DNA of 64,000 nucleotides from Candidatus Woesearchaeota archaeon. GTDB lineage: Archaea; Nanobdellota; Nanobdellia; Woesearchaeales; GW2011-AR9. This document shows, in pieces, positions 1-64,000 of the stretch; the stretch's first letter is position 1, and every line of letters starts with the position of its first letter. Location of the stretch: contig JABHRR010000040.1 in the NCBI GenBank assembly GCA_018670095.1, positions 7,331-71,330 of the forward strand, read 5' to 3'. The notes below the pieces were generated by a model, which was not told the origin of the DNA, did no database searches, and saw only the letters and a list, made by a program, of their open reading frames with translations. The position numbers and the translations under genes are program-made.

Positions 1-204
1 ACTTCTGACGCCTATAAAAAGATAAGGTGGAGTGCATCTGATTATTATATGGAAACTGAAATGATTATAAACACTGGTAAACACAAATTAAAATATATAG
101 AAATTCCTATTGAAACTATTTACGCAGATAAATATAAAGGAACAACAGTGCTTGATGGAGTTAAAATTGTTCTTAAAATGCTTACTTGGAGGTTATTAAG
201 ATGA
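1..204 (+). CDS. C-terminal fragment of a GT2 polyprenyl-phosphate sugar synthase-like glycosyltransferase (5' partial)
   Basis: Frame 1 is open from the window edge to TGA at 202-204. The translation ...GKHKLKYIEIPIETIYADKYKGTTVLDGVKIVLKML is typical of the C-terminus of GtrB/DPM1-like GT2 enzymes. Confidence 0.45.
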   Translation, partial: TSDAYKKIRWSASDYYMETEMIINTGKHKLKYIEIPIETIYADKYKGTTVLDGVKIVLKMLTWRLLR

Positions 205-548
205 ATACAACACTTTGGATACAATTATTAGGAATCATTTTTGGGTTAGGAATGATTTACTTTACTTTTGTTAAGTATAAGAGAAAAGAATTAAGGAAAC
301 AGGAATTTTTAATGTGGCAGTTATGTTGGTCAGTATTAATTCTAGTTGCAATTATTCCCTCAATTCTTGATCCAATCATTGCTCCGCTTAACTTTTATCG
401 CCGATTAGATTTCTTTGTAGTGTTTGGGTTTTTTGCTCTCTTGGCACTTGGATTTTATAACTATGGGATTACTAAAAACTTACAAAGAAAATTAGAAAAA
501 TTTGTCAGAAAAGATGCAATTAGAAAAGAGGAAGAAAAAAAAGAATGA
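201..548 (+). CDS. small integral membrane protein (DUF2304-like), often paired with GT2 enzymes
   Basis: ATG at 201 lies 7 nt after GGAGGT. Two or three hydrophobic helices and a K/E-rich tail. The ORF track starts at TTG 186. Confidence 0.5.
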   Translation: MNTTLWIQLLGIIFGLGMIYFTFVKYKRKELRKQEFLMWQLCWSVLILVAIIPSILDPIIAPLNFYRRLDFFVVFGFFALLALGFYNYGITKNLQRKLEKFVRKDAIRKEEEKKE

Positions 549-1696
549 AAATACTTTTTGTCTGTGAGAATTATATCCCTCATTATGGAGGAGCGGAAGT
601 TGTTTTTAAGAATCTCGCAGAAAGTTATGTTAAGTTGGGTCATGAAGTAATTCTGTTAACACAAAAACTAAAAGGAACAAAAAGAAAAGAGATCATTGAT
701 GGAGTAAAAGTTTATCGGGTAAATTCGTTCGGTTCTCGTTATCTGTTTACATTCATTTCATTATTCAAAGCGATTAAGTTTGCTAAAAAAAGTGATGTTA
801 TTCAAACAACTTCTTTTAATGGTGCTCCTCCAGCTTGGTTAGCAGGAAAGATTGCTGGAAAGCCAGTAGTAATAACGGTACACGAAATTTGGATTGGAAA
901 ATGGAATCAAGTTACTAGTTTTCCAAAATGGAAATGTTGGATTCATGAATTACTAGAAAAAGCGATTTATTCCATTAATTATGATAAATATGTTTGTGTT
1001 TCTAATGCCACCAAAAAGGATTTGTTACAAACAGGTATAAAGCCGGAAAAAGCAGTAACTATCCATAATGGTTTAGATTATGAGTTTTGGAACGAAAAAG
1101 ACATTGACAATAATAAAATTAAAAGTATTAAGAAAAATTTAGGTTTAGAAAATAATTTTGTATACTTCTCTTGGGGCAGACCAGGAGAATCGAAAGGTTT
1201 TGAATATGTAATTAAAGCCGTACCAGAAATTTCAAAAAAAATCCCTAATGCGATCCTTGTGCTAACATTTGGTTCCATTGACAAATATCAGAAAAAATAT
1301 AACCAACTAATGAAACTTATTAAAGAATTGAAGATTGAGGATAAAGTTAGATTAATTGATACTGTTCAGCACCAGGATTTACGTTATTACTTGAAAGCGT
1401 TTGATTGTGCAGTTATCCCTTCTATTGCAGAAGGGTTTGGATATAATGCTGTAGAAGCGATTACAATGGGCATTCCGGTAGTTGTGAGTGATGCAGGCTC
1501 ACTTCCAGAAGTAGTTTCTGGAAAACATTTGATGTTTGAAAGTAAGAATCATCTTGATTTGGCTGAAAAAGTGATTCTTGTTTCGCAAGGTAAGTACAAT
1601 AATGAAGAAGTAAGAGAATACAACTGGGAACCAAGTGTTGAAAAATATTTAGAAGTTTATGAGAAATTATGCTCTAAAATGAACCCAAAATCATAA
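545..1696 (+). CDS. glycosyltransferase family 4 (GT-B)
   Basis: E-X7-E motif EGFGYNAVEAITMGIPVV; length and layout of GT4 retaining enzymes. Confidence 0.75.
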   Translation: MKILFVCENYIPHYGGAEVVFKNLAESYVKLGHEVILLTQKLKGTKRKEIIDGVKVYRVNSFGSRYLFTFISLFKAIKFAKKSDVIQTTSFNGAPPAWLAGKIAGKPVVITVHEIWIGKWNQVTSFPKWKCWIHELLEKAIYSINYDKYVCVSNATKKDLLQTGIKPEKAVTIHNGLDYEFWNEKDIDNNKIKSIKKNLGLENNFVYFSWGRPGESKGFEYVIKAVPEISKKIPNAILVLTFGSIDKYQKKYNQLMKLIKELKIEDKVRLIDTVQHQDLRYYLKAFDCAVIPSIAEGFGYNAVEAITMGIPVVVSDAGSLPEVVSGKHLMFESKNHLDLAEKVILVSQGKYNNEEVREYNWEPSVEKYLEVYEKLCSKMNPKS

Positions 1697-1730
1697 ATGT
1701 TATAAAGTAATTTTACTGATTTTTCTTATC

Positions 1731-2984
1731 ATGAGAATCCTTTTTATATCTGAATATTTTACGCCAAAAATTATGGGTGGTGGAGAAATTAATTTATTTC
1801 TGATAGCTAAAGCACTTGTTAAAAATGGAGAAGATGTTTCCGTACTAACTTCTTATCATTCGGGATTAAAAAGAGTTGAGATTATTGAGGGGATCAAAAT
1901 TTATCGCAAGCTGAAGACTGCAGACAACCCAAGCGGGGTTAAAAATAATTGGATTAGGAGCAGATTGTTTCCAAAATCAATTGTTAAAGAAACTAAAAAA
2001 CTTAATAAAAAATTAAAATTTGATTTGATTCATTTTATTGGAACAAGCATCATTGCGGCAAAAGAATTGCGGAAGATTAAAAAATTACGAAGAGTTAATG
2101 TGCCTTTGTTTGCGACCATCGAAAGTTATCCTGCCCTTTGTCCAAAAGGGGACAGATTTTATCATGGAAAAAGAGAATGCAAATATGTTTGTTCGTTCTC
2201 TAAATTTTTATCTTGTCAAATGAATTCTTCTGAAATTGGAAAAACTAAGAATAGTTGGTATTTGAAGTATAATCTTTTGTTTTTGTATTATGTGTATAAT
2301 TATTATAAAAAATTAAATGAGGGATTAAAATATTGTAAGTTAATTGCCATTAGCGAATATGTGCAGAAAATATTATTACAGCAAGGAAGAGAAAGTGTTG
2401 TTATTCCGAATATGTTAGAAGTTAATAAATTTAATGTTAAGATTAATAAGAAAACAAACAAAAGTAAAAAAACAAGAATACTTTATTTGGGATCTTTAAC
2501 CAAATTTAAAGGCCCACAAGTATTATTGAAAGCAATCAAAGGATTGAATAATGTAAGATGTAATTTATATGGAGATGGTCCGTTAAAAGATGAATTACAA
2601 AGATATATCAATAAAAATAACCTTGATGCAGAGATTTATCAACCTGTTTCTTATGATCAAATTCCTGAAGTTTATGCCAATCATGATCTTGTTGTTTTTC
2701 CCTCCATTTGGCCAGAACCATTCGGCAGGATTGCGATTGAAGCAATGGCTGCTGGTAAACCGGTAATTGGTAGTGATGTGGGGGGGATTAGGGAGACTAT
2801 TGAGAAAGGAAAAGGAATACTTGTTAAGGTGGGAGATGTTAAAGAGATTCATAACGCAATTAAAGAGTTAATTATTAATTCAGAATTTAAAAAAGTAATA
2901 AAAGAGAAAAGAGAAATAGAAGAAAAAAAGTATGATGAAAAAGTGGTTATTAAAAAACTGATAACTAGTTACAAGAGATTATAA
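1731..2984 (+). CDS. glycosyltransferase family 4 (GT-B)
   Basis: EPFGRIAIEAMAAGKPVIGSDVGG motif; 417 aa. Confidence 0.75.
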   Translation: MRILFISEYFTPKIMGGGEINLFLIAKALVKNGEDVSVLTSYHSGLKRVEIIEGIKIYRKLKTADNPSGVKNNWIRSRLFPKSIVKETKKLNKKLKFDLIHFIGTSIIAAKELRKIKKLRRVNVPLFATIESYPALCPKGDRFYHGKRECKYVCSFSKFLSCQMNSSEIGKTKNSWYLKYNLLFLYYVYNYYKKLNEGLKYCKLIAISEYVQKILLQQGRESVVIPNMLEVNKFNVKINKKTNKSKKTRILYLGSLTKFKGPQVLLKAIKGLNNVRCNLYGDGPLKDELQRYINKNNLDAEIYQPVSYDQIPEVYANHDLVVFPSIWPEPFGRIAIEAMAAGKPVIGSDVGGIRETIEKGKGILVKVGDVKEIHNAIKELIINSEFKKVIKEKREIEEKKYDEKVVIKKLITSYKRL

Positions 2985-3057
2985 AAAAATAAAAAAAATT
3001 AAGAGTACTCAAGTAAAGGAAAGTTTATATAATCTTATTAAGAGACAAATCATTAAA

Positions 3058-3879
3058 ATGGCTTTAAGAAAATCAGACAAATTAAGAGAATCAATCCTTA
3101 CTCTTCCACCAATTAGTAAAACATATTATTTTTTAGCTTGGTTAATCAGCGATGCCTACATTCTCTCCTATCCTAGAAGTGGTAGAACTTGGTTAAAAGT
3201 AATGCTAAATAAAATGTTATCATTAAAATATAATTTAAAAAAAGACAATATTTATTTATATCGAAAAACATTATTCTCAAAAGCCCCAAATATTGTTAGT
3301 GAACATCCATTCGAGCCAGACTATCCTACTATATATCCATATCCAAAAATGAAAGTGGGAAAAAAGTTTAAAAAGAAAAAAATAATCCTCCTTTTTAGAG
3401 ATCCAAGAGATCTCGTGGTGTCTAATTATCATGAATATACAAAAAGGAAAAAAATCTGGCAAGGAGAATTATCACAATTCATTAAAGAACCGTATACATT
3501 ACCTAGAATTATTAAATTTATGAATTTATGGCATGAAGAAACTAAAAAGAGAAAAGATATCCTAATATTAAAGTACGAGCGAACCAAGGAAGATCCTTTT
3601 GGAGAACTAAAGAAAGTTTCAGAATTCTTAGGGATTAACGCCAGTGACGAAATTTTAAAAGAAGCAGTAGAGTATGGATCAATTGAAAACATGAGAAAAT
3701 TAGAGGTAAAAGACCATTTTAAACACGACAAGTTAAGACCCGCTAACCTTGATGATATTAATAGTTATAAAGTAAGAAAAGCTAAAGCAGGAAGCTATAA
3801 AGAAGAATTAAATGAAGAGGATATTGCTTACATGAATCAACAAATTAGTGAAAGGCTGGTAAAAGAAATAGGATATTAA
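3058..3879 (+). CDS. PAPS-dependent sulfotransferase
   Basis: 5'-PSB motif YPRSGRTWLKV and 3'-PB motif RDPRDLVVS, spaced as in the sulfotransferase family. Confidence 0.7.
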   Translation: MALRKSDKLRESILTLPPISKTYYFLAWLISDAYILSYPRSGRTWLKVMLNKMLSLKYNLKKDNIYLYRKTLFSKAPNIVSEHPFEPDYPTIYPYPKMKVGKKFKKKKIILLFRDPRDLVVSNYHEYTKRKKIWQGELSQFIKEPYTLPRIIKFMNLWHEETKKRKDILILKYERTKEDPFGELKKVSEFLGINASDEILKEAVEYGSIENMRKLEVKDHFKHDKLRPANLDDINSYKVRKAKAGSYKEELNEEDIAYMNQQISERLVKEIGY

Positions 3880-4584
3880 TCAGTTGTATGGAAAGAGTTC
3901 TTCTGCTTTCTTTAAGTCTTCAGGAAAGTCTATATCAACAAATGAAGCACCCTCTATATCACGAGCAGTTATCGTTTCTCCATTTTTAATAAGACTGTCA
4001 ATCACTTCTATTAAAGAGGCATTAAGATTAGTCTTTGCGGTTTGATTAAGTTCAGTAATTAGTTTATCCGCCCCAATACTAGAGAATTTTGCAATGCCAA
4101 TAAATTCTCCGTTTTCTTCAACCGTTCTTACTTTGCTGATATTTGTTATTATTCCATCTTTTACCACAACTTTCTCAGCTTCTTCTCTGACTACAATTCT
4201 TTTCTTTTTAATAGATAAACAAATATCCCATTCACTTTCCAATAAATATGTAATTATTTTTGGATCAAACAAAACATCAGAATAAAGGAATATAAAACTT
4301 TCTTTTAACTCTTTTTGGACGAGCCACAAAGCCAGAGCCATCCCTGAAACTTCATAAAAAGGATTAAATAAAGTTTTGATCCCCAGTTCTTCTTTACATT
4401 TTTCTATTTCTTTTGATAAATGGCCAGTGATTACAATAATATCTTCAATGCCCAATTTCTTTAGGTTCTCAACTTGTCTCTCCAAAATTGTTTTGGATCC
4501 TACTTTTAATAAACATTGAGGGGTGTATTTAGTTAGAGGCAATAGTCTTGTTGCTTTTCTTGTTGCTAAAATAATGACTTTCAT
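3880..4584 (-). CDS. LicC/IspD-like nucleotidyltransferase (CDP-alcohol or CMP-phosphonate forming)
   Basis: N-terminal ILATRKATRLLPLTKYTPQCLLKV matches the GxGTRLxPLT loop. The C-terminal FVDIDFPEDLKKAEELF is typical of the LicC/MobA-like NTP_transf_3 family. Co-oriented directly downstream of phnDCE. Confidence 0.6.
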   Translation of the reverse strand: MKVIILATRKATRLLPLTKYTPQCLLKVGSKTILERQVENLKKLGIEDIIVITGHLSKEIEKCKEELGIKTLFNPFYEVSGMALALWLVQKELKESFIFLYSDVLFDPKIITYLLESEWDICLSIKKKRIVVREEAEKVVVKDGIITNISKVRTVEENGEFIGIAKFSSIGADKLITELNQTAKTNLNASLIEVIDSLIKNGETITARDIEGASFVDIDFPEDLKKAEELFPYN

Positions 4585-4676
4585 TTGTTTTGTCCCTAAG
4601 AGTACATATTATATATTTTGTATACTTATTAATTTCTTATATTTCTTAAATCTTTAGGAGTATATTTGCAATTTTA

Positions 4677-5528
4677 TTACAGATCTACTTTTACTATTCT
4701 TTTTCTAATATAAGCGCTGAATCTATCTATGGTCGTAACCATAACAATCATAATAATCAAAATAGTTAAAACTTCTTGATTTTTAAAAAGCCTCATACTT
4801 GTTAATAATTCCATCCCAATACCCCCCGCCCCAACTAAACCTAAAACTGTTGCGGCCCTAAAATTATTTTCAAGGTAGTAAAGTGTATAATTAACAAATA
4901 AAGGTTTAACTTGAGGAAAAATCCCCCTAACAATAACCTGAATTTTGTTTGCCCCTGTTGAAACAACCGCTTTAATCACTTCTTGATCAACAGTTTCTAT
5001 TGCCTCAGAAAAATATCTTCCTAAAGCACCAGTAACATGGGCAGATAACGCTAAAACTCCTGGAAAAGGTCCTAAGCCCACCATAGAAACGAAGATAAGA
5101 CCCCAGATTATTTCGTTTATCCCTCTAAGGCCATCAAATATTGTTCTAACAAAATGGTAAACTAATTTATTGGGCATAATGTTTCTTGCAGCCAGAAAAG
5201 ATAACGGTAAAGCGATCATCGCCCCAATAGTAGACCCAACTATGGCCATTTGTAAAGTTTCAACAGCTTTTTTTAAAAATAAGCTCAAATGGGTTATATC
5301 GGGAGGGAACATTCTTTTAACAAAATCTATCATGAAAGGAATACCTTTAACAAAACCAGTAGGGCTAGTCTGAGTGCCAGCCAGAGCCCAATAATAGATA
5401 ATGGCAACTAATAAACCGATTATTAATCCTTTATATTTCCAAGGAAGTTTAGAGGAAAGTTCAGAGGAAAGTCTGGGCGGAAGTTTAGAGGAAAGTTCAG
5501 ATGAAGATTTAGATTTTGGTATTGTCAT
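4677..5528 (-). CDS. phnE: phosphonate-type ABC transporter permease
   Basis: EAA-like loop EAIETVDQEVIKAVVSTGANKIQVIVRGIFPQV, about 6 TM helices, located next to phnC and phnD. The N-terminal tail holds a tandem peptide repeat. Confidence 0.75.
   Translation of the reverse strand: MTIPKSKSSSELSSKLPPRLSSELSSKLPWKYKGLIIGLLVAIIYYWALAGTQTSPTGFVKGIPFMIDFVKRMFPPDITHLSLFLKKAVETLQMAIVGSTIGAMIALPLSFLAARNIMPNKLVYHFVRTIFDGLRGINEIIWGLIFVSMVGLGPFPGVLALSAHVTGALGRYFSEAIETVDQEVIKAVVSTGANKIQVIVRGIFPQVKPLFVNYTLYYLENNFRAATVLGLVGAGGIGMELLTSMRLFKNQEVLTILIIMIVMVTTIDRFSAYIRKRIVKVDL
5459..5517. repeat. 23-nt perfect direct repeat (ggaagtttagaggaaagttcaga) present twice with a 13-nt spacer, inside the 5' end of phnE
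   Basis: Read directly from the sequence. It encodes the duplicated peptide LSSELSSKLP in the PhnE N-terminal tail. Confidence 0.8.
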
Positions 5529-5530
5529 CT

Positions 5531-6304
5531 TTAAAAACCCGTTTTACCATAAAGGTACCATTCTTTTGTTTTACCATATATTTCTACAATATCTTTTTCG
5601 GTAAGGTCTTCAGATTTTCCGTCAAAGACAATTTTTCCGTTTCTCATTCCAATAATTCTAGCACCATATCTCTTAGCAAAATCAAGAAAATGTAAGCTAG
5701 CAATAAAAGTAATTCCACTTTCAGTACAAATGGTTTGCAACAAATCCATAATTTCTTTCATCAACTTGGGGTCTAAATTAGAAACGGGTTCGTCAGCAAG
5801 AATAATATCTGGTTTTTGGCATAAAGTCCGGGCGATAGCAACTCTTTGTTTTTGCCCCCCACTAAGATTCAGAACTGTTTCATTCTCATAACCTTGTAAT
5901 CCAACTTTTTCAAGGTTTTCTTGTGCCAAAGTATAATCTTCTTTAGAAAATTTTCCAAGTATTGTTTTAAAAGAACTATTAAAACGTAATCTACCATTTA
6001 AAACATTTTTCAAAACGGTCTCATTTTCAGTGAGATTAAAGTTCTGAAAAATCATCCCAATCTTCCCTCTTATTTTTCCTGCCTTTTTTATCGGACCATT
6101 TAAAATATTATCATTTCCAATAAATATATCTCCAGAGCTGGGTTCTATTAAACGATTAATACACTTTAATAATGTTGATTTTCCTGAACCACTAGATCCA
6201 ATAATGACTGCACTTTCATTTTTCTTAAAATGAAGACTAATATCTTTTAGAGCATCTTCGTTTCTATTATTATACCTGTGAACAAGTTTTTCTATTCTAA
6301 TCAT
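5531..6304 (-). CDS. phnC: phosphonate-type ABC transporter ATP-binding protein
   Basis: Walker A GSSGSGKST, Q-loop IGMIFQ, signature LSGGQKQRVAIAR, Walker B IILADEP. Confidence 0.85.
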   Translation of the reverse strand: MIRIEKLVHRYNNRNEDALKDISLHFKKNESAVIIGSSGSGKSTLLKCINRLIEPSSGDIFIGNDNILNGPIKKAGKIRGKIGMIFQNFNLTENETVLKNVLNGRLRFNSSFKTILGKFSKEDYTLAQENLEKVGLQGYENETVLNLSGGQKQRVAIARTLCQKPDIILADEPVSNLDPKLMKEIMDLLQTICTESGITFIASLHFLDFAKRYGARIIGMRNGKIVFDGKSEDLTEKDIVEIYGKTKEWYLYGKTGF

Positions 6305-6365
6305 TTTAATATTCTCAATATTTAAATTAATGGAAAAAATGGATAATAAAAAATAATAAAAAATC

Positions 6366-7280
6366 TTATTTATTAGCTGCCTCTGGATTAGTAACGTCCA
6401 TTCCTAAAATTTTAGCTGTTTCTCTAATTACGTCATAGTCACTGTCATATACTCTTTTATAACGAGAAATCCCGCCCCAGCCATCAACTTTATGGATGGT
6501 TTGTTGATCCATTTTAACTAACGCCAACTGGATTTTTAATTTAATGAGTTTAGGAAGATCTCCTCTAACAGCAATTGGCGAACCGGGAATAGGATCAGAG
6601 GTATAGATAATCTTGTTTACTTGTGGGTCTATTTCTCCTTCTTTTACCATCCTCTTGTATACATTATCACCAGTTGCTCCTGCATCTACTTTGCCATTTG
6701 CAACAGCATACATAACCGCATTATGAGTCCCAGCATAATAACTCGTACTAAAATCGCTATCTGGATCAATTCCGTTCTCAATTAATATTTTTCGAGGAAT
6801 AAGATTTCCAGAGGTAGAAGCAGGATCTACAAAAGCAAAGGATTTCCCTTTTAAATCTGCCAAAGTATTAATTCCGCTATCGACGTTAGTGACAATTACA
6901 GATTTATAAGTTGAACTTCCAGTTTCATCTTTTACGCCATTAACAATTGCTTCTGCCCCAGCAACATTTGCTGCGATAACATATGAAAACGGACCAAACC
7001 AAGCCATATCAATATGTTTATATCGCATTGCTTCAATAGCAGCAGTATAATCAGAAGTCACTTGAATCTCAACAGGAATCCCTAATTCTTTGGATAAGTA
7101 TTCTTTAATGGGTTCATAATTTCTAAGCATTTCATCAGCATCATCAGCAGGAATTAAACCCATTTTCAAAACTTTAATATCGGAAATTGCTCCTCCAGTT
7201 GGGCTTTGAACACCATTACAACCAGCCAGAAATATAACTAAACACAACAACAAACTTAATATTATTTTTTTCATTTTCAT
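6366..7280 (-). CDS. phnD: phosphonate/phosphite-type ABC substrate-binding lipoprotein
   Basis: Signal peptide with lipobox LAGC. The PhnD-like periplasmic binding fold comes first in the phnD-C-E gene order. Confidence 0.7.
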   Translation of the reverse strand: MKMKKIILSLLLCLVIFLAGCNGVQSPTGGAISDIKVLKMGLIPADDADEMLRNYEPIKEYLSKELGIPVEIQVTSDYTAAIEAMRYKHIDMAWFGPFSYVIAANVAGAEAIVNGVKDETGSSTYKSVIVTNVDSGINTLADLKGKSFAFVDPASTSGNLIPRKILIENGIDPDSDFSTSYYAGTHNAVMYAVANGKVDAGATGDNVYKRMVKEGEIDPQVNKIIYTSDPIPGSPIAVRGDLPKLIKLKIQLALVKMDQQTIHKVDGWGGISRYKRVYDSDYDVIRETAKILGMDVTNPEAANK

Positions 7281-7331
7281 TTCACCTTTTTATTTTATTA
7301 AAGTTTACTTTATCCATTATAAACTATTCAC

Positions 7332-7351
7332 AAATCATTTATGAATGATTT
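7332..7351. promoter_or_regulatory. inverted repeat AAATCATT-tatg-AATGATTT in the divergent promoter region between phnD and the PAPS synthase gene
   Basis: 8-bp perfect palindromic arms with a 4-nt spacer, read directly from the sequence. A candidate operator. Confidence 0.35.
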
Positions 7352-7510
7352 ACACAGTCTACTAGTTTTCGCCTTTCGGTTTATAAATTTAATGAATATA
7401 TGACCTAGATTAATAAAGAAAATAATCCATTTAATAATCATTGAAACTTCATAAATCTTTTAAAGGGACACCAATATTAAAACTTACAAAAAAAGAAAGA
7501 TTAAAGATAA

Positions 7511-10306
7511 ATGGTAAAGATAATTACAACAATAGGGACTAGTTCCATTAAACCAGGAGTATTACATAAACTTAAATCTCATCATGTTGATTTTGTCAGA
7601 ATTAATCTCTCTCATACTAAAGAAAAAGATATTGAAAAAAATATTGAACAGTTAAAAAATTCTAAACTGCCAATCATTATTGATACTGAAGGATCAAAAA
7701 TTAGAACGGGACAATTGAAAGAAGATGTTACCATTCTTGTTAAAGATAAAATTATAAAAGTTTTTAAAGGAGAGATTCCAAATGATTGTGAGGATAATAC
7801 TATCGCAATTAAACCAAAAGAAATTTTGGATTATGTTCGCCCTGGAAATTTGATATCTGTTGATTTTGATTCTGTATTACTAAAAGTAACGGATACTTCC
7901 GCATTAAAAGAAGGTGATTATATTACCTGTCAAGTAATTATTGGAGGCCTAGTTGGAAGCAATAAGTCCGTTCATATTGAAGATTTAAAAATTAAATTGC
8001 CACCTTTTAGCCAAAAAGACTTTTTAGCAATTGAACTTGCCAAAAAACACAAAGTAAAGTTTTTCACATTATCTTTTATTGACCATGGTAGGGAAGTTAA
8101 AGCATTCAAAGAGATATACCCTGAATCATTTGTGTACGCAGAAATCGAAACAAGAGCAGGAATCATAAATTTTGAAAGTATTATTAAAGAAAGTGATGGA
8201 ATTATGGTTGATCGAGGCGATCTCAGTAAAGAAATTTCTCTAGAAAAAATACCCTTAGCACAAAAAATAATTATTAAGAGATGTAATCAAGAAAATAAGG
8301 AGGTATTAATTGCTACTAATATTCTTGAAAGTATGTGTAATTCTCTTAAACCAACCAGAGCAGAAGTAAATGATGTTATCAACACGATTCTAGACGGAGC
8401 TACGGGATTAGTGTTAACAAAAGAAACCGCCATTGGAAACTATCCGTTGGAGACAATAAATATGCTCCATAACCTTATTCAACACGCCAGTTTTGCATTA
8501 AATTCAACAAAAATCAATGAAGCACTTACAGAAAAGAAAGCAAGTAAAACGTTGTTAGAATTAGATTATATCACAAACCCTTACATCACAGATTCATTAA
8601 ATCCTCCTCATGGGGGCAGGTTAGTAAATCAGGTAATGGATGAAAGTGAAATTAAAAAGTACGATTTGCTCACAATGAAAAAATTGGAAGTAAATGAAAC
8701 TACATTAATAGATGCTGAACAAATAGCTATTGGGACTTATAGTCCTTTAGAAGGGTTTATGGTAAAAGAAGATTTCGTCTCCGTTTTAAATAATATGAGA
8801 CTAAAGAACGGCGTCATTTGGCCAGTCCCAATATATTTACAAATAAAAGAGAAAGTGGTGGCAGATTTTTTTCCGAAAGAAAATATCTTATTAATATCAA
8901 AAAAAGATAAGGAAGCGTATGCAATTCTTCATTTAAAAGAGATATACCCACTAAATTTACAAGAGACAGCACTTAAACTTTTTGGAACCACGGACGAAGA
9001 ACATCCCGGGGTGAAAAATTTATTTACACAAGGCAATTTTTTTTTAGGGGGGAAAATAAGTTTAATTAAAAAGTTACCTTCCTCACATAAACACCATGAA
9101 TTAACGCCAAAACAAACCAGAAAGATATTTCAAGAGAAAGGCTGGAAAAGAATTGTTGGTTTTCTTTCTCACAATGCAATCCATCGATCTCATGAGATAA
9201 TCCAATTAGAAGGCATAGAAATGGGTGAATGTGATGGTTTATTTGTCCATCCAATGGTGGGAAAGAAAAAAGAAGGTGACTTTAGAACCGAGATTGTTAT
9301 TAAGAGTTATGAGCTAATGATGGAAAAGTTTTATCCACAAAATGTCATCTTTAGTACGTTTTTGATATACTCTCGCTGGTGCGGTCCCCGAGAAGCAGTT
9401 TTTAGTGCAATATGTAAGAAAAACTTTGGTTGCAGTCATTTTATTGTGGGTAGAGACCACGCTGGAGTTGGTGGCTTCTATGGCCCAAAAGAAGCCCATA
9501 ACATATTTAATAAATTTCCTAATTTGGGGATTGAACCTGTTTGTTTTAATGACATTTTTTATTCAAAAAAAGAAGGAAAGCACATTGAAGATAATCCAGA
9601 AAACAATAAAGAAAACCAAAAAGAGGAAAACAAATCCACAATAAGTGGAACCATTGTAAGAAAAATGTTAAAATCTGGTCAACAACCACCAGCATGGTTA
9701 ATGCGGCCCGAAATTTCTGAAATGATTATCAATTGCATTAATCAAGGAGAAGAAGTATTTTACGAAGAAGATCAGAAAAAGTGTAAAGTCCTCTGGTTTA
9801 CTGGGTTATCTGGATCTGGAAAGACAACTCTAGCTTTAGAACTTAAAAAAAAACTTGAAGAGTTAGGAAAAAAAGTAGAAATTCTTGATGGAGATATTGT
9901 TAGAGGTACGATAAACAAGCACCTAGGTTTTTCAAGAGAAGATATTAGAGAAAATAATAAAATAATGGCAGGATTAGCAAAAGAAAAAATGAAAGATTCT
10001 GATTTTGTTCTTGTTCCAAAAATATCCCCTTACAAAGAAGACAGGGAAAAAACGCAATTTCTTATTGGCGATAACTTCCTGGAATTATTTATTAATGCCC
10101 CCCTACAAGAATGCATAAAAAGAGATGTAAAAGGCCTATATCAAAAAGCCCTTGCTGGAGAAATCAAAGATTTTGTGGGGATTGCCCAATCTAATCCTTA
10201 CGAAGCCCCTGATAATCCCCATTTAGAAATAAAAACTGATCAACAGTCTTTAGAAGAAAGTGTAACAACTATATTAGATTTTTTAAAAAGCCGTCAATTA
10301 TTTTAA
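7511..10306 (+). CDS. tri-domain protein: pyruvate-kinase-like domain + sulfate adenylyltransferase (ATP sulfurylase) + adenylylsulfate kinase
   Basis: Residues 1-330 match the PK barrel (INLSHTKEKD, IIIDTEGSKIRTG, MVDRGDLSKEISLEKIPLAQK, PTRAEVNDVINTILDGATGLVLTKETAIG). The middle region has the HRSHE and GRDHAG motifs of ATP sulfurylase. The C-terminus has GLSGSGKTT, LDGDIVRG and KISPY of APS kinase (CysC). Confidence 0.8.
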   Translation: MVKIITTIGTSSIKPGVLHKLKSHHVDFVRINLSHTKEKDIEKNIEQLKNSKLPIIIDTEGSKIRTGQLKEDVTILVKDKIIKVFKGEIPNDCEDNTIAIKPKEILDYVRPGNLISVDFDSVLLKVTDTSALKEGDYITCQVIIGGLVGSNKSVHIEDLKIKLPPFSQKDFLAIELAKKHKVKFFTLSFIDHGREVKAFKEIYPESFVYAEIETRAGIINFESIIKESDGIMVDRGDLSKEISLEKIPLAQKIIIKRCNQENKEVLIATNILESMCNSLKPTRAEVNDVINTILDGATGLVLTKETAIGNYPLETINMLHNLIQHASFALNSTKINEALTEKKASKTLLELDYITNPYITDSLNPPHGGRLVNQVMDESEIKKYDLLTMKKLEVNETTLIDAEQIAIGTYSPLEGFMVKEDFVSVLNNMRLKNGVIWPVPIYLQIKEKVVADFFPKENILLISKKDKEAYAILHLKEIYPLNLQETALKLFGTTDEEHPGVKNLFTQGNFFLGGKISLIKKLPSSHKHHELTPKQTRKIFQEKGWKRIVGFLSHNAIHRSHEIIQLEGIEMGECDGLFVHPMVGKKKEGDFRTEIVIKSYELMMEKFYPQNVIFSTFLIYSRWCGPREAVFSAICKKNFGCSHFIVGRDHAGVGGFYGPKEAHNIFNKFPNLGIEPVCFNDIFYSKKEGKHIEDNPENNKENQKEENKSTISGTIVRKMLKSGQQPPAWLMRPEISEMIINCINQGEEVFYEEDQKKCKVLWFTGLSGSGKTTLALELKKKLEELGKKVEILDGDIVRGTINKHLGFSREDIRENNKIMAGLAKEKMKDSDFVLVPKISPYKEDREKTQFLIGDNFLELFINAPLQECIKRDVKGLYQKALAGEIKDFVGIAQSNPYEAPDNPHLEIKTDQQSLEESVTTILDFLKSRQLF

Positions 10307-10322
10307 ACTCTTTAAATAAAAA

Positions 10323-11015
10323 ATGGATGATATCAACAAAGAAAAATACCAAAAGAATGGAATTATTGGTGTCTTAACTAGAAAGTTCATTTCAACCAAA
10401 ATTAGTTCTCTTTTAGCTAAAACTCGATTAACTCCAAATCAAATAACATTATTTTCATTAATTATTGGATTAATTGGAATTTATTTCTTGTCTACAGGAG
10501 AACGAACAAATTTAATTGTAGCTGGAATATTAATCTTCTTCTCAAAGATATTTGATGCGGTTGATGGGGAGTTAGCAAGACTTAAAAGAATGGAAACTCC
10601 TCGCGGAGCTTGGATTGACGGAATTTCTGATCGCTTTAAAGAAAATTTAATTTTCTTGGGGGTTGCAATTGCCCTCTATAGACAAACAGGAGATGTTTAT
10701 GTCTGGCTTTATGCTTTCATTGCTGTAATTTCGATACATATGTTATCCATAGTACTAGAACACACAGGAATGATGGATAAAAACGCATTAAAGAATACGC
10801 AAGAAGATTTTTGGATGGTAAGATTTGCGAAAAAGATAGGCATTCGTCCACAATTCCTTGCTTTGCAAGCCGACACTTATTTGTTTATTATTTACGTTAG
10901 TATAATCCTCAACCAATTAATGTTTATTCTCTGGTTTTTTATGGTTGTGATGAATTTATATTGGATAGTAATAGTTATTCTAGTATTTATTAAAAAAGGT
11001 GAAGAAGAAAAATGA
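10323..11015 (+). CDS. CDP-alcohol phosphatidyltransferase family membrane protein
   Basis: Motif DAVDGELARLKRMETPRGAWIDGISDRF fits D-G-x2-A-R-x8-G-x3-D-x3-D. Several TM helices. Its stop overlaps the start of the next gene. Confidence 0.75.
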   Translation: MDDINKEKYQKNGIIGVLTRKFISTKISSLLAKTRLTPNQITLFSLIIGLIGIYFLSTGERTNLIVAGILIFFSKIFDAVDGELARLKRMETPRGAWIDGISDRFKENLIFLGVAIALYRQTGDVYVWLYAFIAVISIHMLSIVLEHTGMMDKNALKNTQEDFWMVRFAKKIGIRPQFLALQADTYLFIIYVSIILNQLMFILWFFMVVMNLYWIVIVILVFIKKGEEEK

Positions 11016-12037
11016 AAATCTATTTTGATGCGGATGTTGAAGAAAGAAAATATGAAGGAAGATCACAAACTTCAATCTTAATGAAAAAGTTTTTAGAAAG
11101 TAAAGGGTTCACTTTCGTAGACCATCCTCGCAAAGCAGATTTAATTCAGTTTCATAGTAGTGGGATATTTGCTTCATTTAGAGCTGCAAAATGGAAAAAA
11201 AAGTACAAAGTGCCTGTAATTTATACGCTATATTCTCTTTCTAAAACAGAGCCATTTAATCACATTAGAAATCATTTTGCACAAAGATATTATTTAAGAA
11301 AACGTAAAACTAGTTTTTTATTGAGTTATTCAGCGATATTACCACTTAAATGGAGAGGATATAATTTAAAAAAGTTAGATTTAATAATTACCCCTTCAAT
11401 TTTTGTTAAAAAAAGATTGTTTGAAAATACGAAACTAATCAGAATTGGAATTGATACAAAAAAATTTAGACCATTGAAAATTAATAAACAAAAAGATGAA
11501 AAAATGAGAGTGGGATATTTTGGCCATCCCAGTGCTTACAAGGGAGTGTTAGATTTTGCTCGAGCTTCAAAGAAATTCTCAAAAGATTATCAAAGTTATA
11601 TCTTCATCTCAGACACTTCTAAGAAAATGTTAAGAAATCTAAAAGAAATTAATCCAAAACTAAATATTTATGGACACACAAAAAATATTACCAAAGCTTA
11701 TAATGACATGGACATTATCGTTTTACCATACAGAAGCCATTTAGCTGGCGTGGCCAACCCTTTAGTTTTAATTGAAGCAATGGCTTGTGGTAAAGCTATT
11801 GTGACAACGAATTTTTCTTATCTTAAAGAAATTGTTAAAGATTCCGCCTTATTAATTAAACCATATTCGCCAAAATCTATTGTCAAAGCGGTTAAAAAAT
11901 TAAAGAATGAAAAGTTAAGAGAATTATTAGGAAAGAAAGCAAAGGAAATTATCGAAAAAGAATATGGTCAAGAGAAAATGTTTAATGAGTATCTGAAAGT
12001 TTATCGGTTCTTTGAGAATAAAATGAATAAAAATTAA
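11012..12037 (+). CDS. glycosyltransferase family 4-like (GT-B)
   Basis: C-terminal ANPLVLIEAMACGKAIVTT; ATGA overlap with the upstream gene. Confidence 0.6.
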   Translation: MKIYFDADVEERKYEGRSQTSILMKKFLESKGFTFVDHPRKADLIQFHSSGIFASFRAAKWKKKYKVPVIYTLYSLSKTEPFNHIRNHFAQRYYLRKRKTSFLLSYSAILPLKWRGYNLKKLDLIITPSIFVKKRLFENTKLIRIGIDTKKFRPLKINKQKDEKMRVGYFGHPSAYKGVLDFARASKKFSKDYQSYIFISDTSKKMLRNLKEINPKLNIYGHTKNITKAYNDMDIIVLPYRSHLAGVANPLVLIEAMACGKAIVTTNFSYLKEIVKDSALLIKPYSPKSIVKAVKKLKNEKLRELLGKKAKEIIEKEYGQEKMFNEYLKVYRFFENKMNKN

Positions 12038-12070
12038 AAGCGGTAAGATTAAGAAAAAATTAAAAATAAA

Positions 12071-13510
12071 ATGCAATTTAAAAATACTCCAGAAAACATC
12101 ATGCAAATCATTGAACTATTTCATAATCAGGGATTAAAATATAATTTGTTCAAATGTGAACATATCTTTGCAGGAAACAATGAGAATTTAGACATTCTTT
12201 TTGCAACTAAAGAAGATTACAATAAAGCATCTTCATTGTTAAAAGAAAATGGTTTCATCATTTATATGTCTGAAAAAGTAGAGAAATATAAAAAGATGTA
12301 TTTAAAACTAAACAATGGAACATTAACAAAAATCCATTTGCATCGAGAAATTGCTTGGAATGGAGTAAAAGTTCTTGATGAAAATAATATTTTTGCAAGA
12401 CAAGTAGAATTAAATAAAATGATTTATTTCCCTTCACCAGAAGATTCCATTCTGATTCACATTGCGCACATTTTATTTGAGAATTTTACGATTGGGCCTA
12501 AAGAAGTTAAATATATCGCTGCATGCTTAATAGAAAAAAATAACAAAAAAGGAAGTGAAATAAATTATAGATATATTAACAAACAATTAAACCAATTTGG
12601 TTGGAAAAAAGAATTCTATTATTTATTTAATAAGTTTAACAAAAATAAAGTGGAAGTTGGAAAAAAGGTTTCTTTTACAATGATTATTAAAAGTTATTTT
12701 AAAGCAATCCTAAAACAACCATTAATAATCCCTCACCTAACCAAAAGAGTAATTAAACTAATTGGAAACAAAATATCATTAAAAAGAAAAGGGACATTAA
12801 TCGCTTTAATTGGAGTTAATGGTTCTGGTAAAACAACGACTACCGAATTATTAAAAGAAGAACTTAAACTGTTAGCAACATTCTTTCATGTTCCCATTGA
12901 GGGATACTACTTTGGATGGCGTCCATTCTCACCAATAGCAAAACTATTATCAAGAATCATGAAGAAGAAGAAAACATTCAAGAAAATCGCTGAACAAGAG
13001 GGTATAACAAAGAAAGAGGAAAAAGAAAATGAGAAGAAGGGAAAGAAATTAAGTATGTTCCAGGAGGGTTTGTTTTTATACAATTTCATGGAATATTTAT
13101 TAAGGTATTGGATTCAAATTTATCCGAAGTTGAGAAAGAGAGAGATAATTATTACTGATAGATACTTTTACGATATTTATGGGCAGTATCCGTATGCTGA
13201 GAAAAGTATACTTATCAAAAATTTAATGAAGTTATTTCCAAAACCTGATAAAACTTTTATTCTTGATGCAGATATTGAAACTATTATGAAAAGAGGGAAA
13301 ACAAATAAAGAATATGAAACTACTAAGACAAAACTAAAAGAAGAAAGAAAAATCAAATCTAAAAATTATTTAGAAGGGCAAAGAAAAAGATATAAAGAAA
13401 TAAACAAAATCATCAAGTCAATTATTATTACTACAGAAGAAGATAAGATAGAAACGACAAGAAAAATTACAAACAAAATTTGGAAACTTAGTGTTAAAAA
13501 AAGTCTTTAA
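12071..13510 (+). CDS. two-domain protein of unknown function: N-terminal conserved domain + thymidylate-kinase-like P-loop kinase domain
   Basis: Walker A GVNGSGKTTT and DRY motif (IIITDRYFYD) in the C-terminal half. The N-terminal 240 aa is a paralog of the N-terminus of the 33692..35041 protein (shared ...DYxKxxxxLxENGF... and ...W.gV..LDE..I...). Confidence 0.5.
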   Translation: MQFKNTPENIMQIIELFHNQGLKYNLFKCEHIFAGNNENLDILFATKEDYNKASSLLKENGFIIYMSEKVEKYKKMYLKLNNGTLTKIHLHREIAWNGVKVLDENNIFARQVELNKMIYFPSPEDSILIHIAHILFENFTIGPKEVKYIAACLIEKNNKKGSEINYRYINKQLNQFGWKKEFYYLFNKFNKNKVEVGKKVSFTMIIKSYFKAILKQPLIIPHLTKRVIKLIGNKISLKRKGTLIALIGVNGSGKTTTTELLKEELKLLATFFHVPIEGYYFGWRPFSPIAKLLSRIMKKKKTFKKIAEQEGITKKEEKENEKKGKKLSMFQEGLFLYNFMEYLLRYWIQIYPKLRKREIIITDRYFYDIYGQYPYAEKSILIKNLMKLFPKPDKTFILDADIETIMKRGKTNKEYETTKTKLKEERKIKSKNYLEGQRKRYKEINKIIKSIIITTEEDKIETTRKITNKIWKLSVKKSL

Positions 13511-13549
13511 TTCATAAAGGTTAATAAAAGAAGTTAATGGGAAAGTATA

Positions 13550-15142
13550 ATGGAAGCTGTAGATTATTTTTTAAAAAATTGGACTGGAAACAAAAAGATA
13601 GGAGATGTTATGTTAGATGAACTGCTATCTCTTGATGGGGTGCCATTATGGTGGTTTTTTGAAAGAATTTTTGTTTACCATATTTTGCCAAGACAAATTA
13701 ATACGTTTGAAGAAATTGAAAAAAGAGAAAAATTGAGCCCATTCAAGAAAATTAAGCTGAAAGCAAGCGCACAGATAATTAAAAAAATGATTATCAGTAA
13801 TGAAAATAAAAAGTTAAAATACTTTGGAAATAAAAAATTTAAAAGTCCTGATCATAAACCAACTGGTGATCAAAACAAAGTTCTTTTTCTCAGCTACACT
13901 AACCATATTCTTCCAAATGGCGATTTATTTAGAATCCAAAAAATCATTAATGAAGTTAAAGAAAAACATTTCTTAGAGCCTTTTGTCCTTTTTGCTGATA
14001 CGTTGTCTTCTAGAAATTATAAAAAATTAAATGATAAAAATACTATTTACCAATATTCTGATAATGATATAAATAAAAAAGCAAAAACTTTTTCTAATGA
14101 CATGTATGAGAAATGGAAAAGTATTTCCGATAGCAAAAAAGAAGAATTATTGACCAAAGGCGATTTATCTTATTGGCCATATTTGAAGCATGCATTTGAA
14201 GTATTTTATTCCAAAGAGTTCTTAGAGTTATTATATATTTATTACGAAAGTGCAAAAAAAACAATAATCTCAGAAAAAATTAAAGTAGTAGTCTTAACTT
14301 CACAAAATGGCATCTTTGATAAGTGTATCATTGCTGCTGCTCAAGAATTAAATGTACCTGTATTAAGGCTTCAACATGGAATTGGAGAATGTTTAATTCC
14401 TTATCATCCTTTTGACAAATATTATAAATTAATTTTTAGTGAAGAAGTTAAAAGAAATTTAATGAATGTGGGTTGGCCTGAAGAACAATTAATCATTACC
14501 GGCCCAATAATATTTGATGAGATTAACAATTATATTCTTCCAAAAAAAAATAAAGAGAAGAATATTTTTATTGCTACTGCGCCCCTTATTACAGAAAGTG
14601 GAGGGGGAAAAAAGTATTATCAAAAAATAGAGAGTATTATGAAAGATATTAAAAAGATAAAAAATGTAAAAGTAATCCTCAAGGTCCATCCCGCGGAGCA
14701 CCCCATAGAGAAAACGATTAAGAAATATCGAAACTGTGCCAGAAAAGTTGACCTAAGGGTAAAAATTTATGGGACTGATATATCAAGAAAAGAATTTTAT
14801 CAATTATTTCAATGGTGTGATGTCTTCGTAAACTTTGGTTCCACCACTGCACTTGAAGCGATGATTATTGGGAGACCGGCAGTAACAATAAAAGCGATAG
14901 ATTTCCCAGCAATGTATAATTGGATGGAAGAAAATAAGATTGCGCCAGTTATTGAATATAGAAATAATAAAGAAGAGCATGAAGAACTAGTCTCTGCGAT
15001 TAAAAAATCGTTAGAAGGAAATTCAGAGTTTGTTGAGAATATTAAAGAATTTATTAAGAAAAAGTGTGGAATCATTGAGGGTAATGCATATAAAAAAACT
15101 TCCGTGATCATAAAACAATTCTACAAAGAACAAGAAAAATAA
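13550..15142 (+). CDS. GT-B-like transferase with HP motif (TagF/KpsS/sialyltransferase-like; CDP-alcohol or CMP-sugar dependent), putative
   Basis: KVHPAEHP motif followed by DVFVNFGSTTALEAMIIGRPAV, which resembles TagF/Capsule_synth/bacterial sialyltransferase families. Paralogous to the N-terminal half of the 24656..26788 protein. Confidence 0.35.
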   Translation: MEAVDYFLKNWTGNKKIGDVMLDELLSLDGVPLWWFFERIFVYHILPRQINTFEEIEKREKLSPFKKIKLKASAQIIKKMIISNENKKLKYFGNKKFKSPDHKPTGDQNKVLFLSYTNHILPNGDLFRIQKIINEVKEKHFLEPFVLFADTLSSRNYKKLNDKNTIYQYSDNDINKKAKTFSNDMYEKWKSISDSKKEELLTKGDLSYWPYLKHAFEVFYSKEFLELLYIYYESAKKTIISEKIKVVVLTSQNGIFDKCIIAAAQELNVPVLRLQHGIGECLIPYHPFDKYYKLIFSEEVKRNLMNVGWPEEQLIITGPIIFDEINNYILPKKNKEKNIFIATAPLITESGGGKKYYQKIESIMKDIKKIKNVKVILKVHPAEHPIEKTIKKYRNCARKVDLRVKIYGTDISRKEFYQLFQWCDVFVNFGSTTALEAMIIGRPAVTIKAIDFPAMYNWMEENKIAPVIEYRNNKEEHEELVSAIKKSLEGNSEFVENIKEFIKKKCGIIEGNAYKKTSVIIKQFYKEQEK

Positions 15143-15170
15143 ACTAAACAAAAGAAGGGATGTCATAAGT

Positions 15171-16358
15171 TTATAAAGAAATGTTAGAGATTATTTTTTT
15201 AGCTTTCTCATAATATGAACTAACTAAATTTTTATTTTTATGATTAAATGAAAAATCAACATCTAATTTACCCCCAATAAAATCAATATAAATCAGTGCT
15301 GCCGAAACTTGTTTTACTGGTTCTAGAAAATTTTCAACCTCAATATCAAATGAAATAGGTATATTATTATCAAGATTGTTAATAAACTTTCCAACATCAA
15401 GAATTTCTTTACCGGATAATCCCTCTAACAACCCCAACCCTTCTTCAAGAATTTGCCCATCATCATTCTTCTCTTTTCTTTCTGGTTTCCAGATTTGACC
15501 ATAATCTACAAGTTGTACATCAAATACCCTTCCACCCATAAAAATAAATTCTTTAATTAAATCACACATGCTAGGTTGTATGCTAAAGTTACCAGGATAC
15601 AATGGTCCATAACCAAATTTGGTGAATTGATTATTCATTATATAATTATCTTCATGATCATCTAATAATTTATTAATACTGTCTCTCGCTAAACCATAAT
15701 GTGCAGTATCAAAACATAAACCAACATTAGGTGTGTCTCTGAAAAAATTTGCGAATAATAAAAAGAATTCTTTAGTAACAAAAGAAGGTTCATAAATAAT
15801 CTCTTTAGGATTAGTGGTAACATTACCTTTCAAAGGGACAGGCATATTCTCCACACCAATTTTAATTTCTGTTTGGTTCGCTAATAGCTTGATATTTTCA
15901 AATGCTGGAAAAATGATTTCTTCTTTTATTTTATCAAAGTTATTATCTTTATAAGGCCAAACCAACATTTCTGGAGAGTTATCTACAGAAGATTGGTAAT
16001 AATTTGTTCCAAAATGAACAGTAATTGATTTTGCTTTAATCTCTTCTGCCAATTTAATTGTTTGTTTAAAAAAAACAATAGATTCCGGCAAACTGAAATT
16101 AAGATAACGATTAGGACAATGTGAAGAAAAAGGAGCGTGTAAAGTTAATATAAAATCGGAGGGTACATAGGCCAAAATATTTTTTTTTACTTGATTAAAA
16201 AGAGAATTATAATTTGGGAAAACATCCCCAAAATAAATTAAAAGACCTTTTTGGTGTCCTAAGGGCACAATTTTATTAATTATCTTAATCTTTAATTTTA
16301 ATTGTTCTTCATCCAATGGATTGACTGGTAATTGTAAAACTGCCATATTATCAAACAT
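15171..16358 (-). CDS. xylose-isomerase-like TIM-barrel sugar(-phosphate) isomerase/epimerase family protein
   Basis: ITVHFG, IGVENMP and GLCFDTAHYGL motifs of the AP endonuclease 2/xylose isomerase-like TIM-barrel fold. Confidence 0.45.
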   Translation of the reverse strand: MFDNMAVLQLPVNPLDEEQLKLKIKIINKIVPLGHQKGLLIYFGDVFPNYNSLFNQVKKNILAYVPSDFILTLHAPFSSHCPNRYLNFSLPESIVFFKQTIKLAEEIKAKSITVHFGTNYYQSSVDNSPEMLVWPYKDNNFDKIKEEIIFPAFENIKLLANQTEIKIGVENMPVPLKGNVTTNPKEIIYEPSFVTKEFFLLFANFFRDTPNVGLCFDTAHYGLARDSINKLLDDHEDNYIMNNQFTKFGYGPLYPGNFSIQPSMCDLIKEFIFMGGRVFDVQLVDYGQIWKPERKEKNDDGQILEEGLGLLEGLSGKEILDVGKFINNLDNNIPISFDIEVENFLEPVKQVSAALIYIDFIGGKLDVDFSFNHKNKNLVSSYYEKAKKIISNISL

Positions 16359-16361
16359 AAT

Positions 16362-17396
16362 TTAATCTAAAGGTTCATTTAAGATAGAACCAAACATATT
16401 TCTAATACCATCTTTATCTAATAAAATTTTACTGTGTTTTGAAAAAAGTGTTTCTTGAGGGTCACTTTTAAAAAATCCTTTCTCATAAAATTTTTCATAA
16501 TAATTATCTGCTTGAGTAATAATTGGTAATCTGACAAATAAATTATCGTTCTCAAGAATAAACTCATTTTCTTCTTCAAAAAACAATTTTTCATGCATTC
16601 TTTCTCCGGTGGCTTTACCAATTATAGTGTGATGAGAAGCATCTTTATGGTTAAATTCTAAAAAAACTTCTGCCAAATCTTGCATTTTTACCGAGTTCAT
16701 TTTAAAAATAAAAGTTTCTCCTTCTTCAGCAAGTAAAGTAGCATAGAAAATTAGTTTTACACTCTCCGGAATAGTCATAAAAAAACGAGTCATTTCAGGG
16801 TCTGTAAGATGTATAGGTTCTTCATTTAATAATTGTTTTTTCCATATTTCTAAAACTGAACCACGAGAATCAAGTACATTACCAAAACGAACGGCACCAA
16901 ATTTAGTTTCTGATCTTCCTCTATGATATGCCATTGAAGAAATTAGCCTTTCAGCCAATAATTTAGTAGTCCCCATAACACTACAAGGGTTAACTGCTTT
17001 ATCAGTAGAAATAAGAATTACTTTATGGACATTATTAAACATAGCAGCTTCAATTACATTCTGGGTTCCTAAAACATTTGTTTTAATTGCTTCAAAAGGG
17101 TCATACTCAGATGAAAGAACATGTTTAAGAGCAGCGGCATGATATACAATGTCTACCCCTTGCATTGCCCTAATTAATCTTTCTTTCTCCCGTACATCAC
17201 CATGAAAAAAACGAATGTGATCATGATGGGATAATTTTTTTCTAGCATAGAAAAGTTCAGTTTCACGATTATCCAAAACCCTTATTTGGGCAGGATTAAG
17301 TTTTAAAAGCTCAGTAACAATCGCTTCTCCAATAGAGCCTAGTCCGCCAGTAATAAGGATTGTTTTTCCCTGAAAAAAATCATTGATGCTTTCCAT
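16362..17396 (-). CDS. PseB/CapD-like UDP-sugar 4,6-dehydratase (nonulosonic acid pathway step 1)
   Basis: ILITGGLGSIG Rossmann motif and the hallmark STDKAVNPCSVMGTTK. Confidence 0.75.
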   Translation of the reverse strand: MESINDFFQGKTILITGGLGSIGEAIVTELLKLNPAQIRVLDNRETELFYARKKLSHHDHIRFFHGDVREKERLIRAMQGVDIVYHAAALKHVLSSEYDPFEAIKTNVLGTQNVIEAAMFNNVHKVILISTDKAVNPCSVMGTTKLLAERLISSMAYHRGRSETKFGAVRFGNVLDSRGSVLEIWKKQLLNEEPIHLTDPEMTRFFMTIPESVKLIFYATLLAEEGETFIFKMNSVKMQDLAEVFLEFNHKDASHHTIIGKATGERMHEKLFFEEENEFILENDNLFVRLPIITQADNYYEKFYEKGFFKSDPQETLFSKHSKILLDKDGIRNMFGSILNEPLD

Positions 17397-17506
17397 TAGT
17401 TTTCACCTTTTCTTTTATTTAATTCACTTAAACTTTCATTAAGACAACTAACCACTTTTTTTATCTTTCTATCTTTATGGGCTAATAAATCATTTGAAAT
17501 GGCCAT

Positions 17507-19123
17507 TCACTCATCCCCTTTATTAAAAAACTCTTTAATGGAAGAGGAAATGTATCTTAAATCTTCCTCATTTAATGTCACTGACATAGGTAAAGTTAAT
17601 ACTCTTCCAGACAATTCTTCTGTTAGCGGCAGATCCCCTTCTTTAAAACCATAGTTTCTTTTGTACAAAGTTTTTAAGTGTACCGGATTAAAATAAACCT
17701 TGCTCATAATCCCTTTACTCTCCAAGAAAAATTGAAGTTGGTCCCTTACTTGTTTATTAGGTAAAGTTATAGTGTACATTTGATAAATATGATTAAAACC
17801 AACCAAAGGCAAAGGACACTTTACCCCAGGGGTCATAGACAATTCTCGATTTAAAAAAGTAGCTTTCTTTTTCCTCTCATTAATCATAAAGTTTATTTTT
17901 CTCAATTGAGAAAGCCCTAATGCGGCATTCATTGTTGGCATTCTAAAATTAAAACCAACTTTTAAATAATCACAATCTTTAATAGAAGAGAAATAATCCC
18001 CCTCCACTTCCTCTATTCTTCCTAAAGAACGTAACAATTTCATTCTTTCATATAATTTTGGATTCTCAGTAACAATAACTCCCCCCTCACCACAGGAAAT
18101 AATTTTATTCTGACAAAAACTAAACATAGCAGCAGTACCAAATGTCCCAACTTTTTTCCCATTAACATCTGCCCCTAAAGATTCAGCGGCATCGTCTAAT
18201 AATAAAAGATTATTATCATTACAAAGGCGTGCTAACTTCTCAATATCACGACAAGCACAACCACCATAATGGATAGGTATAACTGCTTTTGTTTTAGAGG
18301 TTATTTTTTTTCTAACATCTTCTGCATCTAATCCAAAAGTCTCTGATTCGCATTCTGCAAAAACTGGGATACCTCCCGCAAGAATAACTGCGTTAGCAGT
18401 AGCAATAAATGTAAACGAAGGAACAATCACTTCTTTCCCTTTTACATCACAAGCTAAAAGAAGCGTGTGTAATGCTGAAGTTCCAGAATTAAAAGTTAAA
18501 GCATATTTTGTCCCCACAAATTTAGCAAGTTCATATTCAAACTCTTGGATTTCTGGCCCTACAGCCCAATTAGTTCCTCTTTTAATAACCTTAGCTATTG
18601 CTTCAATATCATCTTTGTCGGAATATGTTTTAAAAAATGGCATTTTCCATTTTTTAGTTTCACTAATTGGGTCACTAGAACTTAGTATCTTGTCAACTTC
18701 ATATTCTTCACCCACTCGCCTCTCATCAAGACATTTAATTACTTTAGCCGGAATACCATAAGCAACAACATTATCAGGAAGATCTTTGTTAACGAAAGAA
18801 TGAGCCCCAATAGTTGTGTTCTCCCCTATTGTAACATTGGGCATGATAGTACAATGAGTGCCTACACAAGCATTTTTTTTAATAATTACTTTTCCTTTTT
18901 TATTATCGATAGTAGAAACTGAGTAAATGGAACAATGACTACCAATCTGAACATTATCACCAATTTCAACGTATTCTTTAGCATTGATATAAGTAAATGC
19001 ACCAATATCAACAGATTGTCCCAATGATAATTTATCAGGATGTTGAACTAACCAATTCCACTTTGTAAGTTTATTATGTTCAATTATTGGAGTCTCCCAA
19101 TTTTCAAAACGTTCTTTTTCCAT
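17507..19123 (-). CDS. fusion: left-handed beta-helix (hexapeptide) N-acetyltransferase + DegT/DnrJ/EryC1 PLP aminotransferase
   Basis: N-terminal hexapeptide repeats (IGDNVQIGSHCSIY, IGENTTIGAHSFV). C-terminal DegT fold with the PLP-lysine motif MFSFCQNKIISCGEGG. Confidence 0.75.
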   Translation of the reverse strand: MEKERFENWETPIIEHNKLTKWNWLVQHPDKLSLGQSVDIGAFTYINAKEYVEIGDNVQIGSHCSIYSVSTIDNKKGKVIIKKNACVGTHCTIMPNVTIGENTTIGAHSFVNKDLPDNVVAYGIPAKVIKCLDERRVGEEYEVDKILSSSDPISETKKWKMPFFKTYSDKDDIEAIAKVIKRGTNWAVGPEIQEFEYELAKFVGTKYALTFNSGTSALHTLLLACDVKGKEVIVPSFTFIATANAVILAGGIPVFAECESETFGLDAEDVRKKITSKTKAVIPIHYGGCACRDIEKLARLCNDNNLLLLDDAAESLGADVNGKKVGTFGTAAMFSFCQNKIISCGEGGVIVTENPKLYERMKLLRSLGRIEEVEGDYFSSIKDCDYLKVGFNFRMPTMNAALGLSQLRKINFMINERKKKATFLNRELSMTPGVKCPLPLVGFNHIYQMYTITLPNKQVRDQLQFFLESKGIMSKVYFNPVHLKTLYKRNYGFKEGDLPLTEELSGRVLTLPMSVTLNEEDLRYISSSIKEFFNKGDE

Positions 19124-19184
19124 CTTTTTTATTAAAATTATTTTTTAATTTTTTTCTAAATTGTTTTTCAAGTTACTTAAATAT

Positions 19185-19979
19185 TTAAATACTAGTCCAA
19201 CCACCATCAACCATAAATGTGGTGCCGGTTATATAAGAAGCTGCATTAGAAGCTAAAAAAACTGTAGCTGATGCAATTTCTTCTGGTTTTCCCATTCTAT
19301 TCAAAAGTGTTCTTTTTTCATAACTTGAAATAAACTTTTCTTCTTGATTATTGATGATTCCACCAGGACAAAGACAATTAACTCTAATTCCAAAACCCCC
19401 ATAATATGAAGCCAGATACTTTGAAAAGTTTATTATTCCGCCTTTTATCGCTGAATAAGCAGCGGGGAAAGTTAAATGATTATCTTTGTAAATATCAAAT
19501 GTTGGTGCCACCACCCCATAAATAGAACCAAAGTTGATGATTGAACCTTTTACATTATTATTTTTCATTAATTGTGCTACTTCTTTTGCCAAAAGACAAG
19601 CAGAATTAAGTTGTAAATCAATATTCCTCTGCCAAGAATCAATTTTAATGTCTTCAATTTCATTTAACCAATCAGCTGTTCTGGGGTAAGCAACATTAAC
19701 AAAAATATCAATTGGACCTTGTTCTTGATTAAGCCCAGTTAATATTTCTTTGTAATTAGATAAATTTGCAATATCAAATTTTTTATAAATTATTGAAAGC
19801 TTACTTTTCTGACATTCTTCTTGAAAAGATAAACCTAAATCATCACTAATATCTAAAATAATTACTTTAGCACCGGCTTGGGCAAGAGCAATAGAAATTT
19901 CCCTACCCAAAAGACCTAAACCACCACAAACTAAAGCCACTTTTTTTTCAAGTCGAAATTTATTAATATAATCTATCAT
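19185..19979 (-). CDS. short-chain dehydrogenase/reductase (PtmA-like)
   Basis: CGGLGLLG cofactor motif and YSAIK catalytic motif. Confidence 0.7.
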   Translation of the reverse strand: MIDYINKFRLEKKVALVCGGLGLLGREISIALAQAGAKVIILDISDDLGLSFQEECQKSKLSIIYKKFDIANLSNYKEILTGLNQEQGPIDIFVNVAYPRTADWLNEIEDIKIDSWQRNIDLQLNSACLLAKEVAQLMKNNNVKGSIINFGSIYGVVAPTFDIYKDNHLTFPAAYSAIKGGIINFSKYLASYYGGFGIRVNCLCPGGIINNQEEKFISSYEKRTLLNRMGKPEEIASATVFLASNAASYITGTTFMVDGGWTSI

Positions 19980-19990
19980 TTAAAATACCT

Positions 19991-22039
19991 TCAAGTTAAC
20001 CTTTTAAACCCGACATTTGCTACCGGTCCTTCCAAAAGTTGATGAACGTTATTGTTCGCTATTGATTTACTTATGATTGTAAATACTTTATCAACAGCAA
20101 TCAAATAATTATCCACTATATCCTCTGTGTGACAATAAGACACATAAACACTTTTAGTAGTTAAATATCCTAATTTAAGCATTTCTTGTGTAAACAAAGT
20201 ATGTAAAGCATGACTATCTTTATGCTGAATAATAAATGTGGTTAATGGTCTAATACCCACAACTTTGACATCAATATTATGCTTAGTTGCTAATTTTCCC
20301 CAACCTTCACTAATTCTATCACCTATCTTAATCAAATGCTCAAAAACATTATTTTCTGCCATCTTTTTAATTGTAGTTAAAGCTGCAACAAAACCAACAC
20401 GATCTGTCCAGTAAGTACTAGTTATAAAACTCTCTTGTGCAATGTCCATTATATTCTTTTTACCAATAATTGTAGCCATTGGAAACCCGTTACTTATCCC
20501 TTTAGCATAAACAACAATATCTGGTTCAAGCCCATATTTCTGGTAGGCACCTCCCAACATTATTCTCCAACCTGAAGTAATCTCATCAAGAATTAAAACT
20601 GCACCAGTTTCTCTAACAATTTTTTGAACACCCATTAAAAATTCAGGAGTAGGTTCTTTGTGACGGATAGTTTCTAATACAATTACACCAATATCATTTT
20701 CTGTGACAATTCTTTTTAAATGTAACAAATCATTATATTCGAATGGAATTGCTGTACCTTTCAATGAACGTGGAACCCCCAATGGTTTTAAACCCGGCAA
20801 CAAATGTCCATCAAGATTTTTATCATCAGCTAGATTAGCTGCAAGATACCAATCATGCCACCCATGATAACCACAAAAAGCAACTTTATCTTTTTTTGTA
20901 TAAGCACGAGCAATTCTAACTGCAACAGACATAGCTTCTCCACCAGTTTTTGCAAATTTAACATATCCTGCCCAAGGATGCATATTTAACAATAATTCAG
21001 CTAATTCAACTTCTTCAGGACAATTTAATGTGGTCATAGAACCATCATCAATGCATTTTTTAACTGCGTCATTTACATCATCATCAGCAAAACCTAAAAT
21101 ACATGTTCCAATACCCATATATGTCATATCAATAAATTTATTATCATCTAAATCCCAAACTTCCACGCCTTTTGCTTTTTTAAAATAAGCTGGCCATTGA
21201 TTTGGCAAAAACATCTCAGGACGTTTAGAAAGTAACTGACAACCACCAGGGATCATAGATTTAGCTTTCTCCCAAAGTTTAATCCCCTTATCAATTTTGT
21301 TTGTTTGATAATATTTTGATTTCATTAAAGCTTCAATCACAACCATATCCATTTCCTCATCAATCTCAAACTGCTGATATCTTTTTACGGGATAACCCAT
21401 AGTTAATTGGTGGTAAAATGTTTTTTTTTGTTTAAATGCTTCTACTTCAGAAATATAAACTGTTCCCTCTGGGAAATATACTTCTCCTAAATCCTGCCTT
21501 CTTTTAGCATGAGAACTATCCCCCCCTAATTCAATTCCTAATCCTGCACCCAGAGGTTTTATCAAACCGTCAGCATGAAAAGTCATAGTAAATTCCGGAT
21601 GCGAAGACTCTGGTTGAGCAACGCCAACAATAGATTCTGCTTTCTCATTTGAATCTAACATTTCAAGGGCACAATCAATATCTTCTGCTTTTCTCAGAGG
21701 AGAAGTAGGATCAAGTTGAATAATATAATCATAATGTTCACCTGATTTTTCACAGAAATCAAGGGCATGTAGCAAAACATCAGCAGAAGTTGCAGTATCA
21801 GTGGCCAAATAAGAAGGCCTCATAAAAGGAACATCACCACCGCAGTTCTTTGCGACCAGTGCTATTTCTTCATCATCAGTTGAGAGAATAACTCTGTCAA
21901 CATACATTGATTTCTGACCTGCTTCTATACTCCAAGCAACCATAGGTTTACCCGCAATAATTTTTATATTTTTCCTTGGAAAACCTTTACTTCCACCACG
22001 TGCAGGAATTACGCCCAAAACTTTTTTGTTGTTTATCAT
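19991..22039 (-). CDS. fusion: CMP-nonulosonic acid synthetase (NeuA/PseF-like cytidylyltransferase) + class-III (glutamate-1-semialdehyde aminomutase-like) aminotransferase
   Basis: N-terminal IPARGGSKGFPRKN. C-terminal KFAKTGGEAMSVAVRIARAYT and the PLP-lysine region DIVVYAKGISNGFP. Confidence 0.75.
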   Translation of the reverse strand: MINNKKVLGVIPARGGSKGFPRKNIKIIAGKPMVAWSIEAGQKSMYVDRVILSTDDEEIALVAKNCGGDVPFMRPSYLATDTATSADVLLHALDFCEKSGEHYDYIIQLDPTSPLRKAEDIDCALEMLDSNEKAESIVGVAQPESSHPEFTMTFHADGLIKPLGAGLGIELGGDSSHAKRRQDLGEVYFPEGTVYISEVEAFKQKKTFYHQLTMGYPVKRYQQFEIDEEMDMVVIEALMKSKYYQTNKIDKGIKLWEKAKSMIPGGCQLLSKRPEMFLPNQWPAYFKKAKGVEVWDLDDNKFIDMTYMGIGTCILGFADDDVNDAVKKCIDDGSMTTLNCPEEVELAELLLNMHPWAGYVKFAKTGGEAMSVAVRIARAYTKKDKVAFCGYHGWHDWYLAANLADDKNLDGHLLPGLKPLGVPRSLKGTAIPFEYNDLLHLKRIVTENDIGVIVLETIRHKEPTPEFLMGVQKIVRETGAVLILDEITSGWRIMLGGAYQKYGLEPDIVVYAKGISNGFPMATIIGKKNIMDIAQESFITSTYWTDRVGFVAALTTIKKMAENNVFEHLIKIGDRISEGWGKLATKHNIDVKVVGIRPLTTFIIQHKDSHALHTLFTQEMLKLGYLTTKSVYVSYCHTEDIVDNYLIAVDKVFTIISKSIANNNVHQLLEGPVANVGFKRLT

Positions 22040-22213
22040 ATTTGAAACCCGTTATTATAAAAAATTATTATCTATTCACAAAATGTGGTTTAAAAATGTT
22101 ACTAAACTGTAAACTATGTTACACCTAAAGTATAGGGGATGTTTCTTTTTAATAAACTATATAAATGAACGATAAACTATTAAGTAAGAATAAAAATTTA
22201 TAAACTAAAGTAA

Positions 22214-23257
22214 ATGACATACAAAACATGTATAATTGGATGCGGAAATATTGCGAGTATATGGAGCAATTTATTCTCTAAATGGCCAGTTACTCATATG
22301 GCGGCTTACCAAAAACATTCTAAAACAGAAGTGGTAGGAGTTTGTGATATTGATATTAACAAAGCTAAAGAATGTGCATTAAAATGGAATGTTAAAAAAT
22401 TTTATTCTAACATGGATGAAATGTTATCACAGCTAAAACCAGACATTGTTAGTGTTTGTACGCCTTGTGAAAACCATTATGACACTGTTAAAAAAATTCT
22501 TCAATTTCCCATCAAAGCAATATTATGTGAAAAACCAATAGCAGATAACCTAAACAAAGCAAAAGAAATGATTAAATTATGTAAAGAGAAAAATGTACCA
22601 TTAATTATCAATCATCCAAGAAGATATGATGAATTACATAATTATGTGAAAAACAACCTTTCTCATTTGGTTGGAAATCCAAAAAAAATTTCTTTTTTCT
22701 ATTCCGGAGAGATAATCAATCATGGTTCACATCTGTTTGATTTATTAAAAAATTATTTTGGAGAAATAAAATGGGTTCAAGCAGATAGTGAAGGAGATGG
22801 TTTAAATATATTGTTAAAGTTCAAATCAGGATTAGTTGGATCTGTGCTTAGTTTTGATTTTGATGACATTTCAATTTTTGACTTAAGCATAATTGGTGAC
22901 AAAGCAAGAATAGATTTGATCAACAAACCTTTTTGGGATTATGATTACAGATATTTTAAGAAAGAAAAAGATTTAATAATGGATAAAGCAAATATTTTTT
23001 CTAAAAACCATAGTGAAGATATTGATAAAAAATTTGATAGAGAATTTTTTGTAAAAGCAGTTGATGATACTATCCGAAGTATAGAAAGTGGAGAAAAACC
23101 AATCTCTCCTGGAGAAGAAGCTTTGGCGGCTTTAGAAGTGATGATGGCCGCAATATATTCTTCTCAAAATGAAGGAAAAAGAATAAATCTTCCGTTTGAA
23201 ATAGATATGATTTTACCTAAAGCTAAAGGAGAATTAAAAAAATGGCAGAAAGATTAG
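22214..23257 (+). CDS. Gfo/Idh/MocA-family NAD(P)-dependent sugar oxidoreductase (WbpB-like)
   Basis: IIGCGNIA dinucleotide-binding motif and the EKP motif (ILCEKPIA). Confidence 0.7.
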   Translation: MTYKTCIIGCGNIASIWSNLFSKWPVTHMAAYQKHSKTEVVGVCDIDINKAKECALKWNVKKFYSNMDEMLSQLKPDIVSVCTPCENHYDTVKKILQFPIKAILCEKPIADNLNKAKEMIKLCKEKNVPLIINHPRRYDELHNYVKNNLSHLVGNPKKISFFYSGEIINHGSHLFDLLKNYFGEIKWVQADSEGDGLNILLKFKSGLVGSVLSFDFDDISIFDLSIIGDKARIDLINKPFWDYDYRYFKKEKDLIMDKANIFSKNHSEDIDKKFDREFFVKAVDDTIRSIESGEKPISPGEEALAALEVMMAAIYSSQNEGKRINLPFEIDMILPKAKGELKKWQKD

Positions 23258-24615
23258 CAATATTAGGGGGTCAACCCATTAGGACCATACCTTTTTTAAA
23301 CAGAAAAACAATGGGAACAAACGAAATCGAAGCAGCTACAAGAGTTATTAACTCAGAAATTCTTTCTGGATTTTTAGCTGCCCCAGGGAGTTTTTTTAAT
23401 GGAGGAAAAGAAGTTAAAGCGTTTGAAAAATCTTGGGCAGAAAAATACGGTTTTAAACATGCAATTAGTGTTAATTCATGGACCTCAGGATTGATGGTGG
23501 CAGTTGGAGCAGTAGGTATTAAACCAGGAGATGAAGTAATTTGTTCGCCCTATTCAATGTCAGCTTCGGCTACTGCTGCTTTATTTTATGGAGGCATTCC
23601 TGTATTTGCAGACCTTGATCCAGAAACATTTTGTCTTGATCCAAAATCTATTGAAGAAAAGATAACATCAAAAACAAAAGCGATTATTGTGGTTCATTTA
23701 TTTGGAGGTCCTGCAGATATGGATTCCATTATGAAAATTGCTAAACCAAGAGGAATTAAAGTAATTGAAGATTGTGCACAAGCCCCAGGAGTATTCTATA
23801 AGAATAAAGCAATTGGAGCGATAGGTGATATTGGAGGGTTTAGTTTTAATTTTCACAAACATATCCATTGTGGAGAAGGTGGTCTTTTGGTAACAAATGA
23901 TGACGAATTAGCTTTTAGAGCACAATTAATTAGAAATCACGGAGAAAATTGTTTTGATTTGTCTAAATTATCTGATTTAGGAAACGTAATTGGAGGAAAT
24001 TATAGATTAACTGAAATTCAAGCCGCAATTGCATTTGAACAATTGAAAAAGTTAGAAGATATATTAGAGCGAAGACAGACGTTAGCAAAATACCTAAATG
24101 AAAGATTGTCTAAAATTAATGGGATTAGTGTTAAAGAAGTAGAAGAGGGTAGTACCCATGCATATTATATGTATCCATTCAGATTTCATGAAGATATTTT
24201 TGGAATCTCAAGAAATCTTTTTTTACGTGCAGTAAGTGCTGAGCTGCCTAAACCTTCAAACTGGGAGACGACTCCATTAGCTGAAGGTTATGTGAAACCA
24301 TTATATCTTAACGATATTTATCAACAAAAAATAGCTATTGGAACCAAAGGATTTCCATTTAATGTAAATAAGGAAGTAAATTATGATTATTCTAAAGGCA
24401 TTTGTCCCGTTACTGAAAAACTATATTACCAAGAAATGTTATATTCCCCTTTAGTAAGAGAACCACTATCCATTGAAGATATGAAAGATTTTGTTGATGC
24501 AATTGAAAAAGTAATCAACAATATAGATCAATTAAAAAACAGTGATCTCAATAATGGAACAGATGAGATTCATGATGCTGTGAAAGCTGTTGAAGATGTA
24601 GGAACAACAAAATAA
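23242..24615 (+). CDS. DegT/DnrJ/EryC1-family aminotransferase (WbpE-like)
   Basis: GGFSFNFHKHIHCGEGG PLP-lysine motif; 16-nt overlap with the upstream oxidoreductase gene. Confidence 0.75.
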   Translation: MAERLAILGGQPIRTIPFLNRKTMGTNEIEAATRVINSEILSGFLAAPGSFFNGGKEVKAFEKSWAEKYGFKHAISVNSWTSGLMVAVGAVGIKPGDEVICSPYSMSASATAALFYGGIPVFADLDPETFCLDPKSIEEKITSKTKAIIVVHLFGGPADMDSIMKIAKPRGIKVIEDCAQAPGVFYKNKAIGAIGDIGGFSFNFHKHIHCGEGGLLVTNDDELAFRAQLIRNHGENCFDLSKLSDLGNVIGGNYRLTEIQAAIAFEQLKKLEDILERRQTLAKYLNERLSKINGISVKEVEEGSTHAYYMYPFRFHEDIFGISRNLFLRAVSAELPKPSNWETTPLAEGYVKPLYLNDIYQQKIAIGTKGFPFNVNKEVNYDYSKGICPVTEKLYYQEMLYSPLVREPLSIEDMKDFVDAIEKVINNIDQLKNSDLNNGTDEIHDAVKAVEDVGTTK

Positions 24616-24655
24616 ATATCCAAATAAGGTATTAAGAAGATAAATAATCAGAAAA

Positions 24656-26788
24656 ATGAAAAAAATATTATTTACTGCCCAAGACCCCTCTAGTGGGAAT
24701 ATTGTTTCTGTCCTAGTTAAGAAAATTAAAAATACTGAATTAAAAATACTTGGTTCAAAAGAAAGTAAGAAAATATTCATAAAAGAAAAGATTAGTTTCT
24801 TAGATGTTGATCAAGAGGATAAAATATTTAACTTTGAACAGATTGTTGAAGAATTTCGACCAGACTTAATTGTTACTGGTGCTAGCGTTGGAGATACCAT
24901 TGACAGAAAAGCAATCTTATTAGCACGTGAAAAAAAAGTACCTTCCGTTTCGATTTTAGATTTTTGGGTGAATTATGTTGAGAGATATAGTAACTTGGAC
25001 AATGGAGATAAATTAGTATTCTTACCAGATTATGTGTTTATCCCAGACAAATTAGCTAAAGAAGACATGATAAAATTAGGTTTCCCTGAAGAAAAGTTGG
25101 TAATTACTGGAAATCCCTATTTTGATACTTTTACACAATCAACAAAGAAGGGGGATTATATTTTATATATATCTCAAACAAAACCAACATTAGAAAAAGA
25201 TAACGTTGAATTTAATTTCGAACCTCGAGTATTAGATGATTTATTAGAATTTTTAAGTAAAGGTCAAAAATTAGTAATAAGACTTCATCCTAAAGATAAT
25301 ATAAAAGATTTTGAGAATTACCTAAAAAATAAAAACAGAGAAGACATAATCTTAGATCAAGATAGTAATCTAGATGAACTTATCGATGAGAGTAAAATAA
25401 TAATAGGTATCTCTTCAATTGTTTTATTACAAGCTGCGTTGAAAAAAAAAATTGTTATAAGTTATATCCCAAACATAGATCAATCAAAAGATAATTTTAT
25501 TTGTAAAAGATTAAACATCTGTTATAGTGCTTATGAAAAAGAAGAATTTTTAAGATTGCTTGAAGAAGCAACTAGTGGAAAATTAAAGCCTATCTCTTTT
25601 GAAAATAAACTTAATAAACAAACAACAGAAAGAGTTCTAGAAGAATTTAACAAAATTATAAATCATCAAGGGAGTATAAATAACCATGGAAATAACGACA
25701 ATAAGAGCGAGGGTGGTGGTGATGATAAAGACAATTTGTTTCAGATAGAAAAATTTACAGAAATAAATAGGGAAGAATGGGACCAGTTTTGTTTACAATC
25801 AAACGATGCTTGGTTTTGGCACACTACTACTTATATGGATTATTCATTATGTTATATACCTAAAGCCAATCCAGTTAATAAATCTTTTTTAATTAGGAAT
25901 GGGAAAGAAATTTTAGCAATATTTACTTTAATAAAACAAACAATTGATGGAAACAATATCCTAAAACATGGATATAACCCCAATCCAAATCCTTGCTTCA
26001 GAAATAATGATGGTTCTAGTTTTAAAAAAAAACTAATGAAAATTGGAATGGAAGAAATAGATAAAATCGCTAAAGAAGAAAATTGTAAAGAATGTCAAAT
26101 AGAAATAACCCCTTTAAGTAAAAATAGGATGTTTGACTTAAAATATAATTACTTGATGGATTTTGATTTTTTAAATTATGATACGGTCACTTTAATTGTT
26201 GACATATTTCCAGATATAGAGAAAGTAAAAAGTAATATTAGAAAAACTTATCGTCACATTTTCAACAATTATAAAAACAAAATAATTTGTAATGTGTATG
26301 ATGAAAAGAATATTACTTGGGAGATATATTTGAGATACAAAGAATTACATCACAAAGATGCAGGATATCAAACCAGGCCAGACGAAAACTTTAAAGTGAT
26401 GTATAAAGCAATTAAAGAAGGAAATGGATTTCTAGTAGAAATTACTAAATTAAATGAAGAACATTTAGGATATGGATTATTTAATCTTTACAAAAACAGT
26501 GCATTATATAGTTCTGCTTGTACTGACCCTTCTTGTAAATTACCTGTTGGCCATTTAGTTCAATGGGGAGCTTTGCAGTATTTAAGTAAGATTGGTGCAT
26601 CACATTATGATACCAGTAATCAGTTTCCTAGCAAGCAATTATTACAAGATTTTGATGAAAAAAGAAAAGCAATTTCATTTTTCAAGAGGGGATTTGGGGG
26701 AGAGTTACACCAAGTTTTCCGAGGAAGAAAGTTTTATGATTCTGAATATCTGAAGAACGAAATTATGAAACAGATTGATAACGAGTAA
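24656..26788 (+). CDS. two-domain protein: N-terminal HP-motif GT-B transferase-like domain + C-terminal FemAB/GNAT-like (aminoacyl/acyl-transferase) domain, putative
   Basis: N-terminus has RLHPKDN ... IIIGISSIVLLQAALKKKIV, paralogous to the 13550 protein. The C-terminal about 340 aa (EWDQFCLQSNDAWFWHT...) resembles the FemAB-family Acetyltransf_6 fold. Confidence 0.35.
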   Translation: MKKILFTAQDPSSGNIVSVLVKKIKNTELKILGSKESKKIFIKEKISFLDVDQEDKIFNFEQIVEEFRPDLIVTGASVGDTIDRKAILLAREKKVPSVSILDFWVNYVERYSNLDNGDKLVFLPDYVFIPDKLAKEDMIKLGFPEEKLVITGNPYFDTFTQSTKKGDYILYISQTKPTLEKDNVEFNFEPRVLDDLLEFLSKGQKLVIRLHPKDNIKDFENYLKNKNREDIILDQDSNLDELIDESKIIIGISSIVLLQAALKKKIVISYIPNIDQSKDNFICKRLNICYSAYEKEEFLRLLEEATSGKLKPISFENKLNKQTTERVLEEFNKIINHQGSINNHGNNDNKSEGGGDDKDNLFQIEKFTEINREEWDQFCLQSNDAWFWHTTTYMDYSLCYIPKANPVNKSFLIRNGKEILAIFTLIKQTIDGNNILKHGYNPNPNPCFRNNDGSSFKKKLMKIGMEEIDKIAKEENCKECQIEITPLSKNRMFDLKYNYLMDFDFLNYDTVTLIVDIFPDIEKVKSNIRKTYRHIFNNYKNKIICNVYDEKNITWEIYLRYKELHHKDAGYQTRPDENFKVMYKAIKEGNGFLVEITKLNEEHLGYGLFNLYKNSALYSSACTDPSCKLPVGHLVQWGALQYLSKIGASHYDTSNQFPSKQLLQDFDEKRKAISFFKRGFGGELHQVFRGRKFYDSEYLKNEIMKQIDNE

Positions 26789-27946
26789 TCATTTATCTTC
26801 AAGATCTACTTTTATGAAACCGGAATGAGTCCTAAATAGAGGAACAATAAAAATAAATGAAATGAAAAGGATAATAACTGAAAAAAGATAAATAATTCGT
26901 GATTGACTTATCCAAAATAATAATATAGCAAATAATACTCCAGCTTGTTGTGCCATTAAAAATAAAGCAGATAAAGATTCTGTGTTTTCAGTAACAACTA
27001 TGTCTTTCAATAAAGAAATAGTTAAAGGGTTAGTTATTGCTGAACCAAGAGCCAAAAGAACAATCCCCATTACCAGAAAAAATGGGGAATTGCCAAGATA
27101 AAGAGCGATAAGACCTAAAGATATTATTAGATAAGAAAAAAACACCATAAGAGTTTTTCCTTTTTTGTCAGATAATTTCCCTAATGAATAAGAGAAGAAA
27201 ATTGGAAAAATGTAAAATAGAGATGACAAACCACCAACATATTTAATCCCAAGCGTGTGGTATATATTCAAAGGGATAATACTAATAGCCATACCAATAA
27301 CAAAAGTGAAAGAAAACCAGATAGTTGCTAATTTTAAAATTGTTTTGTTACGGAGATATTTTCCAAATAGACCTAGTTGATCATTTTTCGGGGAAAATTT
27401 TGTTTCTTTTAAAAAAGAAAGTAAGATAAAACCAGCAAATGGAAATAAAGAAAAAATGATGAATGAGAGATCAAAAGAATATCTAATAACAAAAAAACTG
27501 AAAACAAAAACACTTAATATTGAACTTAATGACATTAAGACACTAAAATATCCCGCATTTCTACCAGCAAGATGATCTTTGCTAAATTTTAAAAAATAAC
27601 ATCTTTGACCAACCCATAATAAAGATCCTGCAATACCCAGTAAAGCAGATGAAATAAAGATAATAATTACAGAATTGGTCAAAAGTGATAAAATAAACAT
27701 TGAATAAAATAAAGAAGAGACCACCATTGATTTTTTTGAACCTATTTTTGCAATTATATGGGCAGAAAAAGGGTTTGAAATTGCAACAAATAAATAAATT
27801 ATAAAAAGTATCGTAAATCCAAGAGAACCTAAACCTTTTTCAGTGAAAAATGTGGTAATGTGTTGCTGGACACCAACATAACCTAAAAAAATAAACAGAA
27901 AAGCCAATGATAAAACTTTGATTTGCTTATCAACTTTTATGGCCAT
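26789..27946 (-). CDS. polytopic membrane transporter (MFS-like), about 10-12 TM
   Basis: Hydrophobicity pattern only. Confidence 0.4.
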   Translation of the reverse strand: MAIKVDKQIKVLSLAFLFIFLGYVGVQQHITTFFTEKGLGSLGFTILFIIYLFVAISNPFSAHIIAKIGSKKSMVVSSLFYSMFILSLLTNSVIIIFISSALLGIAGSLLWVGQRCYFLKFSKDHLAGRNAGYFSVLMSLSSILSVFVFSFFVIRYSFDLSFIIFSLFPFAGFILLSFLKETKFSPKNDQLGLFGKYLRNKTILKLATIWFSFTFVIGMAISIIPLNIYHTLGIKYVGGLSSLFYIFPIFFSYSLGKLSDKKGKTLMVFFSYLIISLGLIALYLGNSPFFLVMGIVLLALGSAITNPLTISLLKDIVVTENTESLSALFLMAQQAGVLFAILLFWISQSRIIYLFSVIILFISFIFIVPLFRTHSGFIKVDLEDK

Positions 27947-28003
27947 TGAAAAGTTTAAAAAAATGCTACTTATATATCTTACTAAATTATGTTCAATAAA
28001 TGA

Positions 28004-28981
28004 TTAAGAAAAATTAAATTGGTTAACTCTTTCTCTAGACTTAATCATTTTGTAACATATCTCAATAGTTTTAGCTGACAAATTATGATTCTGTGCTTTA
28101 TCTAAAAGAACTCCAAGCGTACTATCTGCTTCTGTCAATTTTTTCCCAAGACGAATATCTTGTACTAATGAGGACACAGGGGATTCTATTTCAATGAGTT
28201 TCTTTCCTAGAGAATAAAATTTTAATTTACTTTCTTTTCTGTCAATCAAAAAATTAGAAAGTAAAAGTGGATGATCCCCCAATAAAATATTTTCAGCTAA
28301 AGAAACTGTTTTAATTTCTTCCAAGGAATCTAAGAGTAATTCTAATGCAAAATCATTATTAAATAATTCTACAGCATTATAATTTAATGCTCCAGAAACC
28401 GCAAAACCAGAAACACAATTCATAAATTTATACCAAGTTAAAGTCTCCAGGTCATTGCTAACACCGGTCAAAAGGCCACAATCATTCAATACAGAAGTTA
28501 AATCTTCAGCCATCTCTTGTTTAATAGTATTGTTTTCTTCTTTAAAAATGCCAAAATAAGTGGCGCCTTTATTAGAATAATAAATTTCTCCAGGGGCAGT
28601 CATTTTTGCTGCTTCATTTACAACACAACCTAAAACTCTTTCTAACCCAAAAGAAGAGATTAATTTATCATCTTTTAAACCATTCTGGATAGAAGCAACT
28701 AAATCAAATTTAATTCTATTATTTTTTAAATAATTAAGTAGATTATCTGTGTCATAAGTTTTAACTCCAACAATGCCTAAATCAAAATGTTCATCACTTA
28801 ATTCAGAGACCGCCCTTAATTCATATTCTTTTTCTCCATTAATTCCAAGAATCTTTAACGCAGTAGAAGAAATTTTCTCTATGTGGTTCTGTCTACCATA
28901 AAGAGTAACATCATGCTTTTTAGAAAGATAAGCTCCAAGCAATGAACCCAAAGCACCAGCACCAAAAATTCCAATTTTCAT
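28004..28981 (-). CDS. ketopantoate reductase (ApbA/PanE) family 2-oxoacid reductase
   Basis: MKIGIFGAGALGSLLGAYL N-terminal Rossmann motif; two-domain ApbA layout. Confidence 0.6.
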   Translation of the reverse strand: MKIGIFGAGALGSLLGAYLSKKHDVTLYGRQNHIEKISSTALKILGINGEKEYELRAVSELSDEHFDLGIVGVKTYDTDNLLNYLKNNRIKFDLVASIQNGLKDDKLISSFGLERVLGCVVNEAAKMTAPGEIYYSNKGATYFGIFKEENNTIKQEMAEDLTSVLNDCGLLTGVSNDLETLTWYKFMNCVSGFAVSGALNYNAVELFNNDFALELLLDSLEEIKTVSLAENILLGDHPLLLSNFLIDRKESKLKFYSLGKKLIEIESPVSSLVQDIRLGKKLTEADSTLGVLLDKAQNHNLSAKTIEICYKMIKSRERVNQFNFS

Positions 28982-29013
28982 TTTTAATAAAAATATAAAT
29001 TAAACTAAATTAA

Positions 29014-30105
29014 TCAAACTAAATCAGCAAAACTAACTAAATCGTCAACTTTTAATTCTGTTTTTAATTTTCTTCCAACTACAAAATTTATTTCTGAAGG
29101 TTGAATACCAATTCCTGGCCTTTTTAATGCAAGATCCTCTTCACTAATAATCTCTCCAGCGGTCATATCTCTATTAGCAACAATACTTCTTCTAAATAAT
29201 GCTCTTTTATCAATTTCATCTTGAGGAAGAATACGTTGGTGACTACCTAACGATTTCCAAATCTCTTTTGAATTATTAACAATTATCATCAATTCTTCTG
29301 GAGTGGCAGATACTTTATGGTCCCATCCCGGAAGATTTTTATCAAGAGTAAAATGTTTTTCAATTACACACGCACCTTTAGCGACCGAAGCCAAAGAAAT
29401 AGTATTACCAATAGTATGATCAGACCACCCAATCGGAAAAGGAAAATTTCTTCGAAAAAGGTCTAAATTATTTAAATTAATATTTTCATTTTTTGGAGGA
29501 TAAGTTGAAACACAATGAAGCAAAACTAATTGATCATTTCCTGTTTTGACAATAGTATCGACGGCTTTAATAATTTCATGAAAAGAAGCCATACCTGTTG
29601 AAATAATAATTGGTTTATTTTTTCGAGCAAGATAATCTAAAAAATCATAATTGTTTAAATCCATAGATGCAACTTTAATAAAATCCATACCTAATTCATC
29701 AACTAAAAAATCTACAGCGTTTCGGTCAAGAGGAGTGCAAGAAAAAATGATATTCTTTTCATCACAATACCTCTTTGCTTCGCTCAATAATTCTTTTGAA
29801 GCCATATATTCTTGCATTTCTCTTTTTAATTCTGGATGAACATCAGTAAAAAAACGTTGTAAAGAAGAAGATTCTTCCATTAATTTTAGCCTTCTTTCAT
29901 CCCCTTCATAACAAGCCTCCGAAAACAAATTAGTATCAAAAGCTTGAAACTTAACAGAATCAGCCCCAACTTCAACTGCTTTATCAATTAACTGTTTTGC
30001 CAGTTCAAGATTACCATTATGATTAGAACCAATCTCCGCAATAATAAATGGTTCACCAAAATTTTTTATTTCCTTATTTTTAATCTTTACGATTTTTTCT
30101 CCCAT
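29014..30105 (-). CDS. NeuB-family nonulosonic acid synthase (sialic/pseudaminic/legionaminic acid synthase) with C-terminal SAF domain
   Basis: FIIAEIGSNHNGNLELAK motif and C-terminal SAF-like region. Confidence 0.8.
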   Translation of the reverse strand: MGEKIVKIKNKEIKNFGEPFIIAEIGSNHNGNLELAKQLIDKAVEVGADSVKFQAFDTNLFSEACYEGDERRLKLMEESSSLQRFFTDVHPELKREMQEYMASKELLSEAKRYCDEKNIIFSCTPLDRNAVDFLVDELGMDFIKVASMDLNNYDFLDYLARKNKPIIISTGMASFHEIIKAVDTIVKTGNDQLVLLHCVSTYPPKNENINLNNLDLFRRNFPFPIGWSDHTIGNTISLASVAKGACVIEKHFTLDKNLPGWDHKVSATPEELMIIVNNSKEIWKSLGSHQRILPQDEIDKRALFRRSIVANRDMTAGEIISEEDLALKRPGIGIQPSEINFVVGRKLKTELKVDDLVSFADLV

Positions 30106-30211
30106 TTTAATTACAAACTAAAATAAAGCTTATAAACTTTATGAAGGCCATTTTTGTATCTAAATATATATTTCCTAACATTTATAAATAGAATTTAACC
30201 TAAAAGAAAAG

Positions 30212-30748
30212 ATGACCTTAGTACAAAAAATAACAAAGATAAAAATCTTAAATAAAGTATTAGGAAATCTCTATTTGGGGTTAAGATTATTTTATCAAGA
30301 AATGAAATGCCAAGAATTTAGGAAAAAATATGATCTCCATCCAACTTTTAGATTTAATGGACCAAATACCATCTTTTATGGTGATGGAAATATAGAAGGA
30401 GGTAAAAGTTCCCATATAGGAAGATCGAGTGCAATCTATGTTTCTAAGGGAAATAAAGTGACTATTGGAGAGAATTGTTCTATAAGTCATTATGTTACTA
30501 TGTATACTGAAAGTAAAAAAACAAACCAAGACTTTTCAATAAAACCGCATCAGCAAGAGTCTGGAGATATTATGATTGGAAACCATTCTTGGATTGGGGT
30601 TGGAGTGTTTATAAAACATGGAGTTAAAATCGGAAAGAATTGTATTATTGGAGCAAATAGTGTTGTTACAAAAGACATTCCTGATTATTCTATAGCTGTA
30701 GGCGCTCCAGCAAGAGTAGTAAAAGAAATAAGCACAATAAAACAATAA
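30212..30748 (+). CDS. hexapeptide-repeat sugar acetyltransferase (NeuD/maltose O-acetyltransferase-like)
   Basis: GNHSWIGVGVFIKHGVKIGKNCIIGANSVV beta-helix repeats. Confidence 0.65.
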   Translation: MTLVQKITKIKILNKVLGNLYLGLRLFYQEMKCQEFRKKYDLHPTFRFNGPNTIFYGDGNIEGGKSSHIGRSSAIYVSKGNKVTIGENCSISHYVTMYTESKKTNQDFSIKPHQQESGDIMIGNHSWIGVGVFIKHGVKIGKNCIIGANSVVTKDIPDYSIAVGAPARVVKEISTIKQ

Positions 30749-30793
30749 CTCCATTTCAATAAGTTTAAATACAAATGATTAAAATTCATTATT

Positions 30794-31939
30794 ATGCGAA
30801 TTGCTTTATTAGTTTCAGGAATGCTTCAAAAGAAAACAGAATCTTTAACTATAACAACACAAGAGTTTGCTAAAAAACTTACTAAAAAAAATCATAAAGT
30901 TTTTATTATTACACAAAAGAAGTTTCCTTCTCCCTCAATAGAAATTAAAGACAAAATAACTTACTATCGAATAAATAAATGGGGTAAATTCTCATTATAC
31001 AACAAATTAATCTCTTTTCCTTTTGCAATCAGAAAAATGCAAAAAGAGGGAAAATTTAATATTATTCACGGATTTAGTGCTTCTCCAATTTTGGTCCTAA
31101 GGGGTATCTTGGCAAAAAATTTCTTCTCTAATAAAACAAAGATAGTTCATACATTAAAATCTTACCCCATCAAAAAAGATGTTAAAGCAGGAGGAAAAAA
31201 TAAATTAATCAGTAGAATTGGTGATTGGGGATATAAATTACTTAATTTAGCAGATATAATAACTGTACCCACAAATGTTCATGCTAAAAAATTAATTAGG
31301 AAAGGAGTAAATAAGAATAAAATTAAAGTGATTCATTCATTTATAAACCTAGATAAATTCTTTCCAAAAGATAAAAAAAAACTTAAAGAACAATATGGAT
31401 ATCAAGATAATAAAGTTATTTTTAATTATGGTTCAATGTGGGAAATAAAAGGTACAGACCAATTGATAAAATCTATGCCTGATCTAATAAAACAGTTTCC
31501 AAACGTCCGGTTACTCCTTGCTCCTAGAAACAGAAAACAAGCATTAAATAAATACCTAAAAGTAATACAAGAAATGGAATTGACAAAATATGTCCAGTTT
31601 ATATTAGAAGATGTAAATATCGAGGATTATGTAAACCTAGCAGATGTAATAGTGCTCCCTTATCCTCACTTAGAAGGAACAGAAGGTAATCCTTCTTGTC
31701 TTTTAGAAGCATTAGCATGTAAAACACCTGTAGTAACAACCAATTTGCCAGAATTAAATGAATTGTTCTCAGAATGCACAAAAGTAGTAGAACCAAATAA
31801 TATTGAAGAACTCACTAAGATGGTATCCTTTGTTTTAAAAAATGATAACCAAAGAATAATTGAAGAAGGATTAAAAATTGCACAAAAATTCAATATTGAC
31901 CAAAATGTTGATTCTTTTATTTCTGTGTATAATGAATGA
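30794..31939 (+). CDS. glycosyltransferase family 4 (GT-B)
   Basis: EGTEGNPSCLLEALACKTPVV E-X7-E motif. Confidence 0.7.
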   Translation: MRIALLVSGMLQKKTESLTITTQEFAKKLTKKNHKVFIITQKKFPSPSIEIKDKITYYRINKWGKFSLYNKLISFPFAIRKMQKEGKFNIIHGFSASPILVLRGILAKNFFSNKTKIVHTLKSYPIKKDVKAGGKNKLISRIGDWGYKLLNLADIITVPTNVHAKKLIRKGVNKNKIKVIHSFINLDKFFPKDKKKLKEQYGYQDNKVIFNYGSMWEIKGTDQLIKSMPDLIKQFPNVRLLLAPRNRKQALNKYLKVIQEMELTKYVQFILEDVNIEDYVNLADVIVLPYPHLEGTEGNPSCLLEALACKTPVVTTNLPELNELFSECTKVVEPNNIEELTKMVSFVLKNDNQRIIEEGLKIAQKFNIDQNVDSFISVYNE

Positions 31940-31994
31940 GTATAGTAATTATGGTGATTATATAAAAAGAAGTAGAAGTAGAAGAACTTTACAA

Positions 31995-33392
31995 TTACAA
32001 ATTATTACTTTTTTTCTCCATTAAATATAATGTCCTACATGAACTATTTATTTTCTTTTTCTCAACTATTGTAAAAAACTCATTAAACTCTTTTTCGAAG
32101 TGATCAATGTAATACTCAGTAAAAATATCTTTTCGAGAAGACAACAATTTTTTAACTTGAGAGTCTTCTTTTGGAACAAATTCAATAATTAAATATTTAC
32201 AAGCCTTTGAGAAAAAATGAGCTATTTTACTTAAAGGAACATTATTTGAAATTGCTAAATGATGGATTAATGCTAATGCAAAAACCAGATCCACTGGACC
32301 ACGATTAATAAGAGAATTTCTTTCATCACAACCCCAACCAAGATTAGGACTAGGGTTGGTCAAATCCAATAATAGAGGTAATTGATAACCGTTCTTATTA
32401 TTTTTTTGGCGCAAATAATTTCTTTCAACACAAGAAAAATCAACATCAAAAGCAATAGTTGTGATCTTGTTATCTGAGGTGATATCACTAAAAAACCCAT
32501 CATTTGCACCCAGGTCCCAAACCATTTTAGGGCTAACTTTTTTAACAAACTCTTTAACTAATTCTTTTTTGTGTAAAAGGGAAACATCATCATAATTACA
32601 ATTCCCAGAATAGTAAGTATCCCATTCGGTATTTCGTTTTGCTTTTGGTAGATTCTTAATTGCTTTTTCCAAACTATTAATAATACCTTTAAATTGTAAT
32701 TCCCCAAAGGAATTTTTTCCTTTTTCTTTTTGAATATTTTTATCAGAATATCTTTTAAGTGCTTTTGAATGTAAACTAAGATGAAAAATAATACCTGCTT
32801 TAAATTTAGATTTAGTTGGAAGTAAAGAATTTGCCAAATCTAAAGGAATCCCATCAATATATGATCTTAACAAAGTATTTAATCTATCATCTCGATACGA
32901 CATTAGTGCTAAAGGGGCAAGGAAATGTTGACAAAATTGTTTATAACCCTCCCAGGGTTTTCCTGGGACATATTTCTCAAAAGATAAGGTATCAATAAAA
33001 ATAGGATTAGACCCGATAAATTGAATATTATAGGCACTAGCATCTTTAATTACCATGCCATAATCTAATGATTTTTTTAGAATTTTTAAAGTAAGAAGAG
33101 CAGCATCTTTAAGTTGACTAAAGCTCCACTCATATGGATAAGAAACAAAAGGGATAATTTCAGGTTGAATTATTTTATATCCAAAATCATCTTCAAATGA
33201 GAATTTATCAACTTCTTGGTGTGAAACTAAAAGATTTAATTTTACCAAATTATTGTAAAGTCCAGAATTCATTAATAATTCATAATTATCTTTATAACTT
33301 TTATTTATTTGACGATAAAGAACTTCACTTTCAAAAAAAAGAAATCCGTTAGGGTCACGAAACGAACCAGAAACTTTAGAAATATTATCCAT
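31995..33392 (-). CDS. two-domain protein: N-terminal kinase-like (PKL-fold?) domain + C-terminal class I SAM-dependent methyltransferase
   Basis: C-terminus has MVWDLGANDGFFS (motif I) and a downstream acidic/hydrophobic motif. N-terminus has IKDASAYNIQF and IFIDTLSF, reminiscent of a phosphotransferase catalytic loop and DFG-like loop. The N-domain call is weak. Confidence 0.4.
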   Translation of the reverse strand: MDNISKVSGSFRDPNGFLFFESEVLYRQINKSYKDNYELLMNSGLYNNLVKLNLLVSHQEVDKFSFEDDFGYKIIQPEIIPFVSYPYEWSFSQLKDAALLTLKILKKSLDYGMVIKDASAYNIQFIGSNPIFIDTLSFEKYVPGKPWEGYKQFCQHFLAPLALMSYRDDRLNTLLRSYIDGIPLDLANSLLPTKSKFKAGIIFHLSLHSKALKRYSDKNIQKEKGKNSFGELQFKGIINSLEKAIKNLPKAKRNTEWDTYYSGNCNYDDVSLLHKKELVKEFVKKVSPKMVWDLGANDGFFSDITSDNKITTIAFDVDFSCVERNYLRQKNNKNGYQLPLLLDLTNPSPNLGWGCDERNSLINRGPVDLVFALALIHHLAISNNVPLSKIAHFFSKACKYLIIEFVPKEDSQVKKLLSSRKDIFTEYYIDHFEKEFNEFFTIVEKKKINSSCRTLYLMEKKSNNL

Positions 33393-33403
33393 TTTATTAA
33401 TTA

Positions 33404-33610
33404 TTATTCTTTGTTTTTATTAAACAAACGAGATTTTAGTTTATACCATCTCGCTTTAATTATAAACCCAGCTGCAACAATCCCACCTAATAGTATTTGA
33501 AGCATCATACTTCCAGAACCAGGATCTAAATAAGCATAAACTGGCTTTAAATAAATAAGAAAAACACCCAGGAATACAATACATTTTTTTAAAAAGATAT
33601 TATTTCTCAT
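33404..33610 (-). CDS. small membrane-anchored protein, unknown function
   Basis: 68 aa, N-terminal hydrophobic segment, a second TM and a basic tail. Confidence 0.3.
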   Translation of the reverse strand: MRNNIFLKKCIVFLGVFLIYLKPVYAYLDPGSGSMMLQILLGGIVAAGFIIKARWYKLKSRLFNKNKE

Positions 33611-33691
33611 GATATATATTAAAAAAGTAGTTTTTTATAAATTTATCTATTCTAGAAAATAAAAAACAAAAAGAGAATATTAATTATTAGA

Positions 33692-35041
33692 TTACCACCA
33701 ATTTCGCATTAAATAACTGGAGATATGGTTAATAATGATGTCTCTATTTTTCTCTTTATTCAATGTTTTTATCTTTAAATCATAATTAAACTTGTTAAAA
33801 ATGGCCATTTGTCGATCTAACTCAGAAACAGATTCTTCTGGCCTTCTCTCATGAAGGGTCTGAGCAGAATTGTATAAGTAAATAGAAATTGTTGGCTTTG
33901 GGAATAAGCCAAGTAATATCCTTTTAAACCAAAAAGGAACATTTTCCATTAAAATTATATCAGAACAATAACGATCTGTAATTACTATATTCTTATTAAA
34001 CCTTTTTGGAAAAATTCTGAACCAGTATCGTAAAAATAGGTCTAAACTGAAAACTGGAGCCGCTAAAGTGTATAATATCTTTCTTTTAATTTTTCCATTC
34101 AAACTTTTTTTATTTGTATTATTAGGATTACTTTTAGCAATTTCAGAAACTAATGTTTTAGGATCTGGCCGAATTCCGTCATTTATTTTTTCTGCACGTT
34201 TGTATTTTCTTCCAATTAAACTAATAGGAAGAATATGATCTCTCCCTCTTCCAGTATAAACTAAAGAGGTGTTTTTTCCCGAATCTCTGAGAAAAACATT
34301 TAGATGATTGACAAGAGTAGACTTTCCTGAACCATCTGGGCCAATAACACTAATTAAAGGTGCAATATTAAAAGGGTTCTTTCTTTGTTTCACCCAGCGA
34401 AAGAATAAAGCAATAAATATAGTTAAATGGTTCGGTTTTTTTAAAAGAAAGTAAGTAACTAAGTTTTTTGTTTTGATTTTATCAAACTGGTTATTTCTTA
34501 CTAAACAAATTAATTCTTTTGCGACTTTCTTATTAAAAATATTAGAAAGATGGTCATAAATATATTTATTATTCACACTATTAATTAATTCTAATAAAAT
34601 TCTTTGATATTTTTGTTTAAAGAATCTTTTTCCTAAGATTGAATGAACCAAAAGCATTACAAAAGTATTGTCATTGTTTGGGACATTAAAAAATTCTTTT
34701 TTGAGTCTATTTCCAAGAATTATCTTCTCATCCAAATAACAAATATCATTCCAATGAACCCCTCCAACCTGAATATCAAAACTAACTTTTTTAAGATTAA
34801 TTAATTTAAAAAAAGCTTTGTGTTTTAATGAGAATTGTTGTGTTCTCTCTTCGAAACCATTCTCAATTAGAATTTTTCTCATCTTTTCATAATCTTTTTT
34901 AGAAACAACAGTATCCAAACTTTCAATATCGCTTGGTTTTCCCCCATTTAACAAAAATTCATAATTTCTTAGAATACAATAAGAAATACTTTCTCCTTCA
35001 AATTCTTTTAGTACAGTTTTGATAAATTCTATTCGTTCCAT
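33692..35041 (-). CDS. two-domain protein of unknown function: N-terminal conserved domain + thymidylate-kinase-like P-loop kinase domain (paralog of the 12071..13510 protein)
   Basis: Walker A GPDGSGKST and DRY (IVITDRYCSD) motifs. The N-domain aligns with the 12071 protein and has an SDIESLD acidic cluster suggesting a Pol-beta/LicD-like nucleotidyltransferase fold. Confidence 0.5.
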   Translation of the reverse strand: MERIEFIKTVLKEFEGESISYCILRNYEFLLNGGKPSDIESLDTVVSKKDYEKMRKILIENGFEERTQQFSLKHKAFFKLINLKKVSFDIQVGGVHWNDICYLDEKIILGNRLKKEFFNVPNNDNTFVMLLVHSILGKRFFKQKYQRILLELINSVNNKYIYDHLSNIFNKKVAKELICLVRNNQFDKIKTKNLVTYFLLKKPNHLTIFIALFFRWVKQRKNPFNIAPLISVIGPDGSGKSTLVNHLNVFLRDSGKNTSLVYTGRGRDHILPISLIGRKYKRAEKINDGIRPDPKTLVSEIAKSNPNNTNKKSLNGKIKRKILYTLAAPVFSLDLFLRYWFRIFPKRFNKNIVITDRYCSDIILMENVPFWFKRILLGLFPKPTISIYLYNSAQTLHERRPEESVSELDRQMAIFNKFNYDLKIKTLNKEKNRDIIINHISSYLMRNWW

Positions 35042-35122
35042 GGAAAATCTAATTTTTTATTTTTAGCTATATAAAGATTGTTAGGATTCATCATATAATA
35101 AATAAAATTTCATTTGATATAT

Positions 35123-36607
35123 TTATTTTCTAACTAACTTGGAGTAATATTTTATTTCATCTAAATTTAGTAAACCAAAAGTGTAAGCTAAAAATAAATA
35201 AACTAATCCGGCAATAATCAAACCAACAATCATTTCAAACCAAATATTAAAGCTAAAAAAACTTTTTATTATAGCTAAAGTGATTAAAAACCCGAATGTA
35301 GGAAAAATTAATGTAACCCATTCTTTTAAAGGTAATTTAAGGGTTACCTGTTTCTTAGTCTGATAAGTGGATAATAATAACATCATTAAATAACTTAAGG
35401 TCGTAGATATCGCAGCACCATTAATGCTTAACAAAGGGATCAAAATTATATTTAAGACTACGTTCAATGAAGCAGTAGACAAAATAATTGCCATCACTAT
35501 TTTTGGTTTTCCAATACCTGAAATAAAATTATTATTTACTGAGGCTAAAACATAAAAAGAAACACCAATTAAAAGAATCTTAAATGCGGTGACCCCAGAA
35601 ACATATTCTAATCCAAACAATTTTACAATCAGAACATCTGTATAAACATAAATGATTAAGAAAAAAGGGATTATAGTTACAAAAGTATACTTATATAACA
35701 ATGTTAAACCTTTACTTAGCTTTGTTTGATCCTTTTTTGCCCATAATTCTGAGGATAAAGGAAAAAGTACTGCAGAGATGGCTTTACTAAAAAATAAAAA
35801 GATTAAAGCTGATGGTAAAATGGCATTATAAACTCCTACTTCTGACAAAGTTCCAAAATAAGTTAAGATTATTGTGTCTATATAACCAATAAGTTTCCCC
35901 CCAATTGAGGTTGCGAATACTGGTATTCCAAACAAAAAAAGTTTTTTGGATATTTTCTTTAAATGTACTACTTTATAACTAAAAAAATTAAATTTTCTAA
36001 ACAAAAAAGGAGCATAAATCAGAAAAAGAAGAGGACAAACTAAAGCATAGGCATATACGGGTGCAAAACTTTTTTGACCAAAATAAAAGAATATTAAAAT
36101 TAAAACCAAAACAATTAGATTTTTCATTAACTCCATAGAGGAGAAAAAAAACATTTCTTGAAAACCCTGAAATATTTGTTTGACAATTATAAAAAAAACA
36201 CTAAAGATAACATAAAAGACTAATATTCTTAAAATTAAAGATGCTTGTGGATTTTTAAAATAATATTGTGCCAAAAAACTTGAAGAAAAAATAAATATAA
36301 GAACAAAAATTATTGAACTAAATAATTGAATTGAGAAAACAGAAACAATTGCTGTTTTTATCTCATTAAACTGATTATTTACTTTAAACTCTGCCATATA
36401 CTTAACTAACGCCTGGCCTAATCCTAAGTCTCTAAAAAAAAGGAATAAAATAATAAAAGTGAAAACTGAATAAAATAATCCATATTCTTCAACAGAAAGA
36501 TTTCTTGCTAAAACTAAACGAGTAACATAAGCAACAACTGCAGCAAGAATGCTCATGATTAAAGTTATTCCTGCACCTCTAACGGCTCTCTTAGTATAAT
36601 TAACCAT
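35123..36607 (-). CDS. wzx: Wzx-type oligosaccharide flippase (polysaccharide biosynthesis protein, PST family)
   Basis: 494 aa, 12-14 TM, with a Wzx-like N-terminus. Confidence 0.65.
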   Translation of the reverse strand: MVNYTKRAVRGAGITLIMSILAAVVAYVTRLVLARNLSVEEYGLFYSVFTFIILFLFFRDLGLGQALVKYMAEFKVNNQFNEIKTAIVSVFSIQLFSSIIFVLIFIFSSSFLAQYYFKNPQASLILRILVFYVIFSVFFIIVKQIFQGFQEMFFFSSMELMKNLIVLVLILIFFYFGQKSFAPVYAYALVCPLLFLIYAPFLFRKFNFFSYKVVHLKKISKKLFLFGIPVFATSIGGKLIGYIDTIILTYFGTLSEVGVYNAILPSALIFLFFSKAISAVLFPLSSELWAKKDQTKLSKGLTLLYKYTFVTIIPFFLIIYVYTDVLIVKLFGLEYVSGVTAFKILLIGVSFYVLASVNNNFISGIGKPKIVMAIILSTASLNVVLNIILIPLLSINGAAISTTLSYLMMLLLSTYQTKKQVTLKLPLKEWVTLIFPTFGFLITLAIIKSFFSFNIWFEMIVGLIIAGLVYLFLAYTFGLLNLDEIKYYSKLVRK

Positions 36608-36742
36608 GACAACAAATTATTCGAAAACTGCCTTTTTAAAGTTATTGATACTATATTCTAACAATTCTCATTTATATTCTCTAGTAATGATTTCAGTGTT
36701 CCAGAAGCTTTTTAAACGCTCATTCCCAAAATAATTAATACC

Positions 36743-37879
36743 ATGAAACGAGCATTAATTACGGGAATTACTGGCCAAGACGGACCATATTTAGCAAGAT
36801 TATTATTAAGTAAAGGATACAAAGTTTACGGAACCTATCGAAGAACTTCTTCACCAAACTTTTGGCGATTACAGCATTTAGGAATACTTAAAAAAATCAC
36901 TTTGATTCCTGCTGACTTAAGCGATATGTCCTCATTATTAGAAGCGGTTACTGTTTCCAATCCAGACGAGATTTATAACTTAGCTGCGCAAAGTTTTGTT
37001 GGAGCATCATTTGATCAGCCTTTACACACAACAGAAATTGATGCAAGTGGAGCAACTCGTTTTTTAGAAATTATTAGGCATTTGAATAAAAACATCAAAT
37101 TTTATCAGGCATCTACCTCAGAACTGTTTGGAGGAGCAAAAGAATGTCCACAAGATGAAAGAACACCAATGATGCCAAATTCACCCTACGCCGCAGCAAA
37201 ATTACATGCTTATCACATGACAAAGATTTATCGTCATTCTTATGGGATTTTTACTTGTAATGGAATTTTATTTAATCATGAATCTCCTTTAAGGGGATTA
37301 GAATTTGTTACCAGAAAGATTACTAACTCTGTAGCAAAAATCAAATTAGGATTACAAAAAGAATTAGTTCTTGGAAATTTAGACGCTAAACGAGACTGGG
37401 GTTATGCTGGAGATTTTGTTAAGATGATGTGGATGATGATGCAGCACGATAAACCAGATGATTTTGTAATTGCCACTGGAGAAACTCATTCTGTAGGAGA
37501 GTTCGCTGAAGAAGCGTTCAAAGTTGTTGGTTTAGACTGGAAAAAATATGTTAAATCTGACCAAAAATTACACCGACCAATGGAAGTTCATCAATTATGT
37601 GGAGATGCAAGAAAAGCTAGAGATGTACTTGGTTGGGAAGCAGAAATAAAATTTAAAGAATTAGTAAAAATGATGGTAGAATCTGATTTGAGATTATGGA
37701 AGAAATTTACTTCTGGAGAAAATTTCCCTTGGGACGCGCCAAGTTTCCCGCATGGAATGGATGTTATTGCTCGAAACGTTACTCGTGATGCCAGTAGAGA
37801 AGCTGCTGCTGGTAGAGGTAATAAGATAGCTGGGATGAAGAAAAAGAAGTCTACTTGGAAGAAGCTGTTGAAAGGATGA
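36743..37879 (+). CDS. gmd: GDP-mannose 4,6-dehydratase-family NDP-sugar dehydratase (divergent paralog 1) with about 45-aa basic C-terminal extension
   Basis: ITGITGQDGPYL motif, STSELFG, YAAAK catalytic dyad, RR-S-N--R-HL region. Confidence 0.75.
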   Translation: MKRALITGITGQDGPYLARLLLSKGYKVYGTYRRTSSPNFWRLQHLGILKKITLIPADLSDMSSLLEAVTVSNPDEIYNLAAQSFVGASFDQPLHTTEIDASGATRFLEIIRHLNKNIKFYQASTSELFGGAKECPQDERTPMMPNSPYAAAKLHAYHMTKIYRHSYGIFTCNGILFNHESPLRGLEFVTRKITNSVAKIKLGLQKELVLGNLDAKRDWGYAGDFVKMMWMMMQHDKPDDFVIATGETHSVGEFAEEAFKVVGLDWKKYVKSDQKLHRPMEVHQLCGDARKARDVLGWEAEIKFKELVKMMVESDLRLWKKFTSGENFPWDAPSFPHGMDVIARNVTRDASREAAAGRGNKIAGMKKKKSTWKKLLKG

Positions 37880-37894
37880 AAATGTTTTAATTAT

Positions 37895-38701
37895 TTATTC
37901 TTGATTTAATTTTAAAATATATTCTAAACCTTGAACTACACCTAAAGGTCCTCGTTGTTCTGGAATAAAATGATGTTTATAAGAGTTAATAATTTTTTCT
38001 TGTTCAGGGTTTGTTCCCACATAGACCGTTAATCCGCCTTCTTTACCAACAACCTCAAACATGGGCATATCGTTCCCAGAATCGCCAAAGACAGCAATCT
38101 GATCTAAAGAGATACCTGTAACTTGAGAATATTTTGCAGTTGGTTTAGCTTTGGTTACTCCTCTAGCAAAGACATCGATTGCATCAGCAGACATAGAAAC
38201 TTCTGCGTATGGAAACTGTCTTTCAATTGCATCTTTAGTTGCTGGGAATCTGCTCTGTAATAAAGCCAAATCAGTTCTTCCTTCAGTAATAAATGGAGGG
38301 GTTACATAACCAGTTTGAGTTTCATATTTATCATTATTAGATTGTGGAACTAATCCTACACATAAATCATGTTTAACAATAAAAGCTTTAATCTCTTGAA
38401 CTTGATCTTTTTTTAAGCCTCCGAGAACAAAAGATTCAGCTTTGTCAAACATTTTTAGTGAAGAGCCCTCATAAAGAATACCTTCTTGGGGATTTTTGTT
38501 CTCATCTCCAATCAGAAGGTCATAAAGGATCTCTTGTTCAAAGAAAGGTCTCCCAGAAGCTAAGTTGAATAATATTCCATCAGAACGGACATTGGCAATA
38601 GCTCCTTTTAATTCTGGAGGGAAATTCTGAAAGTTTCCTCCTTCGATAAGAGTACCATCGGCGTCGGCCAAAATTGATTTTATTTGTTTCATTACTATCA
38701 A
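37895..38701 (-). CDS. HAD-IIB (Cof/sucrose-phosphatase/mannosyl-3-phosphoglycerate phosphatase-like) hydrolase
   Basis: Motif I DADGTL and motif IV FGDSGNDMPMF. Lies in the higher-GC segment. Confidence 0.65.
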   Translation of the reverse strand: MIVMKQIKSILADADGTLIEGGNFQNFPPELKGAIANVRSDGILFNLASGRPFFEQEILYDLLIGDENKNPQEGILYEGSSLKMFDKAESFVLGGLKKDQVQEIKAFIVKHDLCVGLVPQSNNDKYETQTGYVTPPFITEGRTDLALLQSRFPATKDAIERQFPYAEVSMSADAIDVFARGVTKAKPTAKYSQVTGISLDQIAVFGDSGNDMPMFEVVGKEGGLTVYVGTNPEQEKIINSYKHHFIPEQRGPLGVVQGLEYILKLNQE

Positions 38702-38707
38702 AGATTA

Positions 38708-39658
38708 TTAGTCTCTTAATTCTCCTGGTTTAAGACTCATTAAAGCTCCACGAGTAGAGTACATGATATCAAATTCTCTACCATCTGGCACTTTACCAGT
38801 ATCTAATATACGTTGAACATCACTCATTGAACTTAATTGAATTAAAGGTTTATGTTCTCTTTCAGAAACTTTTTCCATCCATCTACCTGAAGAAAAGTAC
38901 TCATCAGGAGCATCTGTTTGAGCAATATAAGTGAAATCTAAATCGCCTTTAATTGGATTTGAATAAACACCAGCAAAAAATGGACGTTCAATCAAAGAGG
39001 ATTCTAATAATCCAAACTCTTCTTCCATTTCTGCTAATAAATCTTCATTCAAATCAACTTTTTCTGGATGACGATATTTTAAATGTCCGGCAACTGCATT
39101 TAGTAACCCTTTAGCATCTTCATTTGTTCTTTCTCCAATAAAAACAGAACCTTCTTTAGTTATGGGAAGAACAGCAATTCCTGGTGCTCTGGAAAAGAAA
39201 GCGTATTTATCACCAAACAATTCTTCACCTCTCTTTTGAAGAGCTAAATTTTCTTCATCACTTCTATTTTGATCGGCTTGGAAAGCTTTGTAGTGAGTTA
39301 TTCCAAAAGGTAAGGTAAATGAAGTTCGATCTCTGACTGATGATAATGGAATAAGTGTTGGAGTATTATATCTTAATTTCCGATCATCAAATGGAGAATC
39401 ACTACCATCACTAATCTCTCCACTCTTCACCAGAGGATTAATAACATTATCAATATGCCATTGAAAGTCTCTTGATTGAGAAATGTCATCAGGATTAGCT
39501 GCACATAATCCCTCTTTTGTGAACATGTGATCAACACACCAATGACTAATAAGTTCTCTTGATAAACTTTTTCTTAACCGTTTTTCAATTATAGGTACCG
39601 TCGTTACATAATCAAAATAGTTTACTTCTTCAACTTGAAAATCATTTGTATTTGTCAT
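38708..39658 (-). CDS. hypothetical protein (possible degenerate Nudix-like box GHLKYRHPEKVDLNEDLLAEMEEEFG)
   Basis: The ORF is intact and the codon usage is consistent with coding, but no firm family assignment. Higher-GC segment. Confidence 0.3.
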   Translation of the reverse strand: MTNTNDFQVEEVNYFDYVTTVPIIEKRLRKSLSRELISHWCVDHMFTKEGLCAANPDDISQSRDFQWHIDNVINPLVKSGEISDGSDSPFDDRKLRYNTPTLIPLSSVRDRTSFTLPFGITHYKAFQADQNRSDEENLALQKRGEELFGDKYAFFSRAPGIAVLPITKEGSVFIGERTNEDAKGLLNAVAGHLKYRHPEKVDLNEDLLAEMEEEFGLLESSLIERPFFAGVYSNPIKGDLDFTYIAQTDAPDEYFSSGRWMEKVSEREHKPLIQLSSMSDVQRILDTGKVPDGREFDIMYSTRGALMSLKPGELRD

Positions 39659-39695
39659 TTTTATTTACCTCATAGAATGTTTCTTTAATGATAAT

Positions 39696-40142
39696 TTATT
39701 CGAGATGGTCTGAACTTATTACTACCCCATACTTCACTTCTCCTTCTAAACCATTTGAAGTAGTTGCTTCTTTAAAAAGTAAGCGAGGACCACCCTCCCT
39801 AAATTTTAATGTGTTTTCAGGAAGTTTAGTAAGTTCAGGAATAATTTCTTTTCCTTCTTCAACAGATGAAGCAACACCAACTTGATACAAAACTTTAGCA
39901 AGATCATCTAAAGGTAAAATCCGAGTATTATTTGCTGGATATCCAAAACATCTATTCAGTTGATATCCCAACCCACAGTCTTTAAATACTTCTTTAGCAA
40001 TTTTGTTTACACCTTTTCTTTGTCTACGGGTATTATACTGTTCTCTTTCAGTACTTGTTAAGAATTCTTCTAATTTATCATCCATTCCAGATATTCTTCG
40101 AATATATCCACAAACATCGTGTTTTTTAGAGTGTTCAACCAT
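39696..40142 (-). CDS. hypothetical protein
   Basis: 148-aa ORF in the higher-GC segment, co-oriented with its neighbours. Confidence 0.3.
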   Translation of the reverse strand: MVEHSKKHDVCGYIRRISGMDDKLEEFLTSTEREQYNTRRQRKGVNKIAKEVFKDCGLGYQLNRCFGYPANNTRILPLDDLAKVLYQVGVASSVEEGKEIIPELTKLPENTLKFREGGPRLLFKEATTSNGLEGEVKYGVVISSDHLE

Positions 40143-40209
40143 AAATTAATTAGAAAACTTTTAGTTTATAAATCTTTTGAAACAATAACTATTTGTTAGT
40201 AAGAAAAAA

Positions 40210-41854
<1,645 letters not shown>

Positions 41855-41856
41855 TC

Positions 41857-43158
41857 TTAATCAACAACTCTAAATTCTGGCAAAGGAACAATCCACTTAC
41901 CACCTTTTAATCTCCATTCTTTTTCCCGAGCATACATTTCATTAAAAAAAGCATAAGGCAATACTAAAAAATAATCAGGTTGGGCTTTCCTAGCTTCCTC
42001 TTCAGAAACAATAGGGATATTTGTTCCTACTGTATATCGTCCAAACTTCCAAGGACTTCGTTCAGAAGCAGCCGTAATTAATGAATCATCTAATCCGTAA
42101 TATTGTAAAATAACATTGCCTTTAGTAGAAGCGCCGAAAACCCAGACTTTCTTGCCATTAGCAGTTTCCTGTTTGATAAAATCAACACACTTCTTCTTAT
42201 TATCTTCCAATCTCTGAAAAAAATCTTGATAAACTTTCTTATCTTGAAAATCTTTTTCTTCTTCTTTAACTTGAGCAATTCTTTCTGCCGCTCCTTCTGG
42301 AATATTGATCATTGCACCTTTCTTTTTTGCATATAACCTGTAACTACCACCATTAACATTATTAATTTCAATATCAAAAATTTCTAAACCATTCTGCCCG
42401 AAAAGATATTCAAGAGAAGCAAAAGAATAATATTCTAAATGTTCGTGACAAATATTGCCAACATCATTACTATCCAGCATATTTTTTAGGCACATCAACT
42501 GCGCAATAAAAACACCGTCATCAGTTAAAGCTTTTTCCGCATCAGCAATAAACTGGTTAGGGTCTTCCATATCGTAAAACATTCCTAAAGCAGTGATCAC
42601 TTTTGCTTTTTTACCAACAACAGAAAAGTATTTGTCATAAATCCAAAAATCGTTAATTAAATGAGTTATTCCTTTACTACCTTCTTCAGCCAGATTAGTT
42701 GCTGGTTCAACACCAACAGTAATCAATCCTGGAACAGTAAATTGTCGCAAAAGGGTACCATCATTACTGCCGATGTCAAGCATAACGTCACCAGACTGTA
42801 GATTAAATTTTTGTTCAGCAAGATTCGCAATCTCTTTAAGCGCTTTGATCATCGTTTCAGTAACACCGGACTTGTACCAATAAAAGCCAGTATAAAGCAA
42901 TTCCTGAGGAGCAGTATGTTTTAATTGTACTAATGAACAGTTCTCACAAAAAATCATTTCTAAAGGTGCTTTCCTTAGTTTGTGGAAATCTTCTTTTTTA
43001 GGGAAATCGTTGATATATTGATCTCCAAGAGTAAACAAGAAAGTTAGTTTATCAGAATTACAAACTCGGCAAGTTGTTCTAGTAGTATAAGCAGTAGGGA
43101 TCTTTACTTCGTTTCCAACCTCATTTTGCTCGTTATTCATATTATATGTCTTTCTCAA
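41857..43158 (-). CDS. TylCIII/NovU-like NDP-hexose C-methyltransferase family protein
   Basis: N-terminal Zn-ribbon CRVCNSDKL...CENCSLVQL, SAM motif LDIGSNDGTLL, length and C-terminal domain consistent with the Methyltransf_13/14 architecture. Confidence 0.65.
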   Translation of the reverse strand: MRKTYNMNNEQNEVGNEVKIPTAYTTRTTCRVCNSDKLTFLFTLGDQYINDFPKKEDFHKLRKAPLEMIFCENCSLVQLKHTAPQELLYTGFYWYKSGVTETMIKALKEIANLAEQKFNLQSGDVMLDIGSNDGTLLRQFTVPGLITVGVEPATNLAEEGSKGITHLINDFWIYDKYFSVVGKKAKVITALGMFYDMEDPNQFIADAEKALTDDGVFIAQLMCLKNMLDSNDVGNICHEHLEYYSFASLEYLFGQNGLEIFDIEINNVNGGSYRLYAKKKGAMINIPEGAAERIAQVKEEEKDFQDKKVYQDFFQRLEDNKKKCVDFIKQETANGKKVWVFGASTKGNVILQYYGLDDSLITAASERSPWKFGRYTVGTNIPIVSEEEARKAQPDYFLVLPYAFFNEMYAREKEWRLKGGKWIVPLPEFRVVD

Positions 43159-43215
43159 TCTAAATATTATAAAGTTTTCTGTTCTCTAACACTTAAAAAG
43201 AATACTTATAAAATT

Positions 43216-43650
43216 TCATACTTTAAAGACAAAATATTTGTTAAATAGAAAATTAATAATTGAAACAGTGCCCGCAACAATAACAATGGCAAATAAATAG
43301 TGCCAATTTAATAATTCAGTAGTTAAATAAACTAAAATCCAATTTAAGTCGCTGATAAACAAGATGATGAGAAAAAATAAAATAAAATTACCTTTTTTCT
43401 TAAATGTGATTACAGAGTGATATAAAAATAAAAAAAATATTTCCATGCCTAAAGCAATTGCAAATGAAGCCATATACCAAATATGAACATATTCGGTTAA
43501 AATAAAAGTGATAAATAAATTTAAAAGTAAACTTAATCCTCCGCCAATTAAAAATTTAAAATAACGAAAATAGTTTGAGTTTAATATCTTAGGATTAAAA
43601 TAATTTTGACCCCATTCATTGCTTTTTGTGTAATCCATATTTTTAACCAA
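43216..43650 (-). CDS. GtrA-like small membrane protein (polyprenyl-phosphate sugar flippase component)
   Basis: 144 aa, 4 TM, with the typical GtrA N-terminal GGGLSLLLNL. Confidence 0.6.
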   Translation of the reverse strand: MVKNMDYTKSNEWGQNYFNPKILNSNYFRYFKFLIGGGLSLLLNLFITFILTEYVHIWYMASFAIALGMEIFFLFLYHSVITFKKKGNFILFFLIILFISDLNWILVYLTTELLNWHYLFAIVIVAGTVSIINFLFNKYFVFKV

Positions 43651-43652
43651 AA

Positions 43653-44381
43653 TTAATATTTTCCAAATCTTAATTTTAAGACTCTTAGACCATAATCTTT
43701 TCCTAACCTAAATAAAGTCCCTAAATCACCATCAGATTTAGATACTCCTTCTGTTCTAATGTTATAAACGCAAGGCATTTCGATAATTTTATATCCTGCT
43801 TTTTTTGCTTTGTAAGCAAAATCAATGAAATATTCTCCAAAGCCTTTTCGAGAGAAGTGTACTTTATCAAACACTTCTTTACGAACAGCAGCAAAACCGG
43901 AAGTGTAATCTCTCACCCCAAAACCCAAAAAAGTCATAGCATAAAGATTTATTAAAATGCTAACAAAAACTCTAAATGCCGGCCGAGGATCTTTACCGCC
44001 TTTAACATATCTGGAACCAATAGCAATATCATACTTATCTAACTGAGATACCAAGCCAGGAATCTCTTCAGGAGACAATCCCAAATCACAATCCAACCAA
44101 ACAATAACATCTCCTTGAGCAGCTCTAATCCCATCATCTAAAGCAGAAGCTAAACCTTTCTCATTAATTCTGCGAATAAGTTTTACTTTTGGATTGTTTA
44201 ATTCTTCAACCAATTTCCAGGTTAAATCAGGAGAATTATCATCTACAATAATAATTTCTAATAATTGTTCACAAACAGCATTACTGATCCGATTAATCGC
44301 TTCCACAATATTATCTTTTTCATTATAAGAAGGAAGAATTACAGAGACTTTAAATTCATTAATATTATTATTTGTTTGCAT
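43653..44381 (-). CDS. GT2 polyprenyl-phosphate hexose synthase (DPM1/ArnC-like, soluble form)
   Basis: SVILPSYNE ... IIIVDDNSPD ... WLDCDL (DxD) motifs. Paralog of the 52543..53331 gene. Confidence 0.75.
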   Translation of the reverse strand: MQTNNNINEFKVSVILPSYNEKDNIVEAINRISNAVCEQLLEIIIVDDNSPDLTWKLVEELNNPKVKLIRRINEKGLASALDDGIRAAQGDVIVWLDCDLGLSPEEIPGLVSQLDKYDIAIGSRYVKGGKDPRPAFRVFVSILINLYAMTFLGFGVRDYTSGFAAVRKEVFDKVHFSRKGFGEYFIDFAYKAKKAGYKIIEMPCVYNIRTEGVSKSDGDLGTLFRLGKDYGLRVLKLRFGKY

Positions 44382-45519
44382 TCTCTTCTCTATTCTCTTT
44401 CTGAATCTCTTTTATCTGATTAACAATGAAAATTATTTGCTTATTAGTCAAATGACTAGTAGATGGCAAATAGAACCCTTTAGCTTCCAATTCATCTGAA
44501 CCAGGATAATTTCCAGTAGTGTCCGGAAAACGAGGATCATCACCAAAATAAGCAGGTTGTTTATGCATGCCAATAAAGAAAGTTCTAGTATCAACTCCTC
44601 TTTCTTTTAATTTTTTGCAAAGTTCTGGCATGGTCATTCCAAATTCTGGTTGTACCAAAATGCTGTACATCCAATAAACATTCTTGGCCCAATCTTTTTC
44701 TGGTGGTAAAGTTATCCCTGGAACATCTTTAAGCAGTTCATTGTAAAGATGAGCATTGTTTCTTCTCATCTCAACATAATCATCTAATTTTTCAACCTGA
44801 GCAAGACCAATAGCTGCCTGAAGATTAGTTAAGCGATGATTATATCCTACTTTCTGATGTAAAAATCGAGGTTCACCAAAATAATGGTTTCTTAATTTTC
44901 TTGCTTCCTCAGCAATTTTATCGTTACTTGTTATCACCATACCACCTTCACCGGTTGTAATGAGTTTGTTAGCATAAAAACTAAAACAAGCCACATCACT
45001 TAAACTACCAGCTTTTTTACCTTTGTACTCGGCACCATGCGCTTCAGCAGCATCTTCAATAACAAACAGATTATGTTTGTCAGCAATTTCTTTTACTCTG
45101 TCCATATCAACAGGATGGCCGTAAGTATGGACTACCATAATTGCTTTTGTTTTTTCAGTAATATTTTCTTCAATCTTATCAATGTCCATATTCCAAGTAT
45201 CTAGTTCAGAATCAATTAATACGGGTTTAGCCCCCGAATAAATTATGGCATTAGAAGAGGCAGCCATGGTAAATGTTGGAGTAATCACTTCATCGCCTTT
45301 ACCAATACCAAGAGCTTCAATCGCCAAATGTAAAGCAGTGGTTCCATTTGTACAACTGATTCCATGTTTGACACCACAATAAGCAGCAAACTTTTCTTCA
45401 AACTGTTTTAAGAAAGATCCACCAGAAGAGATCCAGCCGGTTTGCACAGCTTCTGTAACATATTTTAATTCGTTACCTTGTAAAGTCGGTTCACAAACAG
45501 GGATAAAATTTTGATTCAT
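44368..45519 (-). CDS. DegT/DnrJ/EryC1-family sugar aminotransferase (perosamine synthase-like)
   Basis: CFSFYANKLITTGEGG PLP-lysine motif; 14-nt overlap with the downstream GT2 gene. Confidence 0.75.
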   Translation of the reverse strand: MNQNFIPVCEPTLQGNELKYVTEAVQTGWISSGGSFLKQFEEKFAAYCGVKHGISCTNGTTALHLAIEALGIGKGDEVITPTFTMAASSNAIIYSGAKPVLIDSELDTWNMDIDKIEENITEKTKAIMVVHTYGHPVDMDRVKEIADKHNLFVIEDAAEAHGAEYKGKKAGSLSDVACFSFYANKLITTGEGGMVITSNDKIAEEARKLRNHYFGEPRFLHQKVGYNHRLTNLQAAIGLAQVEKLDDYVEMRRNNAHLYNELLKDVPGITLPPEKDWAKNVYWMYSILVQPEFGMTMPELCKKLKERGVDTRTFFIGMHKQPAYFGDDPRFPDTTGNYPGSDELEAKGFYLPSTSHLTNKQIIFIVNQIKEIQKENREENANK

Positions 45520-45980
45520 ATGTAATCACCTTCTTTATTTGTTTCTTTAACGTCTCTTTTCTCGTTCTCTCGGCCCCGATAAGGACCTTGTTTAAGTTCA
45601 ATCACTTTAGTATTATCTTCTAAAAAAGTGAAACCATGACCACAATTAAGAATTATGGAATCTCCTGTATTCACAATCACTTCAGAAATTTTAAGATCAT
45701 TCTCACTTTCATCATAGAGATCAATCTTAATACTTCCTGAGATAATATAAAAAAATTCTTGCACTGGAAAATTTGTCAGTTGAGAAAAAGGAATATGAAC
45801 ATGAGGAGTGCAAACATCACCCTTTGGCCGATTATGCATTCCTACTTGAAATGGAAATTCGTCCGGACTAACAAACAACATACTTTTACCAGATTGTTCC
45901 AATTCTTGCAATGCCTTAGCTCGAGTAACAATTGCGAGAATCTTACCGTTACGCTCTATTCTTTCTATTGAATTTTCCAC
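45516..45980 (-). CDS. WxcM/FdtA-like cupin (NDP-4-keto-6-deoxyhexose 3,4-ketoisomerase), putative
   Basis: 154-aa cupin with the His pair PHVHIP; 4-nt overlap with the aminotransferase gene. Confidence 0.5.
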   Translation of the reverse strand: MENSIERIERNGKILAIVTRAKALQELEQSGKSMLFVSPDEFPFQVGMHNRPKGDVCTPHVHIPFSQLTNFPVQEFFYIISGSIKIDLYDESENDLKISEVIVNTGDSIILNCGHGFTFLEDNTKVIELKQGPYRGRENEKRDVKETNKEGDYI

Positions 45981-46063
45981 TTTAAACTACCTAATTTCAA
46001 TTAATAAAGTCTTAATCCAATCTTTATATAAAAAGGTTATGGGCTTAAAGAAGATATTAAGAA

Positions 46064-47782
46064 TCAAAATCTTCTCTTTCTGAAAACAAGATAAAAAACA
46101 AAAGGAATACTTAATATTGCAAGAATAACATCTAACCACAAAATAAAAAATCCAACCCCCTCAACTACTTTTTCAAAACCAGTTGCTTGATAATAATCAA
46201 CAGCTTGTTCTGGATATTTCCAACCAACCGGATAAAACCAAAACTGATGTGTTTTATCAATAGCTTCCAACGCTTCGTTTGGTAAACTGATTTGTCCTTG
46301 ATAAATTAAGAAGTGATGGGTTGCTTTTACTTCGCCCACTGATTGCAAATTTTCTTTGAAATAAGTACTGATTTGTTCTCCAGTATCAAAAACACGTTGA
46401 AAGTCTTCGGGTTTCCAACCACAATTAGTTCCTGGACCACACTCGATATAATACAAAGGCACAGTAACTTTGTTTGGAGCATCTTTAACTTGTTCCATTA
46501 AATCAAAGAAATGCGTTCCTTCAAAATAATGTTTATCATTAAAGACCCATGCATGAATACCACGATAAATTCTAGGATCAATTACAACGACAGCATTGTT
46601 GGGAATGTTTTCGTGTGTATATTCTCGTAATGCTAAGGTTATTGATTGTTCACGTGACTCTTTTAGTTCCGGGATTATAACAAAGAAAGTAATCATTAAT
46701 ATGATGATAATTACAAATGAGCTGAGATGTTTAAAATTAAATTTCTGTTTTATTTTCTCTGATAATAAAAAAATAGAATAAGCAGAAAAAACACTAAATA
46801 TTGCTGAAATCCAAATATAATGACTTCCACTACCTGTCTGGCCAGCTAAATAAACAAAAGGAAAAACAATGGACAAAATAAACAAAGAAGCAACTAAACG
46901 ATTTCTTTTAAAATAATATATTAATCCGAGGAGTCCAAAAATAAAAATAAAAGGTTCTAATTTTAATAATAATAAAATCTTACCGCTGGTTATACTTGTA
47001 AGTTTATCAAATGACCATTCAGTTTTCATCCCTTGATGGACCGTTTCTCCAATTCCTAAAACATTTGAAAAGAAATAATCTGTTATTCCCTTTTCTTGAT
47101 AAACAAGATAATTATAAGAAAATATTGGGATAATTAAAATTATAAAAATTAATGCACAAAAAAGAACTAATTTAATGTTTTTTGGGGACAAAATGAAACT
47201 GCCGTCTTTAACAAGATTACTTTGGGAATACTCTTTAATAATCCAAATGACAGCAAGAATGGGAACAAAAAGAATTGCAATTGGTTTTACTAAAATACCT
47301 AAAGAAAGAAATAAAGTGGCAAGATATAAATGATGATGATTTTTTAACCCACGAATAAAAAATAAAATACTGAGGAAAACAAAAAAATAAGCAAGCATAT
47401 CCATCTCATAATTAAATTTTATTGCATGTCCTGAAAAAGCAAAAAGAAAAGCAGCAAAAAGAGCATTTTTTTTATTGTCAAACAACTCTTTGGCGATTAA
47501 AAAAATAATAAAAACAGAAAGGGCACCAAATATAATTGCAGTTAATCTCAAAGAGATGGGAGTAATCCCACCAAACAATTTATAGCTAATATCTGTAAGA
47601 TAAAAAAATAGAGGTGATTGTTCTATTGTTCCCAATCTATCTGCAGAAATAATATTTAATGGAATAATGGAGTAAATCATCTCATCGGTGGATACATCCG
47701 TATTATTAGCGGCATAAATCCTAATAACAAATGCTAAGATAAATATTATAACCAAAAAGATTAAAGTTTTTGTAACTTTCAT
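46064..47782 (-). CDS. GT-C membrane glycosyltransferase (PMT_2/ArnT-like, GT39/GT83-type), no. 1
   Basis: First-loop acidic motif STDEMIY and the pattern SLRLTAIIFGALSVFIIFLIAKELF typical of ArnT/PMT; many TM helices. Confidence 0.6.
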   Translation of the reverse strand: MKVTKTLIFLVIIFILAFVIRIYAANNTDVSTDEMIYSIIPLNIISADRLGTIEQSPLFFYLTDISYKLFGGITPISLRLTAIIFGALSVFIIFLIAKELFDNKKNALFAAFLFAFSGHAIKFNYEMDMLAYFFVFLSILFFIRGLKNHHHLYLATLFLSLGILVKPIAILFVPILAVIWIIKEYSQSNLVKDGSFILSPKNIKLVLFCALIFIILIIPIFSYNYLVYQEKGITDYFFSNVLGIGETVHQGMKTEWSFDKLTSITSGKILLLLKLEPFIFIFGLLGLIYYFKRNRLVASLFILSIVFPFVYLAGQTGSGSHYIWISAIFSVFSAYSIFLLSEKIKQKFNFKHLSSFVIIIILMITFFVIIPELKESREQSITLALREYTHENIPNNAVVVIDPRIYRGIHAWVFNDKHYFEGTHFFDLMEQVKDAPNKVTVPLYYIECGPGTNCGWKPEDFQRVFDTGEQISTYFKENLQSVGEVKATHHFLIYQGQISLPNEALEAIDKTHQFWFYPVGWKYPEQAVDYYQATGFEKVVEGVGFFILWLDVILAILSIPFVFYLVFRKRRF

Positions 47783-47872
47783 TTTACATTCTTTGTTTTT
47801 TTTTGTTATTTGTTCTTTACTCTTAATTCTTTGTTATTAATTTTTAGTTTTTATTATTTGTTTTTGTGTTAA

Positions 47873-48127
47873 TCATTCAAAAACACAAATATACCCATTG
47901 TTTGATTGAGCAACATGTCCTCCAGCACCCAAACAACAATTATTTACTTCTCTAAACTTCTGGCAAAAATCTTCACCTTTAGCAATGCATTTTTTTTGTA
48001 TACAATTATCATAACCACTTTTATCCGTATTTTTCATTGCTCCAATTGAAAAAATAACCATTAAGATAAGTAAGCTATATAATATAAACAATAACGATTT
48101 TTGTCCGAATGATAAATTATTTTCCAT
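47873..48127 (-). CDS. small secreted/membrane-anchored cysteine-rich protein
   Basis: 84 aa, N-terminal hydrophobic anchor, 7 Cys in the C-terminal 45 aa (CIQKKCIAKGEDFCQKFREVNNCC...). Confidence 0.4.
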   Translation of the reverse strand: MENNLSFGQKSLLFILYSLLILMVIFSIGAMKNTDKSGYDNCIQKKCIAKGEDFCQKFREVNNCCLGAGGHVAQSNNGYICVFE

Positions 48128-48136
48128 TTTATCTGA

Positions 48137-50092
48137 TTACTTAACTGTTAAAGCAATAAATACCCCCTCTTTCTGATAAACAGGTTCAAATAAACCGGAA
48201 TTAATAAAGTCATTATACTTTTCCTGAAGTACGCCCAAGGATTTTTCTTCCCCGACTTCTTTTTTGAAAAATTTCAAGTCGTTCTTTATACTTAATAACA
48301 GATATTTATAATCTTTACTTTTTAAGAACCCATGAAGTTCTTTTGCACTTACATTAATAATCTTTTTTCTGAGTTCAATCTCTTCTTGACACCAATTACA
48401 ACTATATTTCCCAAACCCAACAGCAATTTTTGGTCTTGAAATCATAAAAACTTTTTCATTAACTGGAATTGAATTAAACCAAACACCATACTCAAAAGCC
48501 TCTTGAGGACTATTAAAGAAACTTGAAGTGGGCCAAACAGTAGTGTTATGTTGGATTTTGTAAGTAGCAGAAGTAAAAAAAATGCTAAAAATAATAATTA
48601 GAAGAATAAAAAACCTAATCACTTTTTTCTTACTAAAGAAATCTTTAATGAAGAAAGCACCTTCGGTCGAAACAATTGCAACTGGAATTGCTAATAACAT
48701 CCAAACCCTAAATGCACCTTTAGCAACTGAAAAAGGAAAAGTTATTCCATTAACTCCCCAAAAAGTATATATTAACCAAAATAAAATAATGCAAGCCCAC
48801 GCATTTCTCTTTTTAACAATTGAAGTTTTATACTTCCAAAGCAAATAAATTACACCAACTAAAACTAAAAGACTAATTACTATCCCGATTCCTATTGGAT
48901 TATTAATCATGTTCTCACTTTTTGCAATCATAAAATCTTTCAATGTGTAAGCACGTGAAGCAGAACCTCCGGGATTAACAACTGCAGAAATAGCATTAAC
49001 AATAAAAGATTTTGAGGGGGGAGGCAATGGGGCCCCGGTAATTGTAACAGAAGGAGCAGCGCCAAGTATCCTATAAGAAAAATAATAAGTTAAAAATCCA
49101 AATCTCCCATATTTAAATAACATTGATCCAAACCAAAATAAAGAGATACCAATCCCACCAAAAATAGCACTAAAATGGAAAAATAATATTTTCCGATTAG
49201 CAATAGATAAAATAATAACGTAAATAAAAATAAGGGTTGTTAATTTAATTGGTTGAGAAAAATTTTGTGAAACCCATAGCCCAGCAACCAATAAAGCAGA
49301 AATAACCCACCATCTTTTATCATGTTTGATTCTTTCAAATGCATACATTGTCGGGAAAAATAAAGTAACAATAAATGAATGTGCCCAAATAAAATGGCTA
49401 AGATAACATGGAATTGCAGCTAAAACAAAGGTTGCGAAAAGTGCTTTATTACGATTCCCTACAAATTGCCAGGCAAAGAAAAAGAAAAAAATGAAACCTA
49501 AAGAGATTATTAAAGCATTAAAAAATTTCATAGTCCAGGTTAAATCTGGAGAAGTTTGATGTAAAACTCCTAAGAACACATCATAAGCGGGCGGATAAGG
49601 ATCCAAATAAGACAATACTGGTTCTAATCTTTCTGAATCTTTTGGAGGTGGACCATAAGCAGTCTTTTCAATAGAAACATATTTAATTCCTTCTGAATGG
49701 CCCCAAGGATCTTCATTTTCTAAATAAGGGTAACTAAAAGCACCTTTTGCGTACATATAAAAAGAAGCGAAGAAAATTAATAAAACAATCACAATAATCA
49801 AATTTGATTTGGTTAACTTTAATTTTGGTAATCTTAAATTGCCTGCCTTTACTTTCTTAATCAAATCATAAATAGGAACGATTAAACTTAAAATTAAAAA
49901 TATTTTCCAATCTAATGGAACTCGAAAAAAATTAAGAATGATTGATAATATTGCGAAAATACCTAAACCAATCCCCACATTCATCAAATTTCTTTCTAAT
50001 GCATTTTCAGATTGTTTTACGAAATAGGTAACTGTAAAACCTAATCCCCAAGCATACAAGAAAAATAAAATAATTGTTATTATGCTAACCAT
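48137..50092 (-). CDS. large polytopic membrane protein, GT-C-like glycosyltransferase candidate, no. 2
   Basis: 651 aa, more than 12 TM, acidic ENEDPWGH in an early loop. No WWDYG motif, so not an STT3/AglB oligosaccharyltransferase. Confidence 0.35.
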   Translation of the reverse strand: MVSIITIILFFLYAWGLGFTVTYFVKQSENALERNLMNVGIGLGIFAILSIILNFFRVPLDWKIFLILSLIVPIYDLIKKVKAGNLRLPKLKLTKSNLIIVIVLLIFFASFYMYAKGAFSYPYLENEDPWGHSEGIKYVSIEKTAYGPPPKDSERLEPVLSYLDPYPPAYDVFLGVLHQTSPDLTWTMKFFNALIISLGFIFFFFFAWQFVGNRNKALFATFVLAAIPCYLSHFIWAHSFIVTLFFPTMYAFERIKHDKRWWVISALLVAGLWVSQNFSQPIKLTTLIFIYVIILSIANRKILFFHFSAIFGGIGISLFWFGSMLFKYGRFGFLTYYFSYRILGAAPSVTITGAPLPPPSKSFIVNAISAVVNPGGSASRAYTLKDFMIAKSENMINNPIGIGIVISLLVLVGVIYLLWKYKTSIVKKRNAWACIILFWLIYTFWGVNGITFPFSVAKGAFRVWMLLAIPVAIVSTEGAFFIKDFFSKKKVIRFFILLIIIFSIFFTSATYKIQHNTTVWPTSSFFNSPQEAFEYGVWFNSIPVNEKVFMISRPKIAVGFGKYSCNWCQEEIELRKKIINVSAKELHGFLKSKDYKYLLLSIKNDLKFFKKEVGEEKSLGVLQEKYNDFINSGLFEPVYQKEGVFIALTVK

Positions 50093-50173
50093 TTTTTCTT
50101 TTTTTAAATTAAATGAATCTATGTTATTAAGAGTATATAAAGTTAATTAAATTGGAAGATATAAAAGAAATAA

Positions 50174-51643
50174 TCAAATTTTGGAATTATAATAATATAA
50201 ATCTAATTCTTTATAACTTTCCGAATAAATTAAATTATACTTATCTTTCAATAACTTAACGTAATAATCACCCGTTTTTATATTTCTTGAAGAAATAAGC
50301 CAAAATTCTTTTTTCTGATTTAATAAACTAAATAACTGAGACTCATTTATTTTAATTAATTCCCTTTTATTTTCCCAAGTAAGCTTAATCTGGTCATATC
50401 CCCTATACAATTCAGTATCCCAATAATAATCGAACAAAAGAACATTAGAACCAGAACGATCAAATAAAATTAAAGGTTTACTTGAAGAATGTTCTTTAAT
50501 AGTGATTACTGCTTCATCCCAGGGGGCTTTGGTAGTTTCACCATAATATAGGGTTAGAGTAAAAAAGTTAAAAATTAAGATTAAAAAAACAATTATTATT
50601 TGAGTTCTCTTTAATTTTAATAGGCTTATTACTTTTGCAACTAAAACATAAAAGAAGGGAATAATAAAAAAAGAATGTCTTACTAAAGCAAAAGATCTTG
50701 TAATTGTATCCATTAAAAATAAATGAATTATTCCAATGAATGCTAAAGAAACAAATGTAACCCAAATTATAGTATTATTTTTAGGCATTTTAAATGAATA
50801 TTTTCTAAACAAAACAAGAATGCCGATTGTAAATAATAGAAGTAAAATTAACGGAAGTAAATAAAAACCAACACCCAGATTACTTAAAAAAACTGGCACA
50901 CCCCTTAAAACTAAACTTTCTTGTAAAATGGGATGACGAATCATTGTTTGAATAAATAATATTTGTAATCCGGGAATAAAGAAAATGATTGAAATTATTG
51001 CCGAAGAAAAGTGATTTTTTAAATTCAGGTGAGATTTGTGTTCCCGGTAATAAAAAAATAAAATTAAAGAATGGAAGATGATTACAAATAAAGCCATGTA
51101 GTTAGTATACAGCAGTATGGCATTTACCAATGAATAACCAAACAGAAAATAAATTTTCTTTCTTTTGTTGAGAGGAGTTTGAGATAATAATATAAATAAA
51201 TAAGTTGAAAGCAAAACTAAAAACCCAAACAAAGCATAAGGCCTTGCTTCTTGAGCATAAACAATTTGTAACATTGTTGTTGAGAAAATTAAAGCACTAA
51301 TTAGACCTACTTTTTTGTTAAAAACTTTTGCCCCTAAAAGATAAATTAAAATCACTGATAAAGAGTCAAAGAATGCTGATAAAAAACGTAAAGAGAACTC
51401 ACTAGTTCCAAATAAAGATGCCCAATACTTTAAGGTTATAAAATAACCAGGAGGCATTAATTCAGTGTAAATCACAGAATCAATTAACCCTTTATAATTT
51501 TCTTTCTGAGTATGAATTAAAGAAACCATCTCATCTGTCCATAAAGATTCTGTACTTAAATCATAAAAACGTAAGGTAGCACCTAAAATTACAATTAGAA
51601 ATAAAATCAAATAAACTTTTTTCTTATTTTTTTCCAAATTCAT
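50174..51643 (-). CDS. GT-C membrane glycosyltransferase (PMT_2/ArnT-like), no. 3
   Basis: LRFYDLSTESLWTDEM acidic first-loop motif; YWASLFGTSEFSLRFLSAFFDSLSVILIYLL. Confidence 0.65.
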   Translation of the reverse strand: MNLEKNKKKVYLILFLIVILGATLRFYDLSTESLWTDEMVSLIHTQKENYKGLIDSVIYTELMPPGYFITLKYWASLFGTSEFSLRFLSAFFDSLSVILIYLLGAKVFNKKVGLISALIFSTTMLQIVYAQEARPYALFGFLVLLSTYLFILLSQTPLNKRKKIYFLFGYSLVNAILLYTNYMALFVIIFHSLILFFYYREHKSHLNLKNHFSSAIISIIFFIPGLQILFIQTMIRHPILQESLVLRGVPVFLSNLGVGFYLLPLILLLLFTIGILVLFRKYSFKMPKNNTIIWVTFVSLAFIGIIHLFLMDTITRSFALVRHSFFIIPFFYVLVAKVISLLKLKRTQIIIVFLILIFNFFTLTLYYGETTKAPWDEAVITIKEHSSSKPLILFDRSGSNVLLFDYYWDTELYRGYDQIKLTWENKRELIKINESQLFSLLNQKKEFWLISSRNIKTGDYYVKLLKDKYNLIYSESYKELDLYYYNSKI

Positions 51644-51663
51644 GGTTCACCTTTTTGTACGCA

Positions 51664-52509
51664 TTACATATATTTAAAAAAATCTTTAAAAGTTATTAAC
51701 TTATTTCCTTTTCTCTTTAACTGACTAAAATCTTCTTTGGTAGGCATCCTAGTCATCGTGGCTTTTTCTTCATCTTGTTTAAATGAGATTAGTTCATTAT
51801 CACCATTATGATTAACATTAGCATAATTATTGATAAACTCATTTAACATAAAACCAAATGATTGCGCTAATTTATGATGGAGTTCATACATGGATATGTT
51901 TTGATTATAATCGAACTTCTTTTGAAAAATAATATTACCAGTATCTAATCCGGCCTCCATAAAATGAATAGTTACCCCATATTGCTGATCTCCATTAAAT
52001 AGATACCAAAAATATTGAGCGGCACCCCTATATTCTGGAAGATAAGAACCATGAGCATTAATCAACTTATTGCCAAGAGTTTCAAAAACGTTCTTTCTTA
52101 AAATTTGGGCTACCAAACAAAGCACATAATTGGGATTTAATTCTTTAACGTTATTTAAAAAATCATTATCACTAAGATTGTTTGTTTTAATTATAGGGAT
52201 ATTATATTGACTAGCTAAGTCTTCAATAGTCTTAGCAGAATCATTTTGATACTTTTTTGTTTTTGTTAATTTATGACCTAGCAAGAGATAGTTATAAACT
52301 TTTGATTCCAATAATTTGTAAAAGAAAAAACTAAATGAAGATTTTTTTGTAAGTTTATAGGCAACTTTTAGTTGATCAGTAAATGATTCCCCTTTAAATT
52401 GACTAGCAAGGACAATTGCTTTGAGTCTATCTGAGTTATTTATTAAGACTTCTCTTGTAGCCACTATAGAAGCCATTGTATTCTGAGTGAAAACGATAAT
52501 ATCTTTCAT
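51664..52509 (-). CDS. formyltransferase-family protein (sugar N-formyltransferase / ArnA-FT / Fmt N-domain-like)
   Basis: NAHGSYLPEYRGAAQYFW and GVTIHFMEAGLDTGNII match the N10-formyl-THF binding and catalytic motifs. Confidence 0.65.
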   Translation of the reverse strand: MKDIIVFTQNTMASIVATREVLINNSDRLKAIVLASQFKGESFTDQLKVAYKLTKKSSFSFFFYKLLESKVYNYLLLGHKLTKTKKYQNDSAKTIEDLASQYNIPIIKTNNLSDNDFLNNVKELNPNYVLCLVAQILRKNVFETLGNKLINAHGSYLPEYRGAAQYFWYLFNGDQQYGVTIHFMEAGLDTGNIIFQKKFDYNQNISMYELHHKLAQSFGFMLNEFINNYANVNHNGDNELISFKQDEEKATMTRMPTKEDFSQLKRKGNKLITFKDFFKYM

Positions 52510-52542
52510 CTTTTGTTTATCAAATGATAACTTTTGTAAAAA

Positions 52543-53331
52543 TTAAATCTTTTTAAATCTCAGTTCAATTATTCTTTTCAAATATAACATCCCATACTTG
52601 AAAAGGCCAGATAAAGTATCAGCAGTTTTTGATTGTCCTGCCCTTCTATCAACAAAAGGATATCCTACCTCTTTGATTTTGTATCCTTTCTTTCCTGCAG
52701 TATAAAGAAATTCAATACAATATTCTCCATAAGCAGAGTCAGAAAGAGTTATTTTCTCAAGGACCTCTTTTTTTGCAGCAATAAAACCACTATCATAATC
52801 CAACACATTAAAGTTAAGGACGATATTAGTAAAGACGTTGATAAATCTACTTGATACAACCCTTAACAAAGGCCGTTTATCTTTACCACCTTTAGCATAC
52901 CTTGAACCAACAACAACATCGTAATGATCAAATTTCTGTAACATTCGCGGGATTAATTCTGGAGGCATAGATTGATCTGCATCCATCCAAACAACATATT
53001 TGCCCTTTGCTTCTTTAATAGCATTTGAGATTGATTTGACTAAACCTCGATCTTCTAATCTTCTGATTACTTTCACATCAAAAGAGTTTAAATCTTCTGC
53101 AATTTTCCAAGTACCATCTGGACTATTATCATCAACAACAATAATCTCTTTAGAATGATTAACTAAAGCTTGTTGTGTTCTTTGAATTAATGGGATTATG
53201 TTTTCTGCTTCGTTATATGTTGGAAATATAACTGAAACCTCAATTTCTGAATTACTGATATCTTTTCCCATATTTTTTACCATATCTGTTTCTATTGCTT
53301 TCCCTATTGTCTTTTTTATTATTTTTTCCAT
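52543..53331 (-). CDS. GT2 polyprenyl-phosphate hexose synthase (ArnC/DPM1-like, soluble form)
   Basis: VSVIFPTYNE ... IIVVDDNSPD ... WMDADQ. Paralog of the 43653..44381 gene. Confidence 0.75.
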   Translation of the reverse strand: MEKIIKKTIGKAIETDMVKNMGKDISNSEIEVSVIFPTYNEAENIIPLIQRTQQALVNHSKEIIVVDDNSPDGTWKIAEDLNSFDVKVIRRLEDRGLVKSISNAIKEAKGKYVVWMDADQSMPPELIPRMLQKFDHYDVVVGSRYAKGGKDKRPLLRVVSSRFINVFTNIVLNFNVLDYDSGFIAAKKEVLEKITLSDSAYGEYCIEFLYTAGKKGYKIKEVGYPFVDRRAGQSKTADTLSGLFKYGMLYLKRIIELRFKKI

Positions 53332-53424
53332 TTCTTTAAAGAAACTCTAATCTTTTATTTTATATACTTTTTGGAAGAGTGATTAACATATTAAAGTTAA
53401 TGTATCACAAGTTTTTAAAGTGAT

Positions 53425-54897
53425 TTGGTTTCATTTAGGTTAAGAATGGAAGAATTAAGAAAGAATATTAAGTTGGAAAGGGATTCTATGAGTAATAATG
53501 AAGTAATATTAAAAAGTAAACAGATTAAAGAAAGAATATTGACTTTTTCTTTGTTTAATCAATCTAATTCTATAATGTTTTATTACCAAAAAGGAAATGA
53601 AGTTAACTTAAATGGTTTAATGAGTTCACAATTAAATCATCAAAAAAGAAAGATAATTCTTCCGAAAACAAATAAAGATGATTTTTCAATGAAAAGTTAT
53701 CAAATAAATAATTTAAGTGAAGATTTGGAGAATGGCGCATTTGGAATCATGGAACCAAAAAAAGATTGTTTAGAAATTAACAAAGAACAAATTGACCTTG
53801 TTTTTGTTCCTGGGGTTGCTTTTGACTTAGCTGGAAATAGATTGGGTCATGGGTTAGGTTATTACGATCGATTTCTTGAAGATTTTAATGGGATTAAAGT
53901 GGGGGTTGCTTACGATTTTCAGATAGTTGATTCCATAAAAGTTAAAAGCCATGATGTGCCAATGGATTATGTCATAACAGAAAAGAGGGTCATTAAAACT
54001 AATCGAGAACAAAATAAAATGGGACAATTATTATCAGGAAAAGAATTATCTGAAAAAATATTAACGGCACTTAAAGAAAAAGTAGAAATACTAGAAAATA
54101 AACCAACTTTAGCGATTGTTTCTGTAGGAGAAGATCTAGCATCTAAGATTTATATCAAAAAAAAACTTAAAATTGCAGAAAAAATTGGTGTAAAAGCGCG
54201 ACATTACAAACTAAACGAAGAAACAAAAGAAGAAGAATTGTTAGGTTTGATTGAGAAGCTAAATAAGGATGATAATGTTGATGGATTTATTGTTCAATTA
54301 CCTTTACCAAAACAGATTAATGAAAATAAAGTAATTAATAGTATTAATCCCAGAAAAGATGTGGATGGTTTCCATCCAATAAATATGGGTAAAATATTCT
54401 TAGAGATCTTTGAAGAAGAAACAGATATGATTCCCGCTACGCCTTACGGGATAATGAAAATTATTGAATATTATAATCTTGATTTAGAAGGGAAAAAAGT
54501 TGTTATTGTTGGCAAAAGTAATATTGTGGGTAAACCAATTGCCCAATTGATGCTGATGAAGAATGCCACAGTAACTATTGCCCATAAAAAAACTAATAAT
54601 CTTGCTGAACATACAAAGGATGCAGACATAATTGTTGTTGCCGTTGGAAAAGAAAAACTTATTACTGCTGACATGGTCAAAGAAGGTGTGATAGTGATTG
54701 ATGTGGGGATGAACCGAACTGAAGAAGGTAAGATTGTTGGAGATGTTGATTTTGAGAATGTTAAAGAGAAAGCATCACTCATCACTCCAGTTCCTGGAGG
54801 AGTAGGACCAATGACGGTTACGATGTTACTTTATAATCTTGTAAAGACTAAAATAACAATGAGAAAAGTATCTAATGAAGAAGATAAATCTTTATAA
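53425..54897 (+). CDS. fusion: 5-formyltetrahydrofolate cyclo-ligase + methylene-THF dehydrogenase/methenyl-THF cyclohydrolase (FolD)
   Basis: N-terminal DLVFVPGVAFDLAGNRLGHGLGYYDRF (MTHFS signature). C-terminal FolD motifs ASKIYIKKK, DGFIVQLPLP, VVIVGKSNIVGKP, PGGVGPMT. Confidence 0.8.
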   Translation: MVSFRLRMEELRKNIKLERDSMSNNEVILKSKQIKERILTFSLFNQSNSIMFYYQKGNEVNLNGLMSSQLNHQKRKIILPKTNKDDFSMKSYQINNLSEDLENGAFGIMEPKKDCLEINKEQIDLVFVPGVAFDLAGNRLGHGLGYYDRFLEDFNGIKVGVAYDFQIVDSIKVKSHDVPMDYVITEKRVIKTNREQNKMGQLLSGKELSEKILTALKEKVEILENKPTLAIVSVGEDLASKIYIKKKLKIAEKIGVKARHYKLNEETKEEELLGLIEKLNKDDNVDGFIVQLPLPKQINENKVINSINPRKDVDGFHPINMGKIFLEIFEEETDMIPATPYGIMKIIEYYNLDLEGKKVVIVGKSNIVGKPIAQLMLMKNATVTIAHKKTNNLAEHTKDADIIVVAVGKEKLITADMVKEGVIVIDVGMNRTEEGKIVGDVDFENVKEKASLITPVPGGVGPMTVTMLLYNLVKTKITMRKVSNEEDKSL

Positions 54898-54938
54898 CTA
54901 AATTAAATGGATTAAAATGGAATCATAAATATTAAAAA

Positions 54939-55826
54939 GTGAAAACAATGAAAATAATAATATCCATACCGGCATATAACGAAGAGAAAACATTACCTCG
55001 AGTTTTAGAAGAGATTAAAGAAGTAATGAGTAATACAAATTATAATTATGAGTTCTTGATTCTTGATGATGGTTCAAAAGATAAAACAGTAGAAGTAGCC
55101 GAGAAACAAGGAGCAATAGTAGTTTCTAACAGAAGAAATTTGGGTTTAGCGGAAACTTTCAAAAAAGAAATGACTGAATGTCTAAAAAGAAAAGCAGAGA
55201 TTATTGTTCATACTGATGCGGATGGACAATATCATCCTCAACACATTCCGGAACTGATTAAAAAAGTTGAAGAGGGTCACGATTTAGTTTTAGGAAGTAG
55301 ATTTAAAAGAAATATCAGACATATGCCATTTCTCAAAAAGATTGGAAATATGGCTTTTGCTAAAGTGATTAGTTCTTTAACCAAAGTTAAAATTACGGAT
55401 TCCACAACTGGTTATCGTGCTTTCACAGCAGAAGTTGCTAGAAACATTAGTTTTATTAATACATTTACTTACACTCAAGAACAAATTATTAAAGCTGCCA
55501 AACAAGGTTTTAAAATAACTGAAGTCCCGATAGTTTGTAGAAAAACTAGAGAAAGTAGATTATTTAAAAATCCGTTTCAATATGCAATTAAAGCTTGGAT
55601 AAATATATTCAGAATTTATCGTGATTATCAACCATTAAAATTTTTTGGGCAGATTGGAGGAATTTTCTTTTTATTAGGATTCCTATTGGGAATTTACATT
55701 ACTATTACTTTTATTCTTACAGGGGTCGTTGGTGGAATTCCTAGAGTGATTCTAAGTATGCTTTTGATGTTAACGGGAATTCAGATAATTTTGTTTGGAT
55801 TTTTTGCGGATATGTTACATAAATGA
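54939..55826 (+). CDS. GT2 polyprenyl-phosphate sugar synthase with C-terminal TM helices (GtrB-like)
   Basis: ISIPAYNEE ... LILDDGSKD ... two C-terminal TM helices. Confidence 0.7.
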   Translation: MKTMKIIISIPAYNEEKTLPRVLEEIKEVMSNTNYNYEFLILDDGSKDKTVEVAEKQGAIVVSNRRNLGLAETFKKEMTECLKRKAEIIVHTDADGQYHPQHIPELIKKVEEGHDLVLGSRFKRNIRHMPFLKKIGNMAFAKVISSLTKVKITDSTTGYRAFTAEVARNISFINTFTYTQEQIIKAAKQGFKITEVPIVCRKTRESRLFKNPFQYAIKAWINIFRIYRDYQPLKFFGQIGGIFFLLGFLLGIYITITFILTGVVGGIPRVILSMLLMLTGIQIILFGFFADMLHK

Positions 55827-55832
55827 GTCAGA

Positions 55833-57317
55833 TTATTTCTTTTTAAAAAAACTTAGAACTAAATTTAAATCTTTCTTTTTAATTTCATTAAGAATAAGTA
55901 ATAAACAAAAATAAATTACTAATAATAAGACAAATTCTAGAAGTAAAATGATTCCAGTACCTTTCCAAAAGAAACCCAGCAAGAGAATAATTAGTGAAGA
56001 AAAAGAAATCTTTAAAGTAGATCTCCAAGAAACAAAATTACCAAATTTCTTATGAATATAAAACCCAGCAAGAGACATACAAACAAAAGAGCTAGCAACA
56101 GAAGAAATTGCGGCACCCACCATTCCAAACAAAGGAATTAAGAAAAAACTTAAAGGGAATAATATAAATAAAGTGATAAGGCCAATAAATGTTTCTATTC
56201 GTGGTTTACCATAACCCATCAGAACTGCAGTGAAAATAGTAAAAATTGCCCAGAATGTAGTATGAATCATCAGGATACCAAGAATTGGTCCAGCAGGAGA
56301 GTATTCTAGAGGATAAAAAATGTTTAAAAAACGACTTGCTGAAGAAATAATTAAAGCAGATAAAGGAAATAAAGCCATTACCAAATAACGTAAAGATTGA
56401 GTGATATATCTTTTTGCTAATAGTTTGTTGTTATTAGATAAAGCTTTAGATATTGAAGGCATAAGAGTAAAAGAAAGAGAACCAAAAATAAAAATAGGAA
56501 AATTAGATAATGTTGTTGCAGCAGTATAATAACCCGCAAAGATATTCTTTGTAAGGAATGATTTAATCAATAACACATTAACATTCTTAATTACCGTAAA
56601 AACAAGGGCAGAAAGAGTAATGGGGATTGAAAATTTTAAAAAGTCTTTGAGAGCATTATTTCTAGAGGTTATAACTTTTGAATGATTTGTAATGGGAGGA
56701 GAAGGGTTATTTTTAATGAGATTATATTTCCTATTGAAAAGAATTATACAAAAAAACAAAGAGATTATGATTGCTAAAAAATATCCCAAAAGAACACCAA
56801 ATATTTCAAAACCAAAGAAAACAAAAAAGATTACTAATGTTGCTTTAAGAATTGAGTGAACTGCACCCATAAAAGCTTGTTCTTTAAACATCCTCAGCCC
56901 ATTTAGGTAACCATTCCAATAAAGAGAAAAAATAGTGAAAAAGACTACTAATAAAAAAGTCAGAATAACGTAAAATGTTAAATCGCCATCTTTTAGTAAA
57001 CGGGATATTAATTTAGAAGATGCCACCATCAGAAGAAAAAAGAGTGAAGAAACGAGAAGTTGTAATCTAAATGAAGATTTGATTAACAACATAAGATCAC
57101 CTTTCTTTTCAGAAATAAATTTTGAAGAAGTTTTAACAAATCCTGCACTCAGAAAAGCCCCCCCCATAGTGTAAATTGACAAAAGAATCCCATAAATCCC
57201 ATAACTATTTGGATTTAATAACTTAGCTAATAAAATATGAAGTGAATAATTTGATAACAAAATAAATATTCCAGCAATTGTTAAATATACAGTTCCTTTA
57301 CCCATTACTTTTTTCAT
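55833..57317 (-). CDS. wzx: Wzx-type flippase / polysaccharide biosynthesis membrane protein (PST family), second copy
   Basis: 494 aa, about 12-14 TM. Confidence 0.55.
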   Translation of the reverse strand: MKKVMGKGTVYLTIAGIFILLSNYSLHILLAKLLNPNSYGIYGILLSIYTMGGAFLSAGFVKTSSKFISEKKGDLMLLIKSSFRLQLLVSSLFFLLMVASSKLISRLLKDGDLTFYVILTFLLVVFFTIFSLYWNGYLNGLRMFKEQAFMGAVHSILKATLVIFFVFFGFEIFGVLLGYFLAIIISLFFCIILFNRKYNLIKNNPSPPITNHSKVITSRNNALKDFLKFSIPITLSALVFTVIKNVNVLLIKSFLTKNIFAGYYTAATTLSNFPIFIFGSLSFTLMPSISKALSNNNKLLAKRYITQSLRYLVMALFPLSALIISSASRFLNIFYPLEYSPAGPILGILMIHTTFWAIFTIFTAVLMGYGKPRIETFIGLITLFILFPLSFFLIPLFGMVGAAISSVASSFVCMSLAGFYIHKKFGNFVSWRSTLKISFSSLIILLLGFFWKGTGIILLLEFVLLLVIYFCLLLILNEIKKKDLNLVLSFFKKK

Positions 57318-57384
57318 TTGCTAATAACTTTTATTTGGATTAAAGTTTATTTACTTCTTATTTCACAAAGAAAATCGAAAAAAA

Positions 57385-58122
57385 TTACTTTTCTAATCTT
57401 TCATATTTAAATATGATCCAAAATTGATAAAATAATTTTCTTACCAGTTCCAATGATAACGCAAGAGCATAAACCCACAAGATAATTTCTGGAAACCCAA
57501 ATAAAACACCAAAAAACATTAAGTTAAAAGGATTATCCATTAACAAAAAATCAGAAATTATTGACAATAAACCCCTCTTCTGACTTTTTAAAGAGATATT
57601 TTCCCCAAAAATAAGTTTGGTCATTTCATTTCTCTGATTAATATTACCATACCAGGCCAAATTAATTGTTAATGCTTTAGATAATAAGAATGTAAATGTT
57701 GCAATTCCAGAAGCAATAAAGATTATTAAATCACCAGTCTGATTATAAATCCCTAAAGCTAAAGCAATCAATAATAATGAATTACATAAATAATGACCAA
57801 TATAGTCAAGATACATCCCATTTAAAGAGTAATGTTTTCTATACCTTGCTACAATTCCATCAACACCATCAATAATGGAAGCTAATTGAAAAATTAAAAG
57901 TGAAAAAACTGTAACTAAATATCCTCCTTTAGCAATAAAGAATAAAGTAATTAGTTTAATTAAAATCCACAAAATAGTAATTTGATTAGGAGTGAAAGGT
58001 AAGTATAAAAATATCTTTGCAGGATAAAAAGCTAGATAATCACACATGGGATTAAGAAAACCATTTGTACTCTTTTTTGCATATAATTTCCTTAACTCTT
58101 TGATTTTAGGTATTTTATTCAT
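57385..58122 (-). CDS. CDP-alcohol phosphatidyltransferase (DIPPS/AIPS-like)
   Basis: IDGVDGIVARYRKHYSLNGMYLDYIGHYL fits the CDP-OH-P-transferase motif; about 6 TM. Confidence 0.7.
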   Translation of the reverse strand: MNKIPKIKELRKLYAKKSTNGFLNPMCDYLAFYPAKIFLYLPFTPNQITILWILIKLITLFFIAKGGYLVTVFSLLIFQLASIIDGVDGIVARYRKHYSLNGMYLDYIGHYLCNSLLLIALALGIYNQTGDLIIFIASGIATFTFLLSKALTINLAWYGNINQRNEMTKLIFGENISLKSQKRGLLSIISDFLLMDNPFNLMFFGVLFGFPEIILWVYALALSLELVRKLFYQFWIIFKYERLEK

Positions 58123-58291
58123 TTTTTATTTCTGATATTAAAACTTGCTTTAATTAAAGTAAAATTAAAAGGGGGTTTTTATACTTTACTAAACCAAAAT
58201 TAAGTTAAGTAAATAAAAATAATTAGATTTAGAACATAAAGCCAAAAGATATAAAAAGAGAGGTAACTGTTTAAAAAAACAATAAAACAAA

Positions 58292-59002
58292 ATGAAAGCT
58301 GTAATACTTGCCGCAGGAATGGGAACAAGAATAAATCATAATAGAGAAACTATTCCAAAACCGCTTTATGAGGTAAATAATAAATGTTTGATTGAACATG
58401 TTATTGAGAATATAAGAAAAGCGGGTATTACTGAGTTTGTAGTTGTTATTGGCTTTATGGCAGAAAAAATTAAAGAGAGATTAGGTGACGGAACAAAATA
58501 TGGTGTAAAAATAGAATATACTTTTAATCCAGAATATGAAAAGCCAGTAGGATTATCGGTTCTTTGTTCGGAGAAATATATTAATGAACCATTTATTTTA
58601 TCTATGTCTGACCATATCATGGAATTTGAAGGTTTAAAAAAAATTATTGATTACCCTCTGGAGAAAGATTCTTGTGCATTACTGGTTGATAAAAAGATTG
58701 ACACCATCTTTTGGCTAGATGATGCAGCAAAAGTTAAACTAGAGGAAAATAAAATAAAAGGTGTAAACAAAAAGTTTGAATCATTTGATGCTATCGATTG
58801 TGGGGTATTTAAGCATTCACCAATTATTTTCAATGAGATTAGAAGAATGATTCATGAACCAGATAGCATTAGTGCGGCCGTAAGTAATTTCTGTAAACAA
58901 GGAAAAATGTTTGCTGTAGATATTGAAGAATACAAATGGGTAGATATTGATGAGTATGAAGAATTAGAAGTTGCCAGAGAAATATTTAAAAATATAAACT
59001 AA
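58292..59002 (+). CDS. nucleotidyltransferase (IPCT/LicC-like; CTP:inositol-1-phosphate cytidylyltransferase candidate)
   Basis: MKAVILAAGMGTRI...IPKPL and C-terminal WVDIDEYEELEVAREIF. Divergently paired with the CDP-alcohol phosphatidyltransferase gene. Confidence 0.6.
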   Translation: MKAVILAAGMGTRINHNRETIPKPLYEVNNKCLIEHVIENIRKAGITEFVVVIGFMAEKIKERLGDGTKYGVKIEYTFNPEYEKPVGLSVLCSEKYINEPFILSMSDHIMEFEGLKKIIDYPLEKDSCALLVDKKIDTIFWLDDAAKVKLEENKIKGVNKKFESFDAIDCGVFKHSPIIFNEIRRMIHEPDSISAAVSNFCKQGKMFAVDIEEYKWVDIDEYEELEVAREIFKNIN

Positions 59003-59016
59003 AATATTTAATTTAT

Positions 59017-59955
59017 TCATTTGTTCTGATTTAAAAATTCTTGAACTTTAATTATTTCATCTATTCTTCTCTTATTACTCTTCAAAGGCAACCAAGTATT
59101 CATTTTAATACAAGCTGCATGGATGGCATAATCCATTGATTTTTGGACACTTTTTCCATCCATTCTTTGAGAGAGATAAACTGCAGAAAAAGTGCTGGTT
59201 AAACCATTTGGATTTACTAAGTCTCCAAATCTTGGAAAAGTTGTAGAATAAATTTTATTTTTTACATAAATGGAATAACCTTTTTCACCCTGACTTAAAA
59301 TAATTTCTTTAGGACCAAAACTAGAAACTTCTTGCAAAGCTTGTCTAAGATCTTCTTTTTTTGAAAGTGATTTCAAATGTTTCTCAGAAAGAATTAAATA
59401 ATTAACTTTACTTAAATATTTTTTTGCTTCTTTCCATTCTTTCTCTTCGATTTCAGTTTCATAAAAATTTCTAAAAAAACCTTGAGCATAAAGACAGACA
59501 TTCTTATTTCTTTTATAAATATAAGATAATGTTTCTAAAGAGATATCAAAAGGAGATTGTGGACCAACAAATATTAAATCTGCTTCATTTAAATTTGAAT
59601 TGCCAAGTTCTAAGATATTAACTTTTTTGTCAGAAGAAACATGATTCAGAATTTTTTGTTTCCTTTCAAAAATGTTTTTTGAAGAATAAATATTTTCAAG
59701 TAAAAAAGTATTACCCACATATATTGGATTAATAATAATCTTCTGGTGAATATCCTTTAACAAATAATTTTTATCTTTAGATAACAAAGGGATGACTGTG
59801 ACTTGATGATCAAATTTGTTAAAAGCTTCTCCTGCATAATAAACAGAACCACCTAAAGCATATCTCCGATTATTATCAAGTGAAATTAGATCTTTAGTTA
59901 ATGAACCAATTAAAATTATTTTTGCCATTTTTTGTTTTTCACCGTTTGTACCCAA
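59017..59955 (-). CDS. PfkB/ribokinase-family carbohydrate kinase (degenerate ATP-site motif)
   Basis: N-terminal ALGGSVYYAGEAF (GG motif). The C-terminal NxxGAGD motif is degenerate (NPNGLTSTFSAV). Confidence 0.5.
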   Translation of the reverse strand: MGTNGEKQKMAKIILIGSLTKDLISLDNNRRYALGGSVYYAGEAFNKFDHQVTVIPLLSKDKNYLLKDIHQKIIINPIYVGNTFLLENIYSSKNIFERKQKILNHVSSDKKVNILELGNSNLNEADLIFVGPQSPFDISLETLSYIYKRNKNVCLYAQGFFRNFYETEIEEKEWKEAKKYLSKVNYLILSEKHLKSLSKKEDLRQALQEVSSFGPKEIILSQGEKGYSIYVKNKIYSTTFPRFGDLVNPNGLTSTFSAVYLSQRMDGKSVQKSMDYAIHAACIKMNTWLPLKSNKRRIDEIIKVQEFLNQNK

Positions 59956-60212
59956 CGATGAACTGTTGACTTAGAAAGATTTATTTTTTCTTTCTCATTG
60001 ACTAATGAAACTATTTTTGCGTAGGATTTGCCTTGACAAAAATGATCAAGAACTTCTTGAATTATATAAAAAGAATAAATTGAGTTTAAATTATTTTTGA
60101 TTGTGAAAAAAGAATTACATTGTTTACATTGATAAACTTGTTTTTGAGAATATTTATTTGTTCTCATCCCATGTTTAATAAAATTATCAAAACCACACTT
60201 TTTACAAGTCAT
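59916..60212 (-). mobile_element. IS1 InsA-like zinc-ribbon + HTH protein (possible IS remnant or small regulator)
   Basis: CKKCG-x-KHG-x-QKQVYQCKQCNSFF matches the InsA C-x2-C...Q-x-Y-x-C-x2-C-x3-F ribbon, followed by a helix-turn-helix (STVHRWV). No cognate catalytic transposase ORF nearby. Confidence 0.35.
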
Positions 60213-60339
60213 AACAAATTAAAAAGAAGTCTTATTATATAAACCTAATGAAAATAGAACAAATAATCAAAACGCTTTTAAATGATTTTAGTTGTTCTTC
60301 AATTCAGGCTTAAAAAGTCAGAAAACGAGGTGTTTAAAA

Positions 60340-61578
60340 ATGACAGAAGAAAATAAATTTGAAATTAAAATTGCAATCATTGGTATAGGTAATTGTGCTA
60401 GTAGTTTGGTACAAGGGATTCATTATTATCATGCTGCTGAAGGAAAAGATTATGTCCCTGGCTTAATGCATACTGAAATTGGACCTTACAAAATTAGAAA
60501 TATTAAAGTTGTAGCTGCTTTTGATGTTGATAAAAGAAAAGTTGGTAAAGATGTATCAGAAGCAATTTTTTCTGAACCAAATTGCACACCAAAATTTTTC
60601 CCAAATGTTCCACATCTAAATGCACAGGTTTATATGGCCCCCATAATGGATGGAGTTTCAGAATTAATGCAAACTGGAGAAGAAGAAGGATATCCTGTTT
60701 TTAAACCAGCAAATATTGAACCAGTAAATGTAGCTGAAAAATTACGAACTCACAAAGTGGATGTGCTTGTTAATTATCTTCCCGTGGGATCAAGAAAAGC
60801 AACTGCTTTTTATGCACAAGCAGCAATTGATGCTGGATGTGCTTTTGTTAACGCTATGCCAAGATTTATTGCTTCAGACCCTGAATGGAGTAAAAAGTTT
60901 GAAGAAGCTGGTCTACCAGTTATTGGTGATGATATCAAATCTCAGTTTGGTGCTACATTTTCACACAGAGTCTTAATTCAAGCATTAGTTGATAGAGGAG
61001 TTAAAGTCTTAACGACCGAGCAATATAATTATGGTGGAAATACCGACTTTAGAAATATGATGGACCGTGAACGGCTTAAAGACAAACTAGAAAGTAAAAC
61101 AGACTCAATTGAGAAACGATTACCTTACAAGTTGCAAAAAACATTATATGCAGGTCCGGGAACAAGTCCGGAAGGAGAAGGAGATAAGGGGCATGGTTTT
61201 GCAAAAGGTCAGGGAGACAATAAAATTGCCGAAATTATGTTTGAGGGTACAGGATTTGGAGGAGTTCCAGTAAAAGGTCATTTAAAAGTAGATTGTTTTG
61301 ATTCACCTAACTCTGGTGGAATTGTAATTGATGCAATTAGATGTGCACAGTTAGCAAGAGATATGGGTTGTAAAGGAACAATTAACTCTGCTTCCGCTTG
61401 GTTCTTTAAACACCCTTTACTAGACATACCTGATGCACAAGCCCTACAAGAATTAGAAGCATTTATTGGCTCTTATCAGGAACGAATTGCTGAAGTAAAA
61501 GTAGATGATAAAGAAGAAAGTAAGATTGACAAAGTGGAAGAGCCGGTAGAAGAACCAGCAGAGATTTCTAACATTTAA
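60340..61578 (+). CDS. myo-inositol-1-phosphate synthase (archaeal-type MIPS)
   Basis: IAIIGIGNCASSLVQGIHYY N-terminal motif. GAGGTG Shine-Dalgarno lies 8 nt upstream of ATG 60340 (the ORF track opens at 60292). Length about 410 aa. Confidence 0.75.
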   Translation: MTEENKFEIKIAIIGIGNCASSLVQGIHYYHAAEGKDYVPGLMHTEIGPYKIRNIKVVAAFDVDKRKVGKDVSEAIFSEPNCTPKFFPNVPHLNAQVYMAPIMDGVSELMQTGEEEGYPVFKPANIEPVNVAEKLRTHKVDVLVNYLPVGSRKATAFYAQAAIDAGCAFVNAMPRFIASDPEWSKKFEEAGLPVIGDDIKSQFGATFSHRVLIQALVDRGVKVLTTEQYNYGGNTDFRNMMDRERLKDKLESKTDSIEKRLPYKLQKTLYAGPGTSPEGEGDKGHGFAKGQGDNKIAEIMFEGTGFGGVPVKGHLKVDCFDSPNSGGIVIDAIRCAQLARDMGCKGTINSASAWFFKHPLLDIPDAQALQELEAFIGSYQERIAEVKVDDKEESKIDKVEEPVEEPAEISNI

Positions 61579-61712
61579 TATTTTTTGATTAATACTTTTT
61601 ATTGTTTTTCTTTTTCATTTCATTTTTACCTAATTTTTAATATTTTGTTAAATATTTCCATCATTATTAAGATTAATAACATTTATATAAAACCAATTAT
61701 TTAAACGAAATC

Positions 61713-62483
61713 ATGAAAAAATATGGTGAAATGAACGTTAATAAATATCGTGAAATGAAAGATAGTAGGTTCAAAAAAGGCTTAAGAATTATAAAGAGAG
61801 AAGGATTACTTTCGTTTACTTATCGGTTTTTCTATTATCTTAATCGTTGTTTTTTAAGAATTGCTAGTCCAGTGGTTATTAATTTGATCCCCAGGAGATA
61901 CTTTTATTATAAAAACAAGAGATTATCTTATTTCTTACATAAAAAAAATCTTACTTGGACAAATGAAAGAGCAATTGAAGTCCCTATTATAATGGATTAT
62001 GTTAAGAATTCTGTTACAAAAAAAATATTGGAAGTGGGAGCAGTATTACCTCATTATTATCCAAAGTTTAAACACGATGTTTTAGATAAATTTGAGAAAA
62101 GCAAAGGGATTATTAACGAAGATGTTGTTAATTTTAAGCCAAAAGAGAGATATGATTTAATTATAAGTATTTCTACTTTAGAACATGTAGGATTTGATGA
62201 TGATATAAAAGATTCGGAAGGAATTATTAAAGCATTAAATAACTTAAAAGAAAATTGTTTAAAAAAGAATGGTAAAATGATCATAACTTTACCCCTCAAT
62301 TACAATAAATATGTTGACAAATATATTTACACCAATCAACTTAGTTTTGATGAAGAACATTTCTTTAAGAGAGTTGGTTTTAATAAATGGAAAGAAACTT
62401 CTAAAGAAAAAGTTAAACAACTTAAATATAATTCTGAACGTCTTAATGCGAATGCAATTCTAGTTGGTTTAATAGAAAAATAA
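61713..62483 (+). CDS. class I SAM-dependent methyltransferase
   Basis: ILEVGAVLP motif I-like and DLIISISTLEHV motif. Confidence 0.5.
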   Translation: MKKYGEMNVNKYREMKDSRFKKGLRIIKREGLLSFTYRFFYYLNRCFLRIASPVVINLIPRRYFYYKNKRLSYFLHKKNLTWTNERAIEVPIIMDYVKNSVTKKILEVGAVLPHYYPKFKHDVLDKFEKSKGIINEDVVNFKPKERYDLIISISTLEHVGFDDDIKDSEGIIKALNNLKENCLKKNGKMIITLPLNYNKYVDKYIYTNQLSFDEEHFFKRVGFNKWKETSKEKVKQLKYNSERLNANAILVGLIEK

Positions 62484-62562
62484 ATAAGAATAGATTATAA
62501 GTAAAAACGTAAAGTCCACAAAACCAAAAAACTTAAATACCAAATAAAGAAGGGATATAGTT

Positions 62563-63261
62563 ATGCAAACAGTAATATTATGTGGAGGGAAAGGTACAAG
62601 GCTGCGAGAATATACAGAAATTATTCCAAAGCCAATGGTAGAAATTGGAGGAAAACCAATACTTTGGCACTTGATGAGATTATATGCTAGTTATGGGTTT
62701 AAAGAGTTCATACTTTGTTTAGGATATAAAGGAGAAATAATTAGAGATTACTTTAAAGATAACAAAGAATGGAACATCACTTTTGTTGATACTGGACAAG
62801 AAACAAATACTGGTGGCAGAATTAAAAAAATAGAAGAGTATCTAAAAGAAGATTTGTTTTTTGCCACTTATGCTGATGGTCTTGCAAACGTAAATTTACA
62901 AAATCTTCTTAACCACCATAATGAAAAACAGAAAATAGCCACTCTTACAACAGTTAATCCACTTTCTCAATTTGGAATAATAGATATTGATGATGATCAC
63001 ACCATACTTAAATTTAAAGAAAAACCTCTTATGAACCAATGGATAAATGGTGGTTTTTTTGTTTTTAACAAAGAAATATTCAAATATCTTGATGAAGATT
63101 CAGTTTTGGAAAAAGTACCTTTTGAAAAACTTGCAGAAGACAGACAAATATCGGCGTATAAATTCAAAGGTTTTTGGAAATGTATGGATACATTTAAAGA
63201 TATGCAAGAACTAAATGAATTATATGCAAAAGAAAATTCTCCCTGGGAGGTATTGGAATGA
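62563..63261 (+). CDS. rfbF: glucose-1-phosphate cytidylyltransferase
   Basis: [36 protein letters not shown]; about 232 aa; followed, with a 4-nt overlap, by a CDP-glucose 4,6-dehydratase gene. Confidence 0.8.
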
Positions 63262-64000
63262 TTAATAACTTTTGGCAAACAAAAAATGTTTTTGTAACTG
63301 GAGGTTCAGGTCTTATTGGGTCTTGGCTTACTCAAGAGTTAGTTAATAGAGGAGCTAATGTAATATGTTTAATCAGAGACGAAGTAAATTCTTCTAATTT
63401 CAAGTCATTAAACCTAAACAAAAAAGTTACTTTGGTCAAAGGAGAAATAGAAAATTTTGATTTAATTTTAAGAACAATAAATGAATATGAAATTGACACC
63501 ATATTTCATCTTGCTGCACAAACAATAGTTACAACAGCAAATCGTTCACCCCGATCTACGTTTGAAACAAATATTAAAGGCACCTGGAATATTCTGGAAG
63601 CTGCAAGGCAACTCAATACTAAAAGAACAATAATTGCTTCAAGTGATAAAGCCTATGGCACACATGAAAAACTTCCGTACGTTGAAGATGCTAAACTATC
63701 TGGATTACATCCATATGATGTTTCAAAATCTTGTACTGATTTATTAGCTCAATCATATCATAAAACCTACAATCTTCCAGTAGCAATAACAAGATGTGGT
63801 AATATTTTTGGAGGAGGAGATTTAAATTTTAGTAGAATAATTCCCGGGACAATGAGATCCTTACTTAATGATGAACCCCCTGTAATCCGAAGCGACGGAG
63901 AATTTCTAAGAGATTATTTTTATGTAAAAGATGCAGTTAATGCATATCTTTTATTAGCAGAAAAACTTTGCGAACCAGAAGTGGTAGGTCAGGCATTCAA
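63258..64000 (+). CDS. rfbG: CDP-glucose 4,6-dehydratase (3' partial, runs off the window)
   Basis: [32 protein letters not shown] (YxxxK). Confidence 0.75.

Follow-up and report, generated by a model that had tools for sequence, protein, structure and literature searches.

The inositol module forms part of a 64 kb window (the whole stretch of 64,000 nucleotides that was analysed) from a small uncultured DPANN-type archaeon, and the gene set is conserved. The ORF listing of the window places the four genes at 57385..58122 (-), 58292..59002 (+), 59017..59955 (-) and 60292/60340..61578 (+), and together with Pfam and NCBIfam it bears out the coordinates and families that an earlier note had given for all of the ORFs. 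Nearly all annotated genes of the window are devoted to glycan synthesis or glycan modification. The whole 64 kb is a glycan island, and the glycan setting claimed for this AT-rich segment (G+C 26-35 %) is real. A 98-aa ORF at 59916..60212 (-) has weak NCBIfam matches to IS1-type Zn-binding and HTH regions, resembling the N-terminus of IS1 InsA in its Zn-ribbon and HTH, and overlaps the probable start of the PfkB gene by 13 nt. Although gene calls include it on L001, L002 and L004, it has no counterpart in the related loci, and its membership of the module is doubtful.

The gene at 60340..61578 (+) is firmly assigned by its sequence as MIPS, myo-inositol-1-phosphate (inositol-3-phosphate) synthase. 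It matches Pfam Inos-1-P_synth with 80.2 bits and TIGR03450 over its full length with 386 bits, and among PDB sequences M. tuberculosis Ino1 (1gr0) matches it best, with 342 bits over residues 5-376. Orthologues with 45-55 % identity occur in L015/24, L017, L018, L020, L022, L023 and L029. The nucleotidyltransferase (NTase) at 58292..59002 (+) belongs to Pfam NTP_transferase and is predicted to be an IPCT-like CTP:inositol-1-phosphate cytidylyltransferase, that is, a CDP-inositol synthase. Among NCBIfam models it scores best on the IPCT half of the IPCT/DIPPS entry, with 120 bits against 86 bits for the NTase of an Aeropyrum MAG operon, and in the PDB two A. fulgidus IPCT sequences, 2xme and 4mnd, match it best, both over the full length; the best match is thus IPCT and not a sugar-1-phosphate nucleotidyltransferase. 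In four other MAGs its orthologues (59-64 % identity) are fused N-terminally to MIPS in single ORFs of 606-618 aa. Because of this fusion and the match to IPCT, the formation of CDP-inositol by these two enzymes, as originally proposed, is well supported.

The ORF at 59017..59955 matches Pfam PfkB with 35 bits over its C-terminal half only, and since homologues begin with MAKI the true start is probably the ATG at 59928, giving a gene at 59017..59928 (-). The top PDB sequence match is TM0415, a PPi-dependent myo-inositol 1-kinase (PMC5931981). The four inositol-contacting residues of the ribokinase/PfkB-type myo-inositol kinases TM0415 and TK2285 are shared, with D11, N78, Q141 and R145 of TM0415 corresponding to the invariant D22, N88, Q158 and R162. 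However, TM0415's catalytic Asp234 and its PPi ligands K171/R229/R232 are all replaced, as are the second Gly of GXGD and the Mg2+ motif NXXE (DxxE). GXGD reads G-L-T-S and NXXE reads S-E-K-H in the window protein, and the replacements are consistent across the five closest homologues, which have G(L/V)TS and S(E/D)K(H/Q) and lack K171, R229 and R232. P0056, a relative with 29 % identity, retains a PPi-type RTGRGD motif. The earlier note was right about the degenerate ATP motif, and the protein is related to inositol kinases, but the proposed salvage myo-inositol kinase is not upheld: the Asp for catalysis, the Mg2+ motif and the residues that bind the donor are lost, and most orthologous clusters lack the gene, which occurs in the window, L023 and L029 only. 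The protein is a probable inositol-binding pseudokinase, and may act as an accessory protein with no kinase role.

A CDP-alcohol phosphotransferase (CDP-AP), encoded at 57385..58122 (-), matches PF01066 (CDP-OH_P_transf) with 34.6 bits (cutoff 22). It retains D1, D2, D3, G and AR of the family signature and the cytidine-binding P(N)xxT motif (PMC4634129), but its motif, DGVDGxxAR-x8-G-x3-D-x3-H, has His110 where the fourth Asp (D4) is expected. This residue aligns with D4 of AF2299 and AfDIPPS, is invariant in 25 orthologues and is present in 91 of 110 motif-bearing cluster representatives. As one of four "absolutely conserved" aspartates of CDP-APs, D4 is the proposed catalytic base, and its change to Asn nearly abolishes the activity of PIPS (PMC4634129). 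A His at this site could mean either altered chemistry or loss of function. However, the orthologue alignment contains 36 invariant columns, among them His110 and six other signature residues, which argues for a functional protein.

Loss of function would suit an explanation in which the His variant is a dead or regulatory paralogue, or uses another CDP donor (e.g. CDP-glucose-derived sugars), and CDP-inositol is consumed by a second CDP-AP and its GT4 partner. This second gene (10323..11015, +; PF01066 55.7 bits) has the full motif, with Asp at D4, and scores higher on inositol-related models (AIPS 78.8 bits against a cutoff of 180; DIPPS half 66 bits). It ends in a TGA stop that overlaps, over 4 nt (ATGA), with the ATG start of the GT4 gene at 11012..12037, and a glucose-1-P cytidylyltransferase gene (62563..63261) lies 560 nt downstream of the module. 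The top PDB sequence match of the paralogue is AF2299 (81.8 bits), with which it pairs in 46 % of neighbour-joining bootstraps, against 1.5 % for AIPS; it thus tends to group with AF2299 and not with AIPS. The explanation seems improbable, as the invariant columns suggest purifying selection on the active site of the His variant, which is tightly linked to the NTase or the NTase-MIPS fusion in eight loci while the canonical paralogue stands 47 kb from the module. Other members of the family also pair one-to-one with other cytidylyltransferases.

The gene set recurs around orthologues of the transferase with 50-64 % identity in 8 of 10 independent metagenome-assembled loci from Nanoarchaeia/Woesearchaeota, with MIPS and the NTase within 12 kb, so the clustering is not due to chance. 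The module is usually accompanied there by a Wzx-like flippase and a SAM-methyltransferase-fold protein, and further genes nearby are of glycan-decorating types (carbamoyltransferase, SGNH/GDSL, sulfotransferase and methyltransferases). In the window the Wzx/MOP-family flippase (55833..57317, -; Polysacc_synt 80 bits, also Polysacc_synt_3 and MurJ) lies directly downstream of the phosphotransferase. A Wzx-like gene adjoins the transferase or lies within a few kb of it in L011, L013, L015/24, L017, L018, L019, L020 and L021; the match in L023 is weak. This proximity persists despite varying gene orientation. The second companion (61713..62483, +) has only a weak Methyltransf_23 match (22.8 bits), but its AF2 model (pLDDT 92) has a class I fold that Foldseek matches to SAM-dependent methyltransferases (ToxA, NodS; E about 1e-6, TM only about 0.4). 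Its orthologues share long contigs with those of the transferase and stand beside the module in L017, L018, L023 and L029; it is a conserved companion of the module. One locus, L022, bears a RIFCSPHIGHO2 isolate name, which we take to denote Rifle groundwater. The remaining loci derive from various environmental metagenomes, and the source environments look mesophilic.

On NCBIfam models the transferase scores 45.6 (AIPS), 37.7 (DIPPS) and 23.9 bits (PIPS), all far under the cutoffs, which for AIPS and DIPPS are 180-580, the value of 580 belonging to a two-domain model. Its AF2 model (pLDDT 86) best matches AF2299 (TM 0.66), followed by IPCT-DIPPS and PIPS. In a neighbour-joining tree with one AIPS, DIPPSs and AF2299 as reference enzymes, the His variants form a separate clade with 84 % bootstrap. 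The label 'DIPPS/AIPS-like' consequently does not hold as a statement of membership; by its sequence the protein is neither DIPPS nor AIPS, but a member of a large uncharacterised clade. It is no generic phospholipid synthase, although the family is not inositol-specific either. Both CDP-APs of the window find their best match, by sequence and by fold, in AF2299 (PDB 4o6m/4o6n/4q7c). This enzyme shares with the His variant a 6-TM core with a juxtamembrane helix, but keeps Asp at D4 and carries a further N-terminal domain in the cytoplasm. We know of no established physiological product of AF2299.

MIPS, IPCT and a CDP-AP are exactly the gene set for di-myo-inositol phosphate (DIP), and the module shares the first two steps of the IPCT/DIPPS pathway (A. 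fulgidus AF0263, PDB 2xme/4mnd; Thermococcales NF041135). An IPCT-DIPPS-MIPS operon is also present in the Aeropyrum MAG (L025). Both systems have a 6-TM phosphotransferase, that of the module most probably taking soluble CDP-inositol. By sequence the NTase matches IPCT best, and by fold the transferase matches DIPPS second best, after AF2299. The product could thus be a soluble diester, either DIP or e.g. glycero-phospho-inositol, made by a divergent DIPPS-like enzyme. However, the DIPPS half-model that gives the Aeropyrum enzyme 100 bits gives the module transferase only its 37.7 bits, and the His at D4 and the separate clade also set it apart. The NTase is MIPS-fused or standalone, and fused to the transferase in none of the loci compared. 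To our knowledge DIP is confined to (hyper)thermophiles, whereas these DPANN archaea are apparently mesophilic. No inositol-monophosphatase gene was found in the window by Pfam and a scan of the four long ORFs that Pfam had left unassigned, a search covering ORFs of at least 100 aa other than 186..548. A solute would leave the conserved flippase, methyltransferase and glycan setting unexplained, and we consider this route quite unlikely.

More distant family members keep similar company. Wzx is again adjacent in L030 and L031. Distant transferases lie between a Wzx gene and an IspD-SDR fusion, which we take to be TarI/TarJ-like (CDP-ribitol-synthase-like), or in a row of SDR, TagD-like cytidylyltransferase, transferase, Wzx, GT2 and GT2. 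A further IspD-SDR gene abuts a member in L061, TagD-like genes adjoin members in L063 and L107, and in P0074, also a distant member, transferase and SAM methyltransferase form one fusion protein. Among the 60 immediate neighbours of members of the wider family, GT2, GT4, flippase, methyltransferase and nucleotidyltransferase genes predominate, and the 25 most frequent neighbour families include none for phospholipid synthesis. The donor across the family appears to be set by the adjacent nucleotidyltransferase, IPCT-like here and CDP-ribitol-synthase-like or TagD-like elsewhere.

These associations bear on a Kennedy-type synthesis of inositol phospholipid, in which CDP-inositol and archaeol or diacylglycerol would give archaetidyl- or phosphatidyl-inositol with no phosphorylated intermediate, the lipid alcohol possibly being taken from its host by a DPANN cell that is auxotrophic for lipids. 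The triad of MIPS, NTP-transferase and CDP-alcohol phosphatidyltransferase matches the putative alternative inositol-lipid cluster of Bacteroides vulgatus and Prevotella (BVU_RS13095/13105/13115), for which Heaver et al. (2022) proposed CDP-inositol as a Kennedy-like donor (PMC9246714). The His variant is likewise an integral membrane CDP-AP, the route requires no phosphatase and the module contains none, and the lack of a CDP-archaeol synthase among the annotated genes of the window suits a donor other than CDP-archaeol. However, the Bacteroides enzyme came from a search with the complete DX2DGX2AR...GX3DX3D pattern and is thus not a His variant, and its cluster includes a HAD hydrolase and belongs to bacterial sphingolipid/PI synthesis (PMC9246714), with neither a Wzx link nor an NTase-MIPS fusion. 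The His-variant family pairs with CDP-ribitol-synthase-like, TagD-like, Wzx, GT2 and GT4 genes and not with lipid genes, and a Wzx flippase is unexpected for a phospholipid. The AF2 model consists of the 6-TM core only, and so lacks the extra TM helices at the C-terminus with which eukaryotic CDP-APs perhaps accommodate a bulkier hydrophobic acceptor (PMC4634129). Phospholipid synthesis is therefore possible but unlikely.

The best reading, with the acceptor inferred from the gene neighbourhood, is transfer of phospho-inositol to a lipid-linked glycan or carrier. It is favoured because the transferase folds closest to soluble-donor CDP-APs, the Wzx gene remains close to it although orientations change, distant members pair with IspD-SDR or TagD-like, Wzx and GT genes, and the module lies among glycan decorators in orthologous loci and in a glycan island here. 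Against it, AF2299 and DIPPS, which reportedly prefer soluble CDP-alcohol donors (PMC4634129), are the nearest structural neighbours and the DIPPS acceptor is soluble as well, and Wzx was detected in a minority of the wider-family loci, many of them short. In this pathway MIPS would convert glucose-6-P to inositol-3-P, from which the IPCT-like NTase, by strong indication, would form CDP-inositol with CTP. The 6-TM transferase would then move inositol-phosphate to a hydroxyl on a polyprenol-linked glycan or to its carrier at the cytoplasmic face, with His110 as general base in place of Asp, and the adjacent Wzx-type flippase would export the product as part of a cell-surface glycan. The companion with the SAM-methyltransferase fold probably methylates inositol, either as such or once it is CDP-activated. 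For the full sequence, from CDP-myo-inositol to a membrane-anchored acceptor and later export, we consider the chances evenly balanced.

The proposed reaction, from a CDP donor of a polyol- or alcohol-phosphate to a glycan hydroxyl, is that of TagF/TarL, fukutin/FKRP and FtaD, and the Fta system of C. difficile shares the pathway logic of cytidylyltransferase, methyltransferase and phosphotransferase. Those enzymes, however, have an unrelated fold with no PF01066 signature. LicD is a further glycan-directed CDP-polyol transferase family outside PF01066, and we know of no description of an archaeal glycan bearing inositol phosphate. The known glycan-directed enzymes of this type, the TagF/TarL and fukutin families, are not PF01066 proteins (bioRxiv 10.64898/2026.02.12.704994), and the literature searched yielded no PF01066 enzyme that acts on a glycan. 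The earlier interpretation is thus partly supported: CDP-inositol and a surface glycan or lipid in preference to a thermophile solute stand, the latter on the conserved flippase, on neighbours that decorate glycans and on sources that look mesophilic, while DIPPS/AIPS membership and the salvage kinase do not. The gene set very probably forms CDP-inositol and hands inositol-phosphate on to an acceptor in the membrane, through a so far undescribed variant of a classic enzyme of lipid synthesis, and the module most likely serves to decorate surface glycans rather than to make a heat-protective solute.

The four open reading frames of an inositol-phosphate module proposed in the earlier note were all recovered at the coordinates claimed there (ORF listing with Pfam and NCBIfam searches). 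The first of these genes (60340..61578, + strand) encodes a myo-inositol-1-phosphate synthase (MIPS). It matches Inos-1-P_synth (PF01658) with 80.2 bits, above the Pfam gathering score of 27, and its closest PDB sequence is M. tuberculosis Ino1 (1gr0, 342 bits), aligned over residues 5–376, the full length. The 386 bits obtained with TIGR03450 fall below the equivalog cutoff of 638, so the protein is not a mycothiol-type orthologue. The second gene, 1.3 kb away (58292..59002, + strand), encodes an NTP_transferase-family nucleotidyltransferase (NTase) resembling CTP:inositol-1-phosphate cytidylyltransferase (IPCT). Its top NCBIfam model is the IPCT half of NF041135, a bifunctional model that joins IPCT to the CDP-inositol:inositol-1-P transferase DIPPS. 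It scores 120 bits over positions 1–216, against 99 bits for the runner-up family; the model cutoff of 580 is set for the two-domain protein and cannot be attained by a single domain. As a yardstick, the stand-alone NTase on L025, an Aeropyrum metagenome-assembled genome (MAG) contig with separate genes of an IPCT-DIPPS-MIPS-like operon whose roles were assigned from model scores, reaches 86 bits on the same half-model. The top PDB sequences for the window NTase are A. fulgidus IPCT (2xme, 65.9 bits) and IPCT-DIPPS (4mnd), with end-to-end alignment. In four MAGs (L017, L018, L022 and L024) the NTase and MIPS are fused in frame as single ORFs of 606–618 aa, the NTase part being 59–64% identical to that of the window. 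With the NTase joined to the very enzyme that produces inositol-3-phosphate, its predicted substrate is hardly in question. The claim that this region carries MIPS and an IPCT-like enzyme as parts of a CDP-inositol pathway is thus borne out, and it is well supported, by sequence comparison and above all by these fusions, that the module makes CDP-inositol via the NTase. No Inositol_P-family (phosphatase) gene was found in the window scan, which covered ORFs of at least 100 aa other than 186..548.

The third gene (57385..58122, − strand) encodes a CDP-alcohol phosphotransferase (CDP-AP) that matches CDP-OH_P_transf (PF01066) with 34.6 bits (cutoff 22). Its scores on curated models are 45.6 bits for archaetidylinositol-phosphate synthase (AIPS; NF040950, cutoff 180), 37.7 for the DIPPS half-model and 23.9 for PIPS; on the same models Aeropyrum DIPPS scores 100 bits and Aeropyrum AIPS 175. 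The eight signature residues in CDP-APs, D1xxD2G1xxAR...G2xxxD3xxxD4, have been described as absolutely conserved, with D4 as the likely catalytic base and PIPS activity nearly lost on D4N (PMC4634129). Seven of the eight are kept in the window protein. The signature is incomplete, since D4 is replaced by His110, which aligns with D4 of both AF2299 (a CDP-AP of solved structure) and AfDIPPS. This histidine is invariant in an alignment of 25 orthologues, which share the motif DGVDGxxAR-x8-G-x3-D-x3-H, and PNQIT preserves the cytidine-binding motif P(D/N)xx(T/S). A profile search over 1.84 billion cluster representatives returned 1213 proteins at E<1e-10. Among the top 150 representatives, 110 have a recognisable motif, and the D4 position is His in 91 of these and Asp in two. 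The His variant is therefore large and conserved, and no decaying gene.

A phylogeny against AIPS and DIPPS, proposed in the earlier note, was built by neighbor joining from 103 core columns with 200 bootstraps; the tree is short and NJ-only and includes one AIPS, DIPPSs and AF2299. The window protein falls in a clade of its own kind (84% bootstrap) together with members from bacteria and a single sequence that bears Asp (P0045). This clade stands apart from the DIPPSs, AF2299 and the single AIPS, and the DIPPS/AF2299 grouping is weakly supported. Pairing with AIPS occurred in 0% of bootstraps. By these comparisons the window phosphotransferase belongs to neither DIPPS nor AIPS, and its previous designation as 'DIPPS/AIPS-like' fails on model scores, D4 residue and clade. 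An AlphaFold model (pLDDT 86) ranks the fold of AF2299 first (TM 0.66), followed by IPCT-DIPPS and then PIPS structures. AF2299 and DIPPS are the two CDP-APs reported to have a small hydrophilic donor pocket fitting CDP-glycerol and CDP-inositol (PMC4634129). A soluble diester resembling di-myo-inositol phosphate (DIP) as the product, the outcome expected of a DIPPS, is improbable. The Aeropyrum contig L025, which supplied the reference proteins for both the model scores and the tree, carries an apparent DIP operon of separate IPCT, DIPPS and MIPS genes (9187..11896), with an AIPS-like gene 5 kb away (16733..17314; 175 bits, cutoff 180).

A second CDP-AP (10323..11015, + strand) has the canonical motif. 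As previously noted, it is coupled to a GT4 gene: its stop overlaps the GT4 start by 4 nt (ATGA). The protein scores 78.8 bits on the AIPS model (cutoff 180), its top PDB sequence is AF2299 (81.8 bits), and in the NJ bootstraps it groups with AF2299 in 46% and with AIPS in 1.5%. From its sequence it is not evidently an AIPS. The possibility that the two genes form an AIPS plus PIG-A/PimA-like pair for glycosyl-inositol lipids was considered and set aside, given the tendency towards AF2299 and the merely generic matches of the GT4 protein. This canonical paralogue could itself use the CDP-inositol, leaving the His variant non-catalytic or supplied with another donor; such a division of roles seems a slim prospect.

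The neighborhood of the module was compared across ten independent loci, each with a transferase orthologue 50–64% identical. Candidatus Nanoarchaeia or Woesearchaeota is the label carried by homologues and by syntenic MAG contigs, which makes a DPANN archaeon the most probable source of the window; the related loci come apparently from groundwater and other environmental metagenomes. MIPS and NTase genes lie within 12 kb of the transferase in eight of the ten (the window, L015/24, L017, L018, L020, L022, L023 and L011/L029). This pair is lacking in L013 and L021, and L013 has in its stead a second, degenerate CDP-AP beside an NTase of 37% identity. In most of the ten a Wzx/MOP flippase gene adjoins the transferase or lies a few kb off; the match in L023 is weak and L022 gave none. 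The predicted flippase of the window exceeds the Pfam cutoffs for PF01943 (80.2 bits), PF13440 (63.4) and PF03023 (47.7). Its orientation relative to the transferase differs among loci, being tandem in the window; in L011 and L013 the two genes converge and overlap. The product of 61713..62483 (256 aa) is found beside the module in L017, L018, L023 and L029, and on the same long contigs as further orthologues. Because a PDB sequence search with this protein gave only noise, a fold search was needed; in that search its model (pLDDT 92) found class I SAM-methyltransferases at E ~1e-6, with a TM of only ~0.4. Further recurrent neighbors of the module are glycan decorators, namely NodU-type carbamoyltransferase, SGNH/GDSL, sulfate-activation and sulfotransferase genes.

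Several further features of these loci were observed. Genes for a NodU/CmcH-type carbamoyltransferase, an SGNH/GDSL protein and a 53-aa DUF5989 protein lie beside the His variant in L011 (5080..7996), L013 (4409..7479) and L015 (1184..5950), and none of the three is in the window. The carbamoyltransferase and SGNH/GDSL neighbors suggest O-carbamoylated or O-acetylated glycans. A few kb from the His variant in L013, a GATase/Peptidase_C26 gene stands beside a 949-aa CTP_transf_like, PPDK_N and PEP-utilizers fusion (15661..16735); we take these genes to resemble Cj1417/Cj1416/Cj1418 of Campylobacter O-methyl-phosphoramidate synthesis. The same contig carries, in this order, genes for a sulfotransferase, a CDP-AP with a degenerate motif (...YLEYVGL) and an IPCT-like NTase of 37% identity (203..1658). 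In the window, a second IPCT-like NTase (3880..4584, − strand) stands beside a sulfotransferase gene, with 74 bits on the IPCT half-model and 30% identity to the first. This NTase and the L013 genes at 203..1658 may represent a second type of CDP-alcohol module.

The proposed pathway would begin with conversion of glucose-6-P to inositol-3-P by MIPS, followed by formation of CDP-inositol by the IPCT-like NTase. At the cytoplasmic face of the membrane, the His-variant CDP-AP would transfer inositol-phosphate to a lipid-linked glycan or carrier, and the Wzx flippase would export the product. The SAM-methyltransferase-fold protein (61713..62483) would methylate at some point of the pathway; in the Fta pathway of C. 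difficile a methyltransferase works on the CDP-activated intermediate. The first two steps derive from homology and gene fusion and the donor of the third from linkage and fold; the acceptor and export are placed by neighborhood only. The whole chain from MIPS to Wzx export is given an even chance of being correct.

More distant members of the His-variant family occur in other contexts. P0158, a fusion with a GINT1_N domain, is flanked by a Wzx gene on one side and on the other by an IspD-SDR fusion, presumably a TarI/TarJ-like CDP-ribitol synthase. The GINT1_N fusion is a suggestive hint at inositol-glycolipid biology and was kept out of the evidence. In a flagellated bacterium, P0211 lies in the gene order SDR, TagD-like cytidylyltransferase, transferase, Wzx, GT2, GT2, HAD, and in P0074 the transferase is joined to a SAM methyltransferase. 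Among further metagenome loci, an IspD-SDR gene abuts the member in L061, TagD-like genes stand beside members in L063 and L107, and IPCT-like or sugar-1-P NTase genes are near members in five others. The 84-sequence alignment proved too divergent for a metagenome scan, so a 15-sequence bacterial-type subset was used as the query, giving 80 loci skewed to distant members. Panel tblastn on those 80 loci found no MIPS, and Wzx and nucleotidyltransferase matches were merely scattered. The lack of MIPS beside distant members restricts the inositol link to the Nanoarchaeia clade; as for Wzx, strong linkage is seen only among close orthologues and in two distant members that were sampled. Overall, the members look like CDP-polyol transferases, the activating enzyme encoded next to each one determining its donor.

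The most frequent Pfam families of 60 immediate neighbors are GT2 (eight), GT4 (five), Polysacc_synt (four), methyltransferases (four) and nucleotidyl- or cytidylyltransferases (~5), and no phospholipid-synthesis family appears in the top 25. Kennedy-type synthesis of an inositol phospholipid, attractive for lipid-scavenging DPANN cells, would fit the alternative cluster of Bacteroides, itself unproven (PMC9246714), and is considered unlikely here. A bolder proposal is given clearly less than even odds: a large unrecognised His-for-Asp branch of CDP-APs without a phospholipid or solute role may place polyol-phosphate onto lipid-linked glycans before flipping by Wzx, inositol-P in Nanoarchaeia/Woesearchaeota and ribitol-P or glycerol-P elsewhere.

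The fourth gene (59017..59955, − strand; start probably the ATG at 59928) encodes a protein with a weak PfkB match in its C-terminal half only. Its top PDB sequence is TM0415, the PPi-dependent myo-inositol 1-kinase of Thermotoga maritima (PMC5931981). The inositol ligands of TM0415 (D11, N78, Q141 and R145) correspond to invariant D22, N88, Q158 and R162. The catalytic Asp234 is replaced by Ser, the GXGD motif reading G-L-T-S; the degenerate ATP motif remarked upon before is thus real. The Mg2+ motif DxxE/NXXE reads S-E-K-H, and Ile, Pro and Leu stand in place of the PPi ligands K171, R229 and R232. These replacements are common to all four close homologues (P0052–P0055), and RTGRGD is still intact in a 29% identical relative. 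The gene is present in only three of the ten loci. With catalytic Asp, Mg2+ motif and donor ligands all replaced, a role as salvage myo-inositol kinase is not upheld, and the protein is best read as a putative inositol-binding derivative of an inositol kinase that is no longer a canonical kinase. Overlapping its probable start by 13 nt is a 98-aa Zn-ribbon and HTH ORF (59916..60212, − strand), which resembles the N-terminus of the IS1-family transposase InsA and is predicted as a gene on sister contigs. Either a small regulator or the remnant of an IS is conceivable; a regulator pair with the PfkB protein was rejected, as the ORF is not present in related loci.

The window (G+C 26–35%) is almost wholly a glycan-synthesis island, and tRNA and Rfam scans across it gave no match. 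Its genes encode several GT4 and GT2 enzymes, two Wzx-type flippases, two PMT_2 GT-C enzymes, a GtrA-like protein, NeuB, DegT aminotransferases, two GDP-mannose dehydratases, a sulfotransferase, a sulfate-activation fusion, and formyl-, acetyl- and methyltransferases. The fusion (7511..10306, + strand; 931 aa) combines a pyruvate-kinase barrel with PUA_2, ATP-sulfurylase and APS-kinase; a PK domain within a sulfate-activation enzyme is unusual. A PK-sulfurylase fusion also occurs in L013 (11503..13758), beside an APS-kinase/CysQ-like fusion. Together with the sulfotransferase (3058..3879), the window fusion points to sulfated glycans. A phosphonate-type ABC transporter (binding protein, ATPase and permease; 4677..7280, − strand) has the sulfotransferase/NTase pair on one side and the sulfate-activation gene on the other. 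In L002, L015, L018 and L020, synteny with the inositol module is kept by an Arn-like lipid-carrier aminosugar module (50174..55826). It consists of a PMT_2 GT-C enzyme (50174..51643), a formyltransferase (51664..52509), a GT2 (52543..53331), a 5-formyl-THF cyclo-ligase and FolD fusion (53425..54897) and an AglJ/ArnC-like GT2 (54939..55826). A 682-aa fusion of CTP_transf_3 (CMP-sugar synthetase) and class-III aminotransferase (19991..22039, − strand) and a NeuB-family synthase (29014..30105, − strand) indicate a nonulosonic-acid pathway in a DPANN genome. Four long ORFs (449–710 aa; 24656..26788, 31995..33392, 33692..35041 and 48137..50092) have no Pfam match and may be polymerases, ligases or surface proteins.

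The pathway logic of MIPS, IPCT and CDP-AP is already known. New are the His-for-Asp clade, its systematic siting in flippase-bearing glycan clusters, the NTase-MIPS fusions and the apparently kinase-dead relative of inositol kinase; none of these was found described in the literature. Nor did the literature yield a PF01066 enzyme linked to polysaccharides, Wzx, teichoic acid or inositol in DPANN; the lipocone paper mentions the CDP-AP family in passing, no more. To our knowledge, the roles assigned to CDP-inositol to date lie in making the thermoprotective solute DIP and, as a hypothesis, in an alternative route to bacterial inositol lipids. An invariant His in place of Asp at the proposed base runs against the superfamily's rule of 'eight absolutely conserved residues', and its mechanism is mutationally testable. 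The natural NTase-MIPS fusions would be handy one-protein catalysts from glucose-6-P and CTP to CDP-inositol, and the PfkB-derived protein may be a pseudokinase that binds inositol. The family would add a fourth, membrane-embedded one beside the glycan polyol-phosphate transferases TagF, LicD and fukutin. A conserved CDP-inositol module in apparently mesophilic, host-dependent DPANN archaea, set within a glycan island and linked to a flippase, would bring inositol-phosphate chemistry to the surface glycans of archaea and, if the bolder proposal is true, these cells would bear a teichoic-acid-like, phospho-inositol-decorated surface glycan derived from a channelled MIPS-IPCT fusion.
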